Shown here: positions 1 to 64,000 of the stretch, in pieces
How the letters are laid out: every line of letters starts with the position of its first letter
How positions within the stretch are numbered: position 1 is the first letter of the stretch
Notes under the pieces: generated by a model
The model's input: only the letters and a program-made list of their open reading frames with translations
Told to the model about the DNA's origin: nothing
Databases searched by the model: none
NCBI GenBank assembly: GCA_020632095.1
Contig: JACKGF010000001.1
Location: forward strand, 802,141 to 866,140
DNA length: 64,000 nucleotides
Source of the DNA: Candidatus Nomurabacteria bacterium
Lineage (GTDB): Bacteria > Patescibacteriota > Minisyncoccia > Phycocordibacterales > UBA918
Reading direction: 5' to 3'
Translations under genes and position numbers: made by a program

Positions 1-243
1 TTGCAAGGCTCGTTTTATGTTTCGGTAGCGTATTTCTAGCTGGGCTAACACTGCTCTTCTTTCGTTCCATTCTTCCACCGCGTCGGCTTCAACATTCTCG
101 TCAGCGTTGCCAAGCTCTTCACTGTCTGGAATAGCTACCCAGTCGTCTGAATCAGGACTGTTTACAGCAATCGTGCTTAGTTCGGCGGTAATTGATTTTA
201 ATTCAGCTTCAAGTTGAATTTGAAATTCTTCGTGTTGTGACAT
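1..243 (-). CDS. partial CDS (N-terminal 81 codons, runs off window edge): DksA/TraR-family zinc-finger protein-like
   Basis: Reverse-strand ATG at 243 gives MSQHEEFQIQLEAELKSITAEL...EEWNERRAVLAQLEIRYRNIKRALQ. This is the acidic coiled-coil typical of DksA/TraR. The C4 finger would lie outside the window. Confidence 0.4.
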   Translation of the reverse strand, partial: MSQHEEFQIQLEAELKSITAELSTIAVNSPDSDDWVAIPDSEELGNADENVEADAVEEWNERRAVLAQLEIRYRNIKRALQ

Positions 244-259
244 ATGTCGTTATTATATC

Positions 260-2053
260 TTAATTAGGAAACCCTAGTTTTACAATTTGTGAGAATTTAC
301 TTTCACTGGTGGTGATGATGACAGTGTTGTGGTTTACTATACCGTAGACAATTTGAGATCCATTTTCAGTTTTCAAGATCCTAACGTCAAAACCAGTAAT
401 TGAAACATCTTTGAATTTTGATTTGTTATCGTTCTCAACAGATAGAAGCTCTGACAAATCTTTGTTCATGGTTGCTTCCCACTTTAGCAATCCCCCTCGA
501 ACTGTGTATTCGTCAGTAAAGCCAAGAATAAGAGCTGGTTCTGATTGGTTTACGCTAACAAAATGAGCAGTGTTGATTGATTGGGTTAAGCTAGGTTCAG
601 TCTTGAACTGTAGAGACTTAAAGATGCTGGCGGAGTCTAATTCGATTCCAGATGATGGCACTACTGATATTTCTACCAATTCACCAGGAATGGTTTTCGC
701 CAATTCAGAAACTTTATCTACTAGTGAAGGATTAACATTGTTTGCAACACCTAGGTTTATTTGTTTGGCGCCCTGAAGAAGTTGTTTTTGGACTATTTCT
801 ACTTTTGGTGCGTCAGTTCCAGGCATGAAGTATTGGAATATGAATTTAACTGAGAATACAAAGGCAACTAAACCTATAACAATCATCAGGACAACAACAG
901 CTTGAGTATTTGTTTCTTGTTGTCGTAGTCTCTGGAGGAAGTTGGCAGGAGAAAGATTCTTAGTTTGGGGTTCTGGAATAGAAACTTCCAGTTCTGGTAC
1001 AGGTTCCTCATAAAAAACTTCTTCTTGCTGCTCAGGAATAAATTCCTCAGGTGTTTCAACATTGATTTCTGGCATTGCTGCAATCGGCGTATTTTCAATC
1101 TTTTGTACAGACTCCTCTTTCACTTCTGGTACTACTGCAGTTGTTACTTCTGGAACTGGTGCAGGAATTTCATCTTCCTTCACTTCTGGAGTGACTGAAG
1201 GAATAGGTGGTGTTGGGAGAGGTGTGGGTGGTTTAACATCATCAATCCTTGCTTGTTTCTTAAACTCAACCTTAATATTCGCTGGTTCGTCAGGCGCTTC
1301 AAGTAGGTTGTATCCAGTTTCAGTAAAAGGTGACCAGCTAGTTTCGGCTTCTTTTTCCTTTTCTTGTAGGCGACGACGTCGAATTTGTTCTTTTATAGTA
1401 TCATTATCGGCAGTGAATATAGTGCCGGTTTTTGAAGTAGCTTTTTGGATAACTCCTTTGCGACGATTGGTTTCTGGTACTGTATAGGTTGGAGTCTTTT
1501 TCTTTTTTCTGCGTTGATTTAACTCCTTGAACCAGGACCTAATAGAATCGATGATTGAAGGCAAAAGTTTGAAACTACTTTCTTTGGTGTCTGTAATAAT
1601 TGTGGCGCCACCACCACCTGTAAATTTCCTAATGGGTTTAATTGTTTCTATATGTCTAGTCGGAACTTTTTTTGGTTCTGAACTTTTTATTTCTGAAGTC
1701 TTGCTAGCGTGTCTTGAAACAATGTTAATTTTACGGTCGTTATTGTTGGGAGATGACGGGTGATGTTTTTTTAGCTCATGAAAAGCCGGTATAGGGTTGT
1801 GTACTGAAGGTTTTTTCTCTGGAGAGAGGTTAGGAACAGTAATCTTAGAAACTGGAACGGGATTTTTTTGCTTAGGAATCATTTCAGAAACAGTCTCTTC
1901 CAGATCCTTTTTATTGCTTAGTTCGATTGGTCTGTTTGGAATGGAATTATTTCTAACTTCCTCCACGTGAGGTTTTTTGTTGGCACGTACAGCATCTAGG
2001 TCCTTCGCAAAAGTGCGAATGTTTGAAAGGTGTTTTTGCTTAGAATCACTCAT
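260..2053 (-). CDS. hypothetical Pro/Lys-rich single-pass membrane protein (597 aa)
   Basis: Long ORF with a low-complexity Pro-rich region, one hydrophobic helix (VVVLMIVIGLVAFVFSVKFIF) and a C-terminal globular region. I recognise no family. Confidence 0.5.
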   Translation of the reverse strand: MSDSKQKHLSNIRTFAKDLDAVRANKKPHVEEVRNNSIPNRPIELSNKKDLEETVSEMIPKQKNPVPVSKITVPNLSPEKKPSVHNPIPAFHELKKHHPSSPNNNDRKINIVSRHASKTSEIKSSEPKKVPTRHIETIKPIRKFTGGGGATIITDTKESSFKLLPSIIDSIRSWFKELNQRRKKKKTPTYTVPETNRRKGVIQKATSKTGTIFTADNDTIKEQIRRRRLQEKEKEAETSWSPFTETGYNLLEAPDEPANIKVEFKKQARIDDVKPPTPLPTPPIPSVTPEVKEDEIPAPVPEVTTAVVPEVKEESVQKIENTPIAAMPEINVETPEEFIPEQQEEVFYEEPVPELEVSIPEPQTKNLSPANFLQRLRQQETNTQAVVVLMIVIGLVAFVFSVKFIFQYFMPGTDAPKVEIVQKQLLQGAKQINLGVANNVNPSLVDKVSELAKTIPGELVEISVVPSSGIELDSASIFKSLQFKTEPSLTQSINTAHFVSVNQSEPALILGFTDEYTVRGGLLKWEATMNKDLSELLSVENDNKSKFKDVSITGFDVRILKTENGSQIVYGIVNHNTVIITTSESKFSQIVKLGFPN

Positions 2054-2114
2054 TAGACTCTAGTATCGCACGATTTTCTGATTTTGTGTGCCGAGTTTTT
2101 CACTGTGTTGTGGG

Positions 2115-4244
2115 CTACTCGGGTTTGCTTGGTGGTGTCAAACCTCGTTTTTTCGCAAATTCGGGGTCAATTTGTTTAATTGAAAGGCCAATTTTGCCAT
2201 CTTCTAACTTTGAGACTAGAACAGACACCACTTCCCCTTCCTTTAAAATACCATCGACAGTTTCAATTCTGAATGGCGCAATTTCAGAAATATGAATCAA
2301 ACCTTCATTGTATGAATCTAATTTAGCAAAGGCACCAAAGGTGGCTAGACGGGTGATGGTAACATCTAGTTTATCTCCGACTTTGTAAATTTTAGTTAAT
2401 GATTTGACTCTTTCGGCTGCTAGTTCAGCTGTGCCATTTTTGCCAGTAATGAAGACAGTGCCATCATCTTCAATATTGATTTCCTCGACACCTGTGCTGT
2501 CTTTTATTTCTTTAATAGTTTTGCCTCCCCCGCCTATTACTAGCCCTATTTGTTCTGGCAGGATTTGTAATACGATGATTTGTGGTGCACGCGGTGAGAT
2601 TGATTTTCTAGGGTTAGCTATTTCAGCGGTGATAACATCGATTATTTGCAATCTAGCAATACGTGCTTTCTCAAGCGCTTCGCCTAATATATGTAGTGGT
2701 ACCCCATCAACTTTTACATCCATTTGAATAGCTGTTACTCCTTCTGTGGTGCCGGCGACTTTGAAATCCATGTCACCAAATTCATCTTCTGGTCCTTGGA
2801 TATCAGTCAAGAGAGCATATTTGTCACCTGAAATCATAACTCCTGAGGCAATGCCGGCCACTGGTCTTGTGATCGGAACTCCGCCATCCATCAAAGCGAT
2901 TGTTGATCCACAAACTGAACCCATGGAACTCGAACCATTACTGGATAGAGTTTCTGATACCAGACGAATGGTGTATGGAAAATCAGTTTTTAAAGGAATT
3001 ACCGGCACTAAAGCTTTTTCTGCTAAAGCTCCATGTCCAATCATGCGTCGGTTAAACCCTCCTACTCGACCAGTTTCTCCAACTGAGTACGGAGGGAAAT
3101 TATAATGATGGATAAAAGTTTTTTTGCTGTCGGGCTCTTCGATTGTATCTATGACTTGTGATGAGTCAGGACCAGCCAAAGTTAGGGCCGAAAAAATATG
3201 TGTGCCACCACGATAAAAAATACCGGAGCCGTGCAGAGCTGGTGAAATGTTTCCAGCCTGTGCAAACAGTTCACGTACAGCATCCATACTTCGCCCGTCC
3301 GCTCGCTTTCCTTCCTCTAATGCTCCTCGATGTAGCTCAGTGTCAATCATGTCTTCAAAAAAATCACCCGCTATAGCTTCACTTAATTCAGCTTCTTTTA
3401 TAATGGTTAAAAATTCAGACTTTAATTCATAGATATGATTTTTACCAGCACGATTGCTAAAAATTGTTTGGGAAAGTTTTGTCTTAAAATCATTTTCAAA
3501 CAAAACTAATATTTCTTTCGGAGTGGTTCGGTCGGGCTCAGCTTGTTTTTGTTTTCCGATTACGGTCACAATTTCCTCTTGCCAATTTTCTAGTTGTTGA
3601 TGAATCTCAACAGAGGCTTCGAAGGCCGAAAGAATTTCTGATTCTGAAATTTCGTAGGCAGCCGTTTCAATCATGTTGATAGTTTTGTCTTTGCCACAAA
3701 CAAATAGTTCAAAGTCGAGCTTACCTTCTTCTCTCGCTTGATAGGTTGGATTAAAAATTATTTTTTTAGTTTCTTTTTCTCTTCCAATTCTTACAGCTCC
3801 AACCGGTCCGCTCCATGGAATGTCTGAAACTGAAAGTGCAAGTGATGTTCCGATAACTGCTAGGACATCAGGATCATCCTCACCTAGAGCGAGGACTGTG
3901 ACAACAATCTGAATATCTTTTCTTCCATGGTGATTGAAGAGTGGTCGAATAGTACGGTCAACAATTCGCGCTGACAAAACAGATTCGTCGCTTGGCTTAC
4001 CTTCTCGTCTGGTGTAGCGGCTACCAAGAATTCTTCCCGCGGCATAGAATTTTTCTTCGAACTCAACTGATAATGGAAAATAATGTACGTGACTATTTTC
4101 TTTTTCACTCATGACGGCTGTTACTAAAATTACTGTCTCGCCATATTTTAAAAGTACTGAACCATTCGCATGAGCAGTAAGATCACTAAACTCTGCTGTC
4201 AAAGTTTTTCCTGCTAGCTCTAGGGTAAAGGTTTGTTTTTTCAT
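2115..4244 (-). CDS. pnp: polyribonucleotide nucleotidyltransferase (PNPase)
   Basis: 709 aa with two RNase PH domains and C-terminal KH and S1 domains. The N-terminus MKKQTFTLELAGKTLTAEF is typical. Confidence 0.95.
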   Translation of the reverse strand: MKKQTFTLELAGKTLTAEFSDLTAHANGSVLLKYGETVILVTAVMSEKENSHVHYFPLSVEFEEKFYAAGRILGSRYTRREGKPSDESVLSARIVDRTIRPLFNHHGRKDIQIVVTVLALGEDDPDVLAVIGTSLALSVSDIPWSGPVGAVRIGREKETKKIIFNPTYQAREEGKLDFELFVCGKDKTINMIETAAYEISESEILSAFEASVEIHQQLENWQEEIVTVIGKQKQAEPDRTTPKEILVLFENDFKTKLSQTIFSNRAGKNHIYELKSEFLTIIKEAELSEAIAGDFFEDMIDTELHRGALEEGKRADGRSMDAVRELFAQAGNISPALHGSGIFYRGGTHIFSALTLAGPDSSQVIDTIEEPDSKKTFIHHYNFPPYSVGETGRVGGFNRRMIGHGALAEKALVPVIPLKTDFPYTIRLVSETLSSNGSSSMGSVCGSTIALMDGGVPITRPVAGIASGVMISGDKYALLTDIQGPEDEFGDMDFKVAGTTEGVTAIQMDVKVDGVPLHILGEALEKARIARLQIIDVITAEIANPRKSISPRAPQIIVLQILPEQIGLVIGGGGKTIKEIKDSTGVEEINIEDDGTVFITGKNGTAELAAERVKSLTKIYKVGDKLDVTITRLATFGAFAKLDSYNEGLIHISEIAPFRIETVDGILKEGEVVSVLVSKLEDGKIGLSIKQIDPEFAKKRGLTPPSKPE

Positions 4245-4380
4245 TGATGATATTTTTTATGAGTTGGACACGATGAGACATTTGATAAATGTTTCAAATA
4301 TCCGGTCGTAACCAACTCGGCAAATAATGTCATGACAATACCAAACATGAAGCTAGCTTGCTAGTGCGACGAGGGTAGAG

Positions 4381-4415
4381 AAAAAGCGTGGCGACCGATG
4401 GTCGTCACGCTTTTT
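4381..4415. terminator. intrinsic terminator hairpin (bidirectional)
   Basis: aaaaagcgtggcgacc-gatg-gtcgtcacgcttttt, a GC stem flanked by A and T runs. Confidence 0.6.
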
Positions 4416-4428
4416 CTTGATTTACAGA

Positions 4429-5064
4429 TTACGCTAAGTAATCTGTATCTGTGCCAACAACGGTATTGGGTTGAGATTTAGTACTTGCCTTGGTCTTTGT
4501 GCCCTGCTTTCCGGAGGCTCTTCCGGTTGTTTTTCTGCCGACTGATTTCTTGGTTGGGCGGTAGCCAATAAGAAAATGTTTAGGGTCATCGTCCATGTCT
4601 ATAAAATCATCAACCACAGACTTTAGTCCAGATGAAGCTGAGCGGCCAAAAGTGATAACTTCCATTTGGCAGCCCTGACTTTTAATGTATTCAACCAGAG
4701 GAATAAAATCACCGTCTCCCGTCGCTAAAATAATAGCATCAACTTTTTTAGATAATTTAATAGCGTCAACTGCCATTCCTACATCCCAGTCGGCTTTCTT
4801 CGCACCACCGTAAAATATTTGTAGGTCTTTAGTTTTGATTTCGATGCCAACTTTTTCTAATGCATCAAAAAAGGCAGATTCTTCTCCTCCTTCTGTATTT
4901 ACTACGTATGAAACAGCTCTAATGAGTTTGCGGTCTTGGACAGCTGCATCAACTACTGCACCGAAGTCAACTTTCGATTTGTATAAATTTTTGGCACTGT
5001 GATACAAGTTTTGTGTATCAATGATCATTGCCACCCTTTGTTCAGGATGTCTAATTACTCCCAT
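4429..5064 (-). CDS. NYN-domain (LabA-like, PIN-like) protein
   Basis: MIIDTQNLYHS...AIILATGDGDFIPLVEYIKSQGCQMEVITFG matches NYN/COG1432. It has a Lys/Thr-rich C-terminal tail. Confidence 0.6.
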   Translation of the reverse strand: MGVIRHPEQRVAMIIDTQNLYHSAKNLYKSKVDFGAVVDAAVQDRKLIRAVSYVVNTEGGEESAFFDALEKVGIEIKTKDLQIFYGGAKKADWDVGMAVDAIKLSKKVDAIILATGDGDFIPLVEYIKSQGCQMEVITFGRSASSGLKSVVDDFIDMDDDPKHFLIGYRPTKKSVGRKTTGRASGKQGTKTKASTKSQPNTVVGTDTDYLA

Positions 5065-5172
5065 AAATTTTAATTAATATATAAATTCGTTCCCTCGTTT
5101 ATGTAAAACGTTCGTTATTAACTATACCGTGAAACAAACAATCGCTCCAGTGTGGAGCGATTGTTATGAAAC

Positions 5173-5439
5173 CTATCTTTTTAGACCTAGTTTCTTGATT
5201 AGTCCCTCGTAAGCAGTCTGACTTTTGCGCTGAAGATATTTCAGGTGCTTGCGCCGGTCGGCTACCATCTGTAGTAATCCACGTCGTGAGTGAAAGTCCT
5301 TCTTATGCTTGCGCAAGTGGTTGGACAATTCTTCAATTTTTCTGGTTAGTAGAGCCACTTGTGCTTCTGGTGATCCAGTGTCGTTGTCGTGTCGACGGGT
5401 ATTTTTTAAGGTGTTCTCAATTATTCGCTTTGATAGCAT
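5173..5439 (-). CDS. rpsO: 30S ribosomal protein S15
   Basis: 88 aa, ...[32 protein letters not shown]... Confidence 0.9.
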
Positions 5440-5621
5440 AGTTAATATTAGTTACGCAGCCTGTAGTATAGATACCCACTTTTATAATGTGGTACCACAT
5501 AGTGCGGTCGATAACCTGCGAAGGTTCTTACTATCATAGCACAAAATAAATAAAAATCAAGAGATTGTGATATGCCTTTTAGCGTGTAACAAAGGAGGTC
5601 GCTTGTTATACTAGAGGCAAT

Positions 5622-6533
5622 ATGGAACTAGAGGAACTGAAACGTCAATTTTTAGAGTACCTCGAAATCGAGCGAGGGAGGAGTGTTAAGACAGTTGAAA
5701 ATTATGATCGTTACCTCGGACGGTTTTTTAACTTTGCGAAAGTCAAAAAACCGTCCGACTTTACTGAGGAACAAATTCGCGAGTTTCGTTTGTATCTCAA
5801 TCGCCAACCCGGCACCAAAGTTGGCGGCCGAGTGGAGTCAATGAAACGACGTACCCAAAATTATTATTTGATCGCCTTGCGCGCATTTCTTAAATTTTTG
5901 CGTAAGCGCGGAGTTGAGGCATTGTCACCTGAACGAATCGAGTTGGCTAAAGTACCGGAGCGTTCACTCGATTTGATTTCAGCTGCTGAGCTGAAAAGAC
6001 TGATGGCTGCTCCAGATAAAAAAACTCTCGAAGGTAAAAGGGATAGCGCAATTTTAGAATTACTTTTTTCTACTGGTCTGCGTATTTCTGAATTGTGTGG
6101 ATTATCAATTGATGATGTAGATTTAAGTCGAGACGAATTTTCTGTCCGTGGTAAGGGAGAAAAAGTTCGAGTGGTTTTTCTCTCTGACACCGCTAGGAGC
6201 GCGCTCGAGGATTATACTAAAAGTCGTAAAGATTTAGACGACGCTATGTTTGTACGGTTAGGAAGAAAAGTTAATGATGGTGGTGATTTACGTTTGTCTC
6301 CACGAGCGGTCCAAAGATTATTAAAACGTTATGCTGCTGAAGCTGGAATCACTCGCAAGGTAACACCACATGTCATTCGTCACAGCTTTGCCACCGACTT
6401 GCTTAGTAACGGCGCTGACCTACGTTCGGTTCAAGCTTTGCTCGGTCATGCCAATATAGGCACCACTCAAGTTTATACTCACGTGACAGATAAACATTTA
6501 AGAGATATTCATAAAAAATTTCATGGCAAATAA
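5622..6533 (+). CDS. tyrosine recombinase, XerC/XerD family
   Basis: It has an N-terminal SAM-like domain and a C-terminal catalytic HVIRHSFATDLL...LGHANIGTTQVYTHV with the R-H-R-Y residues. Confidence 0.85.
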   Translation: MELEELKRQFLEYLEIERGRSVKTVENYDRYLGRFFNFAKVKKPSDFTEEQIREFRLYLNRQPGTKVGGRVESMKRRTQNYYLIALRAFLKFLRKRGVEALSPERIELAKVPERSLDLISAAELKRLMAAPDKKTLEGKRDSAILELLFSTGLRISELCGLSIDDVDLSRDEFSVRGKGEKVRVVFLSDTARSALEDYTKSRKDLDDAMFVRLGRKVNDGGDLRLSPRAVQRLLKRYAAEAGITRKVTPHVIRHSFATDLLSNGADLRSVQALLGHANIGTTQVYTHVTDKHLRDIHKKFHGK

Positions 6534-7503
6534 TTTAACTGAACAAGATAAAGAGATGGTAATCTCTAAAAAATATTTACTATACGTGTATTTAATTTTG
6601 CCAGCACTACTACTAATTTTTTTGGTCGATGTCTTTTATCTAGATTATTTGATTTTCCCCTATGTTGGTATTGAGGGATTACTCTTACCTTTATTTGTGG
6701 TGATATTTAATTTGCCACATGTTATAGCCAGCTTCTTTGGTTTTCTCGATAAGGAATATGTTAGCTATTACCGCAAACATTTGTATTTCTATCTTCCAGT
6801 TATCCTAATAGGAACAGCGCTTCTGCTGTTTGTAGACTACAAACTAGGTTTAGCTTTTTACCTAGTTAATGATGTGTGGCACGGAATAAAACAAAAAGTC
6901 GGTATCGCACTTATTTTGGGAGCAAGACCAGGGTGGCTTCACAAAGCTTGGACATTTTTACCCTTCTTCACATCTAGTGTAGCTTATATATATTTTATTG
7001 TACCAGAGGTTTTAACTGAAAAGTTGATTAATTATATCTCACCCTCCTTACTGATTAGTATGATACTTTTAGTTTTTGTGGTAATTGCTAAATTAAAGCA
7101 ATCTGCACCAGCGGTACGATCGTACATATTTTTAGTTTCCGCACTTTTTTTTCTTAACTATTTATTTATTTTGAATGGATATATATTCTTTGCAATTTTG
7201 GCGTTTCGCTTTGTTCATGATTTCAGCGCTTTTGCTTTTTACATTACTCATGATTACAATCGAAATAAAGATGGATATAAAAATTGGTTTTATAAAATGT
7301 TTTCTTCAATCGGTTTGCCAGTATTAATCATTACTCCGACTTTAGCATTTTTTATTGCTTACTTAGCACGAACAGTAACTAACGGTTTGGAGATTGGTTA
7401 CAGTATTGTGATACTGATTTGTATGACTCATTATTATCTTGAAAGTGTGATGTGGAAGAGAGATTCATTGCATAGGAAACAGATAAAAGTCTCAAGAGAT
7501 TAG
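6523..7503 (+). CDS. polytopic integral membrane protein (about 9 TM), unknown function
   Basis: Highly hydrophobic 326 aa. Its start overlaps the recombinase stop. Confidence 0.5.
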   Translation: MANNLTEQDKEMVISKKYLLYVYLILPALLLIFLVDVFYLDYLIFPYVGIEGLLLPLFVVIFNLPHVIASFFGFLDKEYVSYYRKHLYFYLPVILIGTALLLFVDYKLGLAFYLVNDVWHGIKQKVGIALILGARPGWLHKAWTFLPFFTSSVAYIYFIVPEVLTEKLINYISPSLLISMILLVFVVIAKLKQSAPAVRSYIFLVSALFFLNYLFILNGYIFFAILAFRFVHDFSAFAFYITHDYNRNKDGYKNWFYKMFSSIGLPVLIITPTLAFFIAYLARTVTNGLEIGYSIVILICMTHYYLESVMWKRDSLHRKQIKVSRD

Positions 7504-7510
7504 GATTTAA

Positions 7511-7548
7511 AAACCGGTGCAACCCTTTAAGTCGCACCGGTTTTTAAA
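7511..7548. terminator. bidirectional intrinsic terminator
   Basis: aaaaaccggtgcaaccctttaagtcgcaccggttttt. Confidence 0.65.
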
Positions 7549-7574
7549 TTTTTATTAACTTCTAAGCTACTGCG

Positions 7575-8594
7575 CTAAACTTTCCAAACTAGTTTTACAA
7601 CTTTCCAAATTCCACGCACTACCACTATTACTACTAAGAGGTATACAGCAATCCGTAGTACCCAAAGAATAAAGATTCCAAAAAAGGCTGTTAATCCAAT
7701 TAGGGTGTCGGTATATGTTTCTTTCAATCCTTCCCAAGCCTTCTCCCATTTTTGTGATTCTTTGTTTAGATAGATTGGATAAGAGCGATAGACACTTACG
7801 TAAAATTCTACTACATCAATTCTTTCCTCAAGTTCAGCTGATTGTTGGTACAGATTATTTAGTTGGTTGGTTAAATTTATTTTTCTTTGTGTCAGACTGT
7901 CTACCATGTTTAGTTTTTCTCGAATAGCCTGAGCTAAAGTAGACGCGTCTTTTTGGGTTCGAGAAAATTCAGCGATTTCATCAAATTGAGTTTCGACTTT
8001 AGATAGTGAACTTTCAACGCTTGAAAGTTGCTGGCGTAAAATATCGGTCTGACTTTGGAGTTGGGCTCGGTGTCTAGTGACCGACTCAGTGTTGCGGTTG
8101 ACCTCAACCCCCCGAAAAGCACTGAATGTACTTAGTACAGATTCAGTCTTACTTTCAGCAACATAAAAAGTTGCCTGGCAGTTGTTGAGAGATTCATTTA
8201 TCTGTTTGAAGTGAATGTCAGTACTAGATTTAAGATTTTTAACAGCACTACAAAGTTCGTCAAATTGTTTGGTACGAGCTGTGATGTCGTAGCGTGAAGT
8301 TTCATATTTTTCTAAGTCAGGAGTGAAGCTTACGTCGGGCATTGGCATAGGGCTCGGTGCGTAAAATTCAGAATCTGCAGCCACCATAGATCTTTCCATC
8401 TGACCACCACCAACCCCATTCGATACCATCGGGGCACTAAGACCATAGCTATAATTATCTATAGTTGTGTTAGAAAGACCAGTACTGACTGCAAAAAAGG
8501 AGTTTAAGAAAATTAAAACAAAGAATATTACCAATAAAACTAATAAACCAATACCGGTAAAACGAACGAAACGATTTTGTAAAAAAGGATGCAT
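7575..8594 (-). CDS. membrane-anchored coiled-coil protein (DUF4349-like architecture)
   Basis: It has an N-terminal TM helix, a central heptad-rich region and a C-terminal double TM helix. Naming the family is a guess. Confidence 0.4.
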   Translation of the reverse strand: MHPFLQNRFVRFTGIGLLVLLVIFFVLIFLNSFFAVSTGLSNTTIDNYSYGLSAPMVSNGVGGGQMERSMVAADSEFYAPSPMPMPDVSFTPDLEKYETSRYDITARTKQFDELCSAVKNLKSSTDIHFKQINESLNNCQATFYVAESKTESVLSTFSAFRGVEVNRNTESVTRHRAQLQSQTDILRQQLSSVESSLSKVETQFDEIAEFSRTQKDASTLAQAIREKLNMVDSLTQRKINLTNQLNNLYQQSAELEERIDVVEFYVSVYRSYPIYLNKESQKWEKAWEGLKETYTDTLIGLTAFFGIFILWVLRIAVYLLVVIVVVRGIWKVVKLVWKV

Positions 8595-8650
8595 ACAAAT
8601 TATGTTTAACTAATTATCATAATTGTACCACTTTGTGTTTTGAAGATATT

Positions 8651-8681
8651 AAAAAGGTGATCATACAATGATCACCTTTTT
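8651..8681. terminator. intrinsic terminator
   Basis: aaaaaggtgatcatacaatgatcaccttttt. Confidence 0.6.
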
Positions 8682-8697
8682 AGAGCTTAGGAAAATG

Positions 8698-9597
8698 TTA
8701 CTTCCCGTATATCTGTAGTACAGCCTTGGTGCCAGCTAGGTTTCTTTCCCACTCAACGCTGGTTCTGGTTTCAAGTTCGACAGTCACGGCGGGGATTCCG
8801 ATGGAGGCCAACCAACCTTCCGCATCGCCGGTGATTGGGTAGGCGTTGAAGACTGGTACGGCGCCATAGTTACCGGCGGTTGAATAGGCGCGCATCAGAG
8901 CGAGGGTTTCTGGCAGGACACCATTCTCACATTCTGAGGCATAGACATTGTTGGCTTGGCTGTGCCAAAAGACAACGGACTTAGGTTTGATAGTGGTGAC
9001 ATAATCACGTAGTGTCGCAGCTTCTGGTTCGGAAAAAGCTGAACTTCCAGCACTCACTGTCTTCCCTCGCCAGCTACTTTCGGGTGCCCACTTGCAAGCG
9101 AAGTTGCGATTGAGGTCAACGTCGCGCGAATTAAAGCGTCCGATACCACTGGAGTGCATACTATTATTTGGAATATCAGTAGCCGAGAACTTACCCTCAA
9201 GTCCAGTGGCTAGATATAACCCATCAGGATTTAGATCGGGAATAATATGAATTGTGATGTTGCTTGGAATTTGTTCTGGGTGGCTTTCTAGATAATCCGC
9301 CATGTCGTAAGCTAATAGGATACTGTTCCATTCGTAGCCACCATGCATACCACCAACAAAAAGTAGATTATCGTCACCGGTACCAAAAGTGTAGGCTTCG
9401 ATTTTACGATTTTCTACGGATGTACCGATAGTGGATTTGGTTGTAGTTGGGCTTGTTGCAACCTGGGTTTCTTTAAGGGGTTCTTCTGTAACTGGAGAGA
9501 CGGGTTCATTTGGGGCTTCAGTTTTAAGTAAGAGAATTACAACAACCAAAATAACCACTACCGCTAATACGATCGCACTAATTTTTAGTTTTGACAT
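8698..9597 (-). CDS. M14-like zinc carboxypeptidase / deacylase-fold protein, paralog 1 (membrane anchored)
   Basis: It has an N-terminal TM helix and the motifs GGMHGGYEW, DLNPDG, VDLNRNF (the NRN substrate-binding motif of M14) and FWHSQ (a candidate third Zn ligand). Confidence 0.5.
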   Translation of the reverse strand: MSKLKISAIVLAVVVILVVVILLLKTEAPNEPVSPVTEEPLKETQVATSPTTTKSTIGTSVENRKIEAYTFGTGDDNLLFVGGMHGGYEWNSILLAYDMADYLESHPEQIPSNITIHIIPDLNPDGLYLATGLEGKFSATDIPNNSMHSSGIGRFNSRDVDLNRNFACKWAPESSWRGKTVSAGSSAFSEPEAATLRDYVTTIKPKSVVFWHSQANNVYASECENGVLPETLALMRAYSTAGNYGAVPVFNAYPITGDAEGWLASIGIPAVTVELETRTSVEWERNLAGTKAVLQIYGK

Positions 9598-10544
9598 TAT
9601 TCAGCGTATTTTGCTAGTACAGCCTTTACTCCAGCTAGGTTCTTGGTCCACTCAGTGCTTTTGTGATTAGTTAGCAAGACACTGATAGCTGGAATATTTT
9701 TCTTTGCCATCCAATTCACCATGTCTCCATTGATAGTATAAGCGTCAAATTTTGCATCAGCTGGATAGCCAGCTGCTGTAGCAAAGGCGGCAGCCATTTC
9801 AACAGAGTCTTTACTTGGAGTTGTGTCACAAGCTGACGGATAAACTTTTCCTTCTGCACTAAACCAGACTACGGCGGCGGTTGGTTTGTAGGTTTCTACG
9901 TAATTTTTAATAGCTTCGGCTTCTGGTTCAGAGAAGGCAGTTGAGCCACCACTGACTGTTTCGTTCTGCCATTTACTTGTAGCGCTCCAATCACAATCAA
10001 AGTTTCGGTTCAGGTCTACTTTGTTCGCATTAAACCTGCCGGCTGTTCGAATATCATCACTAACTGCTAAAGCATCAGATTCCTCAAATCTTCCAGTGGT
10101 ACCAACTGTCGCATCCAATCCGTCTGGGTTAGCAACTGGAATAATAGTAACTGTCACATCATCAGGGACAGCATCAGGGTTAGTATCTAGGTAATCAATT
10201 AGTTCGTAGGCTAATAGGCTAGTGTTCCATGAGTAGCCTCCATGGATACCACCAATGAATAATAGTTCGGTATCACCGCTACCAAAGTGATAGGCAGTTA
10301 TATCATTACCATCAACTGAGGAACCAATTACACTTTTGTCTCCACGAGCTTTGACAGTTTCTTCAATTTGTTCAGTATCGCTGGTGGTCGAGTTGTCTTC
10401 AATAACGGTTGAAGTGTCGGTACCATCTCCACTAGGAGTTTCAACCACCATCACTGTTGCATCGTTGGATTTACTCAACATAAAACCAACTGCACCAATT
10501 AGAATTAAGGCTAAAATAACAATCGTAATATTTTTTGTATTCAT
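9597..10544 (-). CDS. M14-like paralog 2, probably a pseudo-enzyme
   Basis: Same architecture and motifs as paralog 1 (GGIHGGYSW, NPDGLDA, VDLNRNF). The positions of the Glu and the later His zinc ligands are replaced (YSW, VWFSA). Confidence 0.45.
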   Translation of the reverse strand: MNTKNITIVILALILIGAVGFMLSKSNDATVMVVETPSGDGTDTSTVIEDNSTTSDTEQIEETVKARGDKSVIGSSVDGNDITAYHFGSGDTELLFIGGIHGGYSWNTSLLAYELIDYLDTNPDAVPDDVTVTIIPVANPDGLDATVGTTGRFEESDALAVSDDIRTAGRFNANKVDLNRNFDCDWSATSKWQNETVSGGSTAFSEPEAEAIKNYVETYKPTAAVVWFSAEGKVYPSACDTTPSKDSVEMAAAFATAAGYPADAKFDAYTINGDMVNWMAKKNIPAISVLLTNHKSTEWTKNLAGVKAVLAKYAE

Positions 10545-10636
10545 ATACTACTATTGTATTCCAGTTAACCAATGTTGGCCAATCTGGCTGAAAATATGGC
10601 TAGTATAAGGATGAATAGTTGTGTACTAAAGCGAAT

Positions 10637-10661
10637 CAAGGGCGGCCTGTGGCCGCCCTTG
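10637..10661. terminator. intrinsic terminator hairpin
   Basis: caagggcggcc-tgt-ggccgcccttg. Confidence 0.55.
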
Positions 10662-10678
10662 AATATGGTTCAGATTGA

Positions 10679-11427
10679 CTAACATCTTTCAAATAAACTT
10701 CTAGTTTCTGCAAAGATTTTTGGATTCACCTCGTATCCAATGTAGGTGCCACCTTCTCTAACGACTTCTCTTCCCAGTCTCCCAGAACCCATAAATGGTT
10801 CAAGGACAGTTTTGTTGGGCCCAAAGCCGTATTTATTGGTAAAGTATTGAACTAAGTCGATGGGAAATGGACAAGGATGGTTTGCTGAAGGAGTGTAGTC
10901 TGTGTATATAATATTACCTTCAGTTTTTTTGAACCTCACTTTTCTGGTGAATTCTAACAGTTGAAGTGTGTTGGAGTGAGTGTCGATTTTTGCTGTACAA
11001 TCACATTCCAATCCCCAGCTTGTTCAGGCAGTTCAATTCCGTCTGAATGTTTTATTACTACAAAACTTCTACTAGTTAATTTGAGGCTTACTGTTTCGGT
11101 AAAAATTTTCTGAAATAGTCTGGCTAGCTCTAAGTATTTTCCCTTAGTGAAGATTGTATCGCTTGCAAGGACTAAGACAGTTCCAGCGGGTGCTAGCACC
11201 CTCTCACATTCTTTAGCGACAGATTCCATCAGGGCTACGTAGGAGTTGATTGACTGTTGGTCAACAACTCCCTTGTATTTGATTCCGACGTTAAATGGTG
11301 GGTCAAGAATGATTGTGTCTACCGAGGAGTTCCGAATGCCGGACATGTCCTCTGATGACTGACAGTACAGTTCATAATTTACTGTTCCGTGTATGTTATC
11401 GTGGATTTTTCTTTTGCCTTCGATCAT
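10679..11427 (-). pseudogene. beta-class N4/N6 DNA methyltransferase split by a frameshift (ORFs 10954..11427 and 10679..11011)
   Basis: The upstream ORF carries motif IV (TIILDPPFNVG). The downstream ORF carries motif I (LEPFMGSGRLG) and HPCPFP. The two frames overlap by about 58 nt around a T5/A5 run at about 10986-10990. Confidence 0.6.
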
Positions 11428-11441
11428 TTTTTACTTTTTGT

Positions 11442-13883
11442 TTAAGTCCCTTGCACCGCCAACTCCGCTTCTGTAAAATCAGATTTTTTTAGATTTATGC
11501 TATCACCTCTTTGGATAGAGCCAGAAATTATCTTTTGTGCTACTTTTTCTTCGATTACATCTTGGATAACTCTCTGCATTGGGCGAGCTCCAAATTCAGG
11601 GCTATAGCCTTTTTCAACTAAAACACCAAGTAAGTCGGCACTAATATCCAAATCATAGCCCTTTTCTTTCACTCTTTCGTATAGACCACCCAACATCAGG
11701 CTGGCGACCTCGGTTTGTTGGCCAACATTTAATGGTTCAAAAATAATTGTACTGTCAAAACGGTTAATAAGTTCCGGTCTATAGGTACCATCTTTAATAA
11801 TACTGTCAATGATTTCTTGCGCTAGGTGGGAAAGTTCTTGGCGTTGCTGAACGGTGCGGAGAATCAATTGACTGCCGGCGTTTGAGGTGGCAATGATTAT
11901 GGTATTACGAGCGTTCACCTTTGTTCCTCTTGAGTCGGTGAACATTCCTTCGTCTAAGACCTGCAAGAAAATATCATGCACTGCTTGAGTAGCTTTTTCA
12001 AACTCATCTAGTAGGAGTACTGAGTAAGGGTGTTCGCGTAGCATGGTTGGCAGTTCTCCTGCTACAACTCCATCACCAATTAATTTTTCCAGAGCATCTG
12101 GTCCGCTGTATTCTGACATGTCGATTCTTTGCATCTTGCCTTCACCACCAAAGAAGACTTTAGCTAAAGCTTTAGCTGTCTCAGTTTTTCCGACTCCGGT
12201 TGGCCCCAAGAAAAGAAATGATCCAATTGGTTTTTCAGACGATTGGATGCCAGCTCTAGCGCGGCGCATAGTGCGAGCGATTGCATTTAAGGCAGCTTGC
12301 TGCCCGATTACTTGTTGGTGGAGTTTGTCTTCTAGGTGAAGAAGTAAATCTCGCTCATGGTCCTGAATCGGACCAGCCGGTACTCCAGTTTTTTCGCTAA
12401 CAATTTTATAAACATAGTCTTCCGTGATAATTGGAACAGCGTTCTGACTGGCTTTGGTGGCGATATCAACAAGAAGCTCGATTGCTTTGTCTGGCATCAC
12501 TCCCTCCACTATGTAACGGTCGGCGGAAAGGGTGATTGCGTTTAGTCCGGCGTAAGTGAAAATGGTGTGATATCGAGTTTCGTTTTGTAGCGCAACACCT
12601 TGAAGTACTCTAGTAGTAGCACTAAGATCAGGACTGTCGATTAATACTTCAGCAAAACGTCTGGCAAATCCACCAAGAGTCTCAAGGTATGTGTGATAGG
12701 CTCCGGGTGTATCAGTAGCGATGATTTGAAGTTGTGGTAGAGCCAAGTATTCATCAAGTAGTTCTGGTATAAAAACTCCCATCGATTCGGCCTCTCTAAT
12801 AAAAGTACTTAGGTTTTCAATCACAATTATAATATTGCCAGCAATAGTGGCTTCATCGAACATTTTTAGAATAGTTGTTTCTAATTCCTGCTTGTCATGA
12901 TGAGTAGCAAACAATCGATTGGTATCAAGCACGACCATTTGTTTTCCAGTGATAGCGGCTAAAGATTGACCAGTACGGATACGTCTTTGCACTTCCATTA
13001 CTAAATCAATCTTACCTACCCCAGCTTCACCAATAATAAGTACATTAGAGGCTTTGGCTCTAATTAGGGAGTTTTCAATTTCGACTATTTTTTCTGTGGC
13101 AAAAGTGCTATCTAAACTCATGGTGGAAAATACCGCACTAGTCCGAATATCTTTTGAAAATTTCTCAAGAAGATAAGCTGTACCATAGGCCCATTCACGT
13201 CCAATACCAGTGGTCCGTGAAAGATTGTCTTTACTCCACCAACGTAAAGCCCGCTTTTCTTGATGATAACTGCCAACTACCCATCGTAGTGAACCAAGAA
13301 ATATTTCTTCGTTTATACCGGCCTCTTTAATCATTGCCTTAAAACTAACGTCATGTATGAGTAGATATTTACCAAGTCCAATTAAGCTGAATATTTCCCT
13401 TTCAGGCATCACCACCATAGCAGTGGTTATTTTTTGACGAGGTGATCTAAGAAAATTATCAATTGTTTCTGGACTTAGTCCAGCTCTTAGTAAAGCAATA
13501 GAACCAAAAGTGGAAGAACAAAAAGTAAAGGCAACGTCGCTTGTGTCTTTTAATACAGCTTCAGCTACGTCGTAGGTTGCTCCATCGATAGATTCCTCTT
13601 CGAGACCAATTAAAGAATTCAAACCACGGAAAAAGTAACTATTATGATAGGAAAAAGTCAGCATTTGCTCAATCCATATAGCGGAAAAAATTAGAGCTAG
13701 ACCAGATAATGGTTGAAGATATTGACTATTGAAAATGTAAGCACTAGCAGCGACGCCAGCTCCACATAATGTAGCACTGGCAAAACAGATAGTACGCAGG
13801 GTTGAAAGTGAAGAACGACTCATTAGAGCAGTGAGACGTATAGCTGGTTGATATTTTTTGATGCTATCTTCGAGGGTATACAT
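11442..13883 (-). CDS. ClpA/ClpC-like AAA+ ATPase with an N-terminal membrane domain
   Basis: D2 is canonical (LFLGPTGVGKTETAKALA..., sensor and arginine finger). D1 reads GEAGVGKIDLV, so the Walker A Thr is replaced by Ile. The first ~130 aa hold two hydrophobic helices where the Clp_N domain would be. Confidence 0.8.
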   Translation of the reverse strand: MYTLEDSIKKYQPAIRLTALMSRSSLSTLRTICFASATLCGAGVAASAYIFNSQYLQPLSGLALIFSAIWIEQMLTFSYHNSYFFRGLNSLIGLEEESIDGATYDVAEAVLKDTSDVAFTFCSSTFGSIALLRAGLSPETIDNFLRSPRQKITTAMVVMPEREIFSLIGLGKYLLIHDVSFKAMIKEAGINEEIFLGSLRWVVGSYHQEKRALRWWSKDNLSRTTGIGREWAYGTAYLLEKFSKDIRTSAVFSTMSLDSTFATEKIVEIENSLIRAKASNVLIIGEAGVGKIDLVMEVQRRIRTGQSLAAITGKQMVVLDTNRLFATHHDKQELETTILKMFDEATIAGNIIIVIENLSTFIREAESMGVFIPELLDEYLALPQLQIIATDTPGAYHTYLETLGGFARRFAEVLIDSPDLSATTRVLQGVALQNETRYHTIFTYAGLNAITLSADRYIVEGVMPDKAIELLVDIATKASQNAVPIITEDYVYKIVSEKTGVPAGPIQDHERDLLLHLEDKLHQQVIGQQAALNAIARTMRRARAGIQSSEKPIGSFLFLGPTGVGKTETAKALAKVFFGGEGKMQRIDMSEYSGPDALEKLIGDGVVAGELPTMLREHPYSVLLLDEFEKATQAVHDIFLQVLDEGMFTDSRGTKVNARNTIIIATSNAGSQLILRTVQQRQELSHLAQEIIDSIIKDGTYRPELINRFDSTIIFEPLNVGQQTEVASLMLGGLYERVKEKGYDLDISADLLGVLVEKGYSPEFGARPMQRVIQDVIEEKVAQKIISGSIQRGDSINLKKSDFTEAELAVQGT

Positions 13884-13895
13884 ATATATGTAAGA

Positions 13896-14285
13896 TTAAG
13901 CTATCAAAAGGCTAATGCCAAAAACTAATAAAGCAATAATGACGGCTGGCGCAAATACCCAAAATACATATACAGCGAGTCCAGCTAAAACCGTAATCAA
14001 TAGTGCAATTAAACCAGCCGCTATTATCACGGTTCGCAACAACCCCCCAACAATACGGGAGATTATGTTAATAATAACGAATCCTGCCAGGTCCTCTAGA
14101 TTCCATTTTTCTCCACGATCTTCTACAATTCGTTTCCAAGGAGACAACCAAGTACGCATCAACTGAGGTAGAGAAAAGAAATTTACTACAAACCAGAGTA
14201 AGTTTAGCCAAACATGAAAAATTTCTAAGAAAGCCCGTGTGTAATGCCAGATAAAATAATGATGCATTATCGAAAGAAAGAGCAT
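13896..14285 (-). CDS. small integral membrane protein
   Basis: 129 aa with 3-4 hydrophobic segments. Confidence 0.4.
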   Translation of the reverse strand: MLFLSIMHHYFIWHYTRAFLEIFHVWLNLLWFVVNFFSLPQLMRTWLSPWKRIVEDRGEKWNLEDLAGFVIINIISRIVGGLLRTVIIAAGLIALLITVLAGLAVYVFWVFAPAVIIALLVFGISLLIA

Positions 14286-14450
14286 GATGGTTTTATTATA
14301 TCAGCTAACTTGTAGTATGGGCGAGTAGTGGTTGATAGTGTTCTAAAAAGTGACTACATTACGAGGTTTGTTTTGATGACACTAATTTTTTCTTGCTTTC
14401 AATAAAAAAAGTAGGTAAAAAGTAGATTGTAAGAACTGTATCCACAAATC

Positions 14451-14484
14451 AAAAGCCGCGCGAGCAAATGCTCGCGCGGCTTTT
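14451..14484. terminator. bidirectional intrinsic terminator
   Basis: aaaagccgcgcgagcaaatgctcgcgcggcttttg. Confidence 0.65.
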
Positions 14485-14499
14485 GATTTGTAACTGAGA

Positions 14500-14748
14500 T
14501 TATTCAGTAGCGTCATCATCACTGGCAACTGGAGCAGCTGCGTCATCTGATGCTCGTTGTACATTTGCTGCAGCAGGACCCTTTGGACCTTCTTCGATTT
14601 CAAATGATACAACATCACCTTCGTTAAGGTCGTCAAATGCGACATCAACTAGAGCTGAAGCATGGAAGAAAACGTCCTTTTCTCCATCAACTGGCTTGAT
14701 AAATCCGTAACCTTCGTCACGCTTTCTAATGATTGATCCTTTCATCAT
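14500..14748 (-). CDS. cspA: cold-shock protein (CspA family) with an acidic C-terminal tail
   Basis: MMKGSIIRKRDEGYGFIKPVDGEKDVFFHASAL, with the RNP1 and RNP2 motifs. Confidence 0.85.
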   Translation of the reverse strand: MMKGSIIRKRDEGYGFIKPVDGEKDVFFHASALVDVAFDDLNEGDVVSFEIEEGPKGPAAANVQRASDDAAAPVASDDDATE

Positions 14749-14928
14749 ATTATGAAAATTTACTTTATTTTTTAACTACAAAACATCACTTCACCTGATC
14801 CATCTTTGATCCTTCAAGAGGAGCTTCGTTTCGTGCTTGAATTAAAGCATATCTAAATATAAATACAAGCTACTAATTTTAACTATATATATGTATGAAT
14901 AGAATTTCTTAATAATATTTAAATTTAA

Positions 14929-15273
14929 TTACCTAGGTAAAAAATCGAAGTCGATAATCTTTAACTCAGTGTCAGGACCAACCCTGTCGCCGTAGTAACT
15001 TCGATATGTTTTATACATATCCTCTTCGCTCTCGTATCTTTCGTGACCAATCCAATCTCCATTTGTAAGTGTACCAAGTGTTTTAATTTTAATCTGGGTA
15101 ATTTGACCAGTACCAAATGTTTCTAAAGTTTCTTTATTAACAAAATCAATTTCATCCCCAACTTCCAGATTTTTGTCGTCAAATAGCCTCCAAGTAGAAG
15201 TTTTGGTACCAGCTAATATTTCACTACACAATTCAGGCTTAAATTTCAGCGTTTTCATTAAACTATTGTACAA
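14929..15273 (-). CDS. ASCH-domain (PUA-like) protein
   Basis: MKTLKFKPELCSEILAGTKTSTWR... is typical of ASCH. Confidence 0.5.
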   Translation of the reverse strand: MYNSLMKTLKFKPELCSEILAGTKTSTWRLFDDKNLEVGDEIDFVNKETLETFGTGQITQIKIKTLGTLTNGDWIGHERYESEEDMYKTYRSYYGDRVGPDTELKIIDFDFLPR

Positions 15274-15371
15274 AATATACCTATTTTATAAAGCGTTAGA
15301 GTAATTAAATATTAACATTAACCATAACACTCAATACCCAAACTCGAAGAATTTTTATAATCAGGTAGACT

Positions 15372-16178
15372 ATGTGTATGAAAATTTATTCTTGGAATGT
15401 GAATGGGATAAGAGCAGTTGAAAAAAAAGGTTTATTACAGCCATTCTTGGCCAAACATCAGCCAGATGTGCTTTGTCTTCAGGAAACTAAGGCTCAACCG
15501 GACCAGATTGACCTGAATTTAGACGGTTACGAGTTGTTTTGGCATTCAGCGGAGAAAAAAGGCTATTCTGGCACAGCCATTTTTACCAAACATGAACCAA
15601 TTGACGTGGTTAATGGCTTGCCGGAAGAGATTAAATCCAAGTATCAATTAACTGACAGTTATGGCGATACAACAATGGAGGGGCGAATTATGACTGCTGA
15701 ATTTGAGCCTTTTTATATCAGTACAGTTTATACTCCCAACGCCAAGGATGATTTGTCGCGAATTCCCATGCGCCAGCAGTGGGATCCGGCCTATTTACAA
15801 TATATGAGTGACTTGCAAAAAATTAAGCCAGTTATTTTTTGTGGTGATTTTAATGTCGCCCACACTGAACTCGATCTAGCTCGACCTAAGCAAAATATTG
15901 GTAAAAAAGGATTTACCTCTGAAGAAAGAGTTGGGATCGATAACATGCTAAAGCATGGATTTGTTGATACTTTGCGACACCTCAATCCAGACACACCCGA
16001 ACTCTACACTTGGTGGTCACACTTTGGCGGGGCGCGCGAACGAAATGTTGGTTGGCGGATTGATTATGTCATGGTGTCAGAAGCCTTAGTACCAGTTATA
16101 AAAAACGCCCGCATCCACCCAGAAGTATTAGGCTCCGACCACTGCCCTGTTTCGATTGAGCTTAGTGTTGAACTCTAG
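15372..16178 (+). CDS. xth: exodeoxyribonuclease III / AP endonuclease
   Basis: MKIYSWNVNGIRA...DVLCLQETK...GDFNVAHTELD...SDHCPV. Confidence 0.9.
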   Translation: MCMKIYSWNVNGIRAVEKKGLLQPFLAKHQPDVLCLQETKAQPDQIDLNLDGYELFWHSAEKKGYSGTAIFTKHEPIDVVNGLPEEIKSKYQLTDSYGDTTMEGRIMTAEFEPFYISTVYTPNAKDDLSRIPMRQQWDPAYLQYMSDLQKIKPVIFCGDFNVAHTELDLARPKQNIGKKGFTSEERVGIDNMLKHGFVDTLRHLNPDTPELYTWWSHFGGARERNVGWRIDYVMVSEALVPVIKNARIHPEVLGSDHCPVSIELSVEL

Positions 16179-16422
16179 ATTTTTACCAAAAAAATTTTGA
16201 GTTTAATTTTTTATTATTCAACAAACGCTAAGACAGCTTAGCTTAAAAGTGCTAGCTTCATTATTAAGTAGTGAAATAGGGCTGTAAATAAGATTAAACT
16301 GAAGTTCAGAGTAATCAAAAACTAACATAACTTACAAAAAATTAATTAGTAAAAAAATAAATTTTAGCTTTTTTATAAAAACACGAAACACAATTTAGTC
16401 AAATGAAATTGTAAAGGACAAG

Positions 16423-16441
16423 TTATCCACAGTTATACACA
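16423..16441 (+). promoter_or_regulatory. tandem DnaA-box-like motifs (TTATCCACA, TTATACACA) at the edge of a very AT-rich stretch
   Basis: A perfect DnaA-box consensus and a one-mismatch box lie adjacent to each other. An AT-rich tract of about 250 bp precedes them (16180-16420). Confidence 0.25.
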
Positions 16442-16845
16442 CCCCTGTCCTTTACACTGTCCTTTAGGATTAGTATATTAATGGTAGGCCCAGAAAGGGC
16501 GAGCAAGCTCTCCCAGAGAACTAACCAGAATCAATTTCCGATTAGTTCCCTGGAAGAGCTCCTTATAGAGTTCTTCCAAAATCCACAAATGAGTTACCTC
16601 CAAAATGATAGCAATATCATTAAACTCAAAACGTTCATAAAACATCCCACCCCCTTAGAAATCAGATCAAGCTCACATCCACAAGAGCGAGATCACAAAA
16701 TGATTTCTACAACAACGTAGAGCTCGGACACGGTTAGCTTCATCAGTAAGCGCCACCCATGACTATTTAGTCACTATAGCTCGCCAAAGGCCCGGAAAGT
16801 CGGCTGACAAGTATCACACTTGCCCATCGACTCCCCGGGCCTTTT

Positions 16846-16933
16846 TTTTGCATGAACAAAGGCCTGAAAGGCCTATTGTGAATGTATGTTGCTAGAAAAT
16901 AATGACTGAAAGGAGTATATTTTATGTATGCTG
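16846..16933 (+). repeat. direct repeat copy 1 (about 88 bp) with a 5' hairpin and an embedded SD-ATG
   Basis: tgaacaaaggcctgaaaggcctattgtgaatgtatgttgctagaaaataatgactgaaaggagtatattttatgtatgctgtgcacaag. Confidence 0.7.
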
Positions 16934-16966
16934 TGCACAAGATTTGTTTTGCCTTGAGCAAATTCT

Positions 16967-17055
16967 GACTCAAGGAACAAATGTCCGAAGGGCATATTGT
17001 GAAAATATGTTGCTAGAAAATAATGACTGAAAGGAGTATATTTTATGTATGCTTG
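16967..17055 (+). repeat. direct repeat copy 2 (121-bp period)
   Basis: It is identical over about 60 nt. Its hairpin has a different sequence (atgtcc-gaa-gggcat, against aggcct-gaa-aggcct in copy 1) but keeps the base-pairing. A 1-nt indel follows the ATG. Confidence 0.7.
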
Positions 17056-17306
17056 TGCACAAGGATCCGCCTCTTTCCTAGGGCGGATTCCTGGACGTGG
17101 AACAATGCTCCGCAAACTCTCTTCCTGGTAGGAAATAACCAAGTAAAATGTTTATATACACCTACCCCCCTAAACCGACCCTAATACAGTTTAGCCTTAC
17201 CAAGGAAGAGTCTAGGTAAAAACTACTTGGTCACCTGAATTGTCCAACCAAGGAAAGGTCTAGGCGAAATTACTAGTCGATTCAATCTCACTTTGTCACC
17301 CCCCAT

Positions 17307-17336
17307 AAGAAAACGGCTCAACTGAGCCGTTTTCTT
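17307..17336. terminator. bidirectional intrinsic terminator
   Basis: aagaaaacggctca-act-gagccgttttctt. Confidence 0.65.
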
Positions 17337-17346
17337 AACCTGTCCT

Positions 17347-18819
17347 TTATAATACCTTATGCTCTCTCGCGATGTCCTTTAGGGCTTCAGCTTCTTCTTC
17401 CGCTTGGCGACGTTTACCTGCCTCCGCCATTGTTTCTAGCTCTACTTCGGGCAATTTAAGTAATTCCAACGCCCTTTGCTCCATATACTCCTCAGTATTC
17501 TTGCTGGCATCATCCAAAGCTTCTTCCAACAGTGCGTGCAGTAGATATCCCAGCTTTTTACCAGGCTTTTCCCCAGAGATTTCCATAATTTTATCCCCAG
17601 AGATTTTAAGCATCTTAACTGAGATTGGGTCGCGTAAAGCTTCGTCCACCATCGCTTTGTATTTACGGAAGCGAAAAGGCTGTTCTTTTGGTCGACCGGT
17701 ACCGATACGGTCACAAACTCTCAGGTTTAATAAATTTTCTATCTGGTCCTCCCCTATTCTGGTAATGGTTCTCCGTACCGCTGAAAGTGTAATTTCGTCT
17801 GGGTCTGAGAAAAACATGTGCCATCGCACTAGGTTCACCACTTCTTCAATCATTTCGCGTGGCAGCTTCAGTCTCTCTAGAATAGATTTAGTCATCCGCG
17901 CGCCCACTACTTCATGACCAAAGAATGTGTACTTCTTATTCTTTCCACCAACTCTTCTGGTGGCTGGCTTTGCGATATCGTGAAATAAGGCGGCCAAACG
18001 TAGATTGAGAGAAAATTCTTTGTCGGCGGCTGCCTGCATGGTGCGTAGTAGGTGTTCATAGACATCAAATGCGTGGATTCCACCTTGTTCGCAACCAATT
18101 GAATCAGCAAATTCAGGGATAAATTGCTTCAGTAGACCTAACTTTTCTAGGAAGATAACCCCTTGCATTGGGGTAGAAGAATTAACGATCCTCAAAAACT
18201 CGGCCGCAATACGTTCAATAGAAATACGGCTCAATTGTTCACTGTTCTTTAAGATAGCAGCCATGGTCTTCCCTTCGATCATAAAGTCCAGTTCAGCCGC
18301 CAAGCGAACGGCCCGCATCATGCGTAAGGCATCTTCCGCAAAACGTTCGTCCGAGTCACCGACTGTTTGTAGTCGTTTTGCTCTGAGGTCGCTAATTCCC
18401 TCAAACAAATCAATTAATTCCGCTGTCGAGATACGATAGGCTAAGGCGTTGATGGTAAAATCACGACGCTTCAGGTCTTCTTCCAGTGAAACACCGAAAG
18501 TAACGTTGTCTGGGCGGCGAGCATCGCTGTATCCACTTTCGGAACGATAAGGAGTGACCTCAATTATCTTTAGTCGTTCATCTTCTGACTCAGTCTTGAT
18601 ACCAATAGTGCCAAAGTCATTGTTCGCATAATGCTCAGGAAAAAGCGCTTGAATATCACTCGGGTGTGCATTGGTGGTAATATCCCAATCCTTCGGAGTC
18701 TTACCTAAAATTAAGTCACGAGTACAACCGCCCACCAAATAGGCTTCAAAACCCTTACTTTCAAGCATATTTGCAACATGAAACACTTCGTCCGGAATAT
18801 CGGTAGTTTTGATAGACAT
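17347..18819 (-). CDS. cca: CCA-adding tRNA nucleotidyltransferase with an HD domain
   Basis: GGCTRDLILGKTPKDWDITT is the PolyA_pol head. It also has the HD motif (HDIAK) and a C-terminal extension. Confidence 0.85.
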   Translation of the reverse strand: MSIKTTDIPDEVFHVANMLESKGFEAYLVGGCTRDLILGKTPKDWDITTNAHPSDIQALFPEHYANNDFGTIGIKTESEDERLKIIEVTPYRSESGYSDARRPDNVTFGVSLEEDLKRRDFTINALAYRISTAELIDLFEGISDLRAKRLQTVGDSDERFAEDALRMMRAVRLAAELDFMIEGKTMAAILKNSEQLSRISIERIAAEFLRIVNSSTPMQGVIFLEKLGLLKQFIPEFADSIGCEQGGIHAFDVYEHLLRTMQAAADKEFSLNLRLAALFHDIAKPATRRVGGKNKKYTFFGHEVVGARMTKSILERLKLPREMIEEVVNLVRWHMFFSDPDEITLSAVRRTITRIGEDQIENLLNLRVCDRIGTGRPKEQPFRFRKYKAMVDEALRDPISVKMLKISGDKIMEISGEKPGKKLGYLLHALLEEALDDASKNTEEYMEQRALELLKLPEVELETMAEAGKRRQAEEEAEALKDIAREHKVL

Positions 18820-18915
18820 GACATTATTCTAGCAGAAATTACTGTTTGGGGTATGTTTATCTATAATTAGCGGTTGAATATTACCGAAAACAATAGTACA
18901 CTGCGACATACTAAT

Positions 18916-18988
18916 GCACCCGTGGCTTAATGGATATAGCACTTGTCTTCGGAACAAGGGGTTGGGGGTTCGAATCCCTCCGGGTGCA
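18916..18988 (+). tRNA. tRNA-Arg (anticodon TCG)
   Basis: The acceptor stem is GCACCCG/CGGGTGC. The anticodon stem is CTTGT/ACAAG with loop CTTCGGA. The T-loop is GTTCGAATC. A hairpin (18997-19020) follows. Confidence 0.85.
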
Positions 18989-19473
18989 CATCTTGACAAT
19001 ACACTATAAATAGTGTATTGTTTGTTATTCCCAATCCCCCACCACCAGCAGAAGCACCTTACATATCAAATAATAAGACAATTTCTCAGAGGAGAGAGTC
19101 TTGATTACTAACCTACAAAGGAAGGTTCAAGTTAAACAATCACTGACAACCCGCAAGGGTTTGAAACAGGCGACTGACTCTCAACTCCGAATTAGTCGCC
19201 CGTTTTCGTTGAAGGAAGCGCGGGAACGAATCAGTGTAATAGATATGTCGTTCTCCCACTTCTCTCAATGAGGAGAGAGTATAGAAGAATGTTTTTTGAA
19301 AATTGGATAACGACTACGTAAACCTTCTCCCAGTGAAGTTTCTAAAATATAATTTGGGGATTTCACTGGGAGAAGGCATAGTGCCGACTTCCCAGAATTC
19401 CAAGCGCCTGCCCGCCTGGTTCACCTAAAAACCGAACCGCGCAGGCAGAGCGCGGAAAAGAAAAGGAGAAAAA

Positions 19474-20886
19474 ATGGGAAGCATTAGATTCATAATCGAC
19501 GGTAGTAAACTCGAGGCGGACTCCGTCTATGGGTATCCGTATAGCCTGAGTATGATCCAAAGGGGTGTCGATTCTCACGATCAGGAGCTCGGTGTCATCG
19601 AGGAGAAACAGGTCCCGGACTACCTAATAAGTGTCTTCCGAGCCATGCAGGTCGCGATCCCGCCGGAGAACATATATACCGGCGCAATCAGCAATCAAGC
19701 TCCAAGCGCGATGGTCGATACTATGTTCGGTGTCGGACGTCGTAGCTCCGCGACCTTCACTTTCCTCCCGACCGAGCTCACGGCTCATGGTCACCGCGCT
19801 TGGGTCAAGCATAAGTACTGGACGGAAGGTGGGGGCGAGTGTTGGATTGGCTCCCTGATAGAGCACAATGCCTACGTCGCCGGTTTCTGGCTCGACGAGC
19901 GGGCCGCCCAGCAGTGGGTGGAGGACCTTACCAAGCACCCGCTCGGTGAGGTCCTGCTCAAGAGCACAACACCCTACGCCGTTGTGTTCCAGGATCACGT
20001 CAATCCGGCCGAGTGGAAAGGTGTGAGGATCAATTATTTCTCGTACTGCCTGCTTTCTGAGGATGACAACTACCTCCTGAACACGATCGGTGGAGGATGT
20101 CCAAAGGGCGTTTACCGTTCATTCGATGTTTCCTTCGAGCAGTGGAACGGAACGGTCTACGTTCACGCGCCCGAGCTCTGGCAGTTGGAGCGAGACAACA
20201 AACGCGACGTCTTCCCACTTAGCCCGTCCTACCTCATTCTTCGTGCCCGCAACGGTGCCCAGGAAGTGCTTCTCACAGGTACCGACCAAGACAAGAACGG
20301 CTGGACGAAATACGTCTATGAGCTTCCTAGGCGTAAGTCCTACAACCCTCTCGACGCCTCGGGCAATTGGGCCACCTTCTGGCCCAGTTACAATGCTTGG
20401 GAGGAATTCGCCTTCGCACAACACATCAAGGCGCGTCAGGTGAGTACCCTCCACAGCGACGACTGGGGCGACGAGGATGACCCCTTCTTCATTCCACTCA
20501 CACAAGAGTACGCGAAGAAGGCCTGGGCCGCGGGCGCTACGAAGCTCCCGGCCGAGAGCATCAAGCTCAAGGTCAGCCAGTTCAAGGCGGGATACGGAGA
20601 GGGAGATCGATTAATCAACGATGAGCAAAACCCTCTGAATGGTGCCGTTATCTACGACGGATTCGACTTTGTCTCGGGTTTAGTGGGCCGGATCGTGGAT
20701 TGGATCTGGCTCAAGAAGGAATCGGCCTGCGTGTTTCTGCCTATGGGTTTCGTAGGCTGGATTCAGTGTCAGAAGGGGCTGGCAATCTCCCATGCCACGG
20801 TGGTTCGTAAGCTCGGCGACAAGTCGCGCGATCCGACTGAAATAACAGTATTTTCGGATGGTAGTTGCATCTACCCCACCACCTAG
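19474..20886 (+). CDS. hypothetical protein (470 aa), compositionally foreign (about 58-60% GC)
   Basis: Long ORF with GC3-rich codons. I recognise no motif. Confidence 0.55.
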   Translation: MGSIRFIIDGSKLEADSVYGYPYSLSMIQRGVDSHDQELGVIEEKQVPDYLISVFRAMQVAIPPENIYTGAISNQAPSAMVDTMFGVGRRSSATFTFLPTELTAHGHRAWVKHKYWTEGGGECWIGSLIEHNAYVAGFWLDERAAQQWVEDLTKHPLGEVLLKSTTPYAVVFQDHVNPAEWKGVRINYFSYCLLSEDDNYLLNTIGGGCPKGVYRSFDVSFEQWNGTVYVHAPELWQLERDNKRDVFPLSPSYLILRARNGAQEVLLTGTDQDKNGWTKYVYELPRRKSYNPLDASGNWATFWPSYNAWEEFAFAQHIKARQVSTLHSDDWGDEDDPFFIPLTQEYAKKAWAAGATKLPAESIKLKVSQFKAGYGEGDRLINDEQNPLNGAVIYDGFDFVSGLVGRIVDWIWLKKESACVFLPMGFVGWIQCQKGLAISHATVVRKLGDKSRDPTEITVFSDGSCIYPTT

Positions 20887-21463
20887 TCGGATTTCAAACG
20901 CACCGTGTCGCGTACAGTTCTTTCACCGAGTTGAGGACACGGTCTCAGCTCGCTACATCGGAGCAAAGATTGACTAGCCGTCACTACTAGTGGAAAAGCC
21001 ACCTGGAGGACGGCTTTTTCTATATTTATACAAGACAAAAGTGTCGAACCAACTCCTGCTCAGCGCACAAAGGTAAAAGAAAAACACGATGCAAATTGCA
21101 TCATGCTTTTCTTTTAGAAAGTAACCTGCGTCACTCTGGGCCTTTGAGCAAGGCGAAGAACTGTTTTCTCCCGCTCCTAGGGAGAAAAAAGTCGAGCCGG
21201 ATGAGTCAGTCTGGGAGACTGATGCAAGACTTTGTCAGCTTTTTTTTGAGGAACGAAGAGAAATCGCGACAAGGTGAGCAGAATTCGTAGAATTCGAGAG
21301 TGCTAAGTAAAATTTGCATTTAGTGCGGAATCATATTAATACTGACCATTAATGCAATCAGTGCTAATGTGTTTAAATGTGGTTTATATGGTCGAGTACA
21401 TGTCAATGACAAAACAAATAAACCAATATATATTAATTACCTGTTCTTTAGGAGGAGTGCCCC

Positions 21464-22003
21464 ATGCAACTTGTCGAACTACCTATATCTGGAAGAGCTT
21501 CCCTTATTCAAGTTCAAGAGATTCTTGCTGAATTTGGTCAGCTGATTCCATGGCTAATGAAAATTGGTGGTCTGTGCTATTCGACCAATCGACGGTATTT
21601 CGAGGAGCAGTTACACCAGAGGATAGGGTGTAAACCGGGTTCCATTTCCCTGTATCAACTCGTAAGTTCTGGTCGTGAGAGAGACTACGTAGGAGGATTA
21701 TTACGCTTTGCAGACGTCCCTGAGAAGTTTTTAGATTCTCGTCTTCAAATGCTCATGGCACAACTCGTTACCCAAGGTGCCATGTACATATCTTGTCTTC
21801 AAGTGCACGGAGTAAAACGTGGCTTGGGATATGGCTATGGCGCAGAAATAGTTCTTAAGGCAATTAAGCGTATCCAGCAAGAGTGGCCGATTGTTTGGGG
21901 AGTTTGTGAACCTAGATTGCTCAAGTGGTATGTTTCATTGGGAGCAGAGGTTCTGGACCCAGGGATTAACCGTGACCATCTGGCCTTAATAGTATGGAGA
22001 TGA
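21464..22003 (+). CDS. hypothetical protein, possible GNAT-like acyltransferase
   Basis: VKRGLGYGYGAEIV resembles GNAT motif A. The call is weak. Confidence 0.35.
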   Translation: MQLVELPISGRASLIQVQEILAEFGQLIPWLMKIGGLCYSTNRRYFEEQLHQRIGCKPGSISLYQLVSSGRERDYVGGLLRFADVPEKFLDSRLQMLMAQLVTQGAMYISCLQVHGVKRGLGYGYGAEIVLKAIKRIQQEWPIVWGVCEPRLLKWYVSLGAEVLDPGINRDHLALIVWR

Positions 22004-22025
22004 GAACCCCGAGCATCTCGTTGCT

Positions 22026-22060
22026 CTAGCCCGCCAATTCTGTTGGCGGGCTAGCTTTTT
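22026..22060 (+). terminator. intrinsic terminator
   Basis: ctagcccgccaattctgttggcgggctagcttttt. Confidence 0.65.
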
Positions 22061-22080
22061 ACCCACAGGCATATTATTTT

Positions 22081-22380
22081 GTGGAAGTATTTGTTAAGCT
22101 ACGTTATATGGAACTATCAGAACGCTACATCCAAAAGCTTGAAAATGAAGGGTTTGCTTCGGTATATGAGGGGCAGGACGCGGCTGGTAAGGTCTATTCG
22201 GAACGGATTTCCAAAGGAAAGCTATCAATCTTGGTGACCGATGGTTCCCTCACTTTCACCATGTCTGGACGAGAGAAAGTTGTGGCGGCTGGTCAACGCT
22301 TCGATATACCGCCATCAACAACATACTCACAAGTCGCTGGTCCCCTGGGAGCGATTTATATTGTGGGTGAAATGGACTAA
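22081..22380 (+). CDS. small hypothetical protein (cupin-like?)
   Basis: 99-aa ORF. The start codon is uncertain. Confidence 0.3.
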   Translation: MEVFVKLRYMELSERYIQKLENEGFASVYEGQDAAGKVYSERISKGKLSILVTDGSLTFTMSGREKVVAAGQRFDIPPSTTYSQVAGPLGAIYIVGEMD

Positions 22381-22384
22381 GGGT

Positions 22385-23095
22385 TTAAATATCCTTATAA
22401 AACCGTATTTTTTCGTCAGGCTCGAAGCTGTTTTTTAATATTTCTTGAGTATTTGGCAGGTCACTTTTTTCGTAGAAATCTTCCGCATCATTGTGTGATC
22501 GGCCGCCAGCCATATGTCGGGCGACCACATTGGCTCGCATGGTTGATAAATCACCAACCACCGCTAGTTGGTAGCTACACAAATCACGAATTTTGGCCCA
22601 TTCGCGGTTTTTTCTGAGTAGCCATTGCCCTTCAAGTAGGAGTAGAGTATTGCTGTCGTGTATGGAAATAGCGTCTGGTATCGGATTATGAGTAGTTCTG
22701 GAATACGTTGGGAAGGAAACGTCTTCTCCGGCGGTGAAGGATTGTAGTTTTTTGGTTAGAAGCGGAAGATTGTAGGTATCGTATCTACCTTTCACCGCTC
22801 GCAGATTCATTCCATCTAGAACATCATTTGTATAATGAAAAGCATCCAGGCCGACAGGCACATATTCGAAGGGTAAATTGCGAGCTTTAAAGAAATGACC
22901 TACTAAAGCCACAGTCACAGATTTTCCCGACCCAGCTGGTCCACTTAGTCCAAATACTTGCCTGCCCTTTCCTTTATCATTATATATCTCGCTAATTTTA
23001 TCGACCAAACTCTCATAGTATTTAATTTGTTCGTCTGAAAGTGCTGACAAATCTACAGCTTGCCCCGCCACTTCTATTGTTGATGGGATTTTCAT
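22385..23095 (-). CDS. P-loop nucleoside/nucleotide kinase-like protein (PRK/uridine-kinase-like)
   Basis: Walker A is FGLSGPAGSGKS. The size and layout resemble PRK-family kinases. Confidence 0.45.
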   Translation of the reverse strand: MKIPSTIEVAGQAVDLSALSDEQIKYYESLVDKISEIYNDKGKGRQVFGLSGPAGSGKSVTVALVGHFFKARNLPFEYVPVGLDAFHYTNDVLDGMNLRAVKGRYDTYNLPLLTKKLQSFTAGEDVSFPTYSRTTHNPIPDAISIHDSNTLLLLEGQWLLRKNREWAKIRDLCSYQLAVVGDLSTMRANVVARHMAGGRSHNDAEDFYEKSDLPNTQEILKNSFEPDEKIRFYKDI

Positions 23096-23252
23096 ACCTA
23101 CATTCTACCAGTTGTTGCAAACAATCCGAATTCAATACAAAGAGAAAGAAAAGCACATAGGTCAAAAACTAACTTAGCCCACTCAATATTGTGCTGGTAT
23201 TGTTTACAACTCAAATCGAACTTATGTAATTAGTATATAATATACGAACAGT

Positions 23253-23912
23253 ATGGTACGGAATCAAGTGAATTATGAACAAGCTATCAATCTTCGGAAA
23301 CGTGGTTTTACTTTAGCTGAGATAGCTAAAGTGTGCGATATATCTAAGTCCACCGCTTCATTATGGTTGAAAAATAAGGCTTTTTCGGAGCTGGTAACTA
23401 AACAAAATATAAAACGCGCTGGCCAAGAAAACGCCAAAAGATTGAGTCTAATCAGCAAAGCGCGCGGTGGTGAACGCAAGCAAAGATACTTAGACGCACA
23501 AACATCAGCTAAGACAGAGTTTGCCCACTACAAGGCCAATCCTGCCTTTGTAGCGGGTGTAATGGCCTATGTGATGTCGGGAGACATGAGTGATGAGCAT
23601 ACTATCAGACTCAGTCATACTTCCCTGTCAGCCCACCGTATGTTTATCAGCTTTGCTACTAAGTTCCTGGGAGTAGAAAAAAACCGGATTCATTTATGGC
23701 TACACCTCTATGAAGGTGCATCAGAAGAAAGAATGATGAAAAAATGGTCTAAAATAACCACTATTCCCTTCTCTCAGTTCTATAAAAATCAATTTGTTAA
23801 TAAAACCAGCCGCAAACCATTGCACTCTGGCGTCGGAAATACTATAATCGGCAGCACCTATCATAAACAAAAGCTAAAAGCCTGGGTGCATTTAGCGGAA
23901 AAAGAATGGTAG
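23253..23912 (+). CDS. HTH-domain protein, unknown function
   Basis: It has an N-terminal helix-turn-helix (RGFTLAEIAKVCDISKSTASLWLK). Confidence 0.45.
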   Translation: MVRNQVNYEQAINLRKRGFTLAEIAKVCDISKSTASLWLKNKAFSELVTKQNIKRAGQENAKRLSLISKARGGERKQRYLDAQTSAKTEFAHYKANPAFVAGVMAYVMSGDMSDEHTIRLSHTSLSAHRMFISFATKFLGVEKNRIHLWLHLYEGASEERMMKKWSKITTIPFSQFYKNQFVNKTSRKPLHSGVGNTIIGSTYHKQKLKAWVHLAEKEW

Positions 23913-23925
23913 AATAGACATATAA

Positions 23926-23996
23926 GCGGCCATGGTTAAGTGGTATAACGGGTCCTTGCCAAGGATCAGTCGGGGTTTCGATTACCCCTGGCCGCA
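23926..23996 (+). tRNA. tRNA-Gly (anticodon GCC)
   Basis: The acceptor stem is GCGGCCA/TGGCCGC. The anticodon loop is TTGCCAA. The T-arm is GGGGT-TTCGATT-ACCCC. A hairpin at 24003-24022 follows. Confidence 0.85.
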
Positions 23997-24022
23997 CAAA
24001 TATAAAGACCCGCAATGGTCTT

Positions 24023-24186
24023 TAGGCGTCTGTGGCCAGGGAGCAAGCAAACTGCTTTGCTTGCGGGTAATCGAAACCGCCGGAGTGATGTATTTTGCTC
24101 TTTTCCTAGAGCAAAATACGAGCGAGGTGTGACCCGTGGCACTTATGAGCAAAGCGAATTTGTGACCGTCAGGTTTCGATAATTTT
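24023..24186 (+). other. tRNA-linked structured element A (homologous to element B)
   Basis: It shares blocks with 25961-26129: gcaaactgctttgc inside a 9-bp covarying stem, aatcgaa.cgccggag.gatgt, cgagcgaggtgtgacccgtggcactt, gagcaaagcgaa and gtgaccgtcagg. It ends with ggtttcgat, which echoes the tRNA-Gly T-arm. Confidence 0.4.
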
Positions 24187-24412
24187 TAGGGTGATGTCCG
24201 TACATAATAGACCTAGTAAAGATGAGCGTGTGCGAATGTAAGTAGACAATTAGTTTCTATAGAGTGCATAACTGGGGATAAGGAGTGGATAGGTGGATAA
24301 AGGACAAAAAGGGTTATAAAAGGCACTTGTCCTTTATATATTCTTGGTATAATAAACAAAATCATGTTTCATTTCACATGAAACGGGAAATATTTGTAAA
24401 TACTAAGTTTCA

Positions 24413-24827
24413 TATGAAACAAACTGATAAACAAGGCAGAAAAAACGAAATTGGAGCCTACGGGGAAGAAATTGCTATAAATTACCTTAAAAAGCTAGGT
24501 TTTACTATTTTAGATACAAATTATCTTAAAAAATGGGGTGAAATTGACATTGTGGCACGTGAAACAGACAAAATTCACTTTATTGAGGTAAAAACAGTTT
24601 CATATGAAACAAAGATTGACTTAAAAAATGCTATTTCACGTGGCACCTGGCGCCCAGAAGAAAACGTACACGTTTCTAAGATACAAAGACTGAACCGAGC
24701 GATTGAAAGTTGGATTATGGAAAATAACTATAATGATGAGTGGGAAATCGACGTTATAGCGGTGCGAATGGTTCCACGTGAAAAATACGCTACCGTTAAA
24801 TACATAGAAAGTGTCGTTTTTGGTTGA
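24413..24827 (+). CDS. YraN-family (UPF0102) PD-(D/E)xK endonuclease-like protein
   Basis: GAYGEEIAINYLKKLGFTILDTNY...GEIDIVARETDKIHFIEVKTV matches YraN. The likely start is the ATG at 24413 inside a palindrome. The listed ORF (24285) begins earlier. Confidence 0.55.
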
Positions 24828-24845
24828 TTGTGATAAGATTTTTGT

Positions 24846-25076
24846 ATGAGTGATTTAAAACTTGGTAAGTACAAGCATTACAAAGGTAATTTCTATGAAG
24901 TTATTGGTTGTGCCAGACATAGTGAGACCTTAGAAGAGTTAGTGGTTTATAAAGCGCTGTACATATCAAATGATTTCGGGAAAGACGCATTGTGGGTCAG
25001 ACCAAAAGCTATGTTTATGGAAAGCATTGAATTGAAGGGCGTAATGGTTCCTAGATTTGAGTACATCCGTCAATAA
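24846..25076 (+). CDS. DUF1653-domain protein
   Basis: KYKHYKGNFYEVIG...VVYKALY is typical of DUF1653. Confidence 0.55.
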   Translation: MSDLKLGKYKHYKGNFYEVIGCARHSETLEELVVYKALYISNDFGKDALWVRPKAMFMESIELKGVMVPRFEYIRQ

Positions 25077-25091
25077 TTTCACATGAAACAT

Positions 25092-25121
25092 GCTAAAACG
25101 TTTCACGTGAAACGTTTTAGC
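25092..25121. promoter_or_regulatory. 30-bp perfect palindrome gctaaaacgtttcacgtgaaacgttttagc (operator and/or terminator)
   Basis: Its core TTTCACGTGAAA belongs to a palindrome family that recurs at about 24366-24384, 24407-24420, 24554-24565, 24597-24610, 24635-24647, 24774-24786 and 25077-25089. Confidence 0.4.
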
Positions 25122-25152
25122 AAATTTATGTATGTTAGTTTATAATATTTAG

Positions 25153-25537
25153 ATGAAATTTTATATTGCTGCACGAACGTCGCAAATTCCTAGAGTTAGG
25201 GAATATATCACAATGCTTGAAGAAAAAGGTCATGTTTGTACGCATGATTGGACTCAGCACGAGAAAGCAGAGTTGCAAAGACCCTACGAGGAACATTTAG
25301 AACTAGCTTCTGAGTTTGCAGTGAAGGACGTGGGGGGGGGTAGTTGAGGCTGAAGTTTTCATAATACTGGGTGATCAGTCTGGTTCAGGTATGTATGTTG
25401 AAATGGGAGCTGCTTTAGCTAGCAATACGAAAATATATGCAATTGGAGATTTTAATGATGCTACCGTTTTCCATTTCCATCCTTTGGTGACAAGAGTAAA
25501 CACGTTCGAAGAGGTGTTACTAGATTTGGGTACTTAA
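25153..25537 (+). pseudogene. nucleoside 2-deoxyribosyltransferase-like protein interrupted at a G9 homopolymer
   Basis: The N-terminal part reads MKFYIAARTS... and the C-terminal part reads EAEVFIILGDQSGSGMYVEMGAALASNTKIYAI. Together they match the NDT/DNPH1 family. They are in different frames on either side of G9 at 25332-25340. Removing one G fuses them into about 128 aa. Confidence 0.5.
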
Positions 25538-25683
25538 AACTCGCTTTTTTTCTGACTAGATGTTATATTTTGCAGACTTTGATCGTACTTTGGCGGTCAA
25601 GGAAGCGGGGTAGATAGCTGGGTGTATGCGAAGCATACAACCTCTCTTCACTCGGTCATAGTGTGCTGCAAGCAAAGCTTGCT

Positions 25684-25745
25684 CCAGTAAATTTAAATAC
25701 TTAAAATTAAAGTTCACTTTCATTTTAAGTATTTAAATTTACTGG
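25684..25745. repeat. long perfect hairpin (24-bp arms, about 14-nt loop)
   Basis: ccagtaaatttaaatacttaaaat ... attttaagtatttaaatttactgg. Confidence 0.6.
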
Positions 25746-25846
25746 ATTCAGCACCCTGCGACTCTCGCTCATCGGGGTGTAAGCAGAAGCTTCCACCCCC
25801 ACGTTCGGAAAGTAAATATAAGCAAGCTTTCATTTATTCCCTCACT

Positions 25847-25917
25847 CGGGGTGTAGCATAGTGGTAGTGTACTCGGTTTGGGACCGAGCGGTCCGGGTTC
25901 GATTCCCGGCTCCCCGA
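25847..25917 (+). tRNA. tRNA-Pro (anticodon TGG)
   Basis: The anticodon stem is CTCGG/CCGAG with loop TTTGGGA. The T-arm is CCGGG-TTCGATT-CCCGG. The acceptor stem is CGGGGTG/CTCCCCG with one T-T mismatch. A 19-bp-arm palindrome (25918-25960) follows. Confidence 0.8.
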
Positions 25918-25960
25918 CAAAATTATAAAATCCTAGCCTTTGGCTAGGATTTTATAATTT

Positions 25961-26129
25961 GAGAGGGGAGAAGAGGCAAACTGCTTTGCCTCTGTCCGGA
26001 ATCGAACGCCGGAGCGATGTGAGCCTGCGAACGAGTGAGGTGTGTCACGCGGCACTTGCTAGTTTGTGAGCAAAGCGAAACAAACTAGCTTAGTGACCGT
26101 CAGGACGATTCCCGGCTCCCCGACAAAAT
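25961..26129 (+). other. tRNA-linked structured element B, ending in an exact 24-bp copy of the tRNA-Pro 3' end
   Basis: It shares blocks with element A. The stem agaggcaaa-ctgc-tttgcctct covaries with gcaagcaaa-ctgc-tttgcttgc in A. Positions 26106-26129 (cgattcccggctccccgacaaaat) equal 25900-25923. Confidence 0.45.
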
Positions 26130-26165
26130 AAAAATCACCCTCGGTTTGTTCCGAGGGTGATTTTT
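26129..26165 (+). terminator. intrinsic terminator
   Basis: aaaaatcaccctcggtttgttccgagggtgatttttg. Confidence 0.65.
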
Positions 26166-26179
26166 GTTATACTTTTTGA

Positions 26180-27274
26180 ATGAAAGATTCTCAACAAAAA
26201 CACTTTTTTGATAAGCAGATCTCACTGACAGAATGGTTTGGGTCGATGAATCATGCTGATAGTGAACTACATCGTGAGGAGGATAATCAAAAAAGGGAAA
26301 GATTGGCGGTTCTCAATAAGATTTCTGGTTTACCTTTCGATCGCCCGGTCCAATTTGATTTAGTCGACGTGGTTAATCCTACTGAAGATTTTAAGGTTTA
26401 TTATGACTCTCATATTGACCATAAGTGTGCTTTACGTCTAATTCCTAAGAATGTAAGTTTGCCAAAATTACGAATGCGGGGTCAGACTGTGGGTGAGGTG
26501 GTGACAGGGTGGCTAGCTCAACAGGAAATCGACGTTTCTCAATATCGAGCAGATTTCATTCCACATTCTGACATATCATACTGGGCAACTATTTTTGTTG
26601 TAAATAATGAGGGGATACGAGGTGAAATTATTGCCGATAGGCACGAAAAACTCACGCAAGGTTACTACGAGCAAGAAAAACCTATTGCTTTTTCTTACGA
26701 TTTTGCAAGTCGTGTTTGGAAATTGACCCCAGAGAGTGACAAGGCGGAAAAACACCTTGAACAAATTATCAAACATCTTTTTTTTACACCTGAACAACAA
26801 TTAGAAGTGGAGGAGATGTTGCAAGGTAGATTTGTCGATGGCTTTTTGCAGGGCTATTTTGAGACGGTTGATACTGATCAGGGATTTTGGTTTATTGATT
26901 ACAATCGCCTGATATCTACCGAAGTACCAACTCAATTAACTGGTAGAAAAGAAGATTTTGTTGTTTGTGGAAGCGTTGCATCTTCAGGTGAATATAAAGG
27001 TAGTGTTATTGTTGTTTCAGATCCGTCTGATACTAATTTCATCCCAGGTTCAGTACTGGTGTGCGATATGACTTCGCCAGATTATTTACCACTGATGCAA
27101 AAGGCTGGGGCGATTGTGACTAATCGGGGAGGGGTGACTTGCCACGCGGCAATCGTGGCTCGAGAATTGGGTAAACCTTGCATTGTTGGTACAGGCAACG
27201 CTACAGAAGTGCTTAAAAATGGTGATTTGGTGCTGGTGAATGCAACACAAGGAACGGTGAAACTGATTAAGTAA
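26180..27274 (+). CDS. PEP-utilising enzyme mobile (phosphohistidine swivel) domain protein
   Basis: The C-terminal TNRGGVTCHAAIVARELGKPCIVGTG is the PEP-utiliser His domain. The N-terminal roughly 250 aa are unassigned. Confidence 0.6.
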   Translation: MKDSQQKHFFDKQISLTEWFGSMNHADSELHREEDNQKRERLAVLNKISGLPFDRPVQFDLVDVVNPTEDFKVYYDSHIDHKCALRLIPKNVSLPKLRMRGQTVGEVVTGWLAQQEIDVSQYRADFIPHSDISYWATIFVVNNEGIRGEIIADRHEKLTQGYYEQEKPIAFSYDFASRVWKLTPESDKAEKHLEQIIKHLFFTPEQQLEVEEMLQGRFVDGFLQGYFETVDTDQGFWFIDYNRLISTEVPTQLTGRKEDFVVCGSVASSGEYKGSVIVVSDPSDTNFIPGSVLVCDMTSPDYLPLMQKAGAIVTNRGGVTCHAAIVARELGKPCIVGTGNATEVLKNGDLVLVNATQGTVKLIK

Positions 27275-27334
27275 GTCTGTGAAAAAACAAAACTACAGGT
27301 AACATTTTCTCTCTGTAGTTATCAAGTAAATTTT

Positions 27335-27949
27335 ATGAAACAACAAGTATTTTATATTCATGGGGGGAATGCTTATACCCGGTATGAAGATTTATTGGCT
27401 GATTTAAGGACAGCTACCATCTATGATTTGCCTTGGGATAAGCCAGTGGTGCGTTGGACTAATACTTTACGCGAAGATCTTGGGGATTCTTATGAAGTAT
27501 TCAAGCCTACGATGCCAAACAGTAAGAATTCTAAGTATCAAGAGTGGAGGATTTGGTTTGAGCGGCACTTTGAATATTTGCACGACGACATAATTTTGGT
27601 TGGCTGGTCACAAGGGGGAATGTTTCTAACTAAGTATTTACTCGAAGAAACCTTACCTTTTAGTGTTAAAGCCTTGTTTTTAATAGCTGCACCGTTTAAG
27701 GCGGATGATTTTGGGGGTGAAGATGGTGGAGATTTTATTTTTGATGTAACTAGAGTAGGGGAGTTGGCTGAAAAGGTCGGTAAAATAAGCATTTTCCACT
27801 CAAAAGACGACTTTGTAGTGCCATATGAACATGCTTTGAAATATAAAGAAGTATTGCCGGAGGCGGAATTTGTTAGCTTCGAGGATAAAAACCACTTTTT
27901 AGTGGCGGAATTACCGGAATTGATAGAGAGGATTAAGGATATTGGGTAG
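27335..27949 (+). CDS. alpha/beta-hydrolase (RBBP9/YdeN-like serine hydrolase)
   Basis: It has the nucleophile elbow GWSQGG and is about 200 aa. Confidence 0.55.
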   Translation: MKQQVFYIHGGNAYTRYEDLLADLRTATIYDLPWDKPVVRWTNTLREDLGDSYEVFKPTMPNSKNSKYQEWRIWFERHFEYLHDDIILVGWSQGGMFLTKYLLEETLPFSVKALFLIAAPFKADDFGGEDGGDFIFDVTRVGELAEKVGKISIFHSKDDFVVPYEHALKYKEVLPEAEFVSFEDKNHFLVAELPELIERIKDIG

Positions 27950-27962
27950 GATAAGGTGGTGA

Positions 27963-28007
27963 AACCGGTCAGAAAATCTTCTTTAGAAGATTTTCTGACC
28001 GGTTTGG
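27963..28007. terminator. bidirectional terminator (nested inverted repeat)
   Basis: aaaccggtcagaaaatcttctttagaagattttctgaccggttt. Confidence 0.6.
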
Positions 28008-28058
28008 GTTGCTTTTGATTAATAATGATTATGTCAAAGACTCTAGCTAAGTTACTCC

Positions 28059-28691
28059 GTGAAAGAATGTGCTTGTTCGTCCGTCTACGTATATAATGGT
28101 CACTACATGGCGGAGCAGACAAATAACAATGTAAGTGACCACGAAGCTCGTTTTTTGAAAGCTTTCGAGGAATATAATGACGCTTTGTTTCGGCACGCGC
28201 ATATGCGTATTAGTAACCGAGAAAAGGCAGTTGACTTGGTGCACGACACGTTCACTAAAGTTTGGTCATATATTCGCGATGGCTACGAGATAGATAACTT
28301 TCGTCCATTTTTATATAAAGTACTCAATAATTTAATTATTGATGAGTATCGCAAACGAAAGGAAGCATCGCTCGATGCCATGCTGGAAGTTGAAGGAGTC
28401 GATGAGGGTTCATTTGAGGAATTGTCGGAGAGTACGGTGGAAGTATTAGCGGCCACTATCGACGGCCGCAAAGCCTTCGAGTTACTTGAAGAACTGCCAG
28501 ACCAATACCGAGAAGTTATTCTCCTTCGTTTCGTCGACCAGCTTGGACCAAGGGAGATCAGTGAGTTGATAGAAGAAAGTGAAAATGTCATCTCGGTTAG
28601 AATCCATCGCGGTCTAAAACTACTAAGGCAGAAAATTGAAGCTAAAGACGAATACGCCGAGGAGCAACGTAAAGCCAAACAAAAAAAATAA
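28059..28691 (+). CDS. ECF-type RNA polymerase sigma factor (sigma-70 regions 2 and 4)
   Basis: Region 2 is DLVHDTFTKVW...FRPFLYKVLNNLIIDEYRKRK. Region 4 is REVILLRFVDQLGPREISELIEESENVISVRIHRGLKLLRQ. The true start is probably the ATG at about 28107. Confidence 0.8.
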   Translation: MKECACSSVYVYNGHYMAEQTNNNVSDHEARFLKAFEEYNDALFRHAHMRISNREKAVDLVHDTFTKVWSYIRDGYEIDNFRPFLYKVLNNLIIDEYRKRKEASLDAMLEVEGVDEGSFEELSESTVEVLAATIDGRKAFELLEELPDQYREVILLRFVDQLGPREISELIEESENVISVRIHRGLKLLRQKIEAKDEYAEEQRKAKQKK

Positions 28692-28698
28692 CAACAAC

Positions 28699-30120
28699 AT
28701 GAAACGATTTAGCGAACAGCTACATAAAAAGGCCATGACTGTAAAATTACAGGCGGCTGAAAAAAATGAACTGCGAGAGCGGTTGGTTTCATATATGGAA
28801 TATCACCCGTTGCCGGCTGAGCTAAAGACTGTCCCAGAGAAAAACACTTTGGCTTCCAAGGTACCAATTTTTGCTGAGCCATTCCGAGTGGTAACACTAC
28901 CTTTTTCAATAATATTTAAATCTTCGGCGGTAGCAGCAGCTCTAGTGTTGATTGTGATCCCTTTTGTAGCGGAAAAAGCTGTACCAGGGGATACTTTGTA
29001 TGCAGTTAAGGTTGGTTTTAATGAAGGGTTGCGTAGCACCCTTACTTTTGACTCATATCAGAAAGTTGAGTGGGAAACTAAGATGCTTAATCGTCGGATT
29101 GCCGAGGTTCATTTGCTAGAAAGCGAAGGACGTTTGACTGATGAGATTGAAGCTGAAGTGGCAGAAGCGGTGAAGACTCACACTGAGAACGCACAGCGGG
29201 AAATTGAGGCTTTACGAACTGAAGATGCTGATGCAGCGACGATTGCTTCTATTGCTTTTGACACCACTCTTGAAGTGCAATCAAATTCTCTTCGAAATGG
29301 GGAAGGAGTAGATGTGGTCGAGGGAGATTTGGAAGCGTTTTCTTCACGAGGATCTAGTTTGATTGCTGGGGTGATTGATAAATCTCGAAGTGAATCTGAG
29401 GCTAAGAACGCGTCTACTACACTACCGTCTTATGATAAGTTGATGGCTCGGGTGGAGCAAAATACCACTCGTATATACGAGCTTCTAGATAGTATCAAAC
29501 AAACTACCGACTCAACTCAACTGGTTGATGTGACTAGGCGGATTGAAGACATTGAGCGTTCTATTCAAGCTGTAATCGAACAGTCTGATGAAGATGGTGT
29601 TCAGGCTAGGAAAGATTTGGTAGGAATTTTGCAACGGACACAAAAACTGATTGTCTTTGTAACAGAGTTAGATATTTCTAACACGGTTGATATTGAAACT
29701 TTAGTACCAGTAGTAATGACTGAGGCAGAAGAGTTGGCGGTCACTGAACGGATGACAAATGAATTGAATACAAAATTAGAAAAAATTGAGCTAGTGCTAG
29801 CTACTATGAAGGAAGGTGATGTGAAGGCTAAGGTGAAGTTTGCGGTCAACTCAATAACAGAGTCTTCAGTAAAGATGGGAGAGTCAACAGAGTTTACCAA
29901 CTTCGAGGCAATTGCTAAGGATGCTCTTGTCTTAGCAAACGATACAATTACTTTACTTGAACAAAATAAGTATAATCTGAATCAGAGTATTGAGTCTGAA
30001 ACAGCTTCTTCAACTGAGGCTGTGGGTGGAAGAGGAACCACGACTGCTTCTTCAACTATTGAAACTCCAGTAGTTGAGTCTGTATCTACAGAAAGAGGTA
30101 CTTCCATGGAGTGGGAATAA
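28699..30120 (+). CDS. putative anti-sigma factor (single TM, DUF5667-like extracytoplasmic domain)
   Basis: It follows the sigma gene. It has a TM helix (AALVLIVIPFV) and the PGDTLYAVKVGFNEGLRS motif of DUF5667 partners. The listed ORF starts at 28636 but the likely ATG is at 28699. Confidence 0.5.
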   Translation: MKRFSEQLHKKAMTVKLQAAEKNELRERLVSYMEYHPLPAELKTVPEKNTLASKVPIFAEPFRVVTLPFSIIFKSSAVAAALVLIVIPFVAEKAVPGDTLYAVKVGFNEGLRSTLTFDSYQKVEWETKMLNRRIAEVHLLESEGRLTDEIEAEVAEAVKTHTENAQREIEALRTEDADAATIASIAFDTTLEVQSNSLRNGEGVDVVEGDLEAFSSRGSSLIAGVIDKSRSESEAKNASTTLPSYDKLMARVEQNTTRIYELLDSIKQTTDSTQLVDVTRRIEDIERSIQAVIEQSDEDGVQARKDLVGILQRTQKLIVFVTELDISNTVDIETLVPVVMTEAEELAVTERMTNELNTKLEKIELVLATMKEGDVKAKVKFAVNSITESSVKMGESTEFTNFEAIAKDALVLANDTITLLEQNKYNLNQSIESETASSTEAVGGRGTTTASSTIETPVVESVSTERGTSMEWE

Positions 30121-30300
30121 GCAGGTCAAGTATTATTGAAATGTTGACTTTTTAAGGATCAAAAAGTATATTAGGAACATATGTCATACGCATATACAAC
30201 AACTGTACAAACAGAAAGGATTGGTCAATCTTGGTTTTTCTTTTTTATGTTTGCTTGCGCTCTCTTTAGCGGGTTGGTTGGTATATAGAATGAAATTATT

Positions 30301-30341
30301 CTCTAAAAATAATCAACCCGCTTTCGCCAGAAAGCGGGTTG
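30301..30341 (+). terminator. intrinsic terminator
   Basis: aatcaacccgctttcgccagaaagcgggttgattatttttt. Confidence 0.65.
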
Positions 30342-30372
30342 ATTATTTTTTGGGAAGAAGGGAAAGGGGTGA

Positions 30373-30414
30373 GGTCGGGTGGATAATTGAAGGCCTTCAA
30401 TTATCCACCCGACC
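30373..30414. repeat. 42-bp perfect palindrome with no spacer
   Basis: ggtcgggtggataattgaagg|ccttcaattatccacccgacc. Confidence 0.6.
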
Positions 30415-30585
30415 AACCAGTTGTTCGCTGCTGGTATTGGAACAAGGAGATTCCAGTGTCGTCAGCGGATTGCAGGTCGTCCTTGGACGCAAGAGCAGCC
30501 GTAAAAAGTAGGACCTGAAAAGGACGACCTGCGAGGTTCTATACAATTCTGGATCAACCAGATATAAACTGATGGAGGGAAGGTT

Positions 30586-31569
30586 ATGAAAGGCATTGAA
30601 AATTTTGTTAGTCACATTGGTTCAGAATTAGAGATTTGGCTTAGGTATAGAGAAAAGGAACTACCCAAAGTCTCTGTTTTTGGAGGTGCTGTAAAGTGTG
30701 AGGCTTCACCCGATATGTGTGAGGGGGTAACTGAGCCACGTCAATCAGTTGTTGAGTCTGTCGGCATCTTGAGAGAGATGTTGAGGCAGATTGGTAAAAC
30801 AAATGTGATTTTAACTTCAAGGAGACCGGCATATCTGGTAAATGATAGTGAAGACTATTGGAGTAATGCCGAACGCTACAATCAGTTAAGGGAGAAGTTA
30901 GCAGAGGAAGCTGTTCCCAGTTTTGCACACTTGATAGATGCTATGGTTCACAATTGCTCATTTCAGTTAAGTATGAGCGGTTTCTTTGATCCACGTGTTG
31001 CCGGTGTATTCCTGATTAACATCTTCAATAATATGTTTCCGTACTTCGCTCAAGTAATCCATAGGGAGGTTGGACAAGGGTATGGACATTTGGCGGTGTG
31101 GCAAAAGTTTGCTGGTGCTGGACGTCTTCCTGATCCTAACCGCTGGCCTGCTGATTTTGATGCTATGGCCGAGTTCATTAGTAGGATACCTCGCATCTTG
31201 AGTGCTGACGGAGGAGTGGTGCCAGCTGGTCAAATGATGAGTGTTGATTGTCCGCTGGATCTCAGTACCTTGTGGTGGCATGTGAGATTCAAAATCTCAC
31301 CAGCAGGCGTGCCGTATATTGAGTTTCGTGGTATGCCTTCAATGTCTCTTGAACATTGTCAAAAGTTTGGCCAGATGTTGGTCGACGCTGTCAATGTGTT
31401 GTTGACTTGGTTTTACGGCGCGAACAAAGGTCGTCCAGTTAGCACTCTAAGAGAAGCTCGTCCAGCGTTTGAGTTTTTGGCGGATTGTTTCCGTGGAACT
31501 GCTTATCAAGGGTATTTTCCAGATAGGCCGCAAACTGAGGAGGAGTGGAGGGGGTCTATTCTCAAGTGA
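30586..31569 (+). CDS. hypothetical protein (327 aa), GC elevated (about 48-50%)
   Basis: I recognise no family. It is co-oriented with the downstream amidotransferase. Confidence 0.45.
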   Translation: MKGIENFVSHIGSELEIWLRYREKELPKVSVFGGAVKCEASPDMCEGVTEPRQSVVESVGILREMLRQIGKTNVILTSRRPAYLVNDSEDYWSNAERYNQLREKLAEEAVPSFAHLIDAMVHNCSFQLSMSGFFDPRVAGVFLINIFNNMFPYFAQVIHREVGQGYGHLAVWQKFAGAGRLPDPNRWPADFDAMAEFISRIPRILSADGGVVPAGQMMSVDCPLDLSTLWWHVRFKISPAGVPYIEFRGMPSMSLEHCQKFGQMLVDAVNVLLTWFYGANKGRPVSTLREARPAFEFLADCFRGTAYQGYFPDRPQTEEEWRGSILK

Positions 31570-31693
31570 CCGAACCGGTGGTGCGAAGCACCACCGGTTT
31601 ACAACCCTTCATCAGTTTTAGTTCCCAGATCGGAAGTGCTTAACTTCTGATTTGAGAACTGATGCGTAGTATTATTAAAGTGTATTAAGAAGT

Positions 31694-32503
31694 ATGAGAC
31701 CGAAAATTTTAGCCATTCAATTCCGGATTAACAAACTAATGATTGCAACTGAGCGAGCTAGTATTGAGCGTGAGGCGGGTGTTTATACCGATATAACATT
31801 TATTGATGTCCTTGACGATGGTAACGATTGGGGAAACCCAGAAAAAATGATGCTTGGTTATGACGGAGTGATTCTCGGCGGTTCGGGTGACTTTGATTTC
31901 GATGGCAATCGTCCAGCTGATGATGAATCTCGAATTATGACTTATTCAATCTTGAATAAACTCAGGCTACTGTTTCAATATATTTTTGATAATGACATAC
32001 CCACCTTGGGTATTTGTTATGGCCACCAACTTCTCGGTGCCTTTGCTGGAGCCCAAGTACGGTATGATGCTACGCAAAGAAAAACCTGTTCTCATATGGT
32101 TAAATTGATGGTAAGTCAAAATGATCATTTTTTGTTCTCAGATTTACCAGATAGTTTTCCGGCACATTATGCCCATAAAGACACCCTCGACCGAGTACCA
32201 GAAGGGGCGGTGCTAGTACTTGAGGGAGGAGATAGGTGCAAGGTAGCTGCTCTACAGTATAGAAATAACATTTATTCCACCCAGTTTCATCCAGAATTAA
32301 ACTATAAGGATGCTGTGGAACGAATGAAAAATTCCCCCGGTTATTTGCCTGAGGGAATAATTACTGAGGAAATATTCTTAGATAATCCTGATTCGAATAA
32401 GATAATGCAGAATTTTAGTAAGTTTGTAGCGCAACAAGCTGAATTTAAGAAAGAACAAAGTGTAGTAAGCGAAGTTGTGGCGGAGATGGCGGAGGGGGTG
32501 TAG
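31694..32503 (+). CDS. class-I glutamine amidotransferase-like protein
   Basis: It has the catalytic Cys in GICYGHQLL and STQFHPE. Confidence 0.65.
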   Translation: MRPKILAIQFRINKLMIATERASIEREAGVYTDITFIDVLDDGNDWGNPEKMMLGYDGVILGGSGDFDFDGNRPADDESRIMTYSILNKLRLLFQYIFDNDIPTLGICYGHQLLGAFAGAQVRYDATQRKTCSHMVKLMVSQNDHFLFSDLPDSFPAHYAHKDTLDRVPEGAVLVLEGGDRCKVAALQYRNNIYSTQFHPELNYKDAVERMKNSPGYLPEGIITEEIFLDNPDSNKIMQNFSKFVAQQAEFKKEQSVVSEVVAEMAEGV

Positions 32504-32762
32504 GGATTTTTGGGCACCAGATTGCTGTATAAATTCAGACAAGAGAAAAGCCGCTCGGTCCCAACCGAACGGCTTTCTCTAAATTCTGTGAATTACGTAA
32601 TTCTGCTTCATTCTCGAAAGAACAGTCTTCCTGCGGCCATAAATGCATCCGAGGAACGAACATCATACACCCACTCTTTGCTGTAAAAAGTGATGACCTG
32701 TGTACATTGAGTCTCTAGTGAATATTTGTTAAGGTTACAACATATTAGATAAGATTTACCTT

Positions 32763-33875
32763 ATGTTTGACCAAATGTCCGCCAATGCCATAACTGGTCT
32801 TCTGCCTAGTTTGACCTATTCCTTACCTTATTTTGGTGAGGTTAATTTCCAGAGAGTGGTTGGAGCAGTAATTGTTTTTGTTGTTCTGACCTTAGGTTTT
32901 TGGATTTTGCGTATGATAATTCTCACACGAGCTAGGATGTTGGCTGAAAAAACCTCGGGCCTTCTTGATGATGTGGTGGTTGACGCTATTCAAAATATTC
33001 GTGCTTGGGTATACAGTTTGGTGGCTCTATACGCGGCTCTGCAATTCTTCTCCTTTCCAACCGTGGTAGATAAAGTGTTTGCAGGCATATTCTACTTCGC
33101 CATTGTTTGGCAAGCGATTGAAGTTGCTAGTCGATTTGTTGAATACTTCACTACTCAGTATATGGAAAAAGATGAAGATGGTGATGGAATAATTGACCCT
33201 AATTCAGCCACTGCTTCCCATATGGTGACTTTAATCGCGCGGATAGTACTTTGGTCACTCGGAACTTTGTTTGTCTTATCAAATCTTGGTATCGAAATCA
33301 CCTCTTTGATTGCTGGCTTGGGGATTGGTGGGGTAGCGGTAGCCTTTGCTTTGCAGGGAGTGCTTGGTGATTTGTTTGCTTCTTTCTCAATTTACTTTGA
33401 TAAGCCATTTCGAATTGGAGATTTTATTGTGATTGGAAATGACTTAGGTACAGTGGAGAAAATTGGTATTAAATCGACTCGAATCAAAACTTTGCAAGGA
33501 GAAGAATTGGTGGTGTCTAATGCTGAATTAACATCAACTAGAGTACAGAATTTCAAGAAGATGGAACATCGTCGAATTGTAATTAAATTCGGTGTTACCT
33601 ACGAAACCCCACAGGAAAAAGTACGAGAAATTCCAAGTGTAGTCACTAAAATATTTGAGTCTATAGAAAACGCAGCTTTGGACCGAGCCCACTTTATAAG
33701 TTTTGGCGATTCAGCATTGATTTTTGAAGTGGTATATATTGTAGATACTCCTGATTACAATGAGTATATGGACATTCAACAAGCTTTCAATTTTGCTTTA
33801 CTGAAGCAGTTGAATGATTTAGGTATCAATTTTGCATATCCGACTCAGACTCTATATACCAAGGTTATCTCCTAA
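32763..33875 (+). CDS. small-conductance mechanosensitive channel (MscS family)
   Basis: It has N-terminal TM helices and FRIGDFIVIGNDLGTVEKIGIKSTRIKTLQGEELVVSNAEL. Confidence 0.8.
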   Translation: MFDQMSANAITGLLPSLTYSLPYFGEVNFQRVVGAVIVFVVLTLGFWILRMIILTRARMLAEKTSGLLDDVVVDAIQNIRAWVYSLVALYAALQFFSFPTVVDKVFAGIFYFAIVWQAIEVASRFVEYFTTQYMEKDEDGDGIIDPNSATASHMVTLIARIVLWSLGTLFVLSNLGIEITSLIAGLGIGGVAVAFALQGVLGDLFASFSIYFDKPFRIGDFIVIGNDLGTVEKIGIKSTRIKTLQGEELVVSNAELTSTRVQNFKKMEHRRIVIKFGVTYETPQEKVREIPSVVTKIFESIENAALDRAHFISFGDSALIFEVVYIVDTPDYNEYMDIQQAFNFALLKQLNDLGINFAYPTQTLYTKVIS

Positions 33876-33931
33876 TGTTAGTAATTATCTTAGTAAAAAC
33901 AGCAGTGTTACGACACTGCTGTTTTTGCTAA

Positions 33932-35023
33932 CTAATTTTGACTCTGTTGGAGGATGGCTACCAGAAAAGGGGTGAGGGTGTTGGCATAGATTTGGGCGCG
34001 GTAGGGCAGGTTACCATTGAGGTTTTCTTTTAGGGAGAAGCCAGTTTCTTGTTTGATAGTTCTATCTATATGAGATAGAGTGATGGCTCGTAAGCTGCCT
34101 TTACCATCTGTGGAGTCATCACCGCGTGTAGAAATCATGCCAATGACTGCGCCCGCTTCATTTAAGACAGGTCCGCCAGAAGAACCTTCCGCCCCGACCG
34201 AACTGCCGCGAATAGAGAAGACATCGGCGTAATTAGAACCAAAGGTATATAACTCGGAAATAGAAGTGGTGGCTCGCTTGGGAATTAGGTCAGCACTAGC
34301 ACCGTGGGCGATTAAGTCGCTAGCGGGGTAGCCAGCAGCTAGGACAGGATGGTTTTTGATTGAGGTGACTAAAAGTGAAGTGTCGAAATCAAGAGCTGGA
34401 AAAATGGCTGGTAATGGAGTGTTTCCGATGCTGGAACTAACGTAAAGCAGGGCATAATCACGTTCGCCAGTACCCATTGGGACAGCATCATTAATAACTT
34501 TTGCATTGTTTTGTATCCAAGCTGGCGGTAGGTAGAGTAGTTTAGCGTGATATTTTGGTGAAGCCGGGTTGCCGCTTCTAACGATACATTCAGTATGTCC
34601 ATCTTTCTCGGTGGCTTCAAGAAGGAGAAATTGAGCGACATGAGCGTTGGTCATAATGACACCGTCTGGGTCGATAAAGAAACCAGTGCCGGTAGTGGTA
34701 CGAATGTACTTACTAGTGGTAAAGGTACAGAAAATATTAACTATGGCGTCTAAGGGTTCTCGGGTGTTGGCTCCACTTAAGTCGCTGGCGCTACCAAGAG
34801 CGGCTTGTTGATATTCAGCACTACGGAGGAAAATGTCAGGAATCACTTGTCCGATAAGACTTGGTAGGGAGGTGATTTTTTCTATTACATCCGGCTCATT
34901 TTTAACTACTGCTATCGAAGTTTCTTCAGATGGCAATAGAGCGATTATTTCGTTGGCAAGAAAGTTTGTAAAAGTTAAGTAAGCAGTCAGAATAGCGACT
35001 AGAAAATCGGTAAGAAAATGCAT
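33932..35023 (-). CDS. membrane-anchored trypsin-like (S1) serine protease
   Basis: It has an N-terminal TM helix and the MTNAHV (His), GERDYALL (Asp) and EGSSGGPVL (Ser) motifs. Confidence 0.7.
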   Translation of the reverse strand: MHFLTDFLVAILTAYLTFTNFLANEIIALLPSEETSIAVVKNEPDVIEKITSLPSLIGQVIPDIFLRSAEYQQAALGSASDLSGANTREPLDAIVNIFCTFTTSKYIRTTTGTGFFIDPDGVIMTNAHVAQFLLLEATEKDGHTECIVRSGNPASPKYHAKLLYLPPAWIQNNAKVINDAVPMGTGERDYALLYVSSSIGNTPLPAIFPALDFDTSLLVTSIKNHPVLAAGYPASDLIAHGASADLIPKRATTSISELYTFGSNYADVFSIRGSSVGAEGSSGGPVLNEAGAVIGMISTRGDDSTDGKGSLRAITLSHIDRTIKQETGFSLKENLNGNLPYRAQIYANTLTPFLVAILQQSQN

Positions 35024-35113
35024 ATTGCCAAGTATACCATCAGATTTTTTGAAACGGGTAGGTAATTAAGATTATTATAAGAAAAATCCTGCATCGGTAA
35101 GATGCAGGGGGGA

Positions 35114-35710
35114 TCAAAGGAGCGATTTTTTTGTTGAAGGAAGAACAAATATCCATGCACAATTCTTCCCGTATTTTGTATCTGGATTTGCGTGATAAAT
35201 ACCAATTTTTTTAATTCCGAAATCATTCCACAGTTGGTGTACTTTGAGACTGCCAGCTGGTTCAATTAGAGGAGTCATGGCTACCAAACAAGCTTCGTCC
35301 AGTGCAAGTAAACCAGGGTTTTGTATCCACAGGTCATAACTTACCCAGGAAGGACAAAGATTTAAACCGACGGCTAAAGCTTTGGTGTAAATCATTTTTA
35401 GGGTAGACCCGTCAGGTAACCCAAGGTCTGAGACCGTAATTTTGGTAAAACTATGTTGCTCTAGCCCAATTACAGGCTTTAAGTCTTCCTGTTTAATAAG
35501 GCTAAGTAAACCTGGGGTCGCAATGATTTTCTTACTAACCATTTCATGACGAAGAGTCTCAAGAGAAATATGCGCCAACCGAAAGCCTGTTTGCCAGAGA
35601 CTAAATGCGGCCCTATTTTTATCAGTAGGGCGCCTTATTGCTCCGGAGATTACTGGCAGACATTTTGTCGGCTTGTCTGAATTTTTAATCAAATACATTA
35701 ATACCTCCAC
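35114..35710 (-). CDS. hypothetical protein (198 aa)
   Basis: ORF co-oriented with its neighbours. No family recognised. Confidence 0.45.
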   Translation of the reverse strand: MEVLMYLIKNSDKPTKCLPVISGAIRRPTDKNRAAFSLWQTGFRLAHISLETLRHEMVSKKIIATPGLLSLIKQEDLKPVIGLEQHSFTKITVSDLGLPDGSTLKMIYTKALAVGLNLCPSWVSYDLWIQNPGLLALDEACLVAMTPLIEPAGSLKVHQLWNDFGIKKIGIYHANPDTKYGKNCAWIFVLPSTKKSLL

Positions 35711-35979
35711 CGAAGTTGAAAATAGATTTATTGCAGCCTCTAGCTAGTTTTATAGCATAAATAGATATATTGTACAGGATATAATCGGCGAAGTTATAAT
35801 AAATAAGTTTGACGCTTGATTGAAACAAACTGATCAGATTTACGACGTAACTGAAGTTAGTCGAGGTTACTGGCGGTAGAAATAGCAGAAAACTTAGGCT
35901 ATTAACAAAAAAACAGATAGTAGTATAAAAAAAGCCGGCTGGTGGGGACCAGTCGGCGGGTTTTAGAAACGGAGAATTG

Positions 35980-37170
35980 CTATTCAGCAGAAACTTCTTC
36001 CGTGACGGTTTTGATGCGGTACCGCAAGGTGGTTTTGTTAGACAAAACCATGCGATTCCAATCAGTTCTGCCACGTGGAGTGCGATAGCCACTTTCCCAA
36101 CTACTTTGACCCATCCAGTGAGCCACGAATTTGGTTTTATGACCAAACTGGAAATAAGCGGCCTCGTCAGCTCGAATGACAAACTGCACCAATGGCTTCA
36201 GAGTGTACGTAAACAGTTTATGCATATGGTAAGCCTCCACTAGACCAGCTTCCGAATCGGAAACCGACGAGTAGAAATAGCGATACCGAGGCATATCCAG
36301 CACCATTTCCAAAGTTTCGACCGCAATTTTTTCGGTCGAGCCAAGGGACACTGGAGCTTCGTACTCCGCTTTTTCTCCTTGGGGGAGAGTAAAGCCGAGG
36401 GCTTCCAAACGTTGCATTTCACGACGGTAAAATTTTGCTTCGTCGGTAATGCGATTTGAAAGCATCTTCAGCAGAAGATACGGAGCGCCAAATACACTTT
36501 GACGGCGATTGGGGTGCACGTAGTACTTGAAGGAAACTGAGTTGCTAGTCCAGAGCTTGTTTTGTGCCAAGAAGGCATTTTCAGCTCGGGAAGGATCCCA
36601 AACAATGCTGTTCCAACCGTCGTGCCAACGACCGTCGCAGTCAACCAGCATGTAGTTCCGCCAAGCACCAACGGTTTCTTGTTCAGTTTCGAGATTTTTT
36701 GCAATGACCGACTGGTCACGGATTCGAACTGAAAAAGAAAACACGTCTTGATTGGAGGTCAGTCCAGTGATTTGACCAAAGCGGCTTTGGCCAACTTTAC
36801 GCTCACTAGCTTTTTTGACCACCGGCCGACGACTTTTGTAAGTCGGGAGCTCAATGACAGCACCACGCGTGACCAAAGGAACCATAAACGAAAGCAGGTC
36901 CAAGTCAGTGCCGATGAAGTTTTCAGCTTCATCGAGAGCCGGGGTAGGATGACGACCTTCCCAAGAGAAAATCGAACGATTCACCACCGACCGGACAAAA
37001 TCAAGGTCGATATTCTGCGAACGATCAAGAATTACTTGAGCCAGCGGATGAGTGCCGTCGGCAACCGTTTTGACAGTGTTAGCGATCTCGCGATTTTCAT
37101 CTGCATAGTCACAAACAGTAGCTAGATTGGAATACATTTTGCACCTCCTGAGGGCAGTAGTGTTGCGCAC
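35980..37170 (-). CDS. hypothetical protein (about 385-396 aa)
   Basis: Long ORF. The likely start is MYSNLATV at about 37137. No family recognised. Confidence 0.45.
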   Translation of the reverse strand: MRNTTALRRCKMYSNLATVCDYADENREIANTVKTVADGTHPLAQVILDRSQNIDLDFVRSVVNRSIFSWEGRHPTPALDEAENFIGTDLDLLSFMVPLVTRGAVIELPTYKSRRPVVKKASERKVGQSRFGQITGLTSNQDVFSFSVRIRDQSVIAKNLETEQETVGAWRNYMLVDCDGRWHDGWNSIVWDPSRAENAFLAQNKLWTSNSVSFKYYVHPNRRQSVFGAPYLLLKMLSNRITDEAKFYRREMQRLEALGFTLPQGEKAEYEAPVSLGSTEKIAVETLEMVLDMPRYRYFYSSVSDSEAGLVEAYHMHKLFTYTLKPLVQFVIRADEAAYFQFGHKTKFVAHWMGQSSWESGYRTPRGRTDWNRMVLSNKTTLRYRIKTVTEEVSAE

Positions 37171-37320
37171 AGTTGCGCGGGTAGCGTATGGACCAAAGGC
37201 TCATACGCGGGGCTTCTTTAAGAAGAATGTTTCGGTTGTGAAGAACTTACTGCTGGGAACAATAGCGGTAATTCAAAATATAGTAAAACTGTTGACGATT
37301 TTCGACAACTAATCTAAAAT

Positions 37321-38079
37321 ATGATAATGAAAATGCTTGAAACTGCACTAGTTAATCTCGGTTTAATTCAGTCGGCGCGAACCGTCTACACCTCGCTTTT
37401 ACTAGAAGGTGATACCAGTGCCCGCCTACTGGCCAAGCGTACCGGTCTCACTCGACCATCAGTTTATGATCAATTAAAAGACTTGCGTAATCGAGGGTTG
37501 GTGGTTGAGCGTGATGTTGAAGGTAAGACATTATTTTCGGCTACGGAGGTGAGTCGGCTCGATGGTTTACTGCGTGACAAAATTGAATTACTAGAAGCCA
37601 GTCGAAATGCTCTCGAAGAAGATTTACCGGCTTTACTAGCGCAGGCTCAATCAGTCCAACCCAAGATTCAGTTTTTTGAAGGGACGGAAGGAGTGCAGCA
37701 ATTAATGAAAGACATGTTGTGGTTTGACGATATTATCGTGAAAGCTTTCTGGCCGTACCGTGAAATGGTTGAAATTCTCGGTGAAGATTTTTTAAGTTGG
37801 TTTAATGAAAGGCGGATTAAACGCCAGATTCACATTCATTCAATCTGGCCGCATGCCGATAAGAAGATTTCCAATATCTTTACCGGACAAGATGATTTTG
37901 TCACCAAGCGCTATGCGCTACCAACCCAAAAAACTAAAATGAGTTATTTAATCTACGGTGACAAAACCATATTCATCAGTTCCACCAATGAAGCCTTCGG
38001 CTTTTTAGTACAAAGCGCCGAGTACGCAAAGTTGATGGAAGTGCAGTTTGATTCGCTCTGGTCCACAGCAAAAAAATAG
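37321..38079 (+). CDS. TrmB-family transcriptional regulator (paralog 1)
   Basis: It has the N-terminal wHTH LAKRTGLTRPSVYDQLKDLRNRGLV and a TrmB-like C-terminal domain. Confidence 0.55.
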   Translation: MIMKMLETALVNLGLIQSARTVYTSLLLEGDTSARLLAKRTGLTRPSVYDQLKDLRNRGLVVERDVEGKTLFSATEVSRLDGLLRDKIELLEASRNALEEDLPALLAQAQSVQPKIQFFEGTEGVQQLMKDMLWFDDIIVKAFWPYREMVEILGEDFLSWFNERRIKRQIHIHSIWPHADKKISNIFTGQDDFVTKRYALPTQKTKMSYLIYGDKTIFISSTNEAFGFLVQSAEYAKLMEVQFDSLWSTAKK

Positions 38080-38147
38080 TAAGAGTTGTGGTTTAAGGTG
38101 TGAAAATATAACAATGTACCTTACATGCCACTTATTCAAGTTGAATG

Positions 38148-38342
38148 TTAAATTTTGAAGAGGCTTAAACCTTGCCTAATGTAGTTTTTTAAGAATAGAA
38201 AAGCGGGGAGGGTAGACTTGTCCCAGGAATCATTCCCAACCTCACCTTTTTCTGGTTTGAGTAATTTGGGTTCGTCAGACTCCCAATCGGCTGCCATGAT
38301 TGCAGTGATGTAATGTTTATTATCTTGTTGTAACAAAAACAC
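38148..38342 (-). pseudogene. NUDIX hydrolase C-terminal fragment (remnant paralog of 42863..43291)
   Basis: DNKHYITAIMAADWESDEPKLLKPEKGE..WDKSTLPAFLFLKNYIRQG matches EDKHYITMLVTADWSSVEPQLLEPEKCERWDWFSWDKLPSPLFLPMQNHIDQG. The NUDIX box is absent. Confidence 0.5.
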
Positions 38343-38461
38343 CTACCCCAACACTAGGAATGTCAGTAATTGGTGATTACAAAAAAAGTAAAAAGCTGAG
38401 CCTAAAAAGTATAGCTTTTTAGGTTAAAATAATTTATTAAATAAGTTATACTTAAAGTTAT

Positions 38462-39022
38462 ATGGAACCAGAAAAAATAAATTTTGAGCCAGAATTACAT
38501 TATAGTATAAATGAAGTAACCCCTTTATCAAAATACCTAGCTATGGTGTTGTTTGTTATCCTGCCTTTTCTCGGAGGGTGGATTGGTTATGTGTATGCTC
38601 CAGATAAGATTGTGGTGGAAGAGAAGGTTATTTATAAGGAGGTTAAAGAGATAGATCAGTCTCAAAATGCTCAGGAATTTGATAAGGTAGAAATATCAGA
38701 TAATGCAGATGTTCCGGCTACAGAAAAAGTTGAAGTAAAATCAGTACCAGGCGGTCCTTCAGTTGAAAATAAGAATGTTGTAGTCAGTCCAGAATCTAAG
38801 CCGCCATATTACATTGAAAGTGGAGAGGTAAAGGTTAATAAAAATAATAAAACATTTGAAGCAAAAGTTATGTTTGGTTTGGCAGATATAATTACAATTC
38901 AGGGTGTTTACTTGAGTGAGGCGAACCTCTTAGATGAGGTTCTTCAACAGATAGTTTCTAAGTCAGGACGGAATGCGAAATATGTTGATAAAAATAACAT
39001 AACTATTTCCTATGTTCAGTAG
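38462..39022 (+). CDS. hypothetical membrane-anchored protein
   Basis: It has an N-terminal TM helix (LAMVLFVILPFLGGWIGYVYA). Confidence 0.4.
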   Translation: MEPEKINFEPELHYSINEVTPLSKYLAMVLFVILPFLGGWIGYVYAPDKIVVEEKVIYKEVKEIDQSQNAQEFDKVEISDNADVPATEKVEVKSVPGGPSVENKNVVVSPESKPPYYIESGEVKVNKNNKTFEAKVMFGLADIITIQGVYLSEANLLDEVLQQIVSKSGRNAKYVDKNNITISYVQ

Positions 39023-39141
39023 TTAACTTGCTTGTATTGCTGCTTAAACCAAAACCCCGTAAGGGGTTTTGTTCTATGAGGTGAAAGGTATGAACTATTA
39101 AAAATAGAGGTTACTTTAAAATTCAAAAAATAAAACACTTT

Positions 39142-39471
39142 TTATTCCATCTCTAAGAGTTGAACAAAATCTATAGCTACTTCTTCATATGGGTGATGAA
39201 TTTTAACTATTTCTATGAGCTTTGGAATCTTGTTTTCTTCACAAATGAATTGAATAGCTACTTCGTCGACTTCTTCCAGCTGCCCGCTTTCACCAATGGT
39301 TGGGTTCGCTTGGCTGTTCGGTTTGAAATACCCTTTTCCTTTAGTGACAAAGGTGCAGTGAGAGTAATTGCCGATATTGCTAATATCGGCGTCCCCGATC
39401 TGCATTCTGAGATTTTCAGATTCTGGCTCCGGACAAGTTAGCCAAACCTTAATTCTTGAAGATTTTTTCAT
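39142..39471 (-). CDS. small hypothetical protein
   Basis: 109-aa ORF with a terminator-like hairpin downstream. Confidence 0.3.
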   Translation of the reverse strand: MKKSSRIKVWLTCPEPESENLRMQIGDADISNIGNYSHCTFVTKGKGYFKPNSQANPTIGESGQLEEVDEVAIQFICEENKIPKLIEIVKIHHPYEEVAIDFVQLLEME

Positions 39472-39551
39472 TTTTTGAGTATAACAGGGAGTTGGGCAGA
39501 GATAAAATACAATATTTAGCGAGTATGATATTTAATTATACTTTTAAATAA

Positions 39552-40523
39552 CTATTCTGTTTGTGTGATAAGTGTTCGCAATCTTGCGTTTACATCAAAC
39601 TTCTTTGAATTGTCTTGGATGAACTTGAACATAGACAGAATGAGTTTTTGCATTTCGGAGTTACGGATTTCAATTACGATTTCCTCGTTCACAGCTATCA
39701 GATATAAGGAGCTTTTAAAAATAAATATTTGACCGCCATGCTTGAAATAATCCTCATGGATTTCGTTTGATATGGCCATGCGTCCTTCGAAGTTTTTAGC
39801 CCATTCCGCGCCGTGTGATGGGTACATCCTTTCGAAAAGACCGACTGGAAATATCATTTCAGTAATTATCTTGTTGTCTTTGATTGAGAGATTCCATCGA
39901 TCAAAACTTTCGTTATCAAACATGTTTCTCCAGCCCTCCGCCGCACTGTCTCCTTGAAGTGCAAAAAGGCGTTCTTGCTTGTGCTCTTTGGTGAGGTTGC
40001 CTAAGAGCGTTTTAACAGCAATGTTGCCGCGATGAACAAGTACGGTCGAGTCTGATACGCCTTTAATTTCTTCAGTACCCTCTGGTATAGCTAAGAGCTC
40101 TGTCTTGGTTAAGTACAACTCCTGCTCAATATTTCTATCAGTGGTTTGTGTCCAATATTTTTTACCGCTTCGAATATAAGTGTTGATTAAGCCTCGTTTG
40201 TGTAATCTTTGTAGTGTTTCGTAGACTGTGGTGCGGGAAATCTTTGTGTGTCTGGTGATTAATAGGGGAGTATTGTATTTGTTGCGTAAGGAATCAAGCA
40301 CTTTGATTTCTGAACGCGATAAACCAAGTAGTTTGATATTAGTTTTGGACAGCTTCATCAGTGAATGGTAGCAATTGTAGTCAGTTCTGTCCAGAAAATC
40401 CGACATAATTAGTATCAATATAACCTTTAATAATATGTCCAGAAATGAGATAAGTAAATATAATGCAATAAATTTATACTTTAGTTCATATAGGAATAAG
40501 CTGTATACGGGTAAGTTAACCAA
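39552..40523 (-). CDS. TrmB-family transcriptional regulator (paralog 2)
   Basis: Its HTH is ITRHTKISRTTVYETLQRLHKRGLI. Its C-terminal domain is about 60% identical to 49303..50121. The N-terminal extension in the listed ORF may not be translated. Confidence 0.55.
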   Translation of the reverse strand: MVNLPVYSLFLYELKYKFIALYLLISFLDILLKVILILIMSDFLDRTDYNCYHSLMKLSKTNIKLLGLSRSEIKVLDSLRNKYNTPLLITRHTKISRTTVYETLQRLHKRGLINTYIRSGKKYWTQTTDRNIEQELYLTKTELLAIPEGTEEIKGVSDSTVLVHRGNIAVKTLLGNLTKEHKQERLFALQGDSAAEGWRNMFDNESFDRWNLSIKDNKIITEMIFPVGLFERMYPSHGAEWAKNFEGRMAISNEIHEDYFKHGGQIFIFKSSLYLIAVNEEIVIEIRNSEMQKLILSMFKFIQDNSKKFDVNARLRTLITQTE

Positions 40524-40543
40524 TCAATCTGAAGGAGAGTGAT

Positions 40544-41488
40544 ATGACGTACACGACAGACTTGTTGGAGAAGGGGTACTTTTCTGAGGTCAGCGATCCG
40601 GCGCTGGTAATAGTTTCTATAGAGAGTGCTTGTAACCTAGAATGCCTGCATTGCTACTGGGAACATGGATTAACTAAGTCTCCAGAGAGGGATTGGTCAA
40701 AACAATTGAATGCTATCGCGAGGTGGGGTTCCGACCTGCTGTTCGCAGGAAGAATTTTGTCTCCTCAAGGTGCAAAACTCATCCGAGACTTCTACAATCT
40801 CACTGGCAAAAAGATTGGGATAATTGACAATGGCTACACTATTCTTGATCCTAGATATCGTGATCTATTAGATATATATGATGAAGTTAATGTTTCCATT
40901 GATGGAGTTGCAGCCGACCATGACCGTCAGCGGGGGAAAGTCGGTTCCTCTCGCGACGCTTGGCGAGCAATTCATGTCTTGAAAGAGGCTGGACTGGACC
41001 CGATCGTCTCGAGTTGTGTCTCACCTATCAACATCGATCGGTGGAGTGAATTTGAGGCAGAGCTGTACCAATACGATGTACCATTGTCGTGCACTCCTGT
41101 CTTGGGGATTGGTGGAAATATCGGCAGGATGCCCGTGTTCTCGTCCAAGGAGTTGATTAAAGCTTTCGAGTTTCTTTTAGCTGGAGTTCCAAAGCTGATT
41201 AATCTGTTGGATCCGAAGCATATGCAAGTGCTCTTACCATTACTCAAGGAATTCGAGTGGCAGATTGAAGACGATGGTTATACAGCAGTTGTAAACAGTG
41301 TGCTTGTAAAATACAGGCCGTATAGTCTGTCAACAATAAGGGAATTGAATTTGCAATGGGATGGTGAATTTTATCCTTTCATGGATGTGTTGTCTGGTGG
41401 AAAACCAGTCACCAAAGATCGAGTGCTTGATACTGCGAATTCATTCGCGAGAATGGAGCACTCGTTGGTGAGGACGCTTTTTGAGTGA
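40544..41488 (+). CDS. radical SAM protein, function unknown (about 55% GC)
   Basis: It has the CxxxCxxC motif in SACNLECLHCYW. Confidence 0.65.
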   Translation: MTYTTDLLEKGYFSEVSDPALVIVSIESACNLECLHCYWEHGLTKSPERDWSKQLNAIARWGSDLLFAGRILSPQGAKLIRDFYNLTGKKIGIIDNGYTILDPRYRDLLDIYDEVNVSIDGVAADHDRQRGKVGSSRDAWRAIHVLKEAGLDPIVSSCVSPINIDRWSEFEAELYQYDVPLSCTPVLGIGGNIGRMPVFSSKELIKAFEFLLAGVPKLINLLDPKHMQVLLPLLKEFEWQIEDDGYTAVVNSVLVKYRPYSLSTIRELNLQWDGEFYPFMDVLSGGKPVTKDRVLDTANSFARMEHSLVRTLFE

Positions 41489-41579
41489 AGGGGTATAAGG
41501 CTAGTTTCACGCAAGCTTCTGGTCGAATAAAATTCAGTTTAAAATTTTATAAATTTTCAATTCAATAATAATTCTGAAT

Positions 41580-41851
41580 CAAGGGTAGATCGTTGCTGTA
41601 ACAACGTCTAATCTTGAAGGACGAAAGTTTCAAGACCCGTAGCCAGTCAAGGGCACACTGGCAGGAGAAGGGTCATGCTGACAGCGGCCATCGCGGGCTC
41701 CAAAAAAACCAAACCTCCGCGCCCGACCAGTTAGTTTAAGGTTAGCCTGAATCAGCTTCGGAGCCGGAAATCATGCACGGCTTGGCAACAGAAGTGTCTA
41801 GTAGTTAGACACACAGCATTAGCAGGGGTGAAACATATCCCTGCTTTTTTG
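41580..41851 (+). ncRNA. candidate structured leader/ncRNA ending in an intrinsic terminator
   Basis: It lies in a 410-nt intergenic region and has multiple hairpins: cgttg-ctgta-acaacg, gccagt..actggc nested in gaccc..gggtc, and gtgtcta-gtagt-tagacac. The terminator is agcaggggtgaaacatatccctgctttttt at 41821-41851. Confidence 0.25.
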
Positions 41852-41900
41852 TTTGGTAATAAATACTGTTATTGAATTGGAACAAGTTATAATAAATGAT

Positions 41901-42743
41901 ATGTATATTATTTTTGATATTGGCGGTACTAATACAAGGGTTGCGGCCGGTAAGGATTTAGAGACTTTCGGGGAACCGATTAAATTCAAGACCCCGCTGG
42001 GGTACAGTGATGGTATTCAGGCAATGCACGAAGCGATTAAAGAGTTATCCAAGGGAGAAGAAATCGAAGGTATCGCAGGCGGTATTAGAGGGCCACTTAA
42101 TCAAAACAAGACAGGGATTGTGAGTGAAGTCATACTGCATGATTGGGTTGATCACAACATCACGTCAGATATTGCTGCACCGTTCGGAACCTCTGCCTAT
42201 TTAGAAAATGACACTGCTATCGTTGGTCTGGGCGAAGTTCATTACGGAGGAGGCCGAGGATACCAAATTGTGGCGTATCATACTGTTAGTACAGGGGTAG
42301 GCGGAGCTAGATTCATTGATGGCAATCTTGATCTGGCTAGAGTTGGCTTTGAACCCGGACACCAAATTCTTGATTTTGACCGAAGTTTTCTAGAAACTAA
42401 TACATTACCTACTTTAGAAAATTTAGTGTCTGGTGCGGCTCTGGAGCGTATGAAAGGGGTAAAGCCTTATGAGGTTCCGCAAGATGATGTTGTGTGGGTG
42501 GAATTAGCTATGCGTCTGGCTGCAGGTTTACGAAATACAATTGTCTATTGGTCACCGGATGTAATTGTGCTCGGGGGATCAATGATAGTAGGTGATCCGC
42601 GTATCCGGCTAGAGGATATCCGTACTTATACAGAGGGTATCATGAAAGACTTCATGCCCTGCCCAAAAATTGTTGATGCAGAGCTCGGAGATGACGGAGG
42701 ATTGTATGGTGCTATGGCTATGTTGAAACAAAGAGAAGTGTAG
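41901..42743 (+). CDS. ROK-family sugar kinase / transcriptional-regulator-like protein
   Basis: MYIIFDIGGTNTRVA is the ROK ATP-binding start. The ATG at 41901 is preferred over the listed TTG at 41853, which sits inside the terminator T-tract. Confidence 0.65.
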   Translation: MYIIFDIGGTNTRVAAGKDLETFGEPIKFKTPLGYSDGIQAMHEAIKELSKGEEIEGIAGGIRGPLNQNKTGIVSEVILHDWVDHNITSDIAAPFGTSAYLENDTAIVGLGEVHYGGGRGYQIVAYHTVSTGVGGARFIDGNLDLARVGFEPGHQILDFDRSFLETNTLPTLENLVSGAALERMKGVKPYEVPQDDVVWVELAMRLAAGLRNTIVYWSPDVIVLGGSMIVGDPRIRLEDIRTYTEGIMKDFMPCPKIVDAELGDDGGLYGAMAMLKQREV

Positions 42744-42862
42744 GTTTTAGGTGGAACTGGAGGGTGTATGGTTTCTAGTTATTATTTTTTATCTCAATCA
42801 AAAGTAGTCCCATTGGGACAACTTTTCATGTTGGCTGTGCGGTGTATTCAACGACTTTAGAA

Positions 42863-43291
42863 TTATTTTTGAAAAGGGTTGTAGCCCTGATCAATATGAT
42901 TCTGCATAGGAAGAAACAGCGGAGAAGGTAATTTGTCCCAAGAAAACCAATCCCACCGCTCACATTTCTCAGGTTCAAGAAGCTGAGGTTCAACAGAGCT
43001 CCAGTCTGCAGTCACTAACATAGTTATGTAGTGCTTGTCTTCTTCTCTGAAGAAATCTTCTGTAAAAACTGGTGTTTGAATATTTTTAAGATTTACACCT
43101 ACCTCTTCTAGAGTTTCTCTAATCGCACAAGCTTCTATGGTCTCCATAAATTCTAAATGACCTCCTGGAGGAGACCAGCTTCCTGTTCCGTGGGCGTTTT
43201 TTCGTTTACCCAGTAAAACTTTCCCCTCTCGTTTAATGATAACTCCTACTCCAATCCTTGGTATTTTTCCCATATTTATTAATTTTAGCAA
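42863..43291 (-). CDS. NUDIX hydrolase
   Basis: The NUDIX box is GGHLEFMETIEACAIRETLEEVGV. Confidence 0.8.
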   Translation of the reverse strand: MLKLINMGKIPRIGVGVIIKREGKVLLGKRKNAHGTGSWSPPGGHLEFMETIEACAIRETLEEVGVNLKNIQTPVFTEDFFREEDKHYITMLVTADWSSVEPQLLEPEKCERWDWFSWDKLPSPLFLPMQNHIDQGYNPFQK

Positions 43292-43364
43292 AGTTATAGG
43301 ATGGTAACTACTTCAGTCAATCTGCCAACAATAAAACCCCCTAAATAGTGGTTCATTGTATCTG

Positions 43365-43435
43365 TGCGGGTGAGAGGAATCGAACCCCCGACTACTGCTT
43401 GGAAGGCAGTCGTTTTACCACTAAACTACACCCGC
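43365..43435 (-). tRNA. tRNA-Gly (anticodon TCC)
   Basis: Reverse-complement acceptor stem GCGGGTG/CACCCGC. The anticodon stem is ACTGC/GCAGT with loop CTTCCAA. The T-loop is TTCGATT. Confidence 0.8.
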
Positions 43436-43471
43436 GAAATGAGTACTTGGGGCGTTTGGGTGCGTAGCTTT

Positions 43472-43531
43472 CGAGAAGTAATTATTAATGAAACAGATGC
43501 TTGTATATGTTTCATTAATAATTACTTCTCG
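43472..43531. repeat. long perfect hairpin (24-bp arms, about 12-nt loop)
   Basis: cgagaagtaattattaatgaaaca ... tgtttcattaataattacttctcg. Confidence 0.6.
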
Positions 43532-43876
43532 ATACAGGCTTTGCCTGTATACCCAAACATTTCAGGCGAACGAGAGGGTGTATCCTTAGATACACCCGCG
43601 TGTGTCTGTATGCTCCACTCTGAACCAAGGGTTGGCTCAAAGTTAAACGATTCTAGCATATTAGGCTGATAATTCAATCTGTGGAGGAAAAACAAAAGTC
43701 TCCGGCTGAGGAGACTTTTGTTTTTTGTGATGGGAAATAGCGAACAACGCCCTTCTTTATCCACATAGCGTTACCTCCGCTACTTAAATATTATAGCACA
43801 CAGATTAGAGAAGGTGGTAGGTATAACAAATGCCGTGTGAGACTTTGGTCCCACACGGCATTTGTTTGAGAGTAAA

Positions 43877-44149
43877 TTACTTTACTGAATCCTTCAGGGC
43901 CTTCGCTGCTCGGAACTTTGGTACTCGCATAGCGGGTACTGATACAGTCTCACCAGTTCGTGGGTTTCGAGCTTCACGAGCTGCTCGCATCTTGGCTTCG
44001 AAAATACCAAATCCTGCAACTGATACTTGTGTGCCGTCCTTCATAGCTGCTTCGATGCTGTCAAATACAGCGTCAACTGCACGTTCTGCATCAGCCTTTG
44101 TTGTGTCGAGTACTTCGTGCACTTTGCTGATGATGTCTGCTTTATTCAT
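43877..44149 (-). CDS. hup: DNA-binding protein HU
   Basis: MNKADIISKV...GFGIFEAKMRAAREARNPRTGETVSVPAMRVPKFRAAKALK. Confidence 0.85.
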   Translation of the reverse strand: MNKADIISKVHEVLDTTKADAERAVDAVFDSIEAAMKDGTQVSVAGFGIFEAKMRAAREARNPRTGETVSVPAMRVPKFRAAKALKDSVK

Positions 44150-44334
44150 AGTTCAGAAATTATTTTCTAAGAGCGTTTAAATGTGGGCTGATAGTTATTT
44201 CAGCACCGTGCCTTTTTGGTGGCTTGAAAACATTATATATCAACGTATTTATGCTGCAACGACTACACAAGTCTTATTTGTGTTGTGTAATGTTTTTGAC
44301 CAAATTTTTTGTTAAACGATATAATTAAAAAATT

Positions 44335-44880
44335 ATGAAAATTGGAGTCATGGGAGCTAAAGGAAGTTTCTCGGAGCAAGCCGGCGAGACGTATTTGTCT
44401 AGCGGTGAAATTATTCCTTTGGTTAGCGCTGAGAACGTTTTAAGCGCTTTAAATAAGGGTGAAATTGACCGAGGAATTTTTCCAATTGAGAATAGCAATG
44501 GTGGAATTGTGCTTGAGGCGGTCTATGCGATGGCGAAATATACGTTCGAAATCGAACGTATGTTTGAGTTAGATATTCACCATATGTTGTTAGTGAAGCA
44601 TGGAGTAACTGCTTCCCGTATTCAATCGATATCCTCACATGACCAAGCTTTGAAGCAGTGTCGTATGTATTTGAAGCGAGTTTGGCCAGCAGCTGATATC
44701 AATCCTTATGCTGATACAGCTAAGGCGGCGGAAGATTTGGCGAGTGGAATTTTGCCGGAGACAACCGCAGTGATTGCACCAAGGCAATGTGCAGAGTTGT
44801 ATGGACTAGATATTTTGGATGAGTCGATTCAGGATTTGAAATTTAATTACACGACTTTTGTGGTGGCGGTGAAGGGGTAA
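44335..44880 (+). CDS. prephenate dehydratase catalytic (PDT) domain protein, no ACT domain
   Basis: MKIGVMGAKGSFSEQA...IFPIENS is the PDT domain. The protein is only 181 aa. Confidence 0.6.
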   Translation: MKIGVMGAKGSFSEQAGETYLSSGEIIPLVSAENVLSALNKGEIDRGIFPIENSNGGIVLEAVYAMAKYTFEIERMFELDIHHMLLVKHGVTASRIQSISSHDQALKQCRMYLKRVWPAADINPYADTAKAAEDLASGILPETTAVIAPRQCAELYGLDILDESIQDLKFNYTTFVVAVKG

Positions 44881-44932
44881 GTGGAAATTAAAAAAGGTCG
44901 GCCCTACAGGGCCGACCTTTTTTAATTTCCAC
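44881..44932. terminator. extended bidirectional terminator hairpin
   Basis: gtggaaattaaaaaaggtcggccc-tac-agggccgaccttttttaatttccac. It has the same build as 58448-58502. Confidence 0.65.
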
Positions 44933-46462
44933 TTACCGAGCGTAACTAATCACTCTAGTTTCACGAATAACATGAACTTTAATTTCTCCGGGGTAACGCA
45001 ACTGGGCTTCGATAGTGGTAGCTATCGTGCGGGCTAGGGCGTTGGTTTCAAAATCATTGAGAGTGGTTGGGTTTACCAGTACTCTGATTTCTCGACCGGC
45101 TGCAATCGCAAAGGCTTTGTCTACTCCAGCTAGGTTTGTGGCAATATTTTCTAGGTCAGACAATCTTTTGACATAGTTCTCTAGGGAATCACGTCTAGCG
45201 CCTGGTCGTCCGCCTGAGATTGAGTCGGCTACTTGGACGATGATTGATTCAGGTGTCTCGTACGGATATTCCTCGTGGTGAGCGCGCATGGCCAGGATGA
45301 CTTTCTGGTCGACACCATATTTCTCCAGAATCCGGATACCGATTTCAACGTGGGTACCGGCTACCTCATGACTGACCGTCTTTCCGATATCGTGGAGCAA
45401 AGCTCCAGCGCGGGCAATACCGACATCAGCCCCCACTTCTTCTGCGATTACTCCAGCGATATGTGCCATTTCCACTGAGTGCCAGAGAACGTTTTGGCCA
45501 TAGCTAGTCCGGAAATGAAGACGGCCAAGGATGGTAAGTAGGTCAGGGTGAAGATTTGGCACATTGGCTTCGTAAGCCGCCTTTTCGCCCATGGCTCGCA
45601 CTGTTTTGGCTACTTCAGAGCGAGCCTTCTCTACTTCCTCCTCAATCTTGGCTGGTTGAATTCGCCCGTCCTTAAGAAGAGTTTCGAGAGCTACGCGAGC
45701 AATCTCGCGGCGGATTGGGTCAAACGAAGACAAGACAATGTAGCCGGGTGATTCATCGATTAGGACATCGACCCCAGTGGCTCGCTCGAAGGCGCGCACG
45801 TTTCTACCTTCTTTTCCAATCACCTTACCCTTTAGGTCATCACTTGGAATTTCTACATGAGCTGTCATCAGGTTGGGTGACACTGTGTTACCAGCGCGAT
45901 GAATAGCTGCCATTAAGATATTTTGAGCTTTTTGCTCGTACTGTTCTTCACCCAAGCGGTCTAGTTTTTCCAAACGAGCGCGCAGGTCGCCCTCTCGTTC
46001 TATTTCAACTACTTTCATCAGCTTTTCAACCGCTTCGTCCTTGGTTAATCCCGCTACAGCCTCCAGCTTTTTGTCGGCTTCATCAACTCGGGTATCGAGT
46101 TGAGCTTTGATAGATTTAATCTGTTCAACTTTGTCTTGCAATGATTCTTTTTGGGAATCAATGTCGATTTGTCGGTCGTCTAGAATTTCCTCTCTTTTTG
46201 ATAGTCGGGTTTCCTTTTGTTCCAGTTTTTCCTCCAAGTGCTTTCGTTCGGCTTTTGCTTCGGCCTCGATACGTTCGGCTTTGTTTTCAGCTTCCTCAAT
46301 GATAGCTAACGCCTTTTTCTCGGCGTCAATTTCTTTCTCTTTCAGGTCTAATTCAATCGAGTTTTTCTTTGAGTGAGCGTGCAGGTAGCGCACATAATAA
46401 CCAGCTCCAATACCGAGAAATAAAGCAACTGCCAGAGCGACCATAAATGTTTGTGGTGGCAT
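44933..46462 (-). CDS. rny: ribonuclease Y
   Basis: It has an N-terminal TM helix, a coiled coil, a KH domain and an HD domain (LLHDIGK). Confidence 0.85.
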   Translation of the reverse strand: MPPQTFMVALAVALFLGIGAGYYVRYLHAHSKKNSIELDLKEKEIDAEKKALAIIEEAENKAERIEAEAKAERKHLEEKLEQKETRLSKREEILDDRQIDIDSQKESLQDKVEQIKSIKAQLDTRVDEADKKLEAVAGLTKDEAVEKLMKVVEIEREGDLRARLEKLDRLGEEQYEQKAQNILMAAIHRAGNTVSPNLMTAHVEIPSDDLKGKVIGKEGRNVRAFERATGVDVLIDESPGYIVLSSFDPIRREIARVALETLLKDGRIQPAKIEEEVEKARSEVAKTVRAMGEKAAYEANVPNLHPDLLTILGRLHFRTSYGQNVLWHSVEMAHIAGVIAEEVGADVGIARAGALLHDIGKTVSHEVAGTHVEIGIRILEKYGVDQKVILAMRAHHEEYPYETPESIIVQVADSISGGRPGARRDSLENYVKRLSDLENIATNLAGVDKAFAIAAGREIRVLVNPTTLNDFETNALARTIATTIEAQLRYPGEIKVHVIRETRVISYAR

Positions 46463-46585
46463 ATTGTGTATTTCTTAAATAATATTCGTAACAGTACAAA
46501 ATCAACTGTACTAGACAATGAGGGATTTGTAAAACTGGTCGGTGATACGAGAATCACCGACCAGCTGTTCTGGTTCAGACTACTG

Positions 46586-47137
46586 TTACTGCAAGCCGAG
46601 AAAGGCTTTTATCATTTCTTTTGTGATCTTACCCTTGCTTTTTCTTATGAGAACAATCAGTTCGGCCAGATTGTCTGTCGGTAGCGGGTTTCTGCTTGTT
46701 TGGTAACATTCGGCAATTACCTCGACCAAAGGAAGAAAAGCTAGAGAAACCAATTCTTTACACGTGACACCAGGCTCGTCGGTTATGGAGTCCACAAAGA
46801 AATAGTTCTTAAGATTTATCACGTTACCCTTCGTTGGTAGCGTGTAGGCTCCTAGCCACCGGTCAATTGTCGCGATTGAAATTGACGTTTGGTGAGCAAA
46901 ATCCTGCTTGTTGCCGAAGGTTGCAAAGAGGTTCGATAAGGCTGTGGCAACAGGTTTGTTATTTGTGAGACCAGCTCTAGCTTCTGTAACCGCATGTTCG
47001 AACACTCCCCAAAGTTCTGAGACCGATTGAGTATTTGTCATTGTTTCACTCCTGTTTGTTGAATGCGGATTGATTGAAGAACTCCCAGATACACTGAGTA
47101 TGTTTAATAATATGTAGCAAATGGATGGAAATGGCAA
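46586..47137 (-). CDS. hypothetical protein
   Basis: ORF. The likely start is MTNTQSVSELW at about 47042. Confidence 0.4.
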   Translation of the reverse strand: MPFPSICYILLNILSVSGSSSINPHSTNRSETMTNTQSVSELWGVFEHAVTEARAGLTNNKPVATALSNLFATFGNKQDFAHQTSISIATIDRWLGAYTLPTKGNVINLKNYFFVDSITDEPGVTCKELVSLAFLPLVEVIAECYQTSRNPLPTDNLAELIVLIRKSKGKITKEMIKAFLGLQ

Positions 47138-47356
47138 GTGATATGAAAACCAAGTAGAAAAAATTGTGAGGGGACTGAAAGACTATATAAAAGCCCTAGC
47201 TGCCGAAATTGGCTACTTAGGACTTATCGTAGCAAATTAAATTGCTATCTTATTATTCTGTTTTTTGTGATACTTTTTCTATTTCTTACAAGTTTTTGAT
47301 ATAAAACATTTATAACATTACTTCAGAAACAAACTCTGACACTCACTTGCTAGACG

Positions 47357-47722
47357 TTAGCAATCAAAAATAAGTGTCATCACTTCTTCACGGTTGGTAG
47401 CTGTAAATTTATTACCAGGCCAAGAATGAATGCTTTTGCGTTCGAAAACAACATTGGTCGGCTCAACTACTCGTTCGAAGTTGTCAAATTTTAATTCAGG
47501 GTACCACTCCTCCTCATCATATTCACGTTGTACGTATGATAGGAGTTGAGTGAATCTCCACCAAACACCGAGGACACAAATAAACCAAGTTTCTTGTTCC
47601 TCAAAAGAATAGGATAACTCACTACCTCTTTCCGTGTAGAAAAGTACATCGATGTCAATCTCTTCTCCAAGTATTGCTTGTGAATCAACAACATGAATGT
47701 CTATTTCGGTAACATGAGACAT
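47357..47722 (-). CDS. hypothetical protein
   Basis: 121-aa ORF followed by a terminator at about 47829-47875. Confidence 0.4.
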   Translation of the reverse strand: MSHVTEIDIHVVDSQAILGEEIDIDVLFYTERGSELSYSFEEQETWFICVLGVWWRFTQLLSYVQREYDEEEWYPELKFDNFERVVEPTNVVFERKSIHSWPGNKFTATNREEVMTLIFDC

Positions 47723-47893
47723 GAAGAACTCCTTTTCGGTTTTGAGCCCGAGAATTCGGAACTCGTCTTCAATAATAGCATGAAATCATGAAAAGTCAAG
47801 CGTGGAGCGTGGATTTTGGGGTGAGTTTAGTAAAACAGGGTGGGATTTTCTTAAGAAAATCCCACCCTGTTTTTGATCTCGGTTGCTTCGATT

Positions 47894-48502
47894 CTATTTA
47901 TAAATCGCGTCAACAATTCCGTAGGCTTTAGCTTCATCGGCATCCATGAAGAGGTCGCGGTCGACATCTTGCTCAACTTTGGCTAGCTTTTGCCCAGTAG
48001 CCTTGGCGAGCATTTTGTTGAGTCGTTCTCGGGTCTTTATGATGTGCTTAGCGGTGATATCAATATCAGAAGCTTGGCCGTAGGCGCCACCACTGGGTTG
48101 GTGAATCATTACCTCGGCGTTGGGTAGAATAAAACGCTTACCTTTCTCTCCTTGCGATAGAATCAAAGAACCCATTGAAGCAGCCATCCCAACACACACC
48201 GTCGCCACGTGAGGCTTGATGTGGTGCATGGTGTCAATAATCGACAAGCCAGCGGTCACACTACCGCCCGGTGAATTAATGTATAAGAAAATATCCTTCT
48301 TGGGATCGTCAGATTCTAGGAAGAGTAATTGCGCCACAATCAGGTTGGACATATGGTCTTCAATCTGTCCAGTAATAAAAATTATCCGTTCTTTTAACAG
48401 GCGGGAAAAGATATCGAAAGCGCGTTCGCCACCCGCGGTTTTTTCAATCACCATTGGGACTAGGTTAGCACTTGGTAGTTCTGTTTGTTTTTCAGTTTGC
48501 AT
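47894..48502 (-). CDS. clpP: ATP-dependent Clp protease proteolytic subunit
   Basis: [11 protein letters not shown] and MIHQPSGG give the catalytic Ser and His. Confidence 0.9.
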
Positions 48503-48670
48503 AAGTTTTCAAAATTAATGATTCTGCGACAATAAGCTCGGTGCAGACTCTAATCGTACTCAATTATCTCTATAAAAGCAAAATATATAATTCGAGGTAT
48601 TAGAGATTATGTTTTTTTGTCAGGATAAACAAAGTCATCCAACAAGGTCGAATGACTTTGTTGGATGGGG

Positions 48671-49084
48671 CTAAATCTTTAGGTGCATTTTTACCTCTTG
48701 TAGTGCAAGCCGATGAAATCCAAGCTGGATTTGATTCAGCGCATCTTCAATACTATGGAGTTCTACAAAAGGGTGTAGTTTTTTGTCGTCATCAAACATG
48801 CTGAAATTATTGACAAGCCAAATGGTGTACACATCGACAGCTTTCCTCGATGAATAGAGAATGCGGTCTTCGATGAGGAGAAAGCGATAAAGCTTTAATG
48901 TCTGGCCAGTTTCTTTATGCATCATGCGTCGTACAGCTCTCCTTCGGGTTTCTCCAAAACGACATGAGCAGATAGGAAGTCCAAGAAGTACCCTTTTGAG
49001 AGCCTTACCTTCATATCGCCTCAGAGTAACAACTTGATTGTCTGGTGTAAGGGCAACGACAATATTGAAATATCTGCTGGTCAC
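48671..49084 (-). CDS. hypothetical protein (possible degenerate NUDIX fold)
   Basis: GLPICSCRFGETRRRAVRRMMHKETG weakly resembles a NUDIX box. Confidence 0.3.
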   Translation of the reverse strand: MTSRYFNIVVALTPDNQVVTLRRYEGKALKRVLLGLPICSCRFGETRRRAVRRMMHKETGQTLKLYRFLLIEDRILYSSRKAVDVYTIWLVNNFSMFDDDKKLHPFVELHSIEDALNQIQLGFHRLALQEVKMHLKI

Positions 49085-49149
49085 GTGCTTCTCCTCGTTG
49101 ATTGAACTGGTGATAATGTACTTTGGTAGGGGATATTAGTCAAATATTT

Positions 49150-49301
49150 AAAACCGGTGCGAGACATTGTCTCGTACCGGTTTAACAATTCACTCTTTAG
49201 TTTACTTCTACTTCGATTCCAGCATCTTCAGCACTTCTTCATTCAGTAAGACTGATGCGACATACAGGCGGACGCGGTGTTCGTCGGCGTCTTTGAGGTG
49301 T
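49150..49301 (-). pseudogene. diverged duplicate of the tig 3' end plus its terminator (matches 53276..53437 at about 90%)
   Basis: aaaaccggtgcgagacattgtctcgtaccggtttaacaattcactctttagtttacttctacttcg... aligns with the region around the tig stop codon. Confidence 0.6.
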
Positions 49302-49302
49302 G

Positions 49303-50121
49303 TTAGGAGTTATACGTTTTAGCTAGTAGTTCTCGCAATCTAGCGTTCACGTCAAATTTTCTTGAGTTGTCTTTGATGAATTCAAACATCGATTTTATCA
49401 ATTTCTGGATTTCTGAATGGCGGATTTCAATAATGATTTCCTCGTTCATCGCGATTAAATAAACTGAGTTCTTAAACATCCAAATCTGCCCAGCGTGTTG
49501 AAAGTAGTCACCTGCAATTTCATGCGAAATAGCCGACCGACCTTCAAATTCTTCCGCCCACTTTTTACCCAGCAATTCAGTCTGCCTCTCAAACCAGCCA
49601 AAGGGCATAATGGTCTCCACAATAATCGCGTTCTTTTTGATGAATCTATTAATTTCATTCGTTTGCTCGGTACCAAAAACTTTTTCCCAACCAATCACGA
49701 CCACGTCTCCCTGAATCGCCAGTAACCGTTGTTCCTTATGGTCTTTGATGATTCCGTAAAGAAGCTGGCGGATGGCCTCACCACCGCGGTGAATCATAAC
49801 GGTTGAATCAGATAGTCCGTGCACCTCCTCAACTCTTTCATCTATATTGAATAGTTGTTTCTTCGTATTGTATAGATTTTGTTCAATATCTTTTTCCTTA
49901 GCCTGCGACCAATATTTTTTACCATTAACAATATTGGTTTTTACCAACCCTCTTTTGTGCAGCTTAACCAGAATCTCATAAATAGCGGGGCGGGATACTT
50001 TAATAGCCTTGTTAATCAACAGTGGGGTATTGTTTCCAGCCCGCAAAGCATCCAACACCTTAATCTCTTTGGTGGATAATCCCAGTAATTTTATCTGTTC
50101 AGCGTCTAATTTCATACCCAC
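49303..50121 (-). CDS. TrmB-family transcriptional regulator (paralog 3)
   Basis: Its HTH is INKAIKVSRPAIYEILVKLHKRGLV. Its C-terminal domain is closely similar to 39552..40523. Confidence 0.55.
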   Translation of the reverse strand: MGMKLDAEQIKLLGLSTKEIKVLDALRAGNNTPLLINKAIKVSRPAIYEILVKLHKRGLVKTNIVNGKKYWSQAKEKDIEQNLYNTKKQLFNIDERVEEVHGLSDSTVMIHRGGEAIRQLLYGIIKDHKEQRLLAIQGDVVVIGWEKVFGTEQTNEINRFIKKNAIIVETIMPFGWFERQTELLGKKWAEEFEGRSAISHEIAGDYFQHAGQIWMFKNSVYLIAMNEEIIIEIRHSEIQKLIKSMFEFIKDNSRKFDVNARLRELLAKTYNS

Positions 50122-50196
50122 ATAGTACCAATATTTGCATTATTGTAAAGTTTTACCTACATAGTTACAGATAAATCCACGGCTTAAAACATATTT

Positions 50197-51204
50197 TTCC
50201 CCCAGACACCTTTGAAGTAGGACAGCTATAAAGTAAATTAGCTGTCTATGAAAACATACAGACACATACAATTTGAGGAGCGTTTCGTAATTGAAAAGTT
50301 ATTGAACGCAGGGAGTTTGATCAGAGAAATAGCCATCTTCCTCAAACGTAGTCCCAACACCATCAGTCAGGAACTAAAGAAGAATAGGGTTAATGGAGTC
50401 TATGACGCCAAGCAAGCCCAACTAAAAGTGAACCAGCGTCGTTGGCGCGCTAAACGTCAGTGTCTCAAGGTGGCAATGGATAGTTTCCTAGTAAGCTTCG
50501 TAGAAGACAAACTAGAGCAGAAGTGGACCCCTAAACAAATCAGTGGACATCTCAAACGAGAGCTCGGTGTTACCTGTTCCGCCAAAGCTATATACAAGTT
50601 CATAGAAAGTCGTGGTCTGGAATATCGACTATTCTGGCGTTGGAACAAAAAGAAAAGTGGTCCGAAACGGACCACACATAAACCAGCTGATGATGGCCGT
50701 AAATATATAGATATTCGTCCTCTTGGTAGCCATGAGCTAGGTCACTATGAACTAGACTTCATTGTCTCTAAGTACAGTCCATACGTACTTCTAGTGGCTA
50801 CTGACCGTTTAACTAAATACAGCTTGGTACGTCAGTTACCCAATAGAAAACGCCACACAATCAGTGCAGCGTTCTCTAAAATGTTTAGCAATATTATAGT
50901 CAAGAGTATCACCACCGACAACGACATTGCATTCCGTCACTGGACGGAACTAGAACAAATCATACAGGCTCCAATCTATTTCTGCCACCCTTATCATTCT
51001 TGGGAGAAGGGACTGGTAGAGAATACTAATCGTTGGATTAGATGCTTTGTTCCAAAGCGGAGAGACATTGCGTCTGTTACTCAAGAAGAATTGAATGAGA
51101 TTCATACCTTCTTGAATGACCGACCGAAAGAGTGTATTGATTTTAGGATTTCGAGTGAGTATTATTATGAGCAATCTGTCCTACTTGAGGGGTAGCTGGA
51201 GGTT
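50197..51204 (+). mobile_element. IS30-family insertion sequence, copy 1 (about 1.0 kb)
   Basis: It is identical to 60664..61671 apart from 2-3 substitutions. It has imperfect terminal inverted repeats (..aagtaggacag..) and encodes a DDE transposase. Confidence 0.8.
50248..51195 (+). CDS. IS30-family DDE transposase
   Basis: 315 aa with an N-terminal HTH and a C-terminal integrase-core region (HPYHSWEKGLVEN). Confidence 0.85.
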   Translation: MKTYRHIQFEERFVIEKLLNAGSLIREIAIFLKRSPNTISQELKKNRVNGVYDAKQAQLKVNQRRWRAKRQCLKVAMDSFLVSFVEDKLEQKWTPKQISGHLKRELGVTCSAKAIYKFIESRGLEYRLFWRWNKKKSGPKRTTHKPADDGRKYIDIRPLGSHELGHYELDFIVSKYSPYVLLVATDRLTKYSLVRQLPNRKRHTISAAFSKMFSNIIVKSITTDNDIAFRHWTELEQIIQAPIYFCHPYHSWEKGLVENTNRWIRCFVPKRRDIASVTQEELNEIHTFLNDRPKECIDFRISSEYYYEQSVLLEG

Positions 51205-51282
51205 TTTCACACACTGAGCCTAAAACCACAGATAAATTGTACTGTCAACTAATTTTACCCTATACTATTCGCAGTTAGTTCT

Positions 51283-51720
51283 TTGACACGCGGAATAATT
51301 CCGCACCCGCGCCTCGGGGTACTGGGGTTGGAGACAAGCATGAGCAAGTACGAAAATGTCGAAAGCTTCAGCATTGAGGTTGATGGATTTGCGGGAGAGG
51401 TCAAAATGACCTATGTCCCAAACAGAATCGACTCCGACGGCTCCGCCTTCGGGCGCCACCTGAAGAGCTGTGAGGTCAGTCTCACCGACCCGAGCGGTCA
51501 GGTGTGGTGCGCGGAGTTGGGAGCGTCCGGAGGTGGCGGCGGATCCTGGAGCGCGGCGTCAACCGAATTCTTCTGGAAGACGGTTGAGCGAGTTGGTGGC
51601 ACCCTGGTACTGGGCGGAGATGAAGTGACCATCTTCGAGACATATAACGCTCGAAATGCGTTTTCTGGTGGGTGGTCAACCTCCCGCCGTGTAAAACACA
51701 TCGAGGTCGTTTTGGAGTAG
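51283..51720 (+). CDS. hypothetical protein in very high-GC DNA (about 65-70% GC); likely start at about 51340
   Basis: ORF with GC-rich codons and a Gly run (GASGGGGGSW). Confidence 0.3.
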   Translation: MTRGIIPHPRLGVLGLETSMSKYENVESFSIEVDGFAGEVKMTYVPNRIDSDGSAFGRHLKSCEVSLTDPSGQVWCAELGASGGGGGSWSAASTEFFWKTVERVGGTLVLGGDEVTIFETYNARNAFSGGWSTSRRVKHIEVVLE

Positions 51721-51895
51721 TCGGTCGCCGCGCTGAGCCCAGTCTGACAGCGCGCTAAAAATAAATGGGTGCTCGAGAGCGGGCAGATGGAGGGATAACA
51801 GACTAAATCCCCATCAAGAGCTTCTGGTAGATTAGCTTAGACTACCCGTTTGACCTTACGTGAAAGTGTCTTGGCGAGTTGAATGTTCACACCTC

Positions 51896-51944
51896 CTCGC
51901 CATCTTTATCAAGTTCATCAGTTAATGGTGAATTTGTAGAGATG
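51896..51944 (+). repeat. 49-bp direct repeat copy 1
   Basis: ctcgccatctttatcaagttcatcagttaatggtgaatttgtagagatg. It is repeated exactly at 52674..52722. Confidence 0.7.
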
Positions 51945-52472
51945 TTCTTTAAAAAATGACCGTAAGAGCCCAATTCTCAGGATATCTGAGAACCTACATG
52001 ACAGGTCAGGCAAATGTCATAAGGGTCGCAAACGCGATAGGGTCTAACAAGATTGTGTGGGTCTGTCCAAGACCATTACATGCGTAAGGCGCATGTATAT
52101 CTGACAAACCTCAGATTTTTTGAGGCAACAGATGATCTTGAAGGAGCCCCCTTCAGGATGCGTGTCCTGCTAGCGGACACAGGGACTATCGGTGCTTGAA
52201 CAAAACGCCGAGAAGGACACAGAAAAGGAAAGCATATTGTGTCCATGCATAATGGCGAGCAACACACCGCTCGCCATTTTCACCAAGTCCACAACCTATT
52301 TGCAGGTACGGCCGAGCTGAGGATCTCGAAAAACTCCTTGCTGTTCACGAGTGTGTACTCGTGCTGATGAGCTCAAAAGAGCGAAACAGAAAAGTTCTTT
52401 ACAACACCTTGGTGTGTGAAATCTGCCAGTTTACTAAATTGTTGGTAGATTCCACATACCAAGGAGAAACAA

Positions 52473-52646
52473 ATGGAAAAGATGCACATTGAAGTAGCTG
52501 GGGGCACGGTCATTCATTTGCCAGTTGCCGAGCTTCCTGCCGGAGCTCCTAGCGAGGAGTATCTCGCGCGACGGAAAGCAGCCGGGGCTAAGCTCCCGAT
52601 TCTTAATGTTCCATTACCAATTGAGGAGGGTCATGAGGATACATGA
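52473..52646 (+). CDS. small ORF (57 aa) with a strong RBS
   Basis: aaggagaaacaaATG gives MEKMHIEVAGGTVIHLPVAELPAGAPSEEYLARRKAAGAKLPILNVPLPIEEGHEDT. Confidence 0.3.
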   Translation: MEKMHIEVAGGTVIHLPVAELPAGAPSEEYLARRKAAGAKLPILNVPLPIEEGHEDT

Positions 52647-52673
52647 TAAGCAGTTCTGGCGAGCAACACACCG

Positions 52674-52722
52674 CTCGCCATCTTTATCAAGTTCATCAGT
52701 TAATGGTGAATTTGTAGAGATG
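52674..52722 (+). repeat. 49-bp direct repeat copy 2
   Basis: It is preceded by ggcgagcaacacaccgctcgccat. That 24-mer is also present at 52254..52277. Confidence 0.7.
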
Positions 52723-52741
52723 AATCTAAATGAAAGCTATT

Positions 52742-52782
52742 AAAAAACTGGTGTGATTCCGTAGGAATCACACCAGTTTTTT
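52742..52782. terminator. bidirectional terminator
   Basis: aaaaaactggtgtgattccgtaggaatcacaccagtttttt. It is near-identical in design to 56487..56528. Confidence 0.65.
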
Positions 52783-52876
52783 AACGTAATTCTAATGATA
52801 GGGTTTAGTATTAATTGTGCATAATAATGTCAGTGGCAGAGAGGATTTCTATATGATACATTGACGATGGAACGCT

Positions 52877-53257
52877 GTGTTCAGTGATACATCTTACACA
52901 AGACAAGGGGTGAATATGATGAGTAAAAAATTCGAGATCTTTCCGGATGGAACTACACCTACATCTACGATGGGTCCAGAAGAAACACGACGCTTTCTTG
53001 ACAGCTTTGCTGCAGATATGGATGCAGAAAAAGAACGAAAAGAGAGGCTTCGAAGGCCGTTCAAGATTGAAGTAGGTAAGTGCTTGTGTGGGGACCGCAT
53101 CATGTACTCGCGAAGTTTTAAGTGCACTGAAAGATTGTGCATTGGTGGTCCATCTGAGGAAGTTTGGGAATGCTACTGTGTGCATTGTGGACTGAGATAT
53201 CATAGAGACGCCAAGTTGATTGCACCTGTTATCCGGAGTTACTTAGACAGTTTGTGA
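52877..53257 (+). CDS. small Cys-rich protein (zinc-ribbon-like)
   Basis: GKCLCGDRIMYSRSFKCTERLCIGGPSEEVWECYCVHCG. The start is probably at about 52913. Confidence 0.4.
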   Translation: MFSDTSYTRQGVNMMSKKFEIFPDGTTPTSTMGPEETRRFLDSFAADMDAEKERKERLRRPFKIEVGKCLCGDRIMYSRSFKCTERLCIGGPSEEVWECYCVHCGLRYHRDAKLIAPVIRSYLDSL

Positions 53258-53333
53258 CAACGGGAGCAGACATCGAAAACCGGTGCGAGACAATGTCTCG
53301 CACCGGTTTAACAATTCACTCTTTAGTTTACTT

Positions 53334-54467
53334 CTACTTCGCTTCCAACATCTTCAGTACTTCTTCATTTAGTAGGACAGATGCTACATACAGGCGGACG
53401 CGGTGTTCGTCGGCGTCTTTGAAGCGGGTTAGGAGTTCCTTGGTTTGGGCGTCTAGTTGTTCTTTGTTTGGGATCACTTCTTCCTTCTTAGCGATTTCGT
53501 TGAGGATTAGTTGGAGTTTGGCGCGCATTTCGGCGGCTGGCTTCCATTCAGCCGCTAGGTCATCTTTAGTTTTCTTAATGTGGGTCAAATAGTCTTCCAT
53601 CTTCAACTCTGACCGATTGAGGTCTTCTTGCATTTGAGCGAACATTTGGTTGATTTCAGATTCAACTAAAATCTTTGGAAGTTTGATTTCGGTTTTGGCG
53701 ATGATGCCGTCGGTGATGTCAGCTCGATGCTTAGCGGCGTTAGTTTGTTTCTTTTCAATTTCGACGTGTTCTCGAAGTTTAGCTTTGAAATCAGCAACGG
53801 TTTCAAATTGTCCAGGTTGACCAAGCGTCTTCACGTACTCGTCAGTTAGTTCTGGTAGGGGAGCGTCTTTGTCGTCTTCTGCTTTAGCGGCTTCTGATTC
53901 GGGAGTTGGGAGGTCGGTGGCTCCGTCAGCCTCTGGAGCTTTTTGGTTGGCCAGATTTTGCATTCGCTCGTAGGCACGCTTTTGGGTCTGAATCTCCTTT
54001 ATTTTTTCATCCAGTTCAGCCTCGGTTACTTCATCACTTGGACGCTTTTTGTTTACCTCTTTTGCAATCGCTTCGTAGTCGGGCAAAGTAAATTTGGGAA
54101 TGATAGCCACGGTCGCGGTAAAGCCCAGGGGATTTTCGGGAGCAATTTTGGTAACTTCGATTTGGGGTTGTCCGATGGCTTCGATTTTGTGTTCTTCGAT
54201 AATGTGTGGGTAGGCGTGAGCGATAGCTCGTTCAGCCATTTCGGTCATGATAGCCATTTCTCCAATGTGCTTTTCTAACACAGGAGTAGGGATGTGACCT
54301 TTACGAAAACCATCCAAGGTAACGTTTTTGCCTAGAGCTACTACAGCTGCTGTGCGCTCACTTTGTAACTCAGCGTAAGGAAGTTCACCAGAAATCTTAA
54401 CTTGTGAATCTGGTAGTTCCTCAACGGTAAAAGCGGTTTTGTAATCTAAAGAATGTGAATGTGACAT
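53334..54467 (-). CDS. tig: trigger factor (short form without an obvious PPIase domain)
   Basis: It has the ribosome-binding motif LDGFRKGHIPTPVLEKHIG and the N-terminal and C-terminal chaperone arms. It is 377 aa. Confidence 0.75.
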   Translation of the reverse strand: MSHSHSLDYKTAFTVEELPDSQVKISGELPYAELQSERTAAVVALGKNVTLDGFRKGHIPTPVLEKHIGEMAIMTEMAERAIAHAYPHIIEEHKIEAIGQPQIEVTKIAPENPLGFTATVAIIPKFTLPDYEAIAKEVNKKRPSDEVTEAELDEKIKEIQTQKRAYERMQNLANQKAPEADGATDLPTPESEAAKAEDDKDAPLPELTDEYVKTLGQPGQFETVADFKAKLREHVEIEKKQTNAAKHRADITDGIIAKTEIKLPKILVESEINQMFAQMQEDLNRSELKMEDYLTHIKKTKDDLAAEWKPAAEMRAKLQLILNEIAKKEEVIPNKEQLDAQTKELLTRFKDADEHRVRLYVASVLLNEEVLKMLEAK

Positions 54468-54556
54468 AATGCTGGCCAGTGTACGAAACTGAGCGAAAAT
54501 TGCAACTTCGTTGAGTAAATATGTTATAAAAAGTCATTAATTACTAAGTTTGCATT

Positions 54557-55402
54557 ATGTTGGCAGTAAAAAATATTTTGACTGGAGAAGTGGGTGAGAT
54601 TGAGTCGGCCTATGTTGTAGTTGAGAGGAATTTGCCTTTGGTGATTTCTACTCCTCATAGTGGTAGGTGCGTTCTCGAAAAATATGCCGATCACTTTACC
54701 TTTGGAGATGGTTTTAGAGTCGATAATGATATGTATACTGGCGAGCTTTACCCTTTGGAACTTGGTAGTTCAATCTCTGGAAATCTTAGTCAACACCAAG
54801 TTAACATGAATCGTTCTTGGGAGTTGATTGAAGGGCGCGACCCTCTAATGACAATCTCTTTTTTATCTGAAGACGATATTTATACCAAACCATGGAGTGA
54901 TGTTGAGCGGGAGGAGTTGCGTCTGATGCACAAGGCTTACCATAGTGATTTGGCCCGCTTGATGAAACAGATGAAAGAAACATACGGATATGCATTATTG
55001 ATTGATTGTCACTCACTTAATTCCCGAGCGCTTAGTAATACACCAGACGCTGGTAGTATTGATAGAGCCGATTTCGTGATCGGTTCGTTGGATGGAGCTT
55101 CAGCTGATAGTCGGGTGGTAGATGTTTTTCATGAAGCGTTGGAGAAACAGGCGACTCCTCGGGGGCTAAAAGTAGTCAGAAATAATCCATATAAAGGTGG
55201 ATGGATAACAAAAACTTGGGCCCGTCCAGAAGAAGGATTCCATGTTTTGCAATTAGAAATCAAAAAGAAGATGTATATGTATGAGGGGATTGATGATGAT
55301 GGCGAGAAAGCTTTTCAAAAACGTGATAGTTTTGCCGATATACAAAAAGTCCTAGAAAAAGCTTTTAGAGAAACCCGTGATTTTGCGAGTACGATTTTGT
55401 AG
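54557..55402 (+). CDS. N-formylglutamate amidohydrolase-family protein
   Basis: ISTPHSGRCV and the overall size resemble FGase (PF05013). Moderate confidence. Confidence 0.5.
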   Translation: MLAVKNILTGEVGEIESAYVVVERNLPLVISTPHSGRCVLEKYADHFTFGDGFRVDNDMYTGELYPLELGSSISGNLSQHQVNMNRSWELIEGRDPLMTISFLSEDDIYTKPWSDVEREELRLMHKAYHSDLARLMKQMKETYGYALLIDCHSLNSRALSNTPDAGSIDRADFVIGSLDGASADSRVVDVFHEALEKQATPRGLKVVRNNPYKGGWITKTWARPEEGFHVLQLEIKKKMYMYEGIDDDGEKAFQKRDSFADIQKVLEKAFRETRDFASTIL

Positions 55403-55546
55403 GGAAGGATGACAAATGTTTAAATAGGCAACTAAGTGTTGCGAAGGGCATTAAAACATCACCATGAGCAATTGACAATGTCTGTTTCTTATGATATCAT
55501 CTAAAATGAGCTGTACTTCGTAACATAAACATTTGAAGGAGCTATC

Positions 55547-56407
55547 ATGACTCTTACTGAACTGCTGCGAATCGGCGACAAAGTCGTTTTCAAGGTTAGT
55601 CCCGACAATCGTCAGTGGGCTGATACCTACAGTAACGTACCTGATGGTACGGTGGGTGTAGTCTGCGGGTTTTACGACGCTGTGATGTACGAAAGCCGGG
55701 TGCAAGTCTTGGCGAATGAGCCTGGTGTTTATCACCGTAAGGGTGCGGTGTCGGTCTGGTTGGCAGATGGACGCATTGTTCCCGGTGGCTACAGTGTTGA
55801 AATGGTAGATAAGGAGGAAGAAAAACGCCGCGATGCACTTTATCGTGATGAGCGCGGCATCTTCTGTAGAAATAAGGACCAGGTTCGTCTCGGCGACTTG
55901 CCCCCTACAACTTTTTGGGAGGGAGACAAGGTTCGTGTTCGCTTTCCTAGCGAGGCTGAAGTACAAGAGATGACGATTCAGGGTATTGACTATCATCAAA
56001 TGCACGAAAAGCGTTGTGATGGTTCGCCTTACCCTTTCTACAGAGTCGGTTTCCAAGACGGACGTTCGATCGCCGCTGAGGAATCTTGGATTGAGCTCAT
56101 CGAAAGAGGTAATGTTTGGAAGTACTACCACCAAGAACCTCTCGCATTCGATAGCCTCAAAGACGAATCTGTCTTTTTCACGATGATTGGTCGCACGGAG
56201 GAAGTGCGTAATCCCGAAACTGACAATTATCGTTGGACCTTGGACCAGGCGCTTAAAGCCATCAAGGAAGGCCTCGGCCACGGTTTCACCAATTGGATGA
56301 TTCCGTTTTCTAACAATCAAAGAATTTCAGTAATCAAATTTCTCGATGAAGACCTCGGAAGTCGCGTGGCTGCCGAAACCCTCAAAGGGTTTGAAGTCAC
56401 CGCTTGA
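55547..56407 (+). CDS. hypothetical protein (about 48% GC)
   Basis: 286-aa ORF. No family recognised. Confidence 0.45.
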   Translation: MTLTELLRIGDKVVFKVSPDNRQWADTYSNVPDGTVGVVCGFYDAVMYESRVQVLANEPGVYHRKGAVSVWLADGRIVPGGYSVEMVDKEEEKRRDALYRDERGIFCRNKDQVRLGDLPPTTFWEGDKVRVRFPSEAEVQEMTIQGIDYHQMHEKRCDGSPYPFYRVGFQDGRSIAAEESWIELIERGNVWKYYHQEPLAFDSLKDESVFFTMIGRTEEVRNPETDNYRWTLDQALKAIKEGLGHGFTNWMIPFSNNQRISVIKFLDEDLGSRVAAETLKGFEVTA

Positions 56408-56486
56408 TTCACTCGCCGTCCAACCAGGAGGCTGTCTGGCTCTCGGGTTGGGCGGTTTCTTTTTTTTAGTTTTGGTTGATAAATAA

Positions 56487-56528
56487 TAAAACTGGTGGGA
56501 TTCACGGAGTGAATCCCACCAGTTTTTT
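56487..56528. terminator. bidirectional terminator
   Basis: aaaactggtgggattcacggagtgaatcccaccagtttttt. Confidence 0.65.
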
Positions 56529-56545
56529 GTTTTGAAGATTTAGTT

Positions 56546-56968
56546 CTATGGTGCTTCTTGTGCCGCTGCTTCTAATTCTGCGTCTATGGCGTTTAGTTCA
56601 GCGTCTAGGGAATCTAGATTGGTAGCTTCTAAGTCTGACTCAATAGCACTGATTTCGTCTGAGGTACTGACCGCTTGCATAGTTTCTACTTGAGCTTCGG
56701 CTGTAGTGCTCTCCGGCTCGTTATTCATTTCTGGAGTTGGACGTTCGATAGTAGGCATTACGTTCGGAGTATTGTTCATCTTGGCAAACCAATAATACAT
56801 TCCACCAAGAATTGCGATTAGAAGGATTGTTAGGATGAGTAAAACTGGACCGCCAACCACACTGCTTGGTTTTTCGGCTACATCTGGTTGGATGTCTGTA
56901 TTTTCTGGCATCTTCATTTCCTCGCCGGAAAAGTCTGGTGCTTGAATATCTTTGTTTTCTTCGTTCAT
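56546..56968 (-). CDS. hypothetical single-pass membrane protein with an acidic N- and C-terminus
   Basis: It has a TM helix (LLILTILLIAILGGMYYWFA). Confidence 0.4.
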   Translation of the reverse strand: MNEENKDIQAPDFSGEEMKMPENTDIQPDVAEKPSSVVGGPVLLILTILLIAILGGMYYWFAKMNNTPNVMPTIERPTPEMNNEPESTTAEAQVETMQAVSTSDEISAIESDLEATNLDSLDAELNAIDAELEAAAQEAP

Positions 56969-56986
56969 ATAATAGTAGTTAGGTTA

Positions 56987-57772
56987 TTAAGAAGGTTCTT
57001 GATTAGCCTTGGCTTCAGCAGCAGCCTCTTTGAGTGCAGTGACAGATGCGCGGAGTTCAGTGTGGGCAGTTTTGATGTGGTTTCTAATGCTGGTGAAACT
57101 GGCTTTGGCTGTTTCCCAGCCGGCTCTAGCGTCTTCGCTACTGACAGCAGTGTTAACTGTTGTGTCTATGGTAGCAATCTCGGCTTTAGCGGAGTTGATA
57201 GAAGCTTTGGCTGAATTTAATGACGCAGTTGCTTTGGATGTATCCACTCCAATTTCTTCTAGTCGCTGCATGCGGGTTTCGATTCGAGCGATAATATTAT
57301 CAATCCGAGCGATAACGGCATCCATCCGGTTGCTCATATTGGCAGCCAAGTTGGTGATACGTTCTTGAGTGCGAGCTTGCAGAGCAACTTTTCTTTCAGT
57401 AATTCGGTCTTGCATTTCTACTCGATTTTCTTGAAATTGGGCTTGAGCTTCGGTCTGGTTCTCGATGCGATCGGCTTGACCTGCGGCCCGCTTTGCTTCC
57501 ATCTCTTCACGTTTTTCTTGGAATTGCTCCTGCATGTCAGTCTTATTTTGTTCAAGGGCGGCTCGTCTTGCTTCTTTGTCTTGACTATTAGCGCTTGTAC
57601 TAGTTTCTGAGGAAACAGAAACATCCTCCTCTCCAGTAGCTGAAGCAGAGACTGATGTCTCGGTCTCGATACTCGCTGAGTTTGTTTCTTCTTGAGCAAA
57701 AGCTATACTCGCTCCAGTTAAAAGAGAGATAATAAGCAATGTCGATATAGTTGGTTGTGATAATGATTTCAT
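56987..57772 (-). CDS. secreted coiled-coil protein
   Basis: It has a signal peptide (LLIISLLTGASIAFAQ) and long heptad and Ala/Glu/Arg-rich repeats. Confidence 0.45.
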   Translation of the reverse strand: MKSLSQPTISTLLIISLLTGASIAFAQEETNSASIETETSVSASATGEEDVSVSSETSTSANSQDKEARRAALEQNKTDMQEQFQEKREEMEAKRAAGQADRIENQTEAQAQFQENRVEMQDRITERKVALQARTQERITNLAANMSNRMDAVIARIDNIIARIETRMQRLEEIGVDTSKATASLNSAKASINSAKAEIATIDTTVNTAVSSEDARAGWETAKASFTSIRNHIKTAHTELRASVTALKEAAAEAKANQEPS

Positions 57773-57870
57773 AATTTTATTCAGTACATTTAGTTAAAAT
57801 TGGCTGATGGTAAAAGTATAGCGCCGCTTCGGAACATCCGAAGCGGCGCTATACACAGGGTGAGTAATGG

Positions 57871-58395
57871 TTAAGATTTCTTTGGCTCCTTGTACATCTC
57901 ACAACTCTTGATAAAGGCTTCTTTGGCGGCTGTGGCACCACCCCAAGCCCCAACTGAAACCTCTTTATTCTGCACTTTTTTGTAGGTTTCAAAGAAGTGA
58001 GTAGTTTCTTTAATAAAGTGTTTGTTGAGGTCTGCAACATCTTTAAGGTCATCAAAGCGGGGGTCATCGACCGGTACAGCGATAACTTTGTCGTCTCGGT
58101 CACCACCATCAATCATTTCCATAATAGCGACCGGGCGAGCTTTGACCAAGATACCAGGTGCTAGTGGGTAGGTGGTGAGTAAAACAACGTCAAGAGCGTC
58201 ACCGTCGTCAAATAGAGTTTGCGGTACAAAACCATAGTCAAAGGGGTAGTCTTGCGCAGTATGCATGACACGATCAAGGGCGATCAAGCCAGTTTCCTTA
58301 TCAATCTCGTATTTGTTTTTTGAAAATTTAGGGATTTCGACAATAACATTCATTTCATCAGCGGTTCCGGCTGGTACGTCGTGTAGTAGGTTCAT
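57871..58395 (-). CDS. ppa: inorganic pyrophosphatase
   Basis: EIPKFSKNKYEIDKETG...DGDALDVVLL. Confidence 0.9.
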   Translation of the reverse strand: MNLLHDVPAGTADEMNVIVEIPKFSKNKYEIDKETGLIALDRVMHTAQDYPFDYGFVPQTLFDDGDALDVVLLTTYPLAPGILVKARPVAIMEMIDGGDRDDKVIAVPVDDPRFDDLKDVADLNKHFIKETTHFFETYKKVQNKEVSVGAWGGATAAKEAFIKSCEMYKEPKKS

Positions 58396-58447
58396 ATTAT
58401 TTATGGGTTATATATTACGGTAAATATCCAGTATCCTAACTTGTTGG

Positions 58448-58502
58448 AGGAGAAATGTAAAAAGGTCGGCGCCGAAAGGCGCCGACCTTTTACATTTCTC
58501 CT
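58448..58502. terminator. extended bidirectional terminator hairpin
   Basis: ggagaaatgtaaaaaggtcggcgcc-gaaa-ggcgccgaccttttacatttctcc. Confidence 0.65.
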
Positions 58503-58509
58503 CAAATCA

Positions 58510-59958
58510 CTATTTAGTATCTTCTTTTTCTTTAGTTTCTTCCTCAGTTATTTCTTCAGCTGATTCTTCAAGTTGTTCTTCTGCTTCTTCTGGAGTGTCT
58601 ACCTCATCCTCTTCTTCCATGTCTGTAGATACATCACGATCTTTTGTTTCGTCAGATTCTTCCAAAATATCTTCGATATCTGGATTGGTAGTAGTAGCCT
58701 CCTCACTTTCTAGTATCTCATCATCAGCTCCAACTTCAGTATCGGCGGGAGCTTCGAGAGAGATATTTCCTTCTGCATCAGCTTCGGCTAGTTCTTCACC
58801 AGTATTGGCAGAGATAATATCAATCTTCCAGCCGGTAAGTTTAGCAGCCAGCCGGACGTTTTGTCCGCCTCGACCAATAGCGAGAGATTGTTGGTCGTTT
58901 GCTACTTCGGCTATTGCATGACCGCGTTCGCCGGTTTCTGCATTTGGTTCTGACTGGATAGTTACACTCATTACTTGAGCTGGAGAAAGTGAATCCTCAA
59001 GGAATTCAACTATGTCTGGAGACCATTCAATAATGTCGATTTTTTCACCGCCCAGTTCACTCATAACGGTCGATACACGGACTCCTCTTTGTCCGACCAG
59101 TGAACCAACAGGGTCGATGTGTTCGTCAACAGCGTGCACAGCAATCTTAGTTCGAGCGCCAGCTTCACGAGCCACCGCTTTTACCTCAACTGCGCCACTT
59201 TGTAGCTCCGGTGCTTCGATGGTGAATAGATTTACCAAGAAGTCTGGGTGTGAGCGCGACAACTTAAGAAAGATCCCGCGAGGGGTTTCCTCTACTGCCA
59301 ATAAGAGTGCGCGGATTCTTTCACCCGGTTTGAAGCGTTCGCCAGGAATTTGTTCTTCGTAGGGCATGATGGCTGTTACGCGACCAAGGTCGACGTAGAG
59401 ATTACCACGTTCAAAGCGTTGGGCTTGACCGATTACAATGTCGCCTGCCTTTTGTCCAAATTCGGCCAAAGCGGCTTCTTTTTCGGCTTCGCGAATTTTC
59501 TGCATAATCACTTGCTTGGCGGTTTGGGCGGCAATGCGGCCAAAGTCGTCTTTTGGTTCTAGTGGGAAAGTGAGTTCATCACCAACTTGCACGTCTTTCT
59601 TAATCATGCGAGCAGTGTTAATCATGATGTGCTTTTCTTCTTCAAAACGCACTTTCTTCACACCGTCTTCACTCTCTTCCTCTTCATCAGTTTCGTCAAT
59701 TATCTCTTCACCATTTTCGTCTAGCTCTGGTTCTGGCTTGAGCATAGACTCATCAACCACGATTTTTACTTGGTTGAAATTGGTAGTACCAGTTTCCATG
59801 TCGAATTCAGCCGTGATGATTTGACCACGCTTCCCGAATTCTTTTTTGTAGGCGGTGGCGAGTGATTGAGCGATGGCATCAATCATTTTTTCTCGGGGAA
59901 TCCCGCGTTCTTCTTCCATTTCGGTTAAGACCGAGTTAATTACTTTTAGATCAAACAT
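58510..59958 (-). CDS. nusA: transcription termination/antitermination factor NusA (acidic C-terminal tail)
   Basis: It has an N-terminal domain, an S1 domain and two KH domains, with the typical MFDLKVINSVLTEMEEERGIPREKMIDAIAQSLATAYKK. Confidence 0.9.
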   Translation of the reverse strand: MFDLKVINSVLTEMEEERGIPREKMIDAIAQSLATAYKKEFGKRGQIITAEFDMETGTTNFNQVKIVVDESMLKPEPELDENGEEIIDETDEEEESEDGVKKVRFEEEKHIMINTARMIKKDVQVGDELTFPLEPKDDFGRIAAQTAKQVIMQKIREAEKEAALAEFGQKAGDIVIGQAQRFERGNLYVDLGRVTAIMPYEEQIPGERFKPGERIRALLLAVEETPRGIFLKLSRSHPDFLVNLFTIEAPELQSGAVEVKAVAREAGARTKIAVHAVDEHIDPVGSLVGQRGVRVSTVMSELGGEKIDIIEWSPDIVEFLEDSLSPAQVMSVTIQSEPNAETGERGHAIAEVANDQQSLAIGRGGQNVRLAAKLTGWKIDIISANTGEELAEADAEGNISLEAPADTEVGADDEILESEEATTTNPDIEDILEESDETKDRDVSTDMEEEDEVDTPEEAEEQLEESAEEITEEETKEKEDTK

Positions 59959-60159
59959 ACCATTTTTGTTATTTTGCGAAGCAACTCATTGTATTGAGTT
60001 TTATCATTGGTGATGGATTGCTTCGTCTCTTCTAATATTTAATTGTCTACATTATTCACTTTACGAAGACTGCTCGGCCAAAAGGCCGAGCAGTCATCTT
60101 CAGATATATAAACTATACTCTCGCGTCGGGTAAATGTCAAAAAATAGGTAGGATTGGGT

Positions 60160-60194
60160 GGCTGGGCTGGGGCGCGCAGCGCCCCAGCCCAGCC
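60160..60194. repeat. GC-rich palindrome ggctgggctggggcgcgcagcgccccagcccagcc inside a high-GC fragment
   Basis: A related copy, ggctggggcgtgcagcgctccagcc, lies at 61762..61786 on the other side of IS30 copy 2. Confidence 0.6.
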
Positions 60195-60663
60195 AATACC
60201 TTACCTCTTGGATTTTAAAAACCAATCCAAAATTTAGAATGAAAATGGCCGCCTTCCCTGAAGGGTTGGCGGCCGGTTGCGTCCGTGCTGGCGGTTTGTT
60301 GACCGCTAGCTAGGGACTGGTTGAAAGGACATTCGCCTCCGAAGCCTGAGCGATGTAGTCGCGGGGCAAACTTCGGGGCGGGCGATCAGAAGTCCATCAG
60401 CTACCGCAGGTGCCGTCGATCGGCTGGCGGAAGGCGATGTTTCTGGTGCTACTTCGCGAGCCCAGGTCGAATCAGATGTTGATATCGACCGGCGTGGCCG
60501 CGTCAGCCGCTGGCGTGCTTGCCGGCGCCGGACAGGAAGGAAAGGTAATAACAATTGTTGTCTCCGGTGGTCACCGGCGGTGTTCGCTTGCTATTCATGC
60601 GTCGCTCCTTGTTTGTACTTCGTTTCAAAAACGTCGCTTAACGATGGTCAGCTTCCTCTCCAT

Positions 60664-61671
60664 TCCCCCCAGACACCTTTGAAGTAGGACAGCTATAAAG
60701 TAAATTAGCTGTCTATGAAAACATACAGACACATACAATTTGAGGAGCGTTTCGTAATTGAAAAGTTATTGAACGCAGGGAGTTTGATCAGAGAAATAGC
60801 CATCTTCCTCAAACGTAGTCCCAACACCATCAGTCAGGAACTAAAGAAGAATAGGGTTAATGGAGTCTATGACGCCAAGCAAGCCCAACTAAAAGTAAGT
60901 CAACGTCGTTGGCGGGCTAAACGTCAGTGTCTCAAGGTGGCAATGGATAGTTTCCTAGTGAGCTTCGTAGAAGACAAACTAGAGCAGAAGTGGACCCCTA
61001 AACAAATCAGTGGACATCTCAAACGAGAGCTCGGTGTTACCTGTTCCGCCAAAGCTATATACAAGTTCATAGAAAGTCGTGGTCTGGAATATCGACTATT
61101 CTGGCGTTGGAACAAAAAGAAAAGTGGTCCGAAACGGACCACACATAAACCAGCTGATGATGGCCGTAAATATATAGATATTCGTCCTCTTGGTAGCCAT
61201 GAGCTAGGTCACTATGAACTAGACTTCATTGTCTCTAAGTACAGTCCATACGTACTTCTAGTGGCTACTGACCGTTTAACTAAATACAGCTTGGTACGTC
61301 AGTTACCCAATAGAAAACGCCACACAATCAGTGCAGCGTTCTCTAAAATGTTTAGCAATATTATAGTCAAGAGTATCACCACCGACAACGACATTGCATT
61401 CCGTCACTGGACGGAACTAGAACAAATCATACAGGCTCCAATCTATTTCTGCCACCCTTATCATTCTTGGGAGAAGGGACTGGTAGAGAATACTAATCGT
61501 TGGATTAGATGCTTTGTTCCAAAGCGGAGAGACATTGCGTCTGTTACTCAAGAAGAATTGAATGAGATTCATGCCTTCTTGAATGACCGACCGAAAGAGT
61601 GTATTGATTTTAGGATTTCGAGTGAGTATTATTATGAGCAATCTGTCCTACTTGAGGGGTAGCTGGAGGTT
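60664..61671 (+). mobile_element. IS30-family insertion sequence, copy 2
   Basis: It is identical to copy 1 except for a few substitutions. Confidence 0.8.
60715..61662 (+). CDS. IS30-family DDE transposase (copy 2)
   Basis: It differs from the copy-1 protein at 2 residues (N/S and T/A). Confidence 0.85.
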   Translation: MKTYRHIQFEERFVIEKLLNAGSLIREIAIFLKRSPNTISQELKKNRVNGVYDAKQAQLKVSQRRWRAKRQCLKVAMDSFLVSFVEDKLEQKWTPKQISGHLKRELGVTCSAKAIYKFIESRGLEYRLFWRWNKKKSGPKRTTHKPADDGRKYIDIRPLGSHELGHYELDFIVSKYSPYVLLVATDRLTKYSLVRQLPNRKRHTISAAFSKMFSNIIVKSITTDNDIAFRHWTELEQIIQAPIYFCHPYHSWEKGLVENTNRWIRCFVPKRRDIASVTQEELNEIHAFLNDRPKECIDFRISSEYYYEQSVLLEG

Positions 61672-61925
61672 CGTCGGACGTGCGTATATCCTAGCATATC
61701 TAAAATATTTGTCAAGCATTTTTTGAGGGCTTGAAATAAGGGGTTTTGGGGGGAGGGTTGAGGCTGGGGCGTGCAGCGCTCCAGCCCTGCGGGGTTTTGA
61801 CAGTGTTTTTGGAGGTAAAAGTTGGTGGGGTGATTGGCTTGGTATAACAGATAGGGGGAGGAGCTTTGCTCCTCCCCCTATTACTGTCTACAAAAAACGT
61901 GCAGAAAAAATTAACACCCGCTACT

Positions 61926-63347
61926 TCAAAGTTTTTCAATCAACATCGTGTTGGTGGCGCCAGAGGTTCCAAAAGGGATGCCGGCGCCGAGGATGAAACT
62001 GTCGCCAGTTTGAGCTAGATTGCGATCAAGGATGATTTTACGAGCCAGCTTTCTGGCGGTGTTAAGGTCTTTTACTCTTTTAATTAAAACCGGTTCACAA
62101 CCAAACACCACTAGCATTTTGTTGAATGTTTCCTGCTGGGGGGTGAGAACTAAGATTGGTGTGCTTGGTCGGTGACGAGCAATCATGCGGCCAGTGTGAC
62201 CGCTTTCGCTCAAGGCGACTATTACTTTGGCATTGGTCGATTTAACACTGCGGGCAATTGAGAGGGTAACAGCGTCACAGACGGTTAAGTTGGAAGACTC
62301 CCAATTTTTCCTGTGGTCAGCAAAGTACTGATCATTTTCTACTTCAAAAGCCACTTGCGACAATATCTCCACTGCTCGTTCTGGATGTTCGCCAACGGCT
62401 GATTCGTCGGAGAGCATTACCGCGTCGGTACCATCGAGTATGGCGTTGGCGATGTCAGTCACTTCGGCACGGGTCGGGGTAGTTGCTACGCGCATGGAGT
62501 CGAGCATTTGGGTGGCGGTAATCACTGGTTTGCCAGCATGGTTACAAAGTTGAATAATTTTCTTTTGTAGCAACGGGACTTTTTCCAGAGGCATTTCAAT
62601 CGCGAGGTCGCCACGGGCCACCATGATCACATCGGAAGCAGCGATGATTTCTTCCAGATTTTCAATCGCTTGTTTGGTTTCGATTTTGGCCACAATCGCT
62701 ACATCCCTTTGCTTGCCAACCAGTTTGCGCAATAGATGAATATCGGCCGCGGTGCGGACAAAAGATAAAGTAACAAAATCAACGTTCTGAGCGAGACCAA
62801 ACTTCAAATCTTTACGGTCTTTAGGAGTGAGGGAAGAAATAGAAAGGTTGCCGTCTGGAATATTGACCCCGCGCCGTCCACGGATCGTACCACCGGCCAA
62901 AATGGTGGTATGAATTTCCGTGTCAGTTATTTTGTCCACCACCAATTTCTGCTTCCCGTCGTTCAGGTAAATATTCATACCGACTTCAACTTCTTGGGGA
63001 AGTTGACTGTAGTTTACAAACACTCGTTCCACCGTGCTGGCGCAGGTTTCTGTGGTGAGGGTGAGTTTACAGCCTTTAATTAAAGTGACTTCTTCGGTAG
63101 TAAAATTACCGATGCGAATTTTGGGGCCGGACAAATCTTGCAAGATAGCCAACGGTCGCTTGGTGCGCTTAGCGGCTGCGCGAGCGTTTTTGATAACTGC
63201 CGCATGGGTCTCATGGTCGCCATGACTCATATTGACTCGCGCCACCGTCAAGCCGTTTTCTAACATTTGTTCGATAGTAGAAACTGATGAAGATTTCGGT
63301 CCCAACGTAGCTACAATCTTAGTCTTAATTTTGAAAGTCTTGTTCAT
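61926..63347 (-). CDS. pyk: pyruvate kinase
   Basis: KIVATLGP...MSHGDHETH... Confidence 0.9.
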   Translation of the reverse strand: MNKTFKIKTKIVATLGPKSSSVSTIEQMLENGLTVARVNMSHGDHETHAAVIKNARAAAKRTKRPLAILQDLSGPKIRIGNFTTEEVTLIKGCKLTLTTETCASTVERVFVNYSQLPQEVEVGMNIYLNDGKQKLVVDKITDTEIHTTILAGGTIRGRRGVNIPDGNLSISSLTPKDRKDLKFGLAQNVDFVTLSFVRTAADIHLLRKLVGKQRDVAIVAKIETKQAIENLEEIIAASDVIMVARGDLAIEMPLEKVPLLQKKIIQLCNHAGKPVITATQMLDSMRVATTPTRAEVTDIANAILDGTDAVMLSDESAVGEHPERAVEILSQVAFEVENDQYFADHRKNWESSNLTVCDAVTLSIARSVKSTNAKVIVALSESGHTGRMIARHRPSTPILVLTPQQETFNKMLVVFGCEPVLIKRVKDLNTARKLARKIILDRNLAQTGDSFILGAGIPFGTSGATNTMLIEKL

Positions 63348-63524
63348 AAAATTTACAGTTAATTTAGTGGTTGCAGTATAGCATTTGCATAATTTTCAGT
63401 TAATTTTTGATTTATTAGGTATTGGGGGTGGACTAGTTTTTTCAACTAGTGAATAGCTGAGCAGATTTATTTTGCTCGGTGGTATACTTAACAATAATAA
63501 GTACCGGAGGTAATGGTCCTTTTT

Positions 63525-64000
63525 TGAAAATATTGTGCGTATTCAAGACGAACAACTCAAAAGATTTATTCTCGATGCTGGTTTGATTACCAAAGCCGAT
63601 ATTTCCGCGGCGGAAAAAATCGCTAAGGAAGAAAAGCGTACACTTAGTGAAGCGTTGATTGCTCACGGTCATATGACCGAGGATGACATGCGCCGGGTGG
63701 AGTCTTATGTACTAGGGATTCCTTTTGTGTCACTAAAGGATATGAAGATTGATTTTGAAGTCCTGACCTTAATTCCGGAACCAGTGGCCCGCAATCACAA
63801 TATTATTGCTTACAAAAAGAGCGAAGACACGCTGGAGGTGGCGATGCTCGACACAGCCGACTTACCGGCGATTGATTTTATTAAGAAAAAAGTAGGGCTC
63901 CGAATACAATCACGTTTGACCGACACAGATTCAATGCGCATAGCTTTGCGTCAGTACCAAAAGACTCTCAAGGATGAGTTTGGAGACTTGATAATGAAGG
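63525..64000 (+). CDS. pilB: partial CDS: type IV pilus / type II secretion ATPase (PilB/GspE) N-terminal domain; the start codon is ambiguous
   Basis: ENIVRIQDEQLKRFILDAGLITKADISAAEKIAKEEKRTLSEALIAHGHMTEDDMRRVESYVLGIPFVSL is the GspE N-terminal domain. The ORF runs off the window. Confidence 0.6.

What the first reader, a model, noticed from the sequence alone, without database searches (positions are those of the whole stretch)
11442..13883. Clp-type unfoldase with a transmembrane N-terminus and a degenerate D1 Walker A motif
The D2 module is a textbook ClpA/B/C D2. The N-terminal roughly 130 aa that normally form the Clp_N adaptor-binding domain are replaced by two hydrophobic helices. The D1 P-loop reads GEAGVGKIDL, so the conserved GK(T/S) threonine is an isoleucine, which would be expected to compromise Mg-ATP binding in D1. 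A membrane-tethered, possibly single-active-ring Clp ATPase is unusual. It sits next to a frameshifted DNA methyltransferase, which may be coincidental.
Basis: seen in the sequence. Interest (0 to 1): 0.5.

Follow-up and report, generated by a model that had tools for sequence, protein, structure and literature searches.

The report
Membrane-anchored Clp ATPase with obligate partner
This gene encodes a ClpB/ClpA-like protein-remodelling ATPase that has gained a membrane anchor, has only one working motor ring, and is always encoded next to a small uncharacterised membrane protein in one large group of ultra-small (CPR) bacteria, which points to an undescribed membrane-bound chaperone machine.

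Summary
The 813-aa ORF (11442-13883, minus strand) is real. It is 100% identical to a Candidatus Nomurabacteria protein annotated as a generic "Clp protease ATP-binding subunit".

The D1 Walker A threonine-to-isoleucine change is confirmed and is a family trait. D1 has also lost its Walker B (DE to EN) and its pore-loop tyrosine. In distant relatives the whole D1 P-loop is eroded.

D2 has intact catalytic motifs but is not "textbook". Its pore-1 loop is 6 residues shorter than ClpB's and lacks the GYVG tyrosine. There is no M-domain and no ClpP-docking tripeptide.

New finding: a 129-aa helical membrane protein with no known family lies directly upstream, often with overlapping stop and start codons, in all 76 assessable loci of 79 Patescibacteria genomes. 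The unit is a two-gene module. The methyltransferase is a coincidental insert in a variable slot.

Best reading: a ClpP-independent, membrane-anchored Hsp100 remodeller driven by D2 alone, working with its membrane partner. This is an undescribed variant of a known kind. Its function is inferred, not shown.

The parts
14445..14484 (-). Intrinsic terminator of the upstream cold-shock (CSD) gene. It marks the 5' boundary of the two-gene unit.
   Evidence: Sequence AAAAGCCGCGCGAGC-ATTT-GCTCGCGCGGC-TTTTGATTTG read: an 11-bp GC-rich stem followed by a T-tract. Its function is inferred from the sequence.
14295..14303 (-). Extended -10 promoter-like element TGaTATAAT, 10 nt upstream of the partner's ATG. 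It suggests a near-leaderless transcript.
   Evidence: Read. This is a consensus match only, so the promoter is inferred.
13896..14285 (-). Partner gene: a 129-aa all-helical membrane protein with no known family. It has an aromatic-rich N-terminal helix (aa 2-36), a cytoplasmic loop carrying SPWKRxxE, and a strongly hydrophobic C-terminal stretch (aa 85-129).
   Evidence: ORF. No Pfam or NCBIfam hit. 120 homologs, all named 'hypothetical protein'. AF2 pLDDT 92.6. Only generic helical-hairpin fold matches. Hessa-scale sums down to -3.2 kcal/mol for aa 85-129. Found directly upstream of the Clp gene in 76/79 loci; the other three are cut by contig ends.
13884..13895 (-). 12-nt junction between the partner's stop codon and the Clp ATG. 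It has no Shine-Dalgarno sequence. In relatives the two genes often overlap by 4 nt (ATGA).
   Evidence: Translational coupling is inferred.
11442..13883 (-). The Clp/Hsp100-like ATPase gene, 813 aa.
13824..13874 (-). N-terminal helix, aa 4-20 (LEDSIKKYQPAIRLTAL). It is followed by an Arg-rich, cytoplasm-side segment.
   Evidence: AF2 helix H4-20 with pLDDT above 90. The pre-TM1 segment averages 3.8 K+R in the family.
13731..13793 (-). Hydrophobic helix 1 (predicted TM1), aa 31-51, TICFASATLCGAGVAASAYIF.
   Evidence: AF2 helix H23-49. Family median Hessa-scale sum is -0.57 kcal/mol against +6.7 for the best window in the soluble remainder; the query itself scores +2.4. Column identity is low (0.45) while hydrophobicity is kept.
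13653..13718 (-). Hydrophobic helix 2 (predicted TM2), aa 56-77, LQPLSGLALIFSAIWIEQMLTF. It is followed by the conserved YHNSYFFRGLN motif (13617-13649).
   Evidence: AF2 helix H56-84. Family median Hessa-scale sum is +0.44; the query scores +3.8. The 4-aa inter-helix loop is uncharged.
13239..13586 (-). Diverged Clp_N-fold domain with a double repeat, aa about 100-215.
13221..13244 (-). Family-signature motif RWWSKDNL (aa 214-221) in the linker between the N-domain and D1.
   Evidence: R214, W216 and L221 are conserved in at least 89 of 98 diverse members. It is the conserved stretch that served as a search pattern.
12456..13115 (-). D1 AAA+ module, aa 257-476, predicted to be catalytically dead. 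Walker A GEAGVGKI is at 13008-13031, the pore loop ATHHDKQELE at 12879-12908, Walker B IIIVIEN at 12813-12833, and the retained RR at 12657-12662.
   Evidence: Aligned to ClpB 177-399 at 75 bits. Family columns. No canonical motifs at the homologous positions in any member.
11481..12428 (-). D2 AAA+ module plus the D2-small domain, aa 486-801. Walker A GPTGVGKT is at 12183-12206, the shortened pore-1 loop LIGDGVVAGELP at 12048-12083, Walker B VLLLDEF at 12000-12020, sensor-1 TSN at 11880-11888, the segment without a ClpP-docking tripeptide at 11775-11879, Arg finger R708 at 11760-11762, and sensor-2 GAR at 11583-11591.
   Evidence: motifs conserved in at least 94 of 98 members; loop sequences; coordinates.

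Best explanation
The ORF is the ATPase subunit of a conserved two-gene module found in Paceibacteria/Parcubacteria (CPR bacteria). It is a class-I Clp/Hsp100 protein (N-domain, D1, D2) that differs from the canonical forms in five ways:
1. It has gained an N-terminal helix plus a hydrophobic helical hairpin. The predicted topology is N-in, short loop out, C-in.
2. It keeps a diverged Clp_N fold.
3. Its D1 is a non-hydrolysing pseudo-ATPase ring.
4. It lacks both the ClpB M-domain and the ClpP-docking loop.
5. Its D2 is catalytically complete, but the pore-1 loop is shortened and, in this clade, has no aromatic residue.

It is co-translated with a 129-aa helical membrane protein.

Proposed mechanism (inferred). 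The ATPase forms a hexamer held at the cytoplasmic face of the membrane by 12 hairpin helices together with the partner. Because the anchor precedes the N-domain, the N-domain/D1 face points at the membrane and serves as a static docking collar. D2 is the only motor. Its ATP cycle pulls on or remodels membrane-embedded or membrane-proximal clients, possibly the partner complex itself. This would happen by short-stroke, low-processivity action rather than ClpB-style processive threading. It is not coupled to ClpP or DnaK.

Shown: the architecture, the state of each motif, the conservation and the gene pairing. Inferred: membrane insertion, hexamer geometry, physical interaction with the partner, and the type of client.
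For: - Architecture and motifs. D1 aligns to ClpB 177-399 and D2 to ClpB 513-849, with nothing in between, so there is no M-domain.
- D1 degeneracy is a selected family trait. Walker A position 292 is I/M/V in 115/120 close homologs, and Walker B is an invariant E followed by N in 114/120. In 98 diverse members the P-loop lysine survives in 28 and the threonine in 4. No member has a canonical D1 at the homologous positions. D1 is still well conserved, with mean column identity 0.79 against 0.84 for D2.
- D2 is complete: Walker A in 97/98, Walker B DE in 96-97/98, sensor-1 N in 96/98, Arg finger in 96/98, sensor-2 R in 96/98.
- No [ILVM]G[FL] between sensor-1 and the RPE motif in 98/98. That segment is 35 aa long in 86/98, which is a ClpB-like length.
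- Pore loops: D1 Tyr is replaced by Asp, and the D2 GYVG is missing.
- The Clp_N fold is retained.
- Hairpin: family Hessa-scale medians are -0.57 and +0.44 kcal/mol against +6.7 for the soluble control. The segment before TM1 averages 3.8 K+R while the inter-helix loop averages 0.06. TM1 drifts in sequence but stays hydrophobic.
- Partner gene: directly upstream in 76/79 genomes, and in every locus where the region is present. This includes loci with otherwise unrelated neighbours, and the genes often overlap by 4 nt.
- The N-terminal module occurs in 296 clusters at 50% identity, most 800-830 aa long. All 79 genome loci are Patescibacteria.
Against: - No experimental data exist, and no dedicated TM predictor could be run.
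- The query's own helices are only marginally hydrophobic (+2.4 and +3.8 kcal/mol; Ala/Gly/Ser-rich; E72 and Q73 lie in helix 2).
- The charge-free-run test did not separate the hairpin from the soluble control.
- Physical interaction with the partner is inferred from gene adjacency only.
- Half of the distant family members keep a Phe or Tyr in the D2 loop (motif LIG-SF-ExGKxG), so threading may be the ancestral mode.
- The close clade keeps G-E-A-G-V-G-K and RRF in D1 strictly, so D1 may still bind nucleotide.
- Whether these genomes encode ClpP, ClpB, FtsH or DnaK could not be checked.
Confidence: 0.5

Rival explanations
1. Processive membrane-protein extractase. The hexamer threads membrane proteins out of the bilayer through its axial channel, much as Msp1/ATAD1 does or as FtsH would without its protease. 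The partner would act as substrate adaptor or lateral gate.
For: The N-terminal anchor places the entry face (N/D1) toward the membrane, as in FtsH and Msp1 (established knowledge; geometry inferred). D2 is catalytically complete. 50 of 98 distant members keep one aromatic residue in the D2 loop.
Against: In this clade neither ring has an aromatic pore-1 residue. The D2 loop is 6 aa shorter than in ClpB and is polar or acidic (DGE[QSK]AG) in 120 close homologs. D1 lacks an aromatic in 82/98. No Ar-Phi-Gly motif occurs anywhere in the family.
Confidence: 0.2
2. The protein is what the databases call it: a ClpA/ClpC-type unfoldase that feeds substrates to ClpP.
For: Source annotations read 'ATP-dependent Clp protease ATP-binding subunit ClpA/ClpC'. 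A single continuous alignment to ClpA covers aa 238-798.
Against: No IGF/IGL/VGF-type tripeptide in the D2 surface loop in 98/98 members, and that segment has ClpB-like length. NCBIfam ClpA scores 341 against a cutoff of 993. No clpP lies near the locus or downstream of tig in the window.
Confidence: 0.05
3. A ClpB-type disaggregase that works with DnaK, merely tethered to the membrane.
For: The best NCBIfam and PDB hits are to ClpB D2 (407 bits; 261 bits). The D2 segment where the ClpP-docking loop would sit has ClpB-like length.
Against: The M-domain is absent; it corresponds to ClpB 400-512 and is the Hsp70-docking element by established knowledge. Both pore-loop tyrosines are missing and D1 is dead. 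The ClpB model scores 407 against a cutoff of 1232.
Confidence: 0.05
4. The hydrophobic helices are not transmembrane. They form a buried or oligomerisation helical hairpin of a soluble or peripherally attached protein.
For: The query's helices are marginal on the Hessa scale (+2.4 and +3.8), rich in Ala/Gly/Ser, and include E72 and Q73. AF2 places the hairpin confidently within one model together with the N-domain (pTM 0.75). Charge-free run lengths do not exceed the soluble control.
Against: In most relatives the same helices are clearly TM-like, with medians of -0.57 and +0.44 against +6.7 for the control. TM1 is the least conserved segment yet stays hydrophobic. The charge pattern follows the positive-inside rule. 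The obligate partner has a very hydrophobic C-terminal stretch, down to -3.2 kcal/mol. Weak profile matches of this region are all to TM segments.
Confidence: 0.1
5. A decaying or non-functional Clp paralog, with the D1 lesions being degradation on the way to a pseudogene.
For: Several catalytic motifs in D1 are lost.
Against: The ORF is intact and full-length in hundreds of genomes at 65-86% identity. D1 column identity is 0.79. The substituted positions are themselves conserved, for example E356 in 120/120 and N357 in 114/120.
Confidence: 0.01

Closest known systems
ClpB / Hsp104 (class-I Hsp100 disaggregases)
   Different: There is no M-domain, so no Hsp70-coupling element. D1 Walker A, Walker B and the pore tyrosine are lost. 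The D2 GYVG loop is truncated. An N-terminal membrane hairpin has been added. An obligate membrane partner is present. It scores far below the ClpB family cutoff.
ClpA / ClpC (ClpP-activating unfoldases)
   Same: Like ClpA, it has two AAA+ modules with no long M-domain. Databases label it ClpA or ClpC.
   Different: The IGL/VGF ClpP-docking tripeptide is missing. D1 is inactive. It is membrane-anchored. Sequence methods find no adaptor-binding N-domain.
Torsin with LAP1/LULL1 (eukaryotic ER and nuclear envelope)
   Same: Both are Clp/Hsp100-related AAA+ proteins associated with a membrane through an N-terminal hydrophobic region. Both lack aromatic pore loops and depend functionally on a membrane-protein cofactor (PMC5425593). 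This is the closest functional analogy.
   Different: Torsin has a single AAA+ domain, lacks its own arginine finger and sits in the ER lumen. Here D2 keeps its Arg finger and sensors, a pseudo-D1 and an N-domain are present, the partner is a small helical protein rather than a degenerate AAA+ fold, and the ATPase is cytoplasmic in a bacterium. No direct homology is claimed beyond the shared Clp D2 ancestry.
FtsH
   Same: It is a bacterial AAA+ hexamer anchored by two N-terminal TM helices per subunit, with its entry face toward the membrane. It often works with small membrane partners (established knowledge).
   Different: FtsH belongs to the classical AAA clade, has a single AAA module with an aromatic pore loop, and carries a fused M41 metalloprotease. 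None of these features is present here.
Msp1 / ATAD1
   Same: It is an N-terminally membrane-anchored AAA+ hexamer that acts on membrane proteins without a fused protease.
   Different: Msp1 has a single classical AAA domain with strongly aromatic pore loops and threads processively. It is eukaryotic and unrelated to the Clp clade.
Type-II AAA+ proteins with one inactive ring (NSF D2, Pex1/Pex6 D1)
   Same: One ring is a degenerate scaffold and the other is the motor (established knowledge).
   Different: These are different AAA+ clades, they are soluble, and their active ring keeps canonical pore loops.
PTEX HSP101 (Plasmodium)
   Different: HSP101 is not itself membrane-anchored. Both its rings and its pore tyrosines are active, and it has an M-domain.

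Membership tests
Clp/Hsp100 class I (two-ring) | Tandem D1 and D2 AAA+ modules with a C-terminal D2-small domain | tested here: met
   D1 aa 257-476 aligns to ClpB 177-399 at 75 bits, and D2 aa 468-801 to ClpB 513-849 at 261 bits. AAA_2 and ClpB_D2-small Pfam hits are above their cutoffs.
Clp/Hsp100 class I (two-ring) | Clp_N double-repeat N-terminal domain | tested here: inconclusive
Clp/Hsp100 class I (two-ring) | Functional Walker A and B in both rings, with an aromatic pore-1 loop in each | tested here: not met
   D1 has GKI instead of GKT, IEN instead of IDE, and Tyr replaced by Asp. D2 has intact Walker motifs but its pore loop is DGVVAG instead of PPGYVGYEEG.
ClpB (TIGR03346) | Coiled-coil M-domain inserted in the D1 small subdomain | tested here: not met
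   ClpB residues 400-512 have no counterpart. The D1 and D2 alignments abut at query aa 468-476.
ClpB (TIGR03346) | Score above the curated equivalog cutoff | tested here: not met
   407 bits against a cutoff of 1232.
ClpA / ClpC / ClpE (ClpP partners) | (I/L/V)G(F/L) ClpP-docking tripeptide in the D2 loop after sensor-1 | tested here: not met
   Absent in the query and in 98/98 family members. The loop is 35 aa long in 86/98, as in ClpB.
ClpA / ClpC / ClpE (ClpP partners) | Score above the curated cutoff (ClpA, TIGR02639) | tested here: not met
   341 bits against a cutoff of 993.
ClpA / ClpC / ClpE (ClpP partners) | ClpP encoded in the same genome | not testable with these tools
   Only a 64-kb window and flanks of 10 kb or less were accessible. 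No clpP was found in them, including downstream of tig.
ClpV / TssH (type VI secretion) | Equivalog score, and T6SS genes in the neighbourhood | tested here: not met
   313 bits against a cutoff of 885. There are no T6SS families in any neighbourhood examined.
Torsin | Single Clp-D2-like AAA+ domain that lacks its own arginine finger, which a cofactor supplies | tested here: not met
   Arg finger R708 is conserved in 96/98, and two AAA+ modules are present. The resemblance is functional (membrane association, no aromatic pore loop in this clade, membrane cofactor), not membership.
FtsH | Peptidase_M41 domain fused to a single AAA module | tested here: not met
   No M41 hit in Pfam.
Dodola DolB / PDC-M37B (PADLOC defence candidates) | Full-length match and the cognate partner genes | tested here: not met
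   The hits cover only the generic D2 AAA core (aa 505-673). The partner has no PADLOC hit. The gene sits in conserved housekeeping synteny.
Integral membrane protein (bitopic hairpin) | Two helices hydrophobic enough to insert, with positive-inside flanks | tested here: inconclusive
   Met for the family (medians -0.57 and +0.44 kcal/mol against a control of +6.7; 3.8 K+R before TM1 against 0.06 in the loop). The query is marginal (+2.4 and +3.8). No dedicated predictor or experiment was available.

The most novel reading that the evidence does not exclude
The partner protein and the hairpins of a hexameric ATPase together form a dedicated membrane machine specific to CPR bacteria. This would be a bacterial counterpart of Torsin-cofactor or PTEX-like systems, in which a single Clp-type D2 motor with non-aromatic pore loops drives gating, assembly or translocation through a multi-helix membrane assembly of roughly 24 to 36 helices. 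Such a machine could serve the unusual envelope or host-dependent uptake biology of these ultra-small episymbionts, rather than general protein quality control.
Probability: 0.15. Interest if true: 0.85.

Novelty: new variant of a known kind. Interest (0 to 1): 0.62.

Why it matters
Hsp100/Clp ATPases are textbook soluble machines. This would be a membrane-integrated member with a dead D1 ring, non-canonical pore loops and an obligate small membrane partner, none of which I found described in the searchable literature.

The module is strongly conserved (65-86% identity) across a major lineage of CPR bacteria. Their genomes are tiny, so retained genes are likely important, and their membrane biology is largely unknown.

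It also offers a natural test case for two open questions. One is how far an AAA+ motor can work without aromatic pore loops. The other is what a pseudo-ATPase ring contributes.

In practical terms, hundreds of database entries labelled "ATP-dependent Clp protease ATP-binding subunit ClpA/ClpC" are probably misannotated, and their partner, labelled "hypothetical protein", deserves a family of its own.

Tried and rejected
- **Locus search with the divergent alignment A2** failed because no stretch was conserved enough. It worked with the tighter alignment A4.
Physical interaction therefore remains untested.
- **The AFDB fold library** was unavailable.
- **PADLOC** hit only the generic D2 core, so I rejected a defence-system reading.
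- **The charge-free-run test for TM helices** did not discriminate from the control and is not used as support.
- **My first column-wise claim** that the whole family lacks a D2 pore aromatic was wrong. Inspecting the loops showed that half of the distant members keep a Phe or Tyr in inserted columns. The claim is now limited to the query's clade.
- **Literature searches** found no description of this family.
Full report
**1. The observation**

The ORF at 11442..13883 on the minus strand is real and encodes 813 aa. It is 100% identical to a protein on a 997-kb contig of Candidatus Nomurabacteria, which sources name 'ATP-dependent Clp protease ATP-binding subunit'. Pfam finds AAA_2 (aa 551-711, 1e-39) and ClpB_D2-small (aa 722-797). 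In the first half it finds only a weak AAA_lid_9 hit, with no Clp_N. All NCBIfam Clp equivalogs score far below their cutoffs: ClpB 407 against 1232, ClpA 341 against 993, ClpV 313 against 885.

**2. D1 is degenerate well beyond the one threonine**

A phmmer alignment to E. coli ClpB structures places query aa 257-476 on ClpB 177-399:

| Motif | Query | ClpB |
|---|---|---|
| Walker A | GEAGVGKI | GEPGVGKT |
| Walker B | IIIVIEN | VILFIDE |
| Pore-1 loop | ATHHDKQELE | AGAKYRGEFE (Tyr251 becomes Asp) |
| Arg-finger pair | RR, retained | RR |

The query has no other GK[ST] and no other hhhhDE motif outside D2.

The changes are selected rather than accidental. In 120 full-length homologs of at least 65% identity, position 292 is I in 77, M in 28, V in 10 and T in 4. 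E356 is invariant and N357 occurs in 114/120. D1 as a whole keeps a column identity of 0.79, against 0.84 for D2. In 98 diverse representatives the D1 P-loop has eroded altogether, with K in 28/98 and T in 4/98. D1 is therefore a conserved pseudo-ATPase module. In the query's clade it may still bind nucleotide, because G-E-A-G-V-G-K and RRF are strictly kept. That last point is inference.

**3. D2 is catalytically complete but not textbook**

Walker A (GPTGVGKT, 97/98), Walker B (LLLDE, 96-97/98), sensor-1 N (96/98), the Arg finger R708 (96/98) and sensor-2 GAR (96/98) are all conserved.

The pore-1 loop is not. Where ClpB has LVGAPPGYVGYEEGGYL, the query has LIGDGVVAGEL, which is six residues shorter and has no aromatic residue. 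The 120 close homologs read LIG[DN]GE[QSKH]AGxLP. Most distant members read LIG-SF-ExGKxG-xL, so 50/98 keep one Phe or Tyr, but never in an Ar-Phi-Gly context. An earlier blanket statement of mine was corrected by this inspection.

There is no M-domain, because the D1 and D2 alignments abut. There is also no (I/L/V)G(F/L) ClpP-docking tripeptide between sensor-1 and the RPE motif in 98/98 members, and that segment has ClpB-like length. By established knowledge of these families, the protein therefore fails the defining tests for ClpB (M-domain and Hsp70 coupling) and for ClpA/C/E/X-type ClpP partners.

**4. The N-terminus: an addition, not a replacement**

An AF2 model of aa 1-262, built on 28 diverse sequences, is confident (pLDDT 86, pTM 0.75). 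It shows helices at 4-20, 23-49 and 56-84, followed by a compact helical domain at 101-213.

- also ClpA, ClpC, Leishmania Hsp100, SMAX1 and ClpT1

Sequence methods miss this domain. The Clp_N fold is therefore retained at about aa 100-215, and aa 1-85 is a prepended module.

Evidence that the hairpin is transmembrane:
- On the Hessa biological hydrophobicity scale, the family medians for the best 19-residue window are -0.57 kcal/mol (helix 1) and +0.44 (helix 2). The best window anywhere in the roughly 700 soluble residues has a median of +6.7 and a minimum of +2.6.
- Helix 1 is the least conserved segment of the protein (0.45) yet stays hydrophobic.
- The segment before helix 1 carries 3.8 K+R on average, against 0.06 in the inter-helix loop. 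This fits an N-in, loop-out, C-in topology.

The caveat is that the query's own helices are marginal (+2.4 and +3.8). They are rich in Ala, Gly and Ser, and helix 2 contains E72 and Q73. This may reflect tight helix packing within a complex, but it keeps the TM call an inference. A strongly conserved RWWS(K/R)DNL motif in the linker between the N-domain and D1 is a signature of the family.

**5. The decisive context: an obligate partner**

A 129-aa ORF (13896..14285, minus strand) ends 12 nt before the Clp ATG. It has no Pfam or NCBIfam match. Its 120 homologs are all named 'hypothetical protein'. Its AF2 model is an all-helical elongated hairpin (pLDDT 92.6) that gives only generic fold matches. 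Its C-terminal 45 residues are strongly hydrophobic, with sums down to -3.2 kcal/mol.

In 79 Patescibacteria genome loci retrieved with the N-terminal signature, a homolog of this protein lies directly upstream on the same strand in 76. The other three loci are cut by contig ends. The stop codon typically falls between 86 nt upstream and 24 nt downstream of the approximate Clp start, and the genes often overlap by 4 nt; one locus is an outlier at 291 nt upstream. The pairing also holds where the wider neighbourhood is unrelated, for example next to SerRS and an FtsQ-like gene in L008.

In the window, a strong terminator follows the upstream cold-shock gene. An extended -10 element (TGaTATAAT) sits just before the partner's ATG, and the junction between the two genes has no Shine-Dalgarno sequence. 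The functional unit is therefore a two-gene operon, probably translationally coupled.

The split N6/N4 methyltransferase downstream occupies a slot that holds different genes, or none, in relatives. Its adjacency is coincidental.

**6. Distribution**

The N-terminal module occurs in 296 clusters at 50% identity, most of them 800-830 aa long. All 79 genome loci are Patescibacteria, carrying Nomura-, Kaiser-, Pace-, Taylorbacteria and Parcubacteria labels. Some MAGs from a large binning project are labelled 'Saccharibacteria', which I could not verify. Six literature searches found no description of such a protein.

**7. How it most likely works**

The following is shown: the architecture, the state of each motif, the conservation and the gene pairing.

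The following is inferred. The protein forms a Clp-like hexamer anchored at the cytoplasmic face by 12 hairpin helices together with the partner. Because the anchor precedes the N-domain, the N/D1 face points at the membrane, as in FtsH and Msp1. D1 is a static scaffold and D2 is the only motor. With no ClpP loop and no M-domain, the machine is independent of ClpP and DnaK. With no aromatic pore-1 residues in this clade, I favour short-stroke remodelling or extraction of membrane-associated clients, possibly the partner assembly itself, over processive threading. My confidence in this overall picture is about 0.5.

The main rival is a true threading extractase (0.2). The 'SF' loop of distant relatives keeps it alive. 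A ClpP-coupled unfoldase (0.05), a ClpB-type disaggregase (0.05), a non-TM hairpin (0.1) and a pseudogene (0.01) are all less likely.

**8. Comparison with known systems**

By homology this is a class-I Clp/Hsp100 protein, and its D2 is closest to ClpB's. It fails the membership tests for ClpB, ClpA/C, ClpV and FtsH.

By function, the closest analogy is the eukaryotic Torsin-LAP1/LULL1 system. That system is Clp-related, membrane-associated through an N-terminal hydrophobic region, lacks aromatic pore loops and depends on a membrane cofactor (PMC5425593). Unlike Torsin, however, this protein keeps its own arginine finger, so it is not a member of that family.

**9. Verdict**

This is a real, strongly conserved and apparently undescribed variant of the Hsp100 family. 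The finding's core observation stands. One of its descriptive claims is wrong, and the picture is richer than reported. Function remains inferred.

Noticed in passing
window 10679-11427 (-): A beta-class N6/N4 DNA methyltransferase is split by a frameshift into a 157-aa ORF carrying the DPPF motif and a 110-aa ORF (86 aa as called in public assemblies) carrying the FMGSG motif. The ORFs overlap by 58 nt. The same split appears in three independent assemblies, so it is not a sequencing error. The gene sits in a variable slot that holds HEPN, SocA_Panacea or other genes in relatives.
   Followed up: partly
window 8698-9597 and 9597-10544 (-): Two tandem Peptidase_M14 carboxypeptidase genes, each with an N-terminal hydrophobic anchor. 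They are syntenic downstream of the Clp module in Nomura- and Kaiserbacteria relatives but not in more distant ones.
   Followed up: partly
window 50248-51195 and 60715-61662 (+): Two copies of an IS30-like transposase ORF (HTH_38 domain, 315 aa). They are 99.3% identical over 948 nt, with 49 further identical bases upstream, which points to a recently active insertion sequence in a very small genome.
   Followed up: partly
window 53334-54467 (-): A trigger factor gene with no clpP or clpX downstream, unlike the common tig-clpP-clpX arrangement. No ClpP, ClpX, Lon or FtsH was seen among the ORFs scanned (mostly those of 230 aa or more) in the 64-kb window.
   Followed up: partly
window about 16000-26000: GC skew switches from negative (-0.11 at 16-18 kb) to strongly positive (about +0.2 from 24 kb onward). 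Gene orientation changes from mostly minus to mostly plus in the same region. This may be a replication origin or terminus.
   Followed up: no
window 37321-38079 (+), 39552-40523 (-), 49303-50121 (-): Three TrmB-family transcriptional regulator paralogs lie within 13 kb. A fourth TrmB gene lies near the Clp locus in a Kaiserbacteria relative (L004).
   Followed up: no
window 260-2053 (-), 19474-20886 (+), 35980-37170 (-): Large ORFs of 597, 470 and 396 aa have no Pfam match at all.
   Followed up: no
window 14500-14748 (-) and 14445-14484 (-): A cold-shock-domain gene with a very strong intrinsic terminator lies just upstream of the partner-Clp operon. The order CSD, partner, Clp is conserved in many relatives, though not in all.
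   Followed up: partly

Follow-up and report, generated by a model that had tools for sequence, protein, structure and literature searches.

Comparative analysis of a 64,000-nucleotide stretch of DNA from Candidatus Nomurabacteria (the window) indicated that the spacer between the convergent genes xth (15372-16178, plus strand) and cca (17347-18819, minus strand) holds a previously undescribed, conserved, and structured non-coding RNA gene, predicted to span 364 nt (16486-16849, plus strand), and not a replication origin. The gene was delimited by conservation, covariation, and a predicted promoter and terminator. It lies between the DnaA boxes and the tandem repeats described in the initial annotation, where it was overlooked, and is the dominant feature of the spacer. 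The gap was confirmed as a convergent one of 1168 bp with a conserved ORF content of zero, and it exists because the RNA gene sits in it; the neighboring genes are xth, cca, ASCH, and CSD. The full explanation, comprising a conserved RNA gene with a DnaA-box and operator promoter, a product that base pairs in trans, and a duplicated second element, was given a probability of about 60%.

Distribution and structure of the RNA

Patescibacteria (candidate phyla radiation) have genomes of ~1 Mb with few transcription factors and, to our knowledge, almost no regulatory RNAs have been described from them. Literature searches yielded no comparable RNA or origin from Patescibacteria. The RNA family, recognized by its promoter and 5′ block, was identified at cca-anchored loci in the genomes of related Patescibacteria (at least 60 of 80) and is conserved across a large clade (Paceibacteria; Kaiserbacteria or Nomurabacteria in the records). 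At least 120 metagenome contigs, but no viral contig, contained the family 19-mer AGGCCCAGARAGGGCGAGC. Of these metagenome contigs, 98 had xth upstream in the same orientation and 85 had cca convergent downstream, with no alternative to the xth-RNA-cca order. The maintenance of a 280-480-nt RNA in one syntenic slot throughout the clade suggests that it is probably important.

The covariance model scored 116 bits against the window (E 2.7e-24) with this locus as the sole copy, the fold z-score of 16486-16849 was -8.5, and the RNA contained more C (0.28) than G (0.17), with a length of 280-477 nt across relatives. Its invariant 5′ end starts 7 nt past the -10 hexamer; consensus motifs and conservation place the predicted transcription start at A16486 and the predicted end at a hairpin plus U8 (16786-16849). 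A 79-aa ORF from a gene caller (16481-16720) was ruled out as a protein gene by frame statistics, as the interval from the start to CCUUAAAGAG varied from 34 to 112 nt with mod-3 classes of 33/43/46 and stops occurred in every frame. The region displays the general signature of structured non-coding RNA, i.e., helices kept via compensatory changes and no conserved reading frame, and entry of the family into RNA databases could prevent such false 79-aa ORF calls.

From 5′ to 3′, the RNA begins with hairpin P1 (GCCC-AGAAA-GGGC, 16488-16500) inside the 5′ end AGGCCCAGARAGGGCGAGC, invariant in 58/58 sequences, and continues with the long P2 hairpin (16501-16564), which varies in length and shows covariation. 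Paired cells for P1 plus P2 reached 93.3% compared to 76.4% in shuffles and 27-58% in slid controls, 19 of the 25 pairs were altered on both sides, and the structure test counted 191 compensatory cells vs. 44 in shuffles. The P3 hairpin (16591-16627) presents the loop UUACCUCCAAAA with CCUCC at 16597-16601 and, in the window lineage, contains an additional small hairpin (16606-16619). Its stem covaries (GAGU/ACUC, GAGAU/AUCUC, GAGUUG/CAACUC, and GUUACAA/UUGUAAC) and its loop always displays the anti-Shine-Dalgarno-like UACCUCCAA, with CCUCC conserved in 48/48 trimmed RNAs. Since P1 and the CCUCC loop are invariant, covariation is silent on both. The middle part of the RNA is C-rich and G-poor, and C-rich single-stranded tracts follow 3′ of P3, including the conserved tract ACGUUCAUAAAACAUCCCACCCCC (16631-16654; C-rich motif 16646-16654) that is kept across subtypes; 43 of 48 RNAs carried CACC(C/U) and 0/48 carried its complement GGUGGG.

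The 3′ domain (16717-16785) consists of a closing helix GAGC/GCUC, hairpins at 16732-16754 and 16760-16773, and a CCACCC motif (16753-16758). RNAalifold on 13 close relatives identified GC/UA and GC/CG/AU exchanges in the hairpin pairs, while an alternative GAGC helix with GUUC from RNAalifold (13 sequences) was dropped because changes at position 17 were compensated in CCCCUU and not in GUUC. The gene ends in a long terminator hairpin (inverted repeat I1, 16786-16849, plus strand) in which the G+C-rich stem (16786-16841) directly precedes U8 (16842-16849), as in intrinsic terminators. A total of 18 stem pairs covary, and (A/G)GGCC plus a T-run ended the RNA at 280-477 nt in 48 of 61 relatives.

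Strand assignment was addressed by G-U pairs and A-C mismatches, which stood at 103 vs. 37 and, in the terminator stem, 69 vs. 25 on the plus strand across the family (~2.8 to 1). A functional minus-strand transcript, such as a cca 3′ UTR or an antisense RNA, would accord with the lower folding energy of the window sequence on that strand (-154.6 vs. -113.5 kcal/mol, although the z-scores were equal) and with several helices whose A-C mismatches become G-U pairs. Nevertheless, this transcript is scarcely credible and was ruled out by the family-wide ratio together with the conserved promoter and T-run, which suit the plus strand alone. In addition, xth and the RNA gene were inverted as one unit in one relative (L053), so that the unit moves with xth and not with cca.

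A length of ~280-480 nt, single copy, strong promoter, and conservation in minimal genomes would also fit a housekeeping RNA (RNase P RNA, tmRNA, SRP RNA, or 6S RNA) so diverged as to be beyond model recognition. This identity is very improbable, as cmscan with permissive filters at E<=10 gave no family match in the window or seven relatives, ARAGORN detected no tmRNA in the window, and the alignments showed no tRNA-like end, tag frame, or P4-type long-range helix and no conserved 5′/3′ complementarity, the 3′ end being a local hairpin plus U-run. With riboswitches and large ornate RNAs among the families covered, only tRNAs reached the Rfam 15 gathering threshold in the whole window, the E<=10 scan of 16100-17420 returned only chance miRNA/snoRNA matches of <=24 bits, and the Rfam scan over the RNA in seven relatives gave no match. 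Hints of RNase P, tmRNA, SRP, or 6S RNA (GGAAAGUC in the terminator arm and UCGAnUCC) were discarded, having no model match and ends without conserved pairing.

Promoter architecture and the replication-origin question

A sigma-70-type promoter (TTTACA-17-TATATT, 16451-16479, plus strand) was predicted by a promoter scan with 10/12 matches, and its -35 and -10 hexamers and their spacing were conserved in relatives. Conservation of the promoter is stricter than that of most proteins encoded in these genomes. Two tandem DnaA boxes, TTATCCACA (16423-16431) and TTATACACA (16433-16441), are located 10 bp apart on the plus strand, and their place in the promoter is fixed at -63 to -45. The initial annotation had recognized the perfect box and its adjacent partner, and both were conserved by position in 141 unique relatives, each reading TTATnCACA with position 5 alone free. 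Position frequencies in the 141 unique promoters were T.82 T.89 A.68 T.75 n C.79 A.62 C.86 A.85 for box 1 and T.67 T.84 A.81 T.76 n C.84 A.65 C.81 A.62 for box 2. Judged by agreement with the DnaA-box consensus (TTATNCACA, a 9-mer with a free fifth position), the boxes are real and conserved. DnaA-box-like 9-mers were not enriched in the whole window (17 vs. 17.4 expected) and no further ones were found within 1 kb of 16423-16441.

The boxes are bracketed by a second motif. A near-inverted repeat noticed earlier around TGTCCTTT was verified, with arms at 16401-16420 and 16446-16465 that are 85% complementary. Two proximal half-sites TGTCCTTTA (16446-16454 and 16458-16466, plus strand) overlap the -35 hexamer and the spacer, and a distal half-site TAAAGGACA is present on the minus strand (16412-16420). 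The TGTCCTTTA operator begins exactly 40 nt upstream of the start site in 140/141 relatives, GTAAAGGACA was invariant in 60/60 relatives, and related loci totaling 626 kb contained 316 occurrences of TGTCCTTTA compared to 6.4 expected (~50-fold enrichment). The inverted pair of the invariant TGTCCTTTA/TAAAGGACA motif constitutes a putative operator over the -35 hexamer and the spacer to the -10, and a second putative operator occurs ~60 bp upstream. In most relatives the distal site is a full 18-bp palindrome TGTCCTTTATAAAGGACA with its end 74-79 nt upstream of the transcription start (67 unique relatives), and 4-15 covarying base pairs lengthen it in 31 of these 67. As the palindrome lies within a longer covarying hairpin in many relatives, it may also, or instead, serve as the xth terminator. 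The promoter thus described appears built for control by two DNA-binding factors, and the definition of a new, highly enriched operator motif means that its binding factor can be sought, a first candidate being a conserved 219-aa HTH protein (23253-23912).

Six DnaA-box clusters outside oriC are known in Bacillus subtilis (PMC3245932), and the Pseudomonas aeruginosa gidA promoter is reported to be DnaA-regulated (PMC13438810). Similar to these systems, the window boxes match the consensus, are intergenic and a few kb from the probable origin, and immediately precede a promoter, a position at which DnaA could regulate transcription or be titrated. The locus differs from the B. subtilis clusters and the gidA promoter in having only two boxes, a non-coding RNA as the putative target, and a second operator motif around the boxes.

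The initial annotation had also offered an origin-like or iteron-type reading, taken here to cover a chromosomal origin, half of a bipartite one, and a degraded replicon with its partition or iteron region. In addition to the genuine and conserved boxes, this reading could draw on the AT-richest 250-nt segment of the window, which adjoins them, a cumulative GC-skew minimum at 18-21 kb with a switch in gene orientation near 19 kb, and the same operator motif at a box cluster at 24.3 kb. TTATnCACA boxes by AT-rich DNA near a GC-skew minimum are also features of bacterial oriC. However, oriC typically has at least three boxes, whereas only two were found here, at fixed promoter positions; the AT tract is unconserved, and the conserved neighbor is an RNA gene. 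The tract, an AT-rich, lineage-specific spacer downstream of the xth stop codon (16179-16376, 77.8% AT), gave nhmmer matches to same-species copies only and had no counterpart in 80 related loci, where the xth stop is often ~35-150 bp from the operator. It had been reported as >80% AT over ~250 bp; its presence beside the boxes was upheld and its composition was revised to 76-78% over 200-250 nt, with 83% over 100 nt only.

Further evidence against a replicon was that no dnaA, dnaN, or rep was present among window ORFs of at least 390 aa, and that no iterons were detected: all other direct repeats are two-copy, whereas iteron replicons carry at least three direct repeats of ~17-22 bp together with a rep or par gene. 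The sequence between the boxes and the repeats also shows RNA-type covariation. Regarding the proposed GC-skew check, the sign change did not map to 16.4 kb: within the 64 kb examined, the skew was mildly negative at 13-20.5 kb and stepped up sharply from about 0 to +0.24 at 24.0 kb. The suggested search for DnaA-box clusters elsewhere likewise counted against a 16.4-kb origin by revealing a denser one at 24.3 kb. Box number, a conserved AT-rich unwinding element, and the skew sign change of a bacterial oriC were all absent from the 16.4-kb locus, and its identity as an origin or degraded replicon has only a very slight probability. The skew step, three to four tandem DnaA boxes, and six parS-like sites coincide at 24.0-25.1 kb, and 24.26-25.1 kb, 7.8 kb away, is the better candidate for both origin and centromere. 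A candidate origin and centromere is thereby available for genomes that have no such annotation beside dnaA.

Possible functions of the RNA

We infer that the RNA is most likely a base-pairing regulator tied to replication status. A repressor bound to the TGTCCTTTA/TAAAGGACA operator would occlude the promoter and DnaA would modulate it, so that RNA output would follow the status of the replication initiator. The RNA would then act in trans, its anti-Shine-Dalgarno loop and C-rich tracts pairing with G-rich mRNA ribosome-binding regions as in RsaE/RoxS and RNAIII. The gene provides a testable link from DnaA to an RNA regulator.

RsaE/RoxS and RNAIII-type sRNAs of the Firmicutes pair with Shine-Dalgarno regions via C-rich loops (PMC6158497, PMC8216469). 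In common with them, the window RNA has a stand-alone gene with its own predicted promoter and intrinsic terminator, putative operator sites at the promoter, and exposed C-rich motifs (CCUCC, CCCACC, and CCACCC) with no internal G-rich partner. In contrast, it shares no sequence or Rfam similarity with these RNAs, belongs to another phylum, exceeds RsaE/RoxS three- to fourfold in length, and carries the full anti-Shine-Dalgarno core followed by an A-run in its loop; the likeness would lie in the motifs and their unpaired state. The A-run after CCUCC favors UUUUGGAGG targets over the usual AAAGGAGG sites, such that general Shine-Dalgarno binding is not obvious. The P3 loop has a perfect complement of 12 nt at 61806-61817, within a G-rich spacer that relatives do not conserve. 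A G-rich partner RNA at 61720-61880, which would contain this complement, was rejected because four relatives showed no conservation of it downstream of pyruvate kinase.

The search for a conserved target of the RNA found none, which would also fit an RNA that sequesters or scaffolds a protein, as in the 6S RNA, CsrB, and CrcZ models, and does not pair with mRNA. Plausible partners would be proteins with a preference for single strands rich in C or A, for example a KH-domain protein. The RNA resembles 6S RNA, CsrB/RsmZ, and CrcZ in its size range, several hairpins, repeated short single-stranded motifs, and one conserved copy per genome; 280-477 nt is long for a base-pairing sRNA, the several hairpins are conserved, the repeated tracts are C/A-rich, and an invariant 5′ end of 19 nt points to recognition by a protein. 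It differs from these RNAs in having no repeated GGA or GGA loop, no A-rich series of the CrcZ type, no 6S-like rod with a central bubble, and no model match or Rfam similarity, and its most conserved exposed element is the exact anti-Shine-Dalgarno core ACCUCC. Protein binding in place of mRNA pairing appears unlikely, albeit a serious alternative. An extension of the base-pairing reading was also considered, in which an origin-proximal, DnaA-box-controlled riboregulator would tune translation to the status of the replication initiator via its anti-Shine-Dalgarno loop and C-rich tracts, and would share the TGTCCTTTATAAAGGACA repressor with the oriC/parS candidate 8 kb off in a small replication-RNA regulon; such a regulon is a speculative and rather improbable proposal.

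Element 2 and the minor repeats

Downstream of the RNA terminator, the two 88-bp direct repeats of the initial annotation were recovered about 8 nt from the coordinates given there, as a direct repeat of 79-89 nt with 91% identity (16854-16941 and 16975-17063) at a spacing of 121 nt. The opening hairpins were as described, i.e., different in sequence yet paired (AGGCCT-GAA-AGGCCT at 16860-16874 and ATGTCC-GAA-GGGCAT at 16981-16995). In this lineage another conserved element, made of two hairpins (element 2) and broken by an insertion, has been duplicated to give the 121-nt tandem repeat. Copy 1 (repeat D1, 16850-16974, plus strand) comprises hairpin 1, the linker UAUUGUGAA, and a ~44-nt insertion (16889-16932), and has lost its second hairpin. 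Copy 2 (16975-17100, plus strand) maintains hairpin 1, the same insertion (17010-17053), and hairpin 2 with a CCUAG loop (17063-17096). The covariance model (R2) matched copy 1 with 41 bits (E 1.4e-4) and copy 2 with 34 bits (E 2.9e-3).

A covariance-model search with the repeat unit, as had been suggested, located it in ~20 related genomes, and most relatives have element 2 without the insertion. Hairpin 1 and the second long hairpin covary in relatives; the hairpin 2 family was 89% paired with 10/14 pairs altered on both sides, and element 2 contained 16 G-U pairs vs. 4 A-C mismatches on the plus strand. These results bear out the earlier argument that the repeats carry an RNA-level signal. 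Element 2 either extends the RNA at its 3′ end by read-through or forms a small RNA of its own.

The SD-ATG small ORFs noted earlier exist in both copies (16924-16968, 14 aa; 17045-17131, 28 aa; plus strand), and the promoter-like (TTGTGA-16-AATAAT) and SD-ATG strings before them could point to two small protein or leader-peptide genes. That interpretation is very doubtful and the ORFs were judged spurious, given that the peptides diverge after three residues because of a 1-nt indel that shifts the frame, the homologous insertion in one relative (L008) has no ATG, and most relatives do not have the insertion. The hairpins are conserved and the reading frame is not, with no in-frame conserved ORF for the repeat peptides among relatives. 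TIGR guide-RNA arrays (PMC12045711) were likewise discounted as the basis of the tandem units, with no Tas gene and only two units.

Further 3′, direct repeats near 17200 and 17240 that had been described as ~30 bp proved to be a weak repeat, ACCAAGGAAGAGTCTAGG / ACCAAGGAAAGGTCTAGG (17199-17269, plus strand), of 23 nt and 83% identity in two copies only. No homologue occurred among relatives, and the repeat resembles the GGACGAACCAAG..TAG tails 3′ of hairpin 2 in one relative (L146); it may be a remnant of tails from further element-2 units. The bidirectional terminator placed after these repeats was confirmed as the intrinsic terminator of cca, a perfect 15-bp inverted repeat (17306-17337) flanked by A and T runs. 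Two further TGTCCTTTA motifs are located at the cca stop codon and last codons (17341-17381, plus strand), and this pair at the cca 3′ end was kept in many relatives.

A conserved non-coding RNA gene between xth and cca

Comparative analysis of the gap between two convergent genes revealed a further gene of its own. The 1168-bp gap is bordered by xth (exodeoxyribonuclease III; 15372-16178, + strand) on the left and cca (CCA-adding enzyme; 17347-18819, - strand) on the right, in a Patescibacteria (candidate phyla radiation) genome whose proteins are recorded as Candidatus Nomurabacteria or Kaiserbacteria; the same DNA is also present in GCA_020428725.1 and an 84-kb ENA contig. Across 80 related genome loci anchored on cca, positions 16377-16855 were kept downstream of cca in most cases, including a best-conserved block (16377-16510) in 60 of the 80, and the AT tract, the repeats, and 17101-17346 were not conserved. 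Read in + orientation, the alignments yield a complete gene with a -35 (TTTACA), a 17-nt spacer, a -10 (TATATT), and an invariant 5' end (AGGCCCAGARAGGGCGAGC) whose first base lies exactly 7 nt past the -10. A long hairpin with an (A/G)GGCC end and a T-run follows 280-477 nt downstream of the 5' end in 48/61 relatives, giving a predicted RNA of 364 nt in the window (16486-16849, + strand).

The promoter and T-run are compatible only with the + strand. For the lone window sequence the minus strand is slightly lower in folding energy with equal z-scores (-8.5); family-wide, G-U pairs on the + strand exceed A-C mismatches, with 103 vs 37 across the 5' domain and 69 vs 25 across the terminator. 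In an alignment of 58 sequences of the 5' domain, hairpins P1-P2 were 93.3% paired compared to 76.4% in column shuffles, with both sides changed in 19/25 pairs and 191 compensatory cells vs 44 in shuffles, and sliding the partners by 1-3 columns gave 27-58% pairing. P1 is uninformative on covariation because it is invariant. The third hairpin (P3) always carries UACCUCCAA in its loop whatever the stem sequence, numerous compensatory pairs occur in the terminator hairpin, and close relatives support a two-hairpin 3' domain. When searched with a covariance model built on the 5' domain, the 64-kb window gave exactly one match (116 bits, E 2.7e-24); the model also recovered members outside the seed.

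The CCUUAAAGAG block lies 34-112 nt from the start site, at distances that fall into all three mod-3 classes, and in over 80% of members every frame contains stops within 150 nt; therefore, the 79-aa ORF annotated in the ENA record is spurious. Searches of the window and seven relatives against Rfam 15 (E up to 10) gave no credible match, ARAGORN identified no tmRNA in the window, and no description of such an RNA was found in the literature. At least 120 metagenome contigs contain the invariant 19-mer, and none of the viral contigs scanned does. Among the metagenome matches listed, 98 have xth upstream on the same strand and 85 have cca downstream and convergent, with no other gene arrangement, and in one related locus (L053) xth and the RNA are flipped as one unit relative to cca. 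In more distant relatives the 5' end has diverged, with the promoter architecture and the CCUCC hairpin retained. Overall, this non-coding RNA gene is real and conserved, and it is apparently undescribed.

Composition and possible mode of action

In base composition the RNA is rich in C and poor in G (A.33, C.28, U.22, G.17), with CCUCC in every member and CACC[CU] in 43/48. Complementary G-rich strings are essentially absent from it, so the C-rich motifs should be free. The RNA resembles the C-rich sRNAs RsaE/RoxS and RNAIII, which pair with Shine-Dalgarno regions (PMC6158497, PMC8216469). This resemblance tentatively favors a trans-acting regulator that would act by base-pairing (probability about 0.3). 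Sequestration of a protein by the RNA ranks second and is rather improbable. In the window, UUUUGGAGGUAA (61806-61817) is a perfect 12-nt complement to the P3 loop within a G-rich intergenic stretch (61720-61880) that also has runs of GGGG, a promoter-like TTGTCA, and, at 61853-61880, a strong terminator hairpin; in four relatives, no such stretch with the complement was found downstream of pyruvate kinase.

A second element, the tandem repeats, and neighboring inserts

A second conserved two-hairpin unit (element 2) lies directly past the RNA terminator in ~37/182 loci, in the order (A/G)AUGA(A/G)CAAA, hairpin 1, UAUUG(C/U)GAAUUUAU, long hairpin 2 with a CCUAG loop, and CUGGAC. Hairpin 2 is 89% paired with both sides changed in 10/14 pairs, G-U pairs vs A-C mismatches on the + strand are 16 vs 4, and a covariance model of the element matched ~20/80 genome loci, always on the strand of the RNA. 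Element 2 either extends the RNA at its 3' end by read-through or constitutes a small RNA in its own right. The window holds two copies (41 and 34 bits), both split by a ~44-nt insertion that is common to the related locus L008, and element 2 is also in tandem in L008 and L146.

The initial annotation had offered small structured RNAs or leader-peptide units as possible readings of these repeats. The RNA reading is partly right; the small-ORF reading was rejected, since the SD-ATG lies inside the ~44-nt insertion and is absent from L008, and the window peptides are mutually frame-shifted. Its observations were otherwise largely correct, including the inverted TGTCCTTT repeat, the direct repeat (79-89 nt, 91% identity, two differing hairpins), the SD-ATG strings, and a perfect bidirectional terminator, with the AT tract amended from >80% to 76-78% AT and the repeats of "roughly 30 bp" to 23 nt at 83% identity. 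Contigs of two other assemblies of the same species end inside the tandem repeat, which is consistent with assembly having broken off at a genuine duplication of 121 nt.

A different insert occupies the same gap between cca and the RNA in L009 (5467-5866) and L015 (5470-5806), with a near-consensus TTGACA-17-TATAAT promoter, ~300 nt of structured sequence, a terminator, and no Rfam match; it may be another RNA of no described family. L011 has a small acetyltransferase-like ORF at this place. Beyond cca, a 470-aa ORF (19474-20886) without Pfam or NCBIfam match sits in a 54-58% G+C island compared to ~42% for the window and was probably horizontally acquired, as no homologue was present in the 80 related loci.

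Promoter operators, DnaA boxes, and the replication origin

The motif TGTC[CT]TT[TA]A begins exactly 40 nt before the start site in 140/141 unique promoters carrying it, so its TTTACA is the -35. The inverted copy, TGTAAAGGACA, occupies the spacer down to the -10 in most relatives, and GTAAAGGACA is invariant in 60/60 relatives. Judged from its sequence, the motif pair over the -35 and spacer has classic repressor-operator geometry. The 9-mer is ~50-fold enriched in related loci (316 observed vs 6.4 expected). A second putative operator is the 18-bp palindrome TGTCCTTTATAAAGGACA, ending 74-79 nt upstream in 67 unique relatives, lengthened by 4-15 bp of varying sequence in 31/67, and sometimes flanked by A and T runs; it probably also terminates xth transcription. 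Only one half-site (16412-16420) is left of it in the window lineage. Upstream of this distal operator, AACACAATTTAGTCAA (minus strand: TTGACTAAATTGTGTTTCGTG; 16389-16405) is conserved among the closest relatives and could be a divergent -35 or parS-like half-site. Two direct copies of the operator motif TGTCCTTTA (17341-17349 and 17373-17381) also lie at the 3' end of cca (last codons and stop codon), and the pair is kept in many relatives (near positions 5439 and 5481 of the related loci).

Two tandem boxes directly upstream of the proximal operator (-63 to -45) match the DnaA-box consensus, their position frequencies reading TTATnCACA twice with position 5 alone degenerate; therefore, the two 9-mers proposed initially are genuine. 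The RNA promoter, in which DnaA boxes are combined with an operator, is unusual. In B. subtilis, DnaA-box clusters outside oriC regulate neighboring genes and titrate DnaA (PMC3245932). The suggestion of an origin or iteron region at 16.2-17.3 kb was not supported, given only two boxes, an unconserved AT tract, a lack of iterons, and large ORFs that include no dnaA, dnaN, or rep.

A stronger origin candidate is 24265-24345, with three to four tandem DnaA-like boxes (AGTGCATAA, TGGGGATAA, AGTGGATAG, GGTGGATAA) adjoining TAAAGGACA-N22-TGTCCTTTA and a TATAAT, upstream of a YraN/UPF0102 gene (24420-24827) in an arrangement kept in relatives. Six parS-like sites (GTTTCAYRTGAAAC) form a candidate centromere cluster within 0.7 kb (24406-25114) vs 0.5 expected in the whole window; the best match is CGTTTCACGTGAAACG (25099-25114) and relatives have a perfect TGTTTCACGTGAAACA at the corresponding position. 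At 24.0 kb, GC skew rises in a step from about 0 to +0.24. Within these 64 kb, the chances that 24.3-25.1 kb represents the origin and centromere are roughly even. A 219-aa protein (23253-23912) with HTH_23 at the N-terminus and a C-terminal portion matching no assigned domain, a conserved neighbor in 48 related loci, is encoded between both operator/DnaA-box sites and is a candidate TGTCCTTTA-binding factor. Several hairpins without Rfam match lie between tRNA-Gly and the box cluster (24000-24260), where GTCAGGTTTCGAT resembles the T-arm of the preceding tRNA and AGCGAATTTGTGACCGTCAGGTTTCGAT recurs in the related locus L014.

Follow-up and report, generated by a model that had tools for sequence, protein, structure and literature searches.

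The T-loop and 3' end of tRNA genes are a classical target of integrative elements, and elements with a tyrosine integrase place their crossover within this part of the gene. Other integrative elements, known as IMEX, integrate at dif by means of the host's XerCD recombinase. Among single, self-contained accessory genes of odd composition are phage morons and integron gene cassettes. In E. coli, the tyrT 178-bp repeats (RtT RNA) are units placed after the tRNA gene, each with the last 19 nt of the tRNA.

The locus described here lies in a 64,000-nt stretch of DNA (the window) from an uncultivated Patescibacterium of the Paceibacteria/Kaiserbacteria-like type. It probably holds a foreign single-gene cassette of about 2.06 kb (18,990-21,042), acquired horizontally and now in the host chromosome, which sits between tRNA-Arg(TCG) and a structured trailer that adjoins tRNA-Arg in relatives (Table 1). 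The original prediction had treated all of 18989-23925 as an acquired island; this holds for the ORF470 segment, with its foreign GC content and its absence from 80 of 80 relatives, but not for the downstream genes, which are native. Its proposal that the large protein is the cargo stands, because ORF470 is the only gene in the insert.

Table 1. Features of the locus, in window coordinates
Feature	Position	Strand	Basis
tRNA-Arg(TCG), left border of the insert	18916..18989	+	ARAGORN; Rfam tRNA 68.5 bits
12-bp terminator-like hairpin directly after tRNA-Arg	18995..19022	+	hairpin search, sequence reading
Long structured ORF470 leader	19023..19473	+	RNA fold z, repeats
ORF470, orphan-family gene, GC-rich core of the insert	19474..20886	+	ORF list, composition, dN/dS, AlphaFold2
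Intrinsic-terminator-like hairpin of ORF470, AAAAGCCACCTGGAGGACGGCTTTTT	20994..21019	+	read from sequence
Decayed copy of the tRNA-Arg 3' end, GTCGAACCAACTCCTGCTCAGCGCAC, right border, attR-like remnant	21043..21068	+	blastn against relatives
Native tRNA-Arg trailer	21069..21306	+	homology, covariance model, fold
ORF179, lineage-specific ORFan of host composition	21464..22003	+	tblastn, protein search, GC3
ORF99, native small protein, weakly cupin-like	22081..22380	+	synteny, sub-threshold matches
Nucleoside/nucleotide-kinase-family gene, native	22385..23095	-	PRK family 29.7 bits; PRK09270-type E 2e-37
HTH219, native HTH_23 DNA-binding protein	23253..23912	+	HTH_23 31.9 bits; synteny
tRNA-Gly(GCC), native, conserved partner of tRNA-Arg in the clade	23926..23997	+	ARAGORN; synteny

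Composition and borders of the insert

GC content rises to 0.52-0.61 over 19,400-20,900 against a background of 0.42, and the tetranucleotide distance is maximal for the window at 19501-21000 (z 5.6). ORF470 itself has a GC content of 55.8%, below the 58-60% first given for it; 61% is reached in single 300-nt windows only. Its GC3 of 0.69 lies at z +5.0 relative to the 45 other ORFs of the window (0.388±0.060). The predicted GC shift is real and significant, but much smaller than described, being limited to about 19,400-21,050. From 21,100 to 23,925 the GC content is host-like (0.35-0.47), with z_GC3 values of 0.0 for ORF179 (GC3 0.389), -0.4 for the kinase gene and +0.3 for the HTH gene. The non-coding DNA before ORF470 has a GC content of 0.42-0.46, near the host value, and the left border is only approximate, which counts against the model.

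The insert is a self-contained expression unit: from 5' to 3' it has a hairpin overlapping a promoter-like site, about 450 nt of structured leader, a strong Shine-Dalgarno sequence, ORF470 and a terminator of its own. The hairpin reported after tRNA-Arg is present and overlaps the promoter-like TTGACA-17-TATTGT (18993-19021); in relatives a different hairpin occupies this place. The roughly 480 bp of hairpin-rich non-coding DNA measures 484 nt (18990-19473). The leader folds with a z of -7.6 relative to shuffled sequence, a value equalled or exceeded by four of the 38 other upstream regions in the window, and the leaders of three other family members are strongly structured too (z -5.0 to -6.0). 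Its inverted repeat is perfect over the 15 nt originally described, CCTTCTCCCAGTGAA (19323-19337) and TTCACTGGGAGAAGG (19362-19376), and extends to 27-nt arms. The Shine-Dalgarno sequence AAGGAG lies at 19463-19468. The leader shows no homology in the 80 relatives, and no second contig covers the tRNA-Arg/leader junction, a further point against the model.

The right border is recognised from relatives. Alignments by blastn to L013, L029 and L032 begin at window position 21054, opposite tRNA positions 59-73, and window 21054-21200 corresponds to these tRNA positions plus the adjoining downstream sequence in the same three loci and in L030, L016, L019 and L062. The direct repeat of the tRNA-Arg 3' end that the original prediction had suggested looking for downstream has no intact copy, also a point against the model; the decayed copy is not significant alone as a repeat of the present tRNA and is recognisable only within the longer homologous alignment. 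The trailer beyond it combines a hairpin (21069-21121), a long-class-like module and a short-class three-way-junction element (21222-21306), the last matched by covariance model R1 (38.7 bits, E 1e-8). It folds with a z of -4.8 and has no Rfam match. Its homologues lie directly 3' of tRNA-Arg in L030, L016, L019, L032, L058 and L062, and in the window the insert has displaced the native trailer by 2 kb.

Gene order in relatives and proposed history

With the CCA-enzyme gene as anchor, 80 Patescibacteria loci were compared. The clade shares the order CCA enzyme, tRNA-Arg(TCG), ORF99, kinase (in some), HTH protein, tRNA-Gly and YraN. Because this order is conserved, ORF99, the kinase gene and the HTH gene are native and not island cargo: ORF99 copies, 41-83% identical, occupy the same position in about 35 relatives, the kinase gene is syntenic in L016, L019 and L035, and HTH219 sits between the two tRNA genes in most relatives. 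These genes have host composition, and the remaining part of the interval is ancestral chromosome. Only 220-430 bp separate the CCA gene from ORF99 in the nearest relatives, and tblastn with ORF470 and ORF179 gives no match in any of the 80 genomes, which all lack ORF470 at this position.

The functional labels first attached to the downstream genes fare unevenly. Those of the P-loop kinase-like protein and the HTH protein are confirmed by profile matches, and the cupin-like label of ORF99 finds sub-threshold matches (Cupin_2, E 0.087; 2pfw, E 0.29) but nothing above threshold. The GNAT-like label of ORF179 lacks support, as this protein has no Pfam, NCBIfam or PDB match and no homologue among 5.8 billion proteins. 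ORF179 lies outside the GC-rich insert.

Recombination at the 3' part of the tRNA gene, or inside it, would have brought the DNA in, with a recombinase supplied in trans or an integrase gene lost afterwards. Counting against the model, neither an integrase nor another recombinase was found in the insert, and the sole tyrosine recombinase in the window is an XerC/D-like gene 13 kb away. The tRNA-Arg of the window is a type-B allele, 89-91% identical to the tRNA-Arg of the distant relatives L060 and L084; the nearest relatives carry a divergent type-A allele with about 74-76% local identity to it. It is possible that the type-B allele came in together with the insert, and the cassette would by now be fixed and immobile. 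With the nearest relatives, the CCA enzyme shares only about 81% identity, which limits what can be said of the timing and direction of the insertion event and counts against the model.

The ORF470 gene and its family

ORF470 is a real, intact gene under purifying selection. This rests on a coding-type GC distribution over codon positions 1, 2 and 3 (0.57/0.42/0.69), on full-length homologues, on a dN/dS of 0.245 relative to the homologue in L005, on an AlphaFold2 model with a pLDDT of 82.4, and on the Shine-Dalgarno sequence and terminator. Full-length homologues share 41-64% identity, and across amino-acid identities of 23-68% the ORF stays full-length and many Trp, Gly and Pro residues are invariant. 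As originally described, the protein has no recognisable domains: searches of Pfam, PHROGs, PADLOC, NCBIfam and PDB sequences give no match, and no fold relative was detected. The protein is soluble, acidic, tryptophan-rich and mainly beta, and lacks a membrane segment or signal peptide.

The family is tiny, with five close clusters and, among 1.84 billion representatives, 24 clusters at 50% identity, and its distribution is extremely patchy; ORF470 was not found in 185,579 species-representative genomes. Three loci have a tRNA gene no more than about 1.2 kb from the family gene, among them L091 (tRNA-Val, 575 nt 5' of it) and L010 (tRNA-Ser, less than 1.2 kb away). The homologue in L005 has a GC3 of 0.95 between flanks of about 36% GC. 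Polarised third-position changes number 37 from GC to AT and none from AT to GC in the window lineage, compared with 5 and 7 in the sister lineage. ORF470 comes from a GC-rich ancestor, and its synonymous sites are drifting to the AT-rich composition of the host.

A tentative best guess for its role is accessory cargo of the conflict or niche type, for example in defence, anti-defence or host interaction. Since another insert of like grammar carries unrelated genes, ORF470 probably does not act as an enzyme in the mobility of the element itself.

tRNA trailers across the clade

About one quarter of the tRNA genes in the clade are followed by a trailer, structured and covarying, whose end is a copy of the tRNA's own 3' end. 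These trailers start with an inverted copy of the T-loop/T-stem and have no Rfam match, RtT included. A near-perfect direct repeat of the last 16 nt occurs within 450 nt downstream of 11 of 66 tRNA-Arg genes and 48 of 201 tRNAs; the upstream control gives 0 of 201. From these counts, tRNA 3' ends in the clade show signs of being a recombination hot spot. Locus L054 has a 1.2-kb insert of two genes, flanked by a 28-nt repeat, which ends at GTGACCGA, and a tRNA 3' copy; this cargo lies inside the trailer. A grammar of tRNA, hairpin, payload and tRNA 3' copy seems to recur at other tRNAs of the clade.

Alternative explanations

A single genomic island reaching from tRNA-Arg to tRNA-Gly with five cargo genes is highly improbable. 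Two tRNA genes do bracket the interval, and the length of the spacer between them ranges in the clade between about 150 bp and over 5 kb, indicating a region variable over the long term, but dozens of relatives have ORF99, the kinase gene and HTH219 in this order beside the CCA gene, the GC and GC3 of these genes are host-like (z -0.4 to +0.3), and the native trailer separates ORF470 from them. Synteny refutes this reading. It is also very unlikely that a GC-rich piece of another organism was joined into the contig, even though this is a metagenome assembly with a sharp compositional step and closely related copies lie on short contigs. An independent contig from a different sample, L007, matches window 19326-21275 at 98% identity and runs through ORF470 and across the right junction into the native trailer; independent assemblies (L005, L009, L010, L091) also place the GC-rich gene in AT-rich flanks; and an intermediate GC3 is what residence in the host would produce. 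In AT-rich genomes a GC-rich block is often a structured RNA, and this block holds several long alternative-frame ORFs, yet there is next to no chance that it is a large structured non-coding RNA with a spurious ORF: GC is concentrated at codon position 3, homologues retain the ORF and its invariant residues, the protein fold is predicted with confidence and Rfam gives no match. Codon-position GC together with a dN/dS below 1 refutes the idea.

Vertical inheritance of an old ORF470, lost in the sampled relatives and GC-rich for intrinsic reasons (codon or mRNA selection, or GC-biased gene conversion where recombination has a hot spot), is improbable, although the site shows signs of frequent recombination and the family gene exceeds the rest of its contig in GC at eight of eight loci (0.68 versus 0.51 in L091). 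One of these contigs has 61% GC, so the excess could be a property of the gene instead of a mark of repeated transfer. Against this stand the absence from relatives and species representatives, the patchy family, the one-way decay beside a sister GC3 still at 0.95, and the displaced trailer and tRNA 3' remnant, which mark an insertion. A further proposal refines the preferred account of a horizontally acquired cassette and does not exclude it: the trailers would be attC-like recombination sites, or guide-like RNAs belonging to an undescribed tRNA-targeting system, and ORF470 would be one captured cassette. This is conceivable but doubtful. One grammar runs through all inserts, trailers match their cognate tRNA at both ends (Arg, Gly, Pro, Leu, Ser), tandem trailer arrays occur in L035 and L084, the L054 cargo sits within a trailer and is flanked by a 28-nt repeat, and L001, a contig with a high-GC homologue, holds an array of same-strand orphan ORFs with repeated 113-nt modules between them. 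However, a dedicated recombinase was not found, the window and L054 are the only cargo-bearing cases, searches of viral contigs and of the L091 family gene's surroundings found no trailer, and the trailers are equally explicable as co-transcribed tRNA-like RNAs or as scars of classical integrations.

Relation to known systems

The type of transfer seen here is ordinary; the protein carried is unlike any known one. Like tRNA-targeted islands of the tyrosine-integrase type, the insert directly follows a tRNA gene, is foreign in composition, is absent in relatives and has a tRNA 3'-end remnant at its far border; intact direct repeats from T-loop to 3' end at the tRNA-Arg of relatives add to the likeness. 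Unlike them, it measures 2 kb, carries one gene and no integrase, and has a decayed distal repeat, and the difference from the tRNA allele of the nearest relatives extends beyond the 3' part to the whole gene.

Phage morons and integron cassettes share with the insert a single ORF with its own regulatory signals and terminator, a deviant GC content and a recurrent site, and the orphan-ORF array around the L001 homologue fits the same pattern. Unlike morons, the insert lies outside any prophage (no PHROG matches); unlike integron cassettes, it lacks an IntI/attI platform and the attC GTTRRRY core, its junctions being TTCGAG or CGATTCC. As for IMEX, the site is a tRNA 3' end and not dif, and no result here ties the Xer-like protein to the inserts; what agrees is an integrase-less insert flanked by copies of a short chromosomal site, and an XerC/D-like gene as the window's sole tyrosine recombinase. 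The clade trailers differ from the tyrT repeats and RtT RNA in giving no RtT match in Rfam, in their inverted T-loop/T-stem start, in their covarying three-way junctions, and in occurring at many different tRNAs in a different phylum, but they share with them the arrangement of downstream units, sometimes in tandem, each closing with a copy of the tRNA 3' end.

Extent and composition of the insert

The DNA next to tRNA-Arg(TCG) holds a small foreign single-gene insert without an integrase, a feature of a well-known kind. The original prediction, which described an island reaching from tRNA-Arg to tRNA-Gly, proved partly correct in what it observed and was partly supported in its interpretation. 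The tRNA gene it placed at the border was borne out, since the insert starts at 18990 and abuts the end of tRNA-Arg at 18989. A stretch of 484 nt without a credible ORF then separates the tRNA from ORF470, a GC-rich gene of 470 codons with the Shine-Dalgarno sequence AAGGAG 5 nt 5' of its ATG.

Compositional analysis narrows the foreign region considerably. Mean GC of the whole window is about 42%; in 300-nt windows, values above 0.52 are confined to about 19,400-20,900, with a peak of 0.61, and GC is again 0.43 at 21,050-21,350. ORF470 itself has 55.8% GC (GC1, GC2 and GC3 of 0.57, 0.42 and 0.69), and its GC3 lies at z = +5.0 relative to the 45 other ORFs of the window (0.388±0.060, maximum 0.50). 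The greatest tetranucleotide distance from the whole window falls in the 1.5-kb stretch 19501-21000 (z 5.6), and significant deviation is limited to 19,400-21,050. GC3 z-scores are ordinary for ORF179 (0.0), the kinase gene (-0.4) and the HTH gene HTH219 (+0.3), which lie further towards tRNA-Gly. Because the anomaly spans about 19,400-20,900 and the other genes are ordinary, the predicted GC shift, assessed by sliding-window GC, GC3 and tetranucleotides, is borne out over some 1.6 kb at the core and not for the remainder of the 4.9-kb interval.

Coordinates of the insert, its borders and the neighbouring tRNA elements
Feature	Position	Strand	Basis or remark
CCA-adding enzyme gene	17347-18819	minus	
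tRNA-Arg(TCG)	18916-18989		ARAGORN + Rfam
12-bp hairpin after tRNA-Arg	18995-19022		
Perfect 15-nt inverted repeat, leader of ORF470	19323-19337 / 19362-19376		
ORF470, 470 aa	19474-20886		
ORF470 terminator, hairpin + T-run	20994-21019		
Decayed tRNA-Arg 3' end copy, GTCGAACCAACTCCTGCTCAGCGCAC	21043-21068		homology with relatives
Ancestral post-tRNA hairpin	21069-21121		directly after the decayed copy
Trailers (structured elements 3' of tRNA genes)	window 21069-21306, 23998-24184, 25919-26129; relatives L011-L090; L010 ~10336-10478		
Short-class trailer copy in the window	21222-21306		
tRNA-Gly(GCC)	23926-23997		ARAGORN + Rfam

Gene order and insert borders in relatives

Besides the CCA-adding enzyme, the window encodes PNPase, RNase Y, NusA, pyruvate kinase, trigger factor and a DUF5667 protein. 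The CCA-adding enzyme gene recovered 80 relative loci, with 59-82% amino-acid identity to the window protein and nearly all labelled as Patescibacteria (Paceibacteria, Kaiserbacteria, Parcubacteria, 'Saccharibacteria'). After these loci had been oriented like the window, tblastn with the window proteins revealed a conserved order: an exonuclease-family gene, the CCA gene and tRNA-Arg(TCG) on the left, followed on the right by ORF99 (about 35 loci), the kinase (L016, L019, L035), HTH219 (most loci), tRNA-Gly(GCC) and YraN. In many relatives, such as L016-L020, L022, L023, L028 and L029, the orientation of tRNA-Arg(TCG) towards the CCA gene is reversed. Since gene order beside the CCA gene is conserved, the 'cupin-like' (ORF99), 'kinase-like' and 'HTH' genes, which had been counted with a GNAT-like gene as part of the island, are ancestral chromosome and not cargo. 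Neither ORF470 nor ORF179 has a tblastn match at any of the 80 relative loci; comparing the locus across relatives, as had been proposed, therefore finds ORF470 missing from every one. The distance between the CCA gene and ORF99 is 220-430 bp in the nearest relatives (L012, L013, L016, L019) versus 3,262 bp in the window.

ORF179 (21464-22003) resembles the host in codon composition and is preceded by a good Shine-Dalgarno sequence, but searches of the 80 relatives and of 5.8 billion proteins turned up no homologue. This lineage-specific ORFan lies beside the insert, and its earlier GNAT label finds no match in Pfam, NCBIfam or PDB. ORF99 scores 13 bits against Cupin_2 (cut-off 27.2) and E 0.29 against the PDB cupin 2pfw.

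The right border was located by homology. A blastn search with 18700-22500 found no similarity to relatives across 19,000-21,053, while 21054-21200 matches the sequence directly 3' of tRNA-Arg in L030, L016, L019, L032, L058, L062 and L029. In L013, L029 and L032 the alignment begins at tRNA positions 59-73, that is, inside the tRNA, which points to 21043-21068 as a decayed tRNA-Arg 3' end. This remnant matches the type-A tRNA-Arg 3' end at 11 of 15 positions and is recognisable solely through homology with relatives; taken alone, it is not significant as a repeat of the present tRNA-Arg. The window contains no exact or near-exact repeat of the present tRNA-Arg 3' end, whose local alignments within the window score no better than shuffles, the best being to the tRNA-Gly 3' end and to tRNA-Gly's own trailer. 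The insert thus occupies about 18,990-21,042. The right junction, and the right one only, is confirmed by L007, an independent contig from a different sample that matches 19326-21275 at 98% identity.

The tRNA-Arg of the window belongs to allele type B, 89-91% identical to that of the distant relatives L060 and L084. The nearest relatives carry a divergent type A, with about 74-76% local identity to the window gene, and the remnant at the right border resembles a type-A 3' end. With a type-B gene now in place and a type-A-like remnant behind the insert, the tRNA gene itself may have entered with the insert.

The non-coding leader was rightly described as hairpin-rich, with a 15-bp inverted repeat; the repeat is present and perfect, and the 455-nt ORF470 leader folds with an RNA z of -7.6. 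Leaders of homologues on other contigs also fold strongly (L091 z -5.5, L005 -5.0, L008 -6.0), and blastn detects no sequence shared among them. A control set of 38 further upstream regions in the window, each 285 nt long, has a mean z of -2.5±3.4. Predicted RNA from the regions upstream of the genes that start at 30586 (+, z -9.5), 59958 (NusA, -, -11.4) and 4244 (PNPase, -, -8.3) is very strongly structured, to a degree comparable to or greater than the ORF470 leader. Because 4 of the 38 unrelated regions are as extreme or more, a specific regulatory leader RNA for ORF470 is not claimed.

ORF470 belongs to a rare orphan family

ORF470 is a genuine gene, and its family is an orphan one. Five clusters were found among 5.8 billion proteins (one at 99% and four at 41-64% identity over the full length), and when 1.84 billion representatives were scanned exhaustively with HMMER, 24 clusters reached E<=0.001; a second, word-indexed profile search added no further members. 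The family has no member in 185,579 species-representative genomes, IMG/VR, or the phage and plasmid record collections. The five close members share an invariant N-terminal MGSIRF (alignment A1), and many Trp, Gly and Pro positions are conserved across 16 aligned members (alignment A2), together with a few polar residues: T100, R108 and E456, and nearly D449, R445 and N260. Relative to the L005 homologue, dN/dS is 0.245. As predicted, the ORF lacks recognisable domains, with no match in Pfam, PHROGs, PADLOC, NCBIfam or PDB (phmmer and profile search). The protein is acidic, contains 3.6% Trp and has no hydrophobic segment. AlphaFold2, run on the 16-sequence alignment, predicts a confident, mostly beta model (pLDDT 82.4, pTM 0.67) without significant match in PDB or BFVD.

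In each locus that has flanks, the family gene exceeds the remainder of its contig in GC. The excess is +0.14 in the window, +0.32 in L005 (GC3 0.95, flanks about 36% GC), +0.17 in L091 (0.68 versus 0.51, with sharp steps), +0.14 in L009, +0.10 in L010, +0.08 in both L008 and L001, and +0.07 in L096. When synonymous third-position changes were polarised with L001 as outgroup, the window lineage showed 37 GC->AT and 0 AT->GC changes, and the L005 lineage 5 and 7. Given the 37:0 bias, ORF470 in the window descends from an ancestor very rich in GC and is ameliorating.

Three loci have a tRNA gene no more than about 1.2 kb from the family gene: tRNA-Arg 484 nt 5' in the window, tRNA-Val 575 nt 5' on the same strand in L091, where the tRNA-Val 3' end is not repeated, and tRNA-Ser about 1.2 kb away in L010. 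No neighbour gene is conserved across the family loci; the one shared neighbour found is a TrmB-like regulator, common to L009 and L010. In these distant loci it lies upstream of, and divergent from, the family gene (L009 3-293, minus; L010 6056-6910, minus). On L001 (1-13827, GCA_040960315.1, 62% GC) the homologue sits within a run of at least nine same-strand ORFs that have no Pfam or PHROG match. There, gene GC is about 0.70 and spacer GC about 0.55, and the ORFs are set apart by repeated intergenic modules, including a 113-nt repeat (4032-4144 / 5214-5326). Another is the motif TCG..CTCACCTCGCAG, of which a further copy lies at 6151-6167, just upstream of the ORF470 homologue. In its layout, L001 looks like a cassette array.

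Structured trailers downstream of tRNA genes

A hairpin and then a 95-200-nt element follow many tRNA genes, both in the window and in its relatives. The element opens with an inverted copy of the tRNA T-loop/T-stem 3' strand, and its end repeats the tRNA 3' end in direct orientation. A direct 3'-end copy occurs within 450 nt downstream of 48 of 201 tRNAs (0/201 in the upstream control), and an inverted copy 50-76 nt downstream of 47 of 199 (upstream, 0/199). About 130 trailer copies in 1.3 Mb fall into two strongly covarying classes; nearly all follow closely behind a tRNA on the same strand and have ends that match it.

The short class folds as a three-way junction, with 92% of cells paired versus 70% in shuffles and 35-49% with slid partners, and compensatory changes support 20 of 31 pairs. 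Its covariance model, R1, detects 58 copies at E below about 1e-4; of these, 51 have a same-strand tRNA (Arg, Gly, Pro, Leu) no more than 700 nt 5' of them, and 29 terminate in the 3' end of their own tRNA. A hammerhead or other self-cleaving ribozyme was considered for this junction and dropped, as core motifs are missing and Rfam gives no match. The long class was seeded from 25961-26129, after tRNA-Pro, where a perfect 24-nt repeat is present (25900-25923 / 26106-26129). It comprises 73 copies, 69 of them no more than 500 nt behind a tRNA on the same strand versus a chance expectation of about 4%, with covariation in 20 of 23 consensus pairs.

Neither class matches any Rfam family, RtT included, at E<=1 in 18000-25000 of the window or in four relatives. 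In viral contigs, matches to the trailer pattern are no more frequent than expected by chance, and the covariance model scored none of them. A literature search found no paper describing the trailers; work on group I introns in Patescibacteria tRNAs concerns the anticodon loop. The trailers may be RNAs, recombination sites or scars.

How the insert may have arrived

The T-loop/3' part of tRNA genes is a classical target of integrative elements, and recombination at this part of the tRNA-Arg gene would have brought in the insert, leaving the order tRNA, new hairpin, payload, old tRNA 3' end, old hairpin. ORF470 is the sole gene of the insert, which bears no recombinase signature; we infer that a recombinase acted in trans or that an integrase was lost after integration. 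Only one tyrosine recombinase was detected in the whole window, encoded by a XerC/D-like gene at 5622-6533 and combining Phage_integrase with an N-terminal SAM-like domain. Two IS30-like transposases of 315 aa, each with HTH_38 and rve domains, are encoded 10 kb from one another and share one orientation (50248-51195, 60715-61662).

Among relatives, the tRNA-Arg flank appears to be a recombination hot spot, as a direct, near-perfect copy of the last 16 nt of the tRNA lies 115-170 nt downstream of 11 of the 66 tRNA-Arg genes of the clade. In locus L054 (2873-4384, minus, locus coordinates) a 1.2-kb insert sits inside the tRNA-Arg trailer, between such 3'-end copies. It encodes two unrelated orphan ORFs of 233 and 124 aa without Pfam match. 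A 28-nt direct repeat, AATTAATCTAGCCACGAGAGTGACCGA, which ends in GTGACCGA, flanks it, and an intact tRNA 3' end copy follows. It is a second unit that carries cargo and shares the grammar of the window insert.

A broader reading makes the tRNA-Arg flank one site of an undescribed, clade-wide cassette-capture or tRNA-mimic system of Patescibacteria, with ORF470 as one cargo. Each unit would run from the hairpin right after the tRNA gene to the copy of the tRNA 3' end, both trailer ends matching the cognate tRNA. Trailers would serve as recombination sites or guide-like RNAs of tRNA-targeting capture, or be processed tRNA-mimic RNAs, and ORF470 with its structured leader would be captured from a GC-rich, highly mobile orphan family. 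We regard this system as unlikely.

Significance and comparison with known systems

As an island, this small foreign insert beside a tRNA gene is ordinary. It nevertheless offers a clean, datable gene gain in a reduced Patescibacteria genome, with synteny-mapped borders and measurable directional amelioration. Its cargo belongs to a very rare protein family whose confidently predicted fold has no known relative, and GC excess at every locus with flanks, together with recurrent tRNA adjacency, marks the family as a mobile accessory gene worth testing. Border mapping also exposed widespread tRNA-matched structured elements absent from Rfam, the most novel material here; if these are recombination sites or tRNA-mimic RNAs, they bear on gene acquisition or tRNA processing in minimal genomes.

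Unlike those of integron cassettes, the junctions are (G)TTCGAG or CGATTCC, with no GTTRRRY core attC as judged from junctions and folds, the latter being three-way junctions in the trailers. The 13 kb around the insert contain no integrase, and its neighbour is the CCA-adding enzyme gene. The nearest known precedent for the trailers is the 178-bp repeat of E. coli tyrT and its RtT RNA. Although they do not match the Rfam RtT model, the trailers resemble these repeats in that a unit downstream of a tRNA gene carries a copy of that tRNA's own 3' end. The insert differs from tRNA-targeted islands in having no integrase or recombinase of its own, yet it resembles them in its position directly 3' of a tRNA gene, its deviant composition and its absence from the same locus in relatives.
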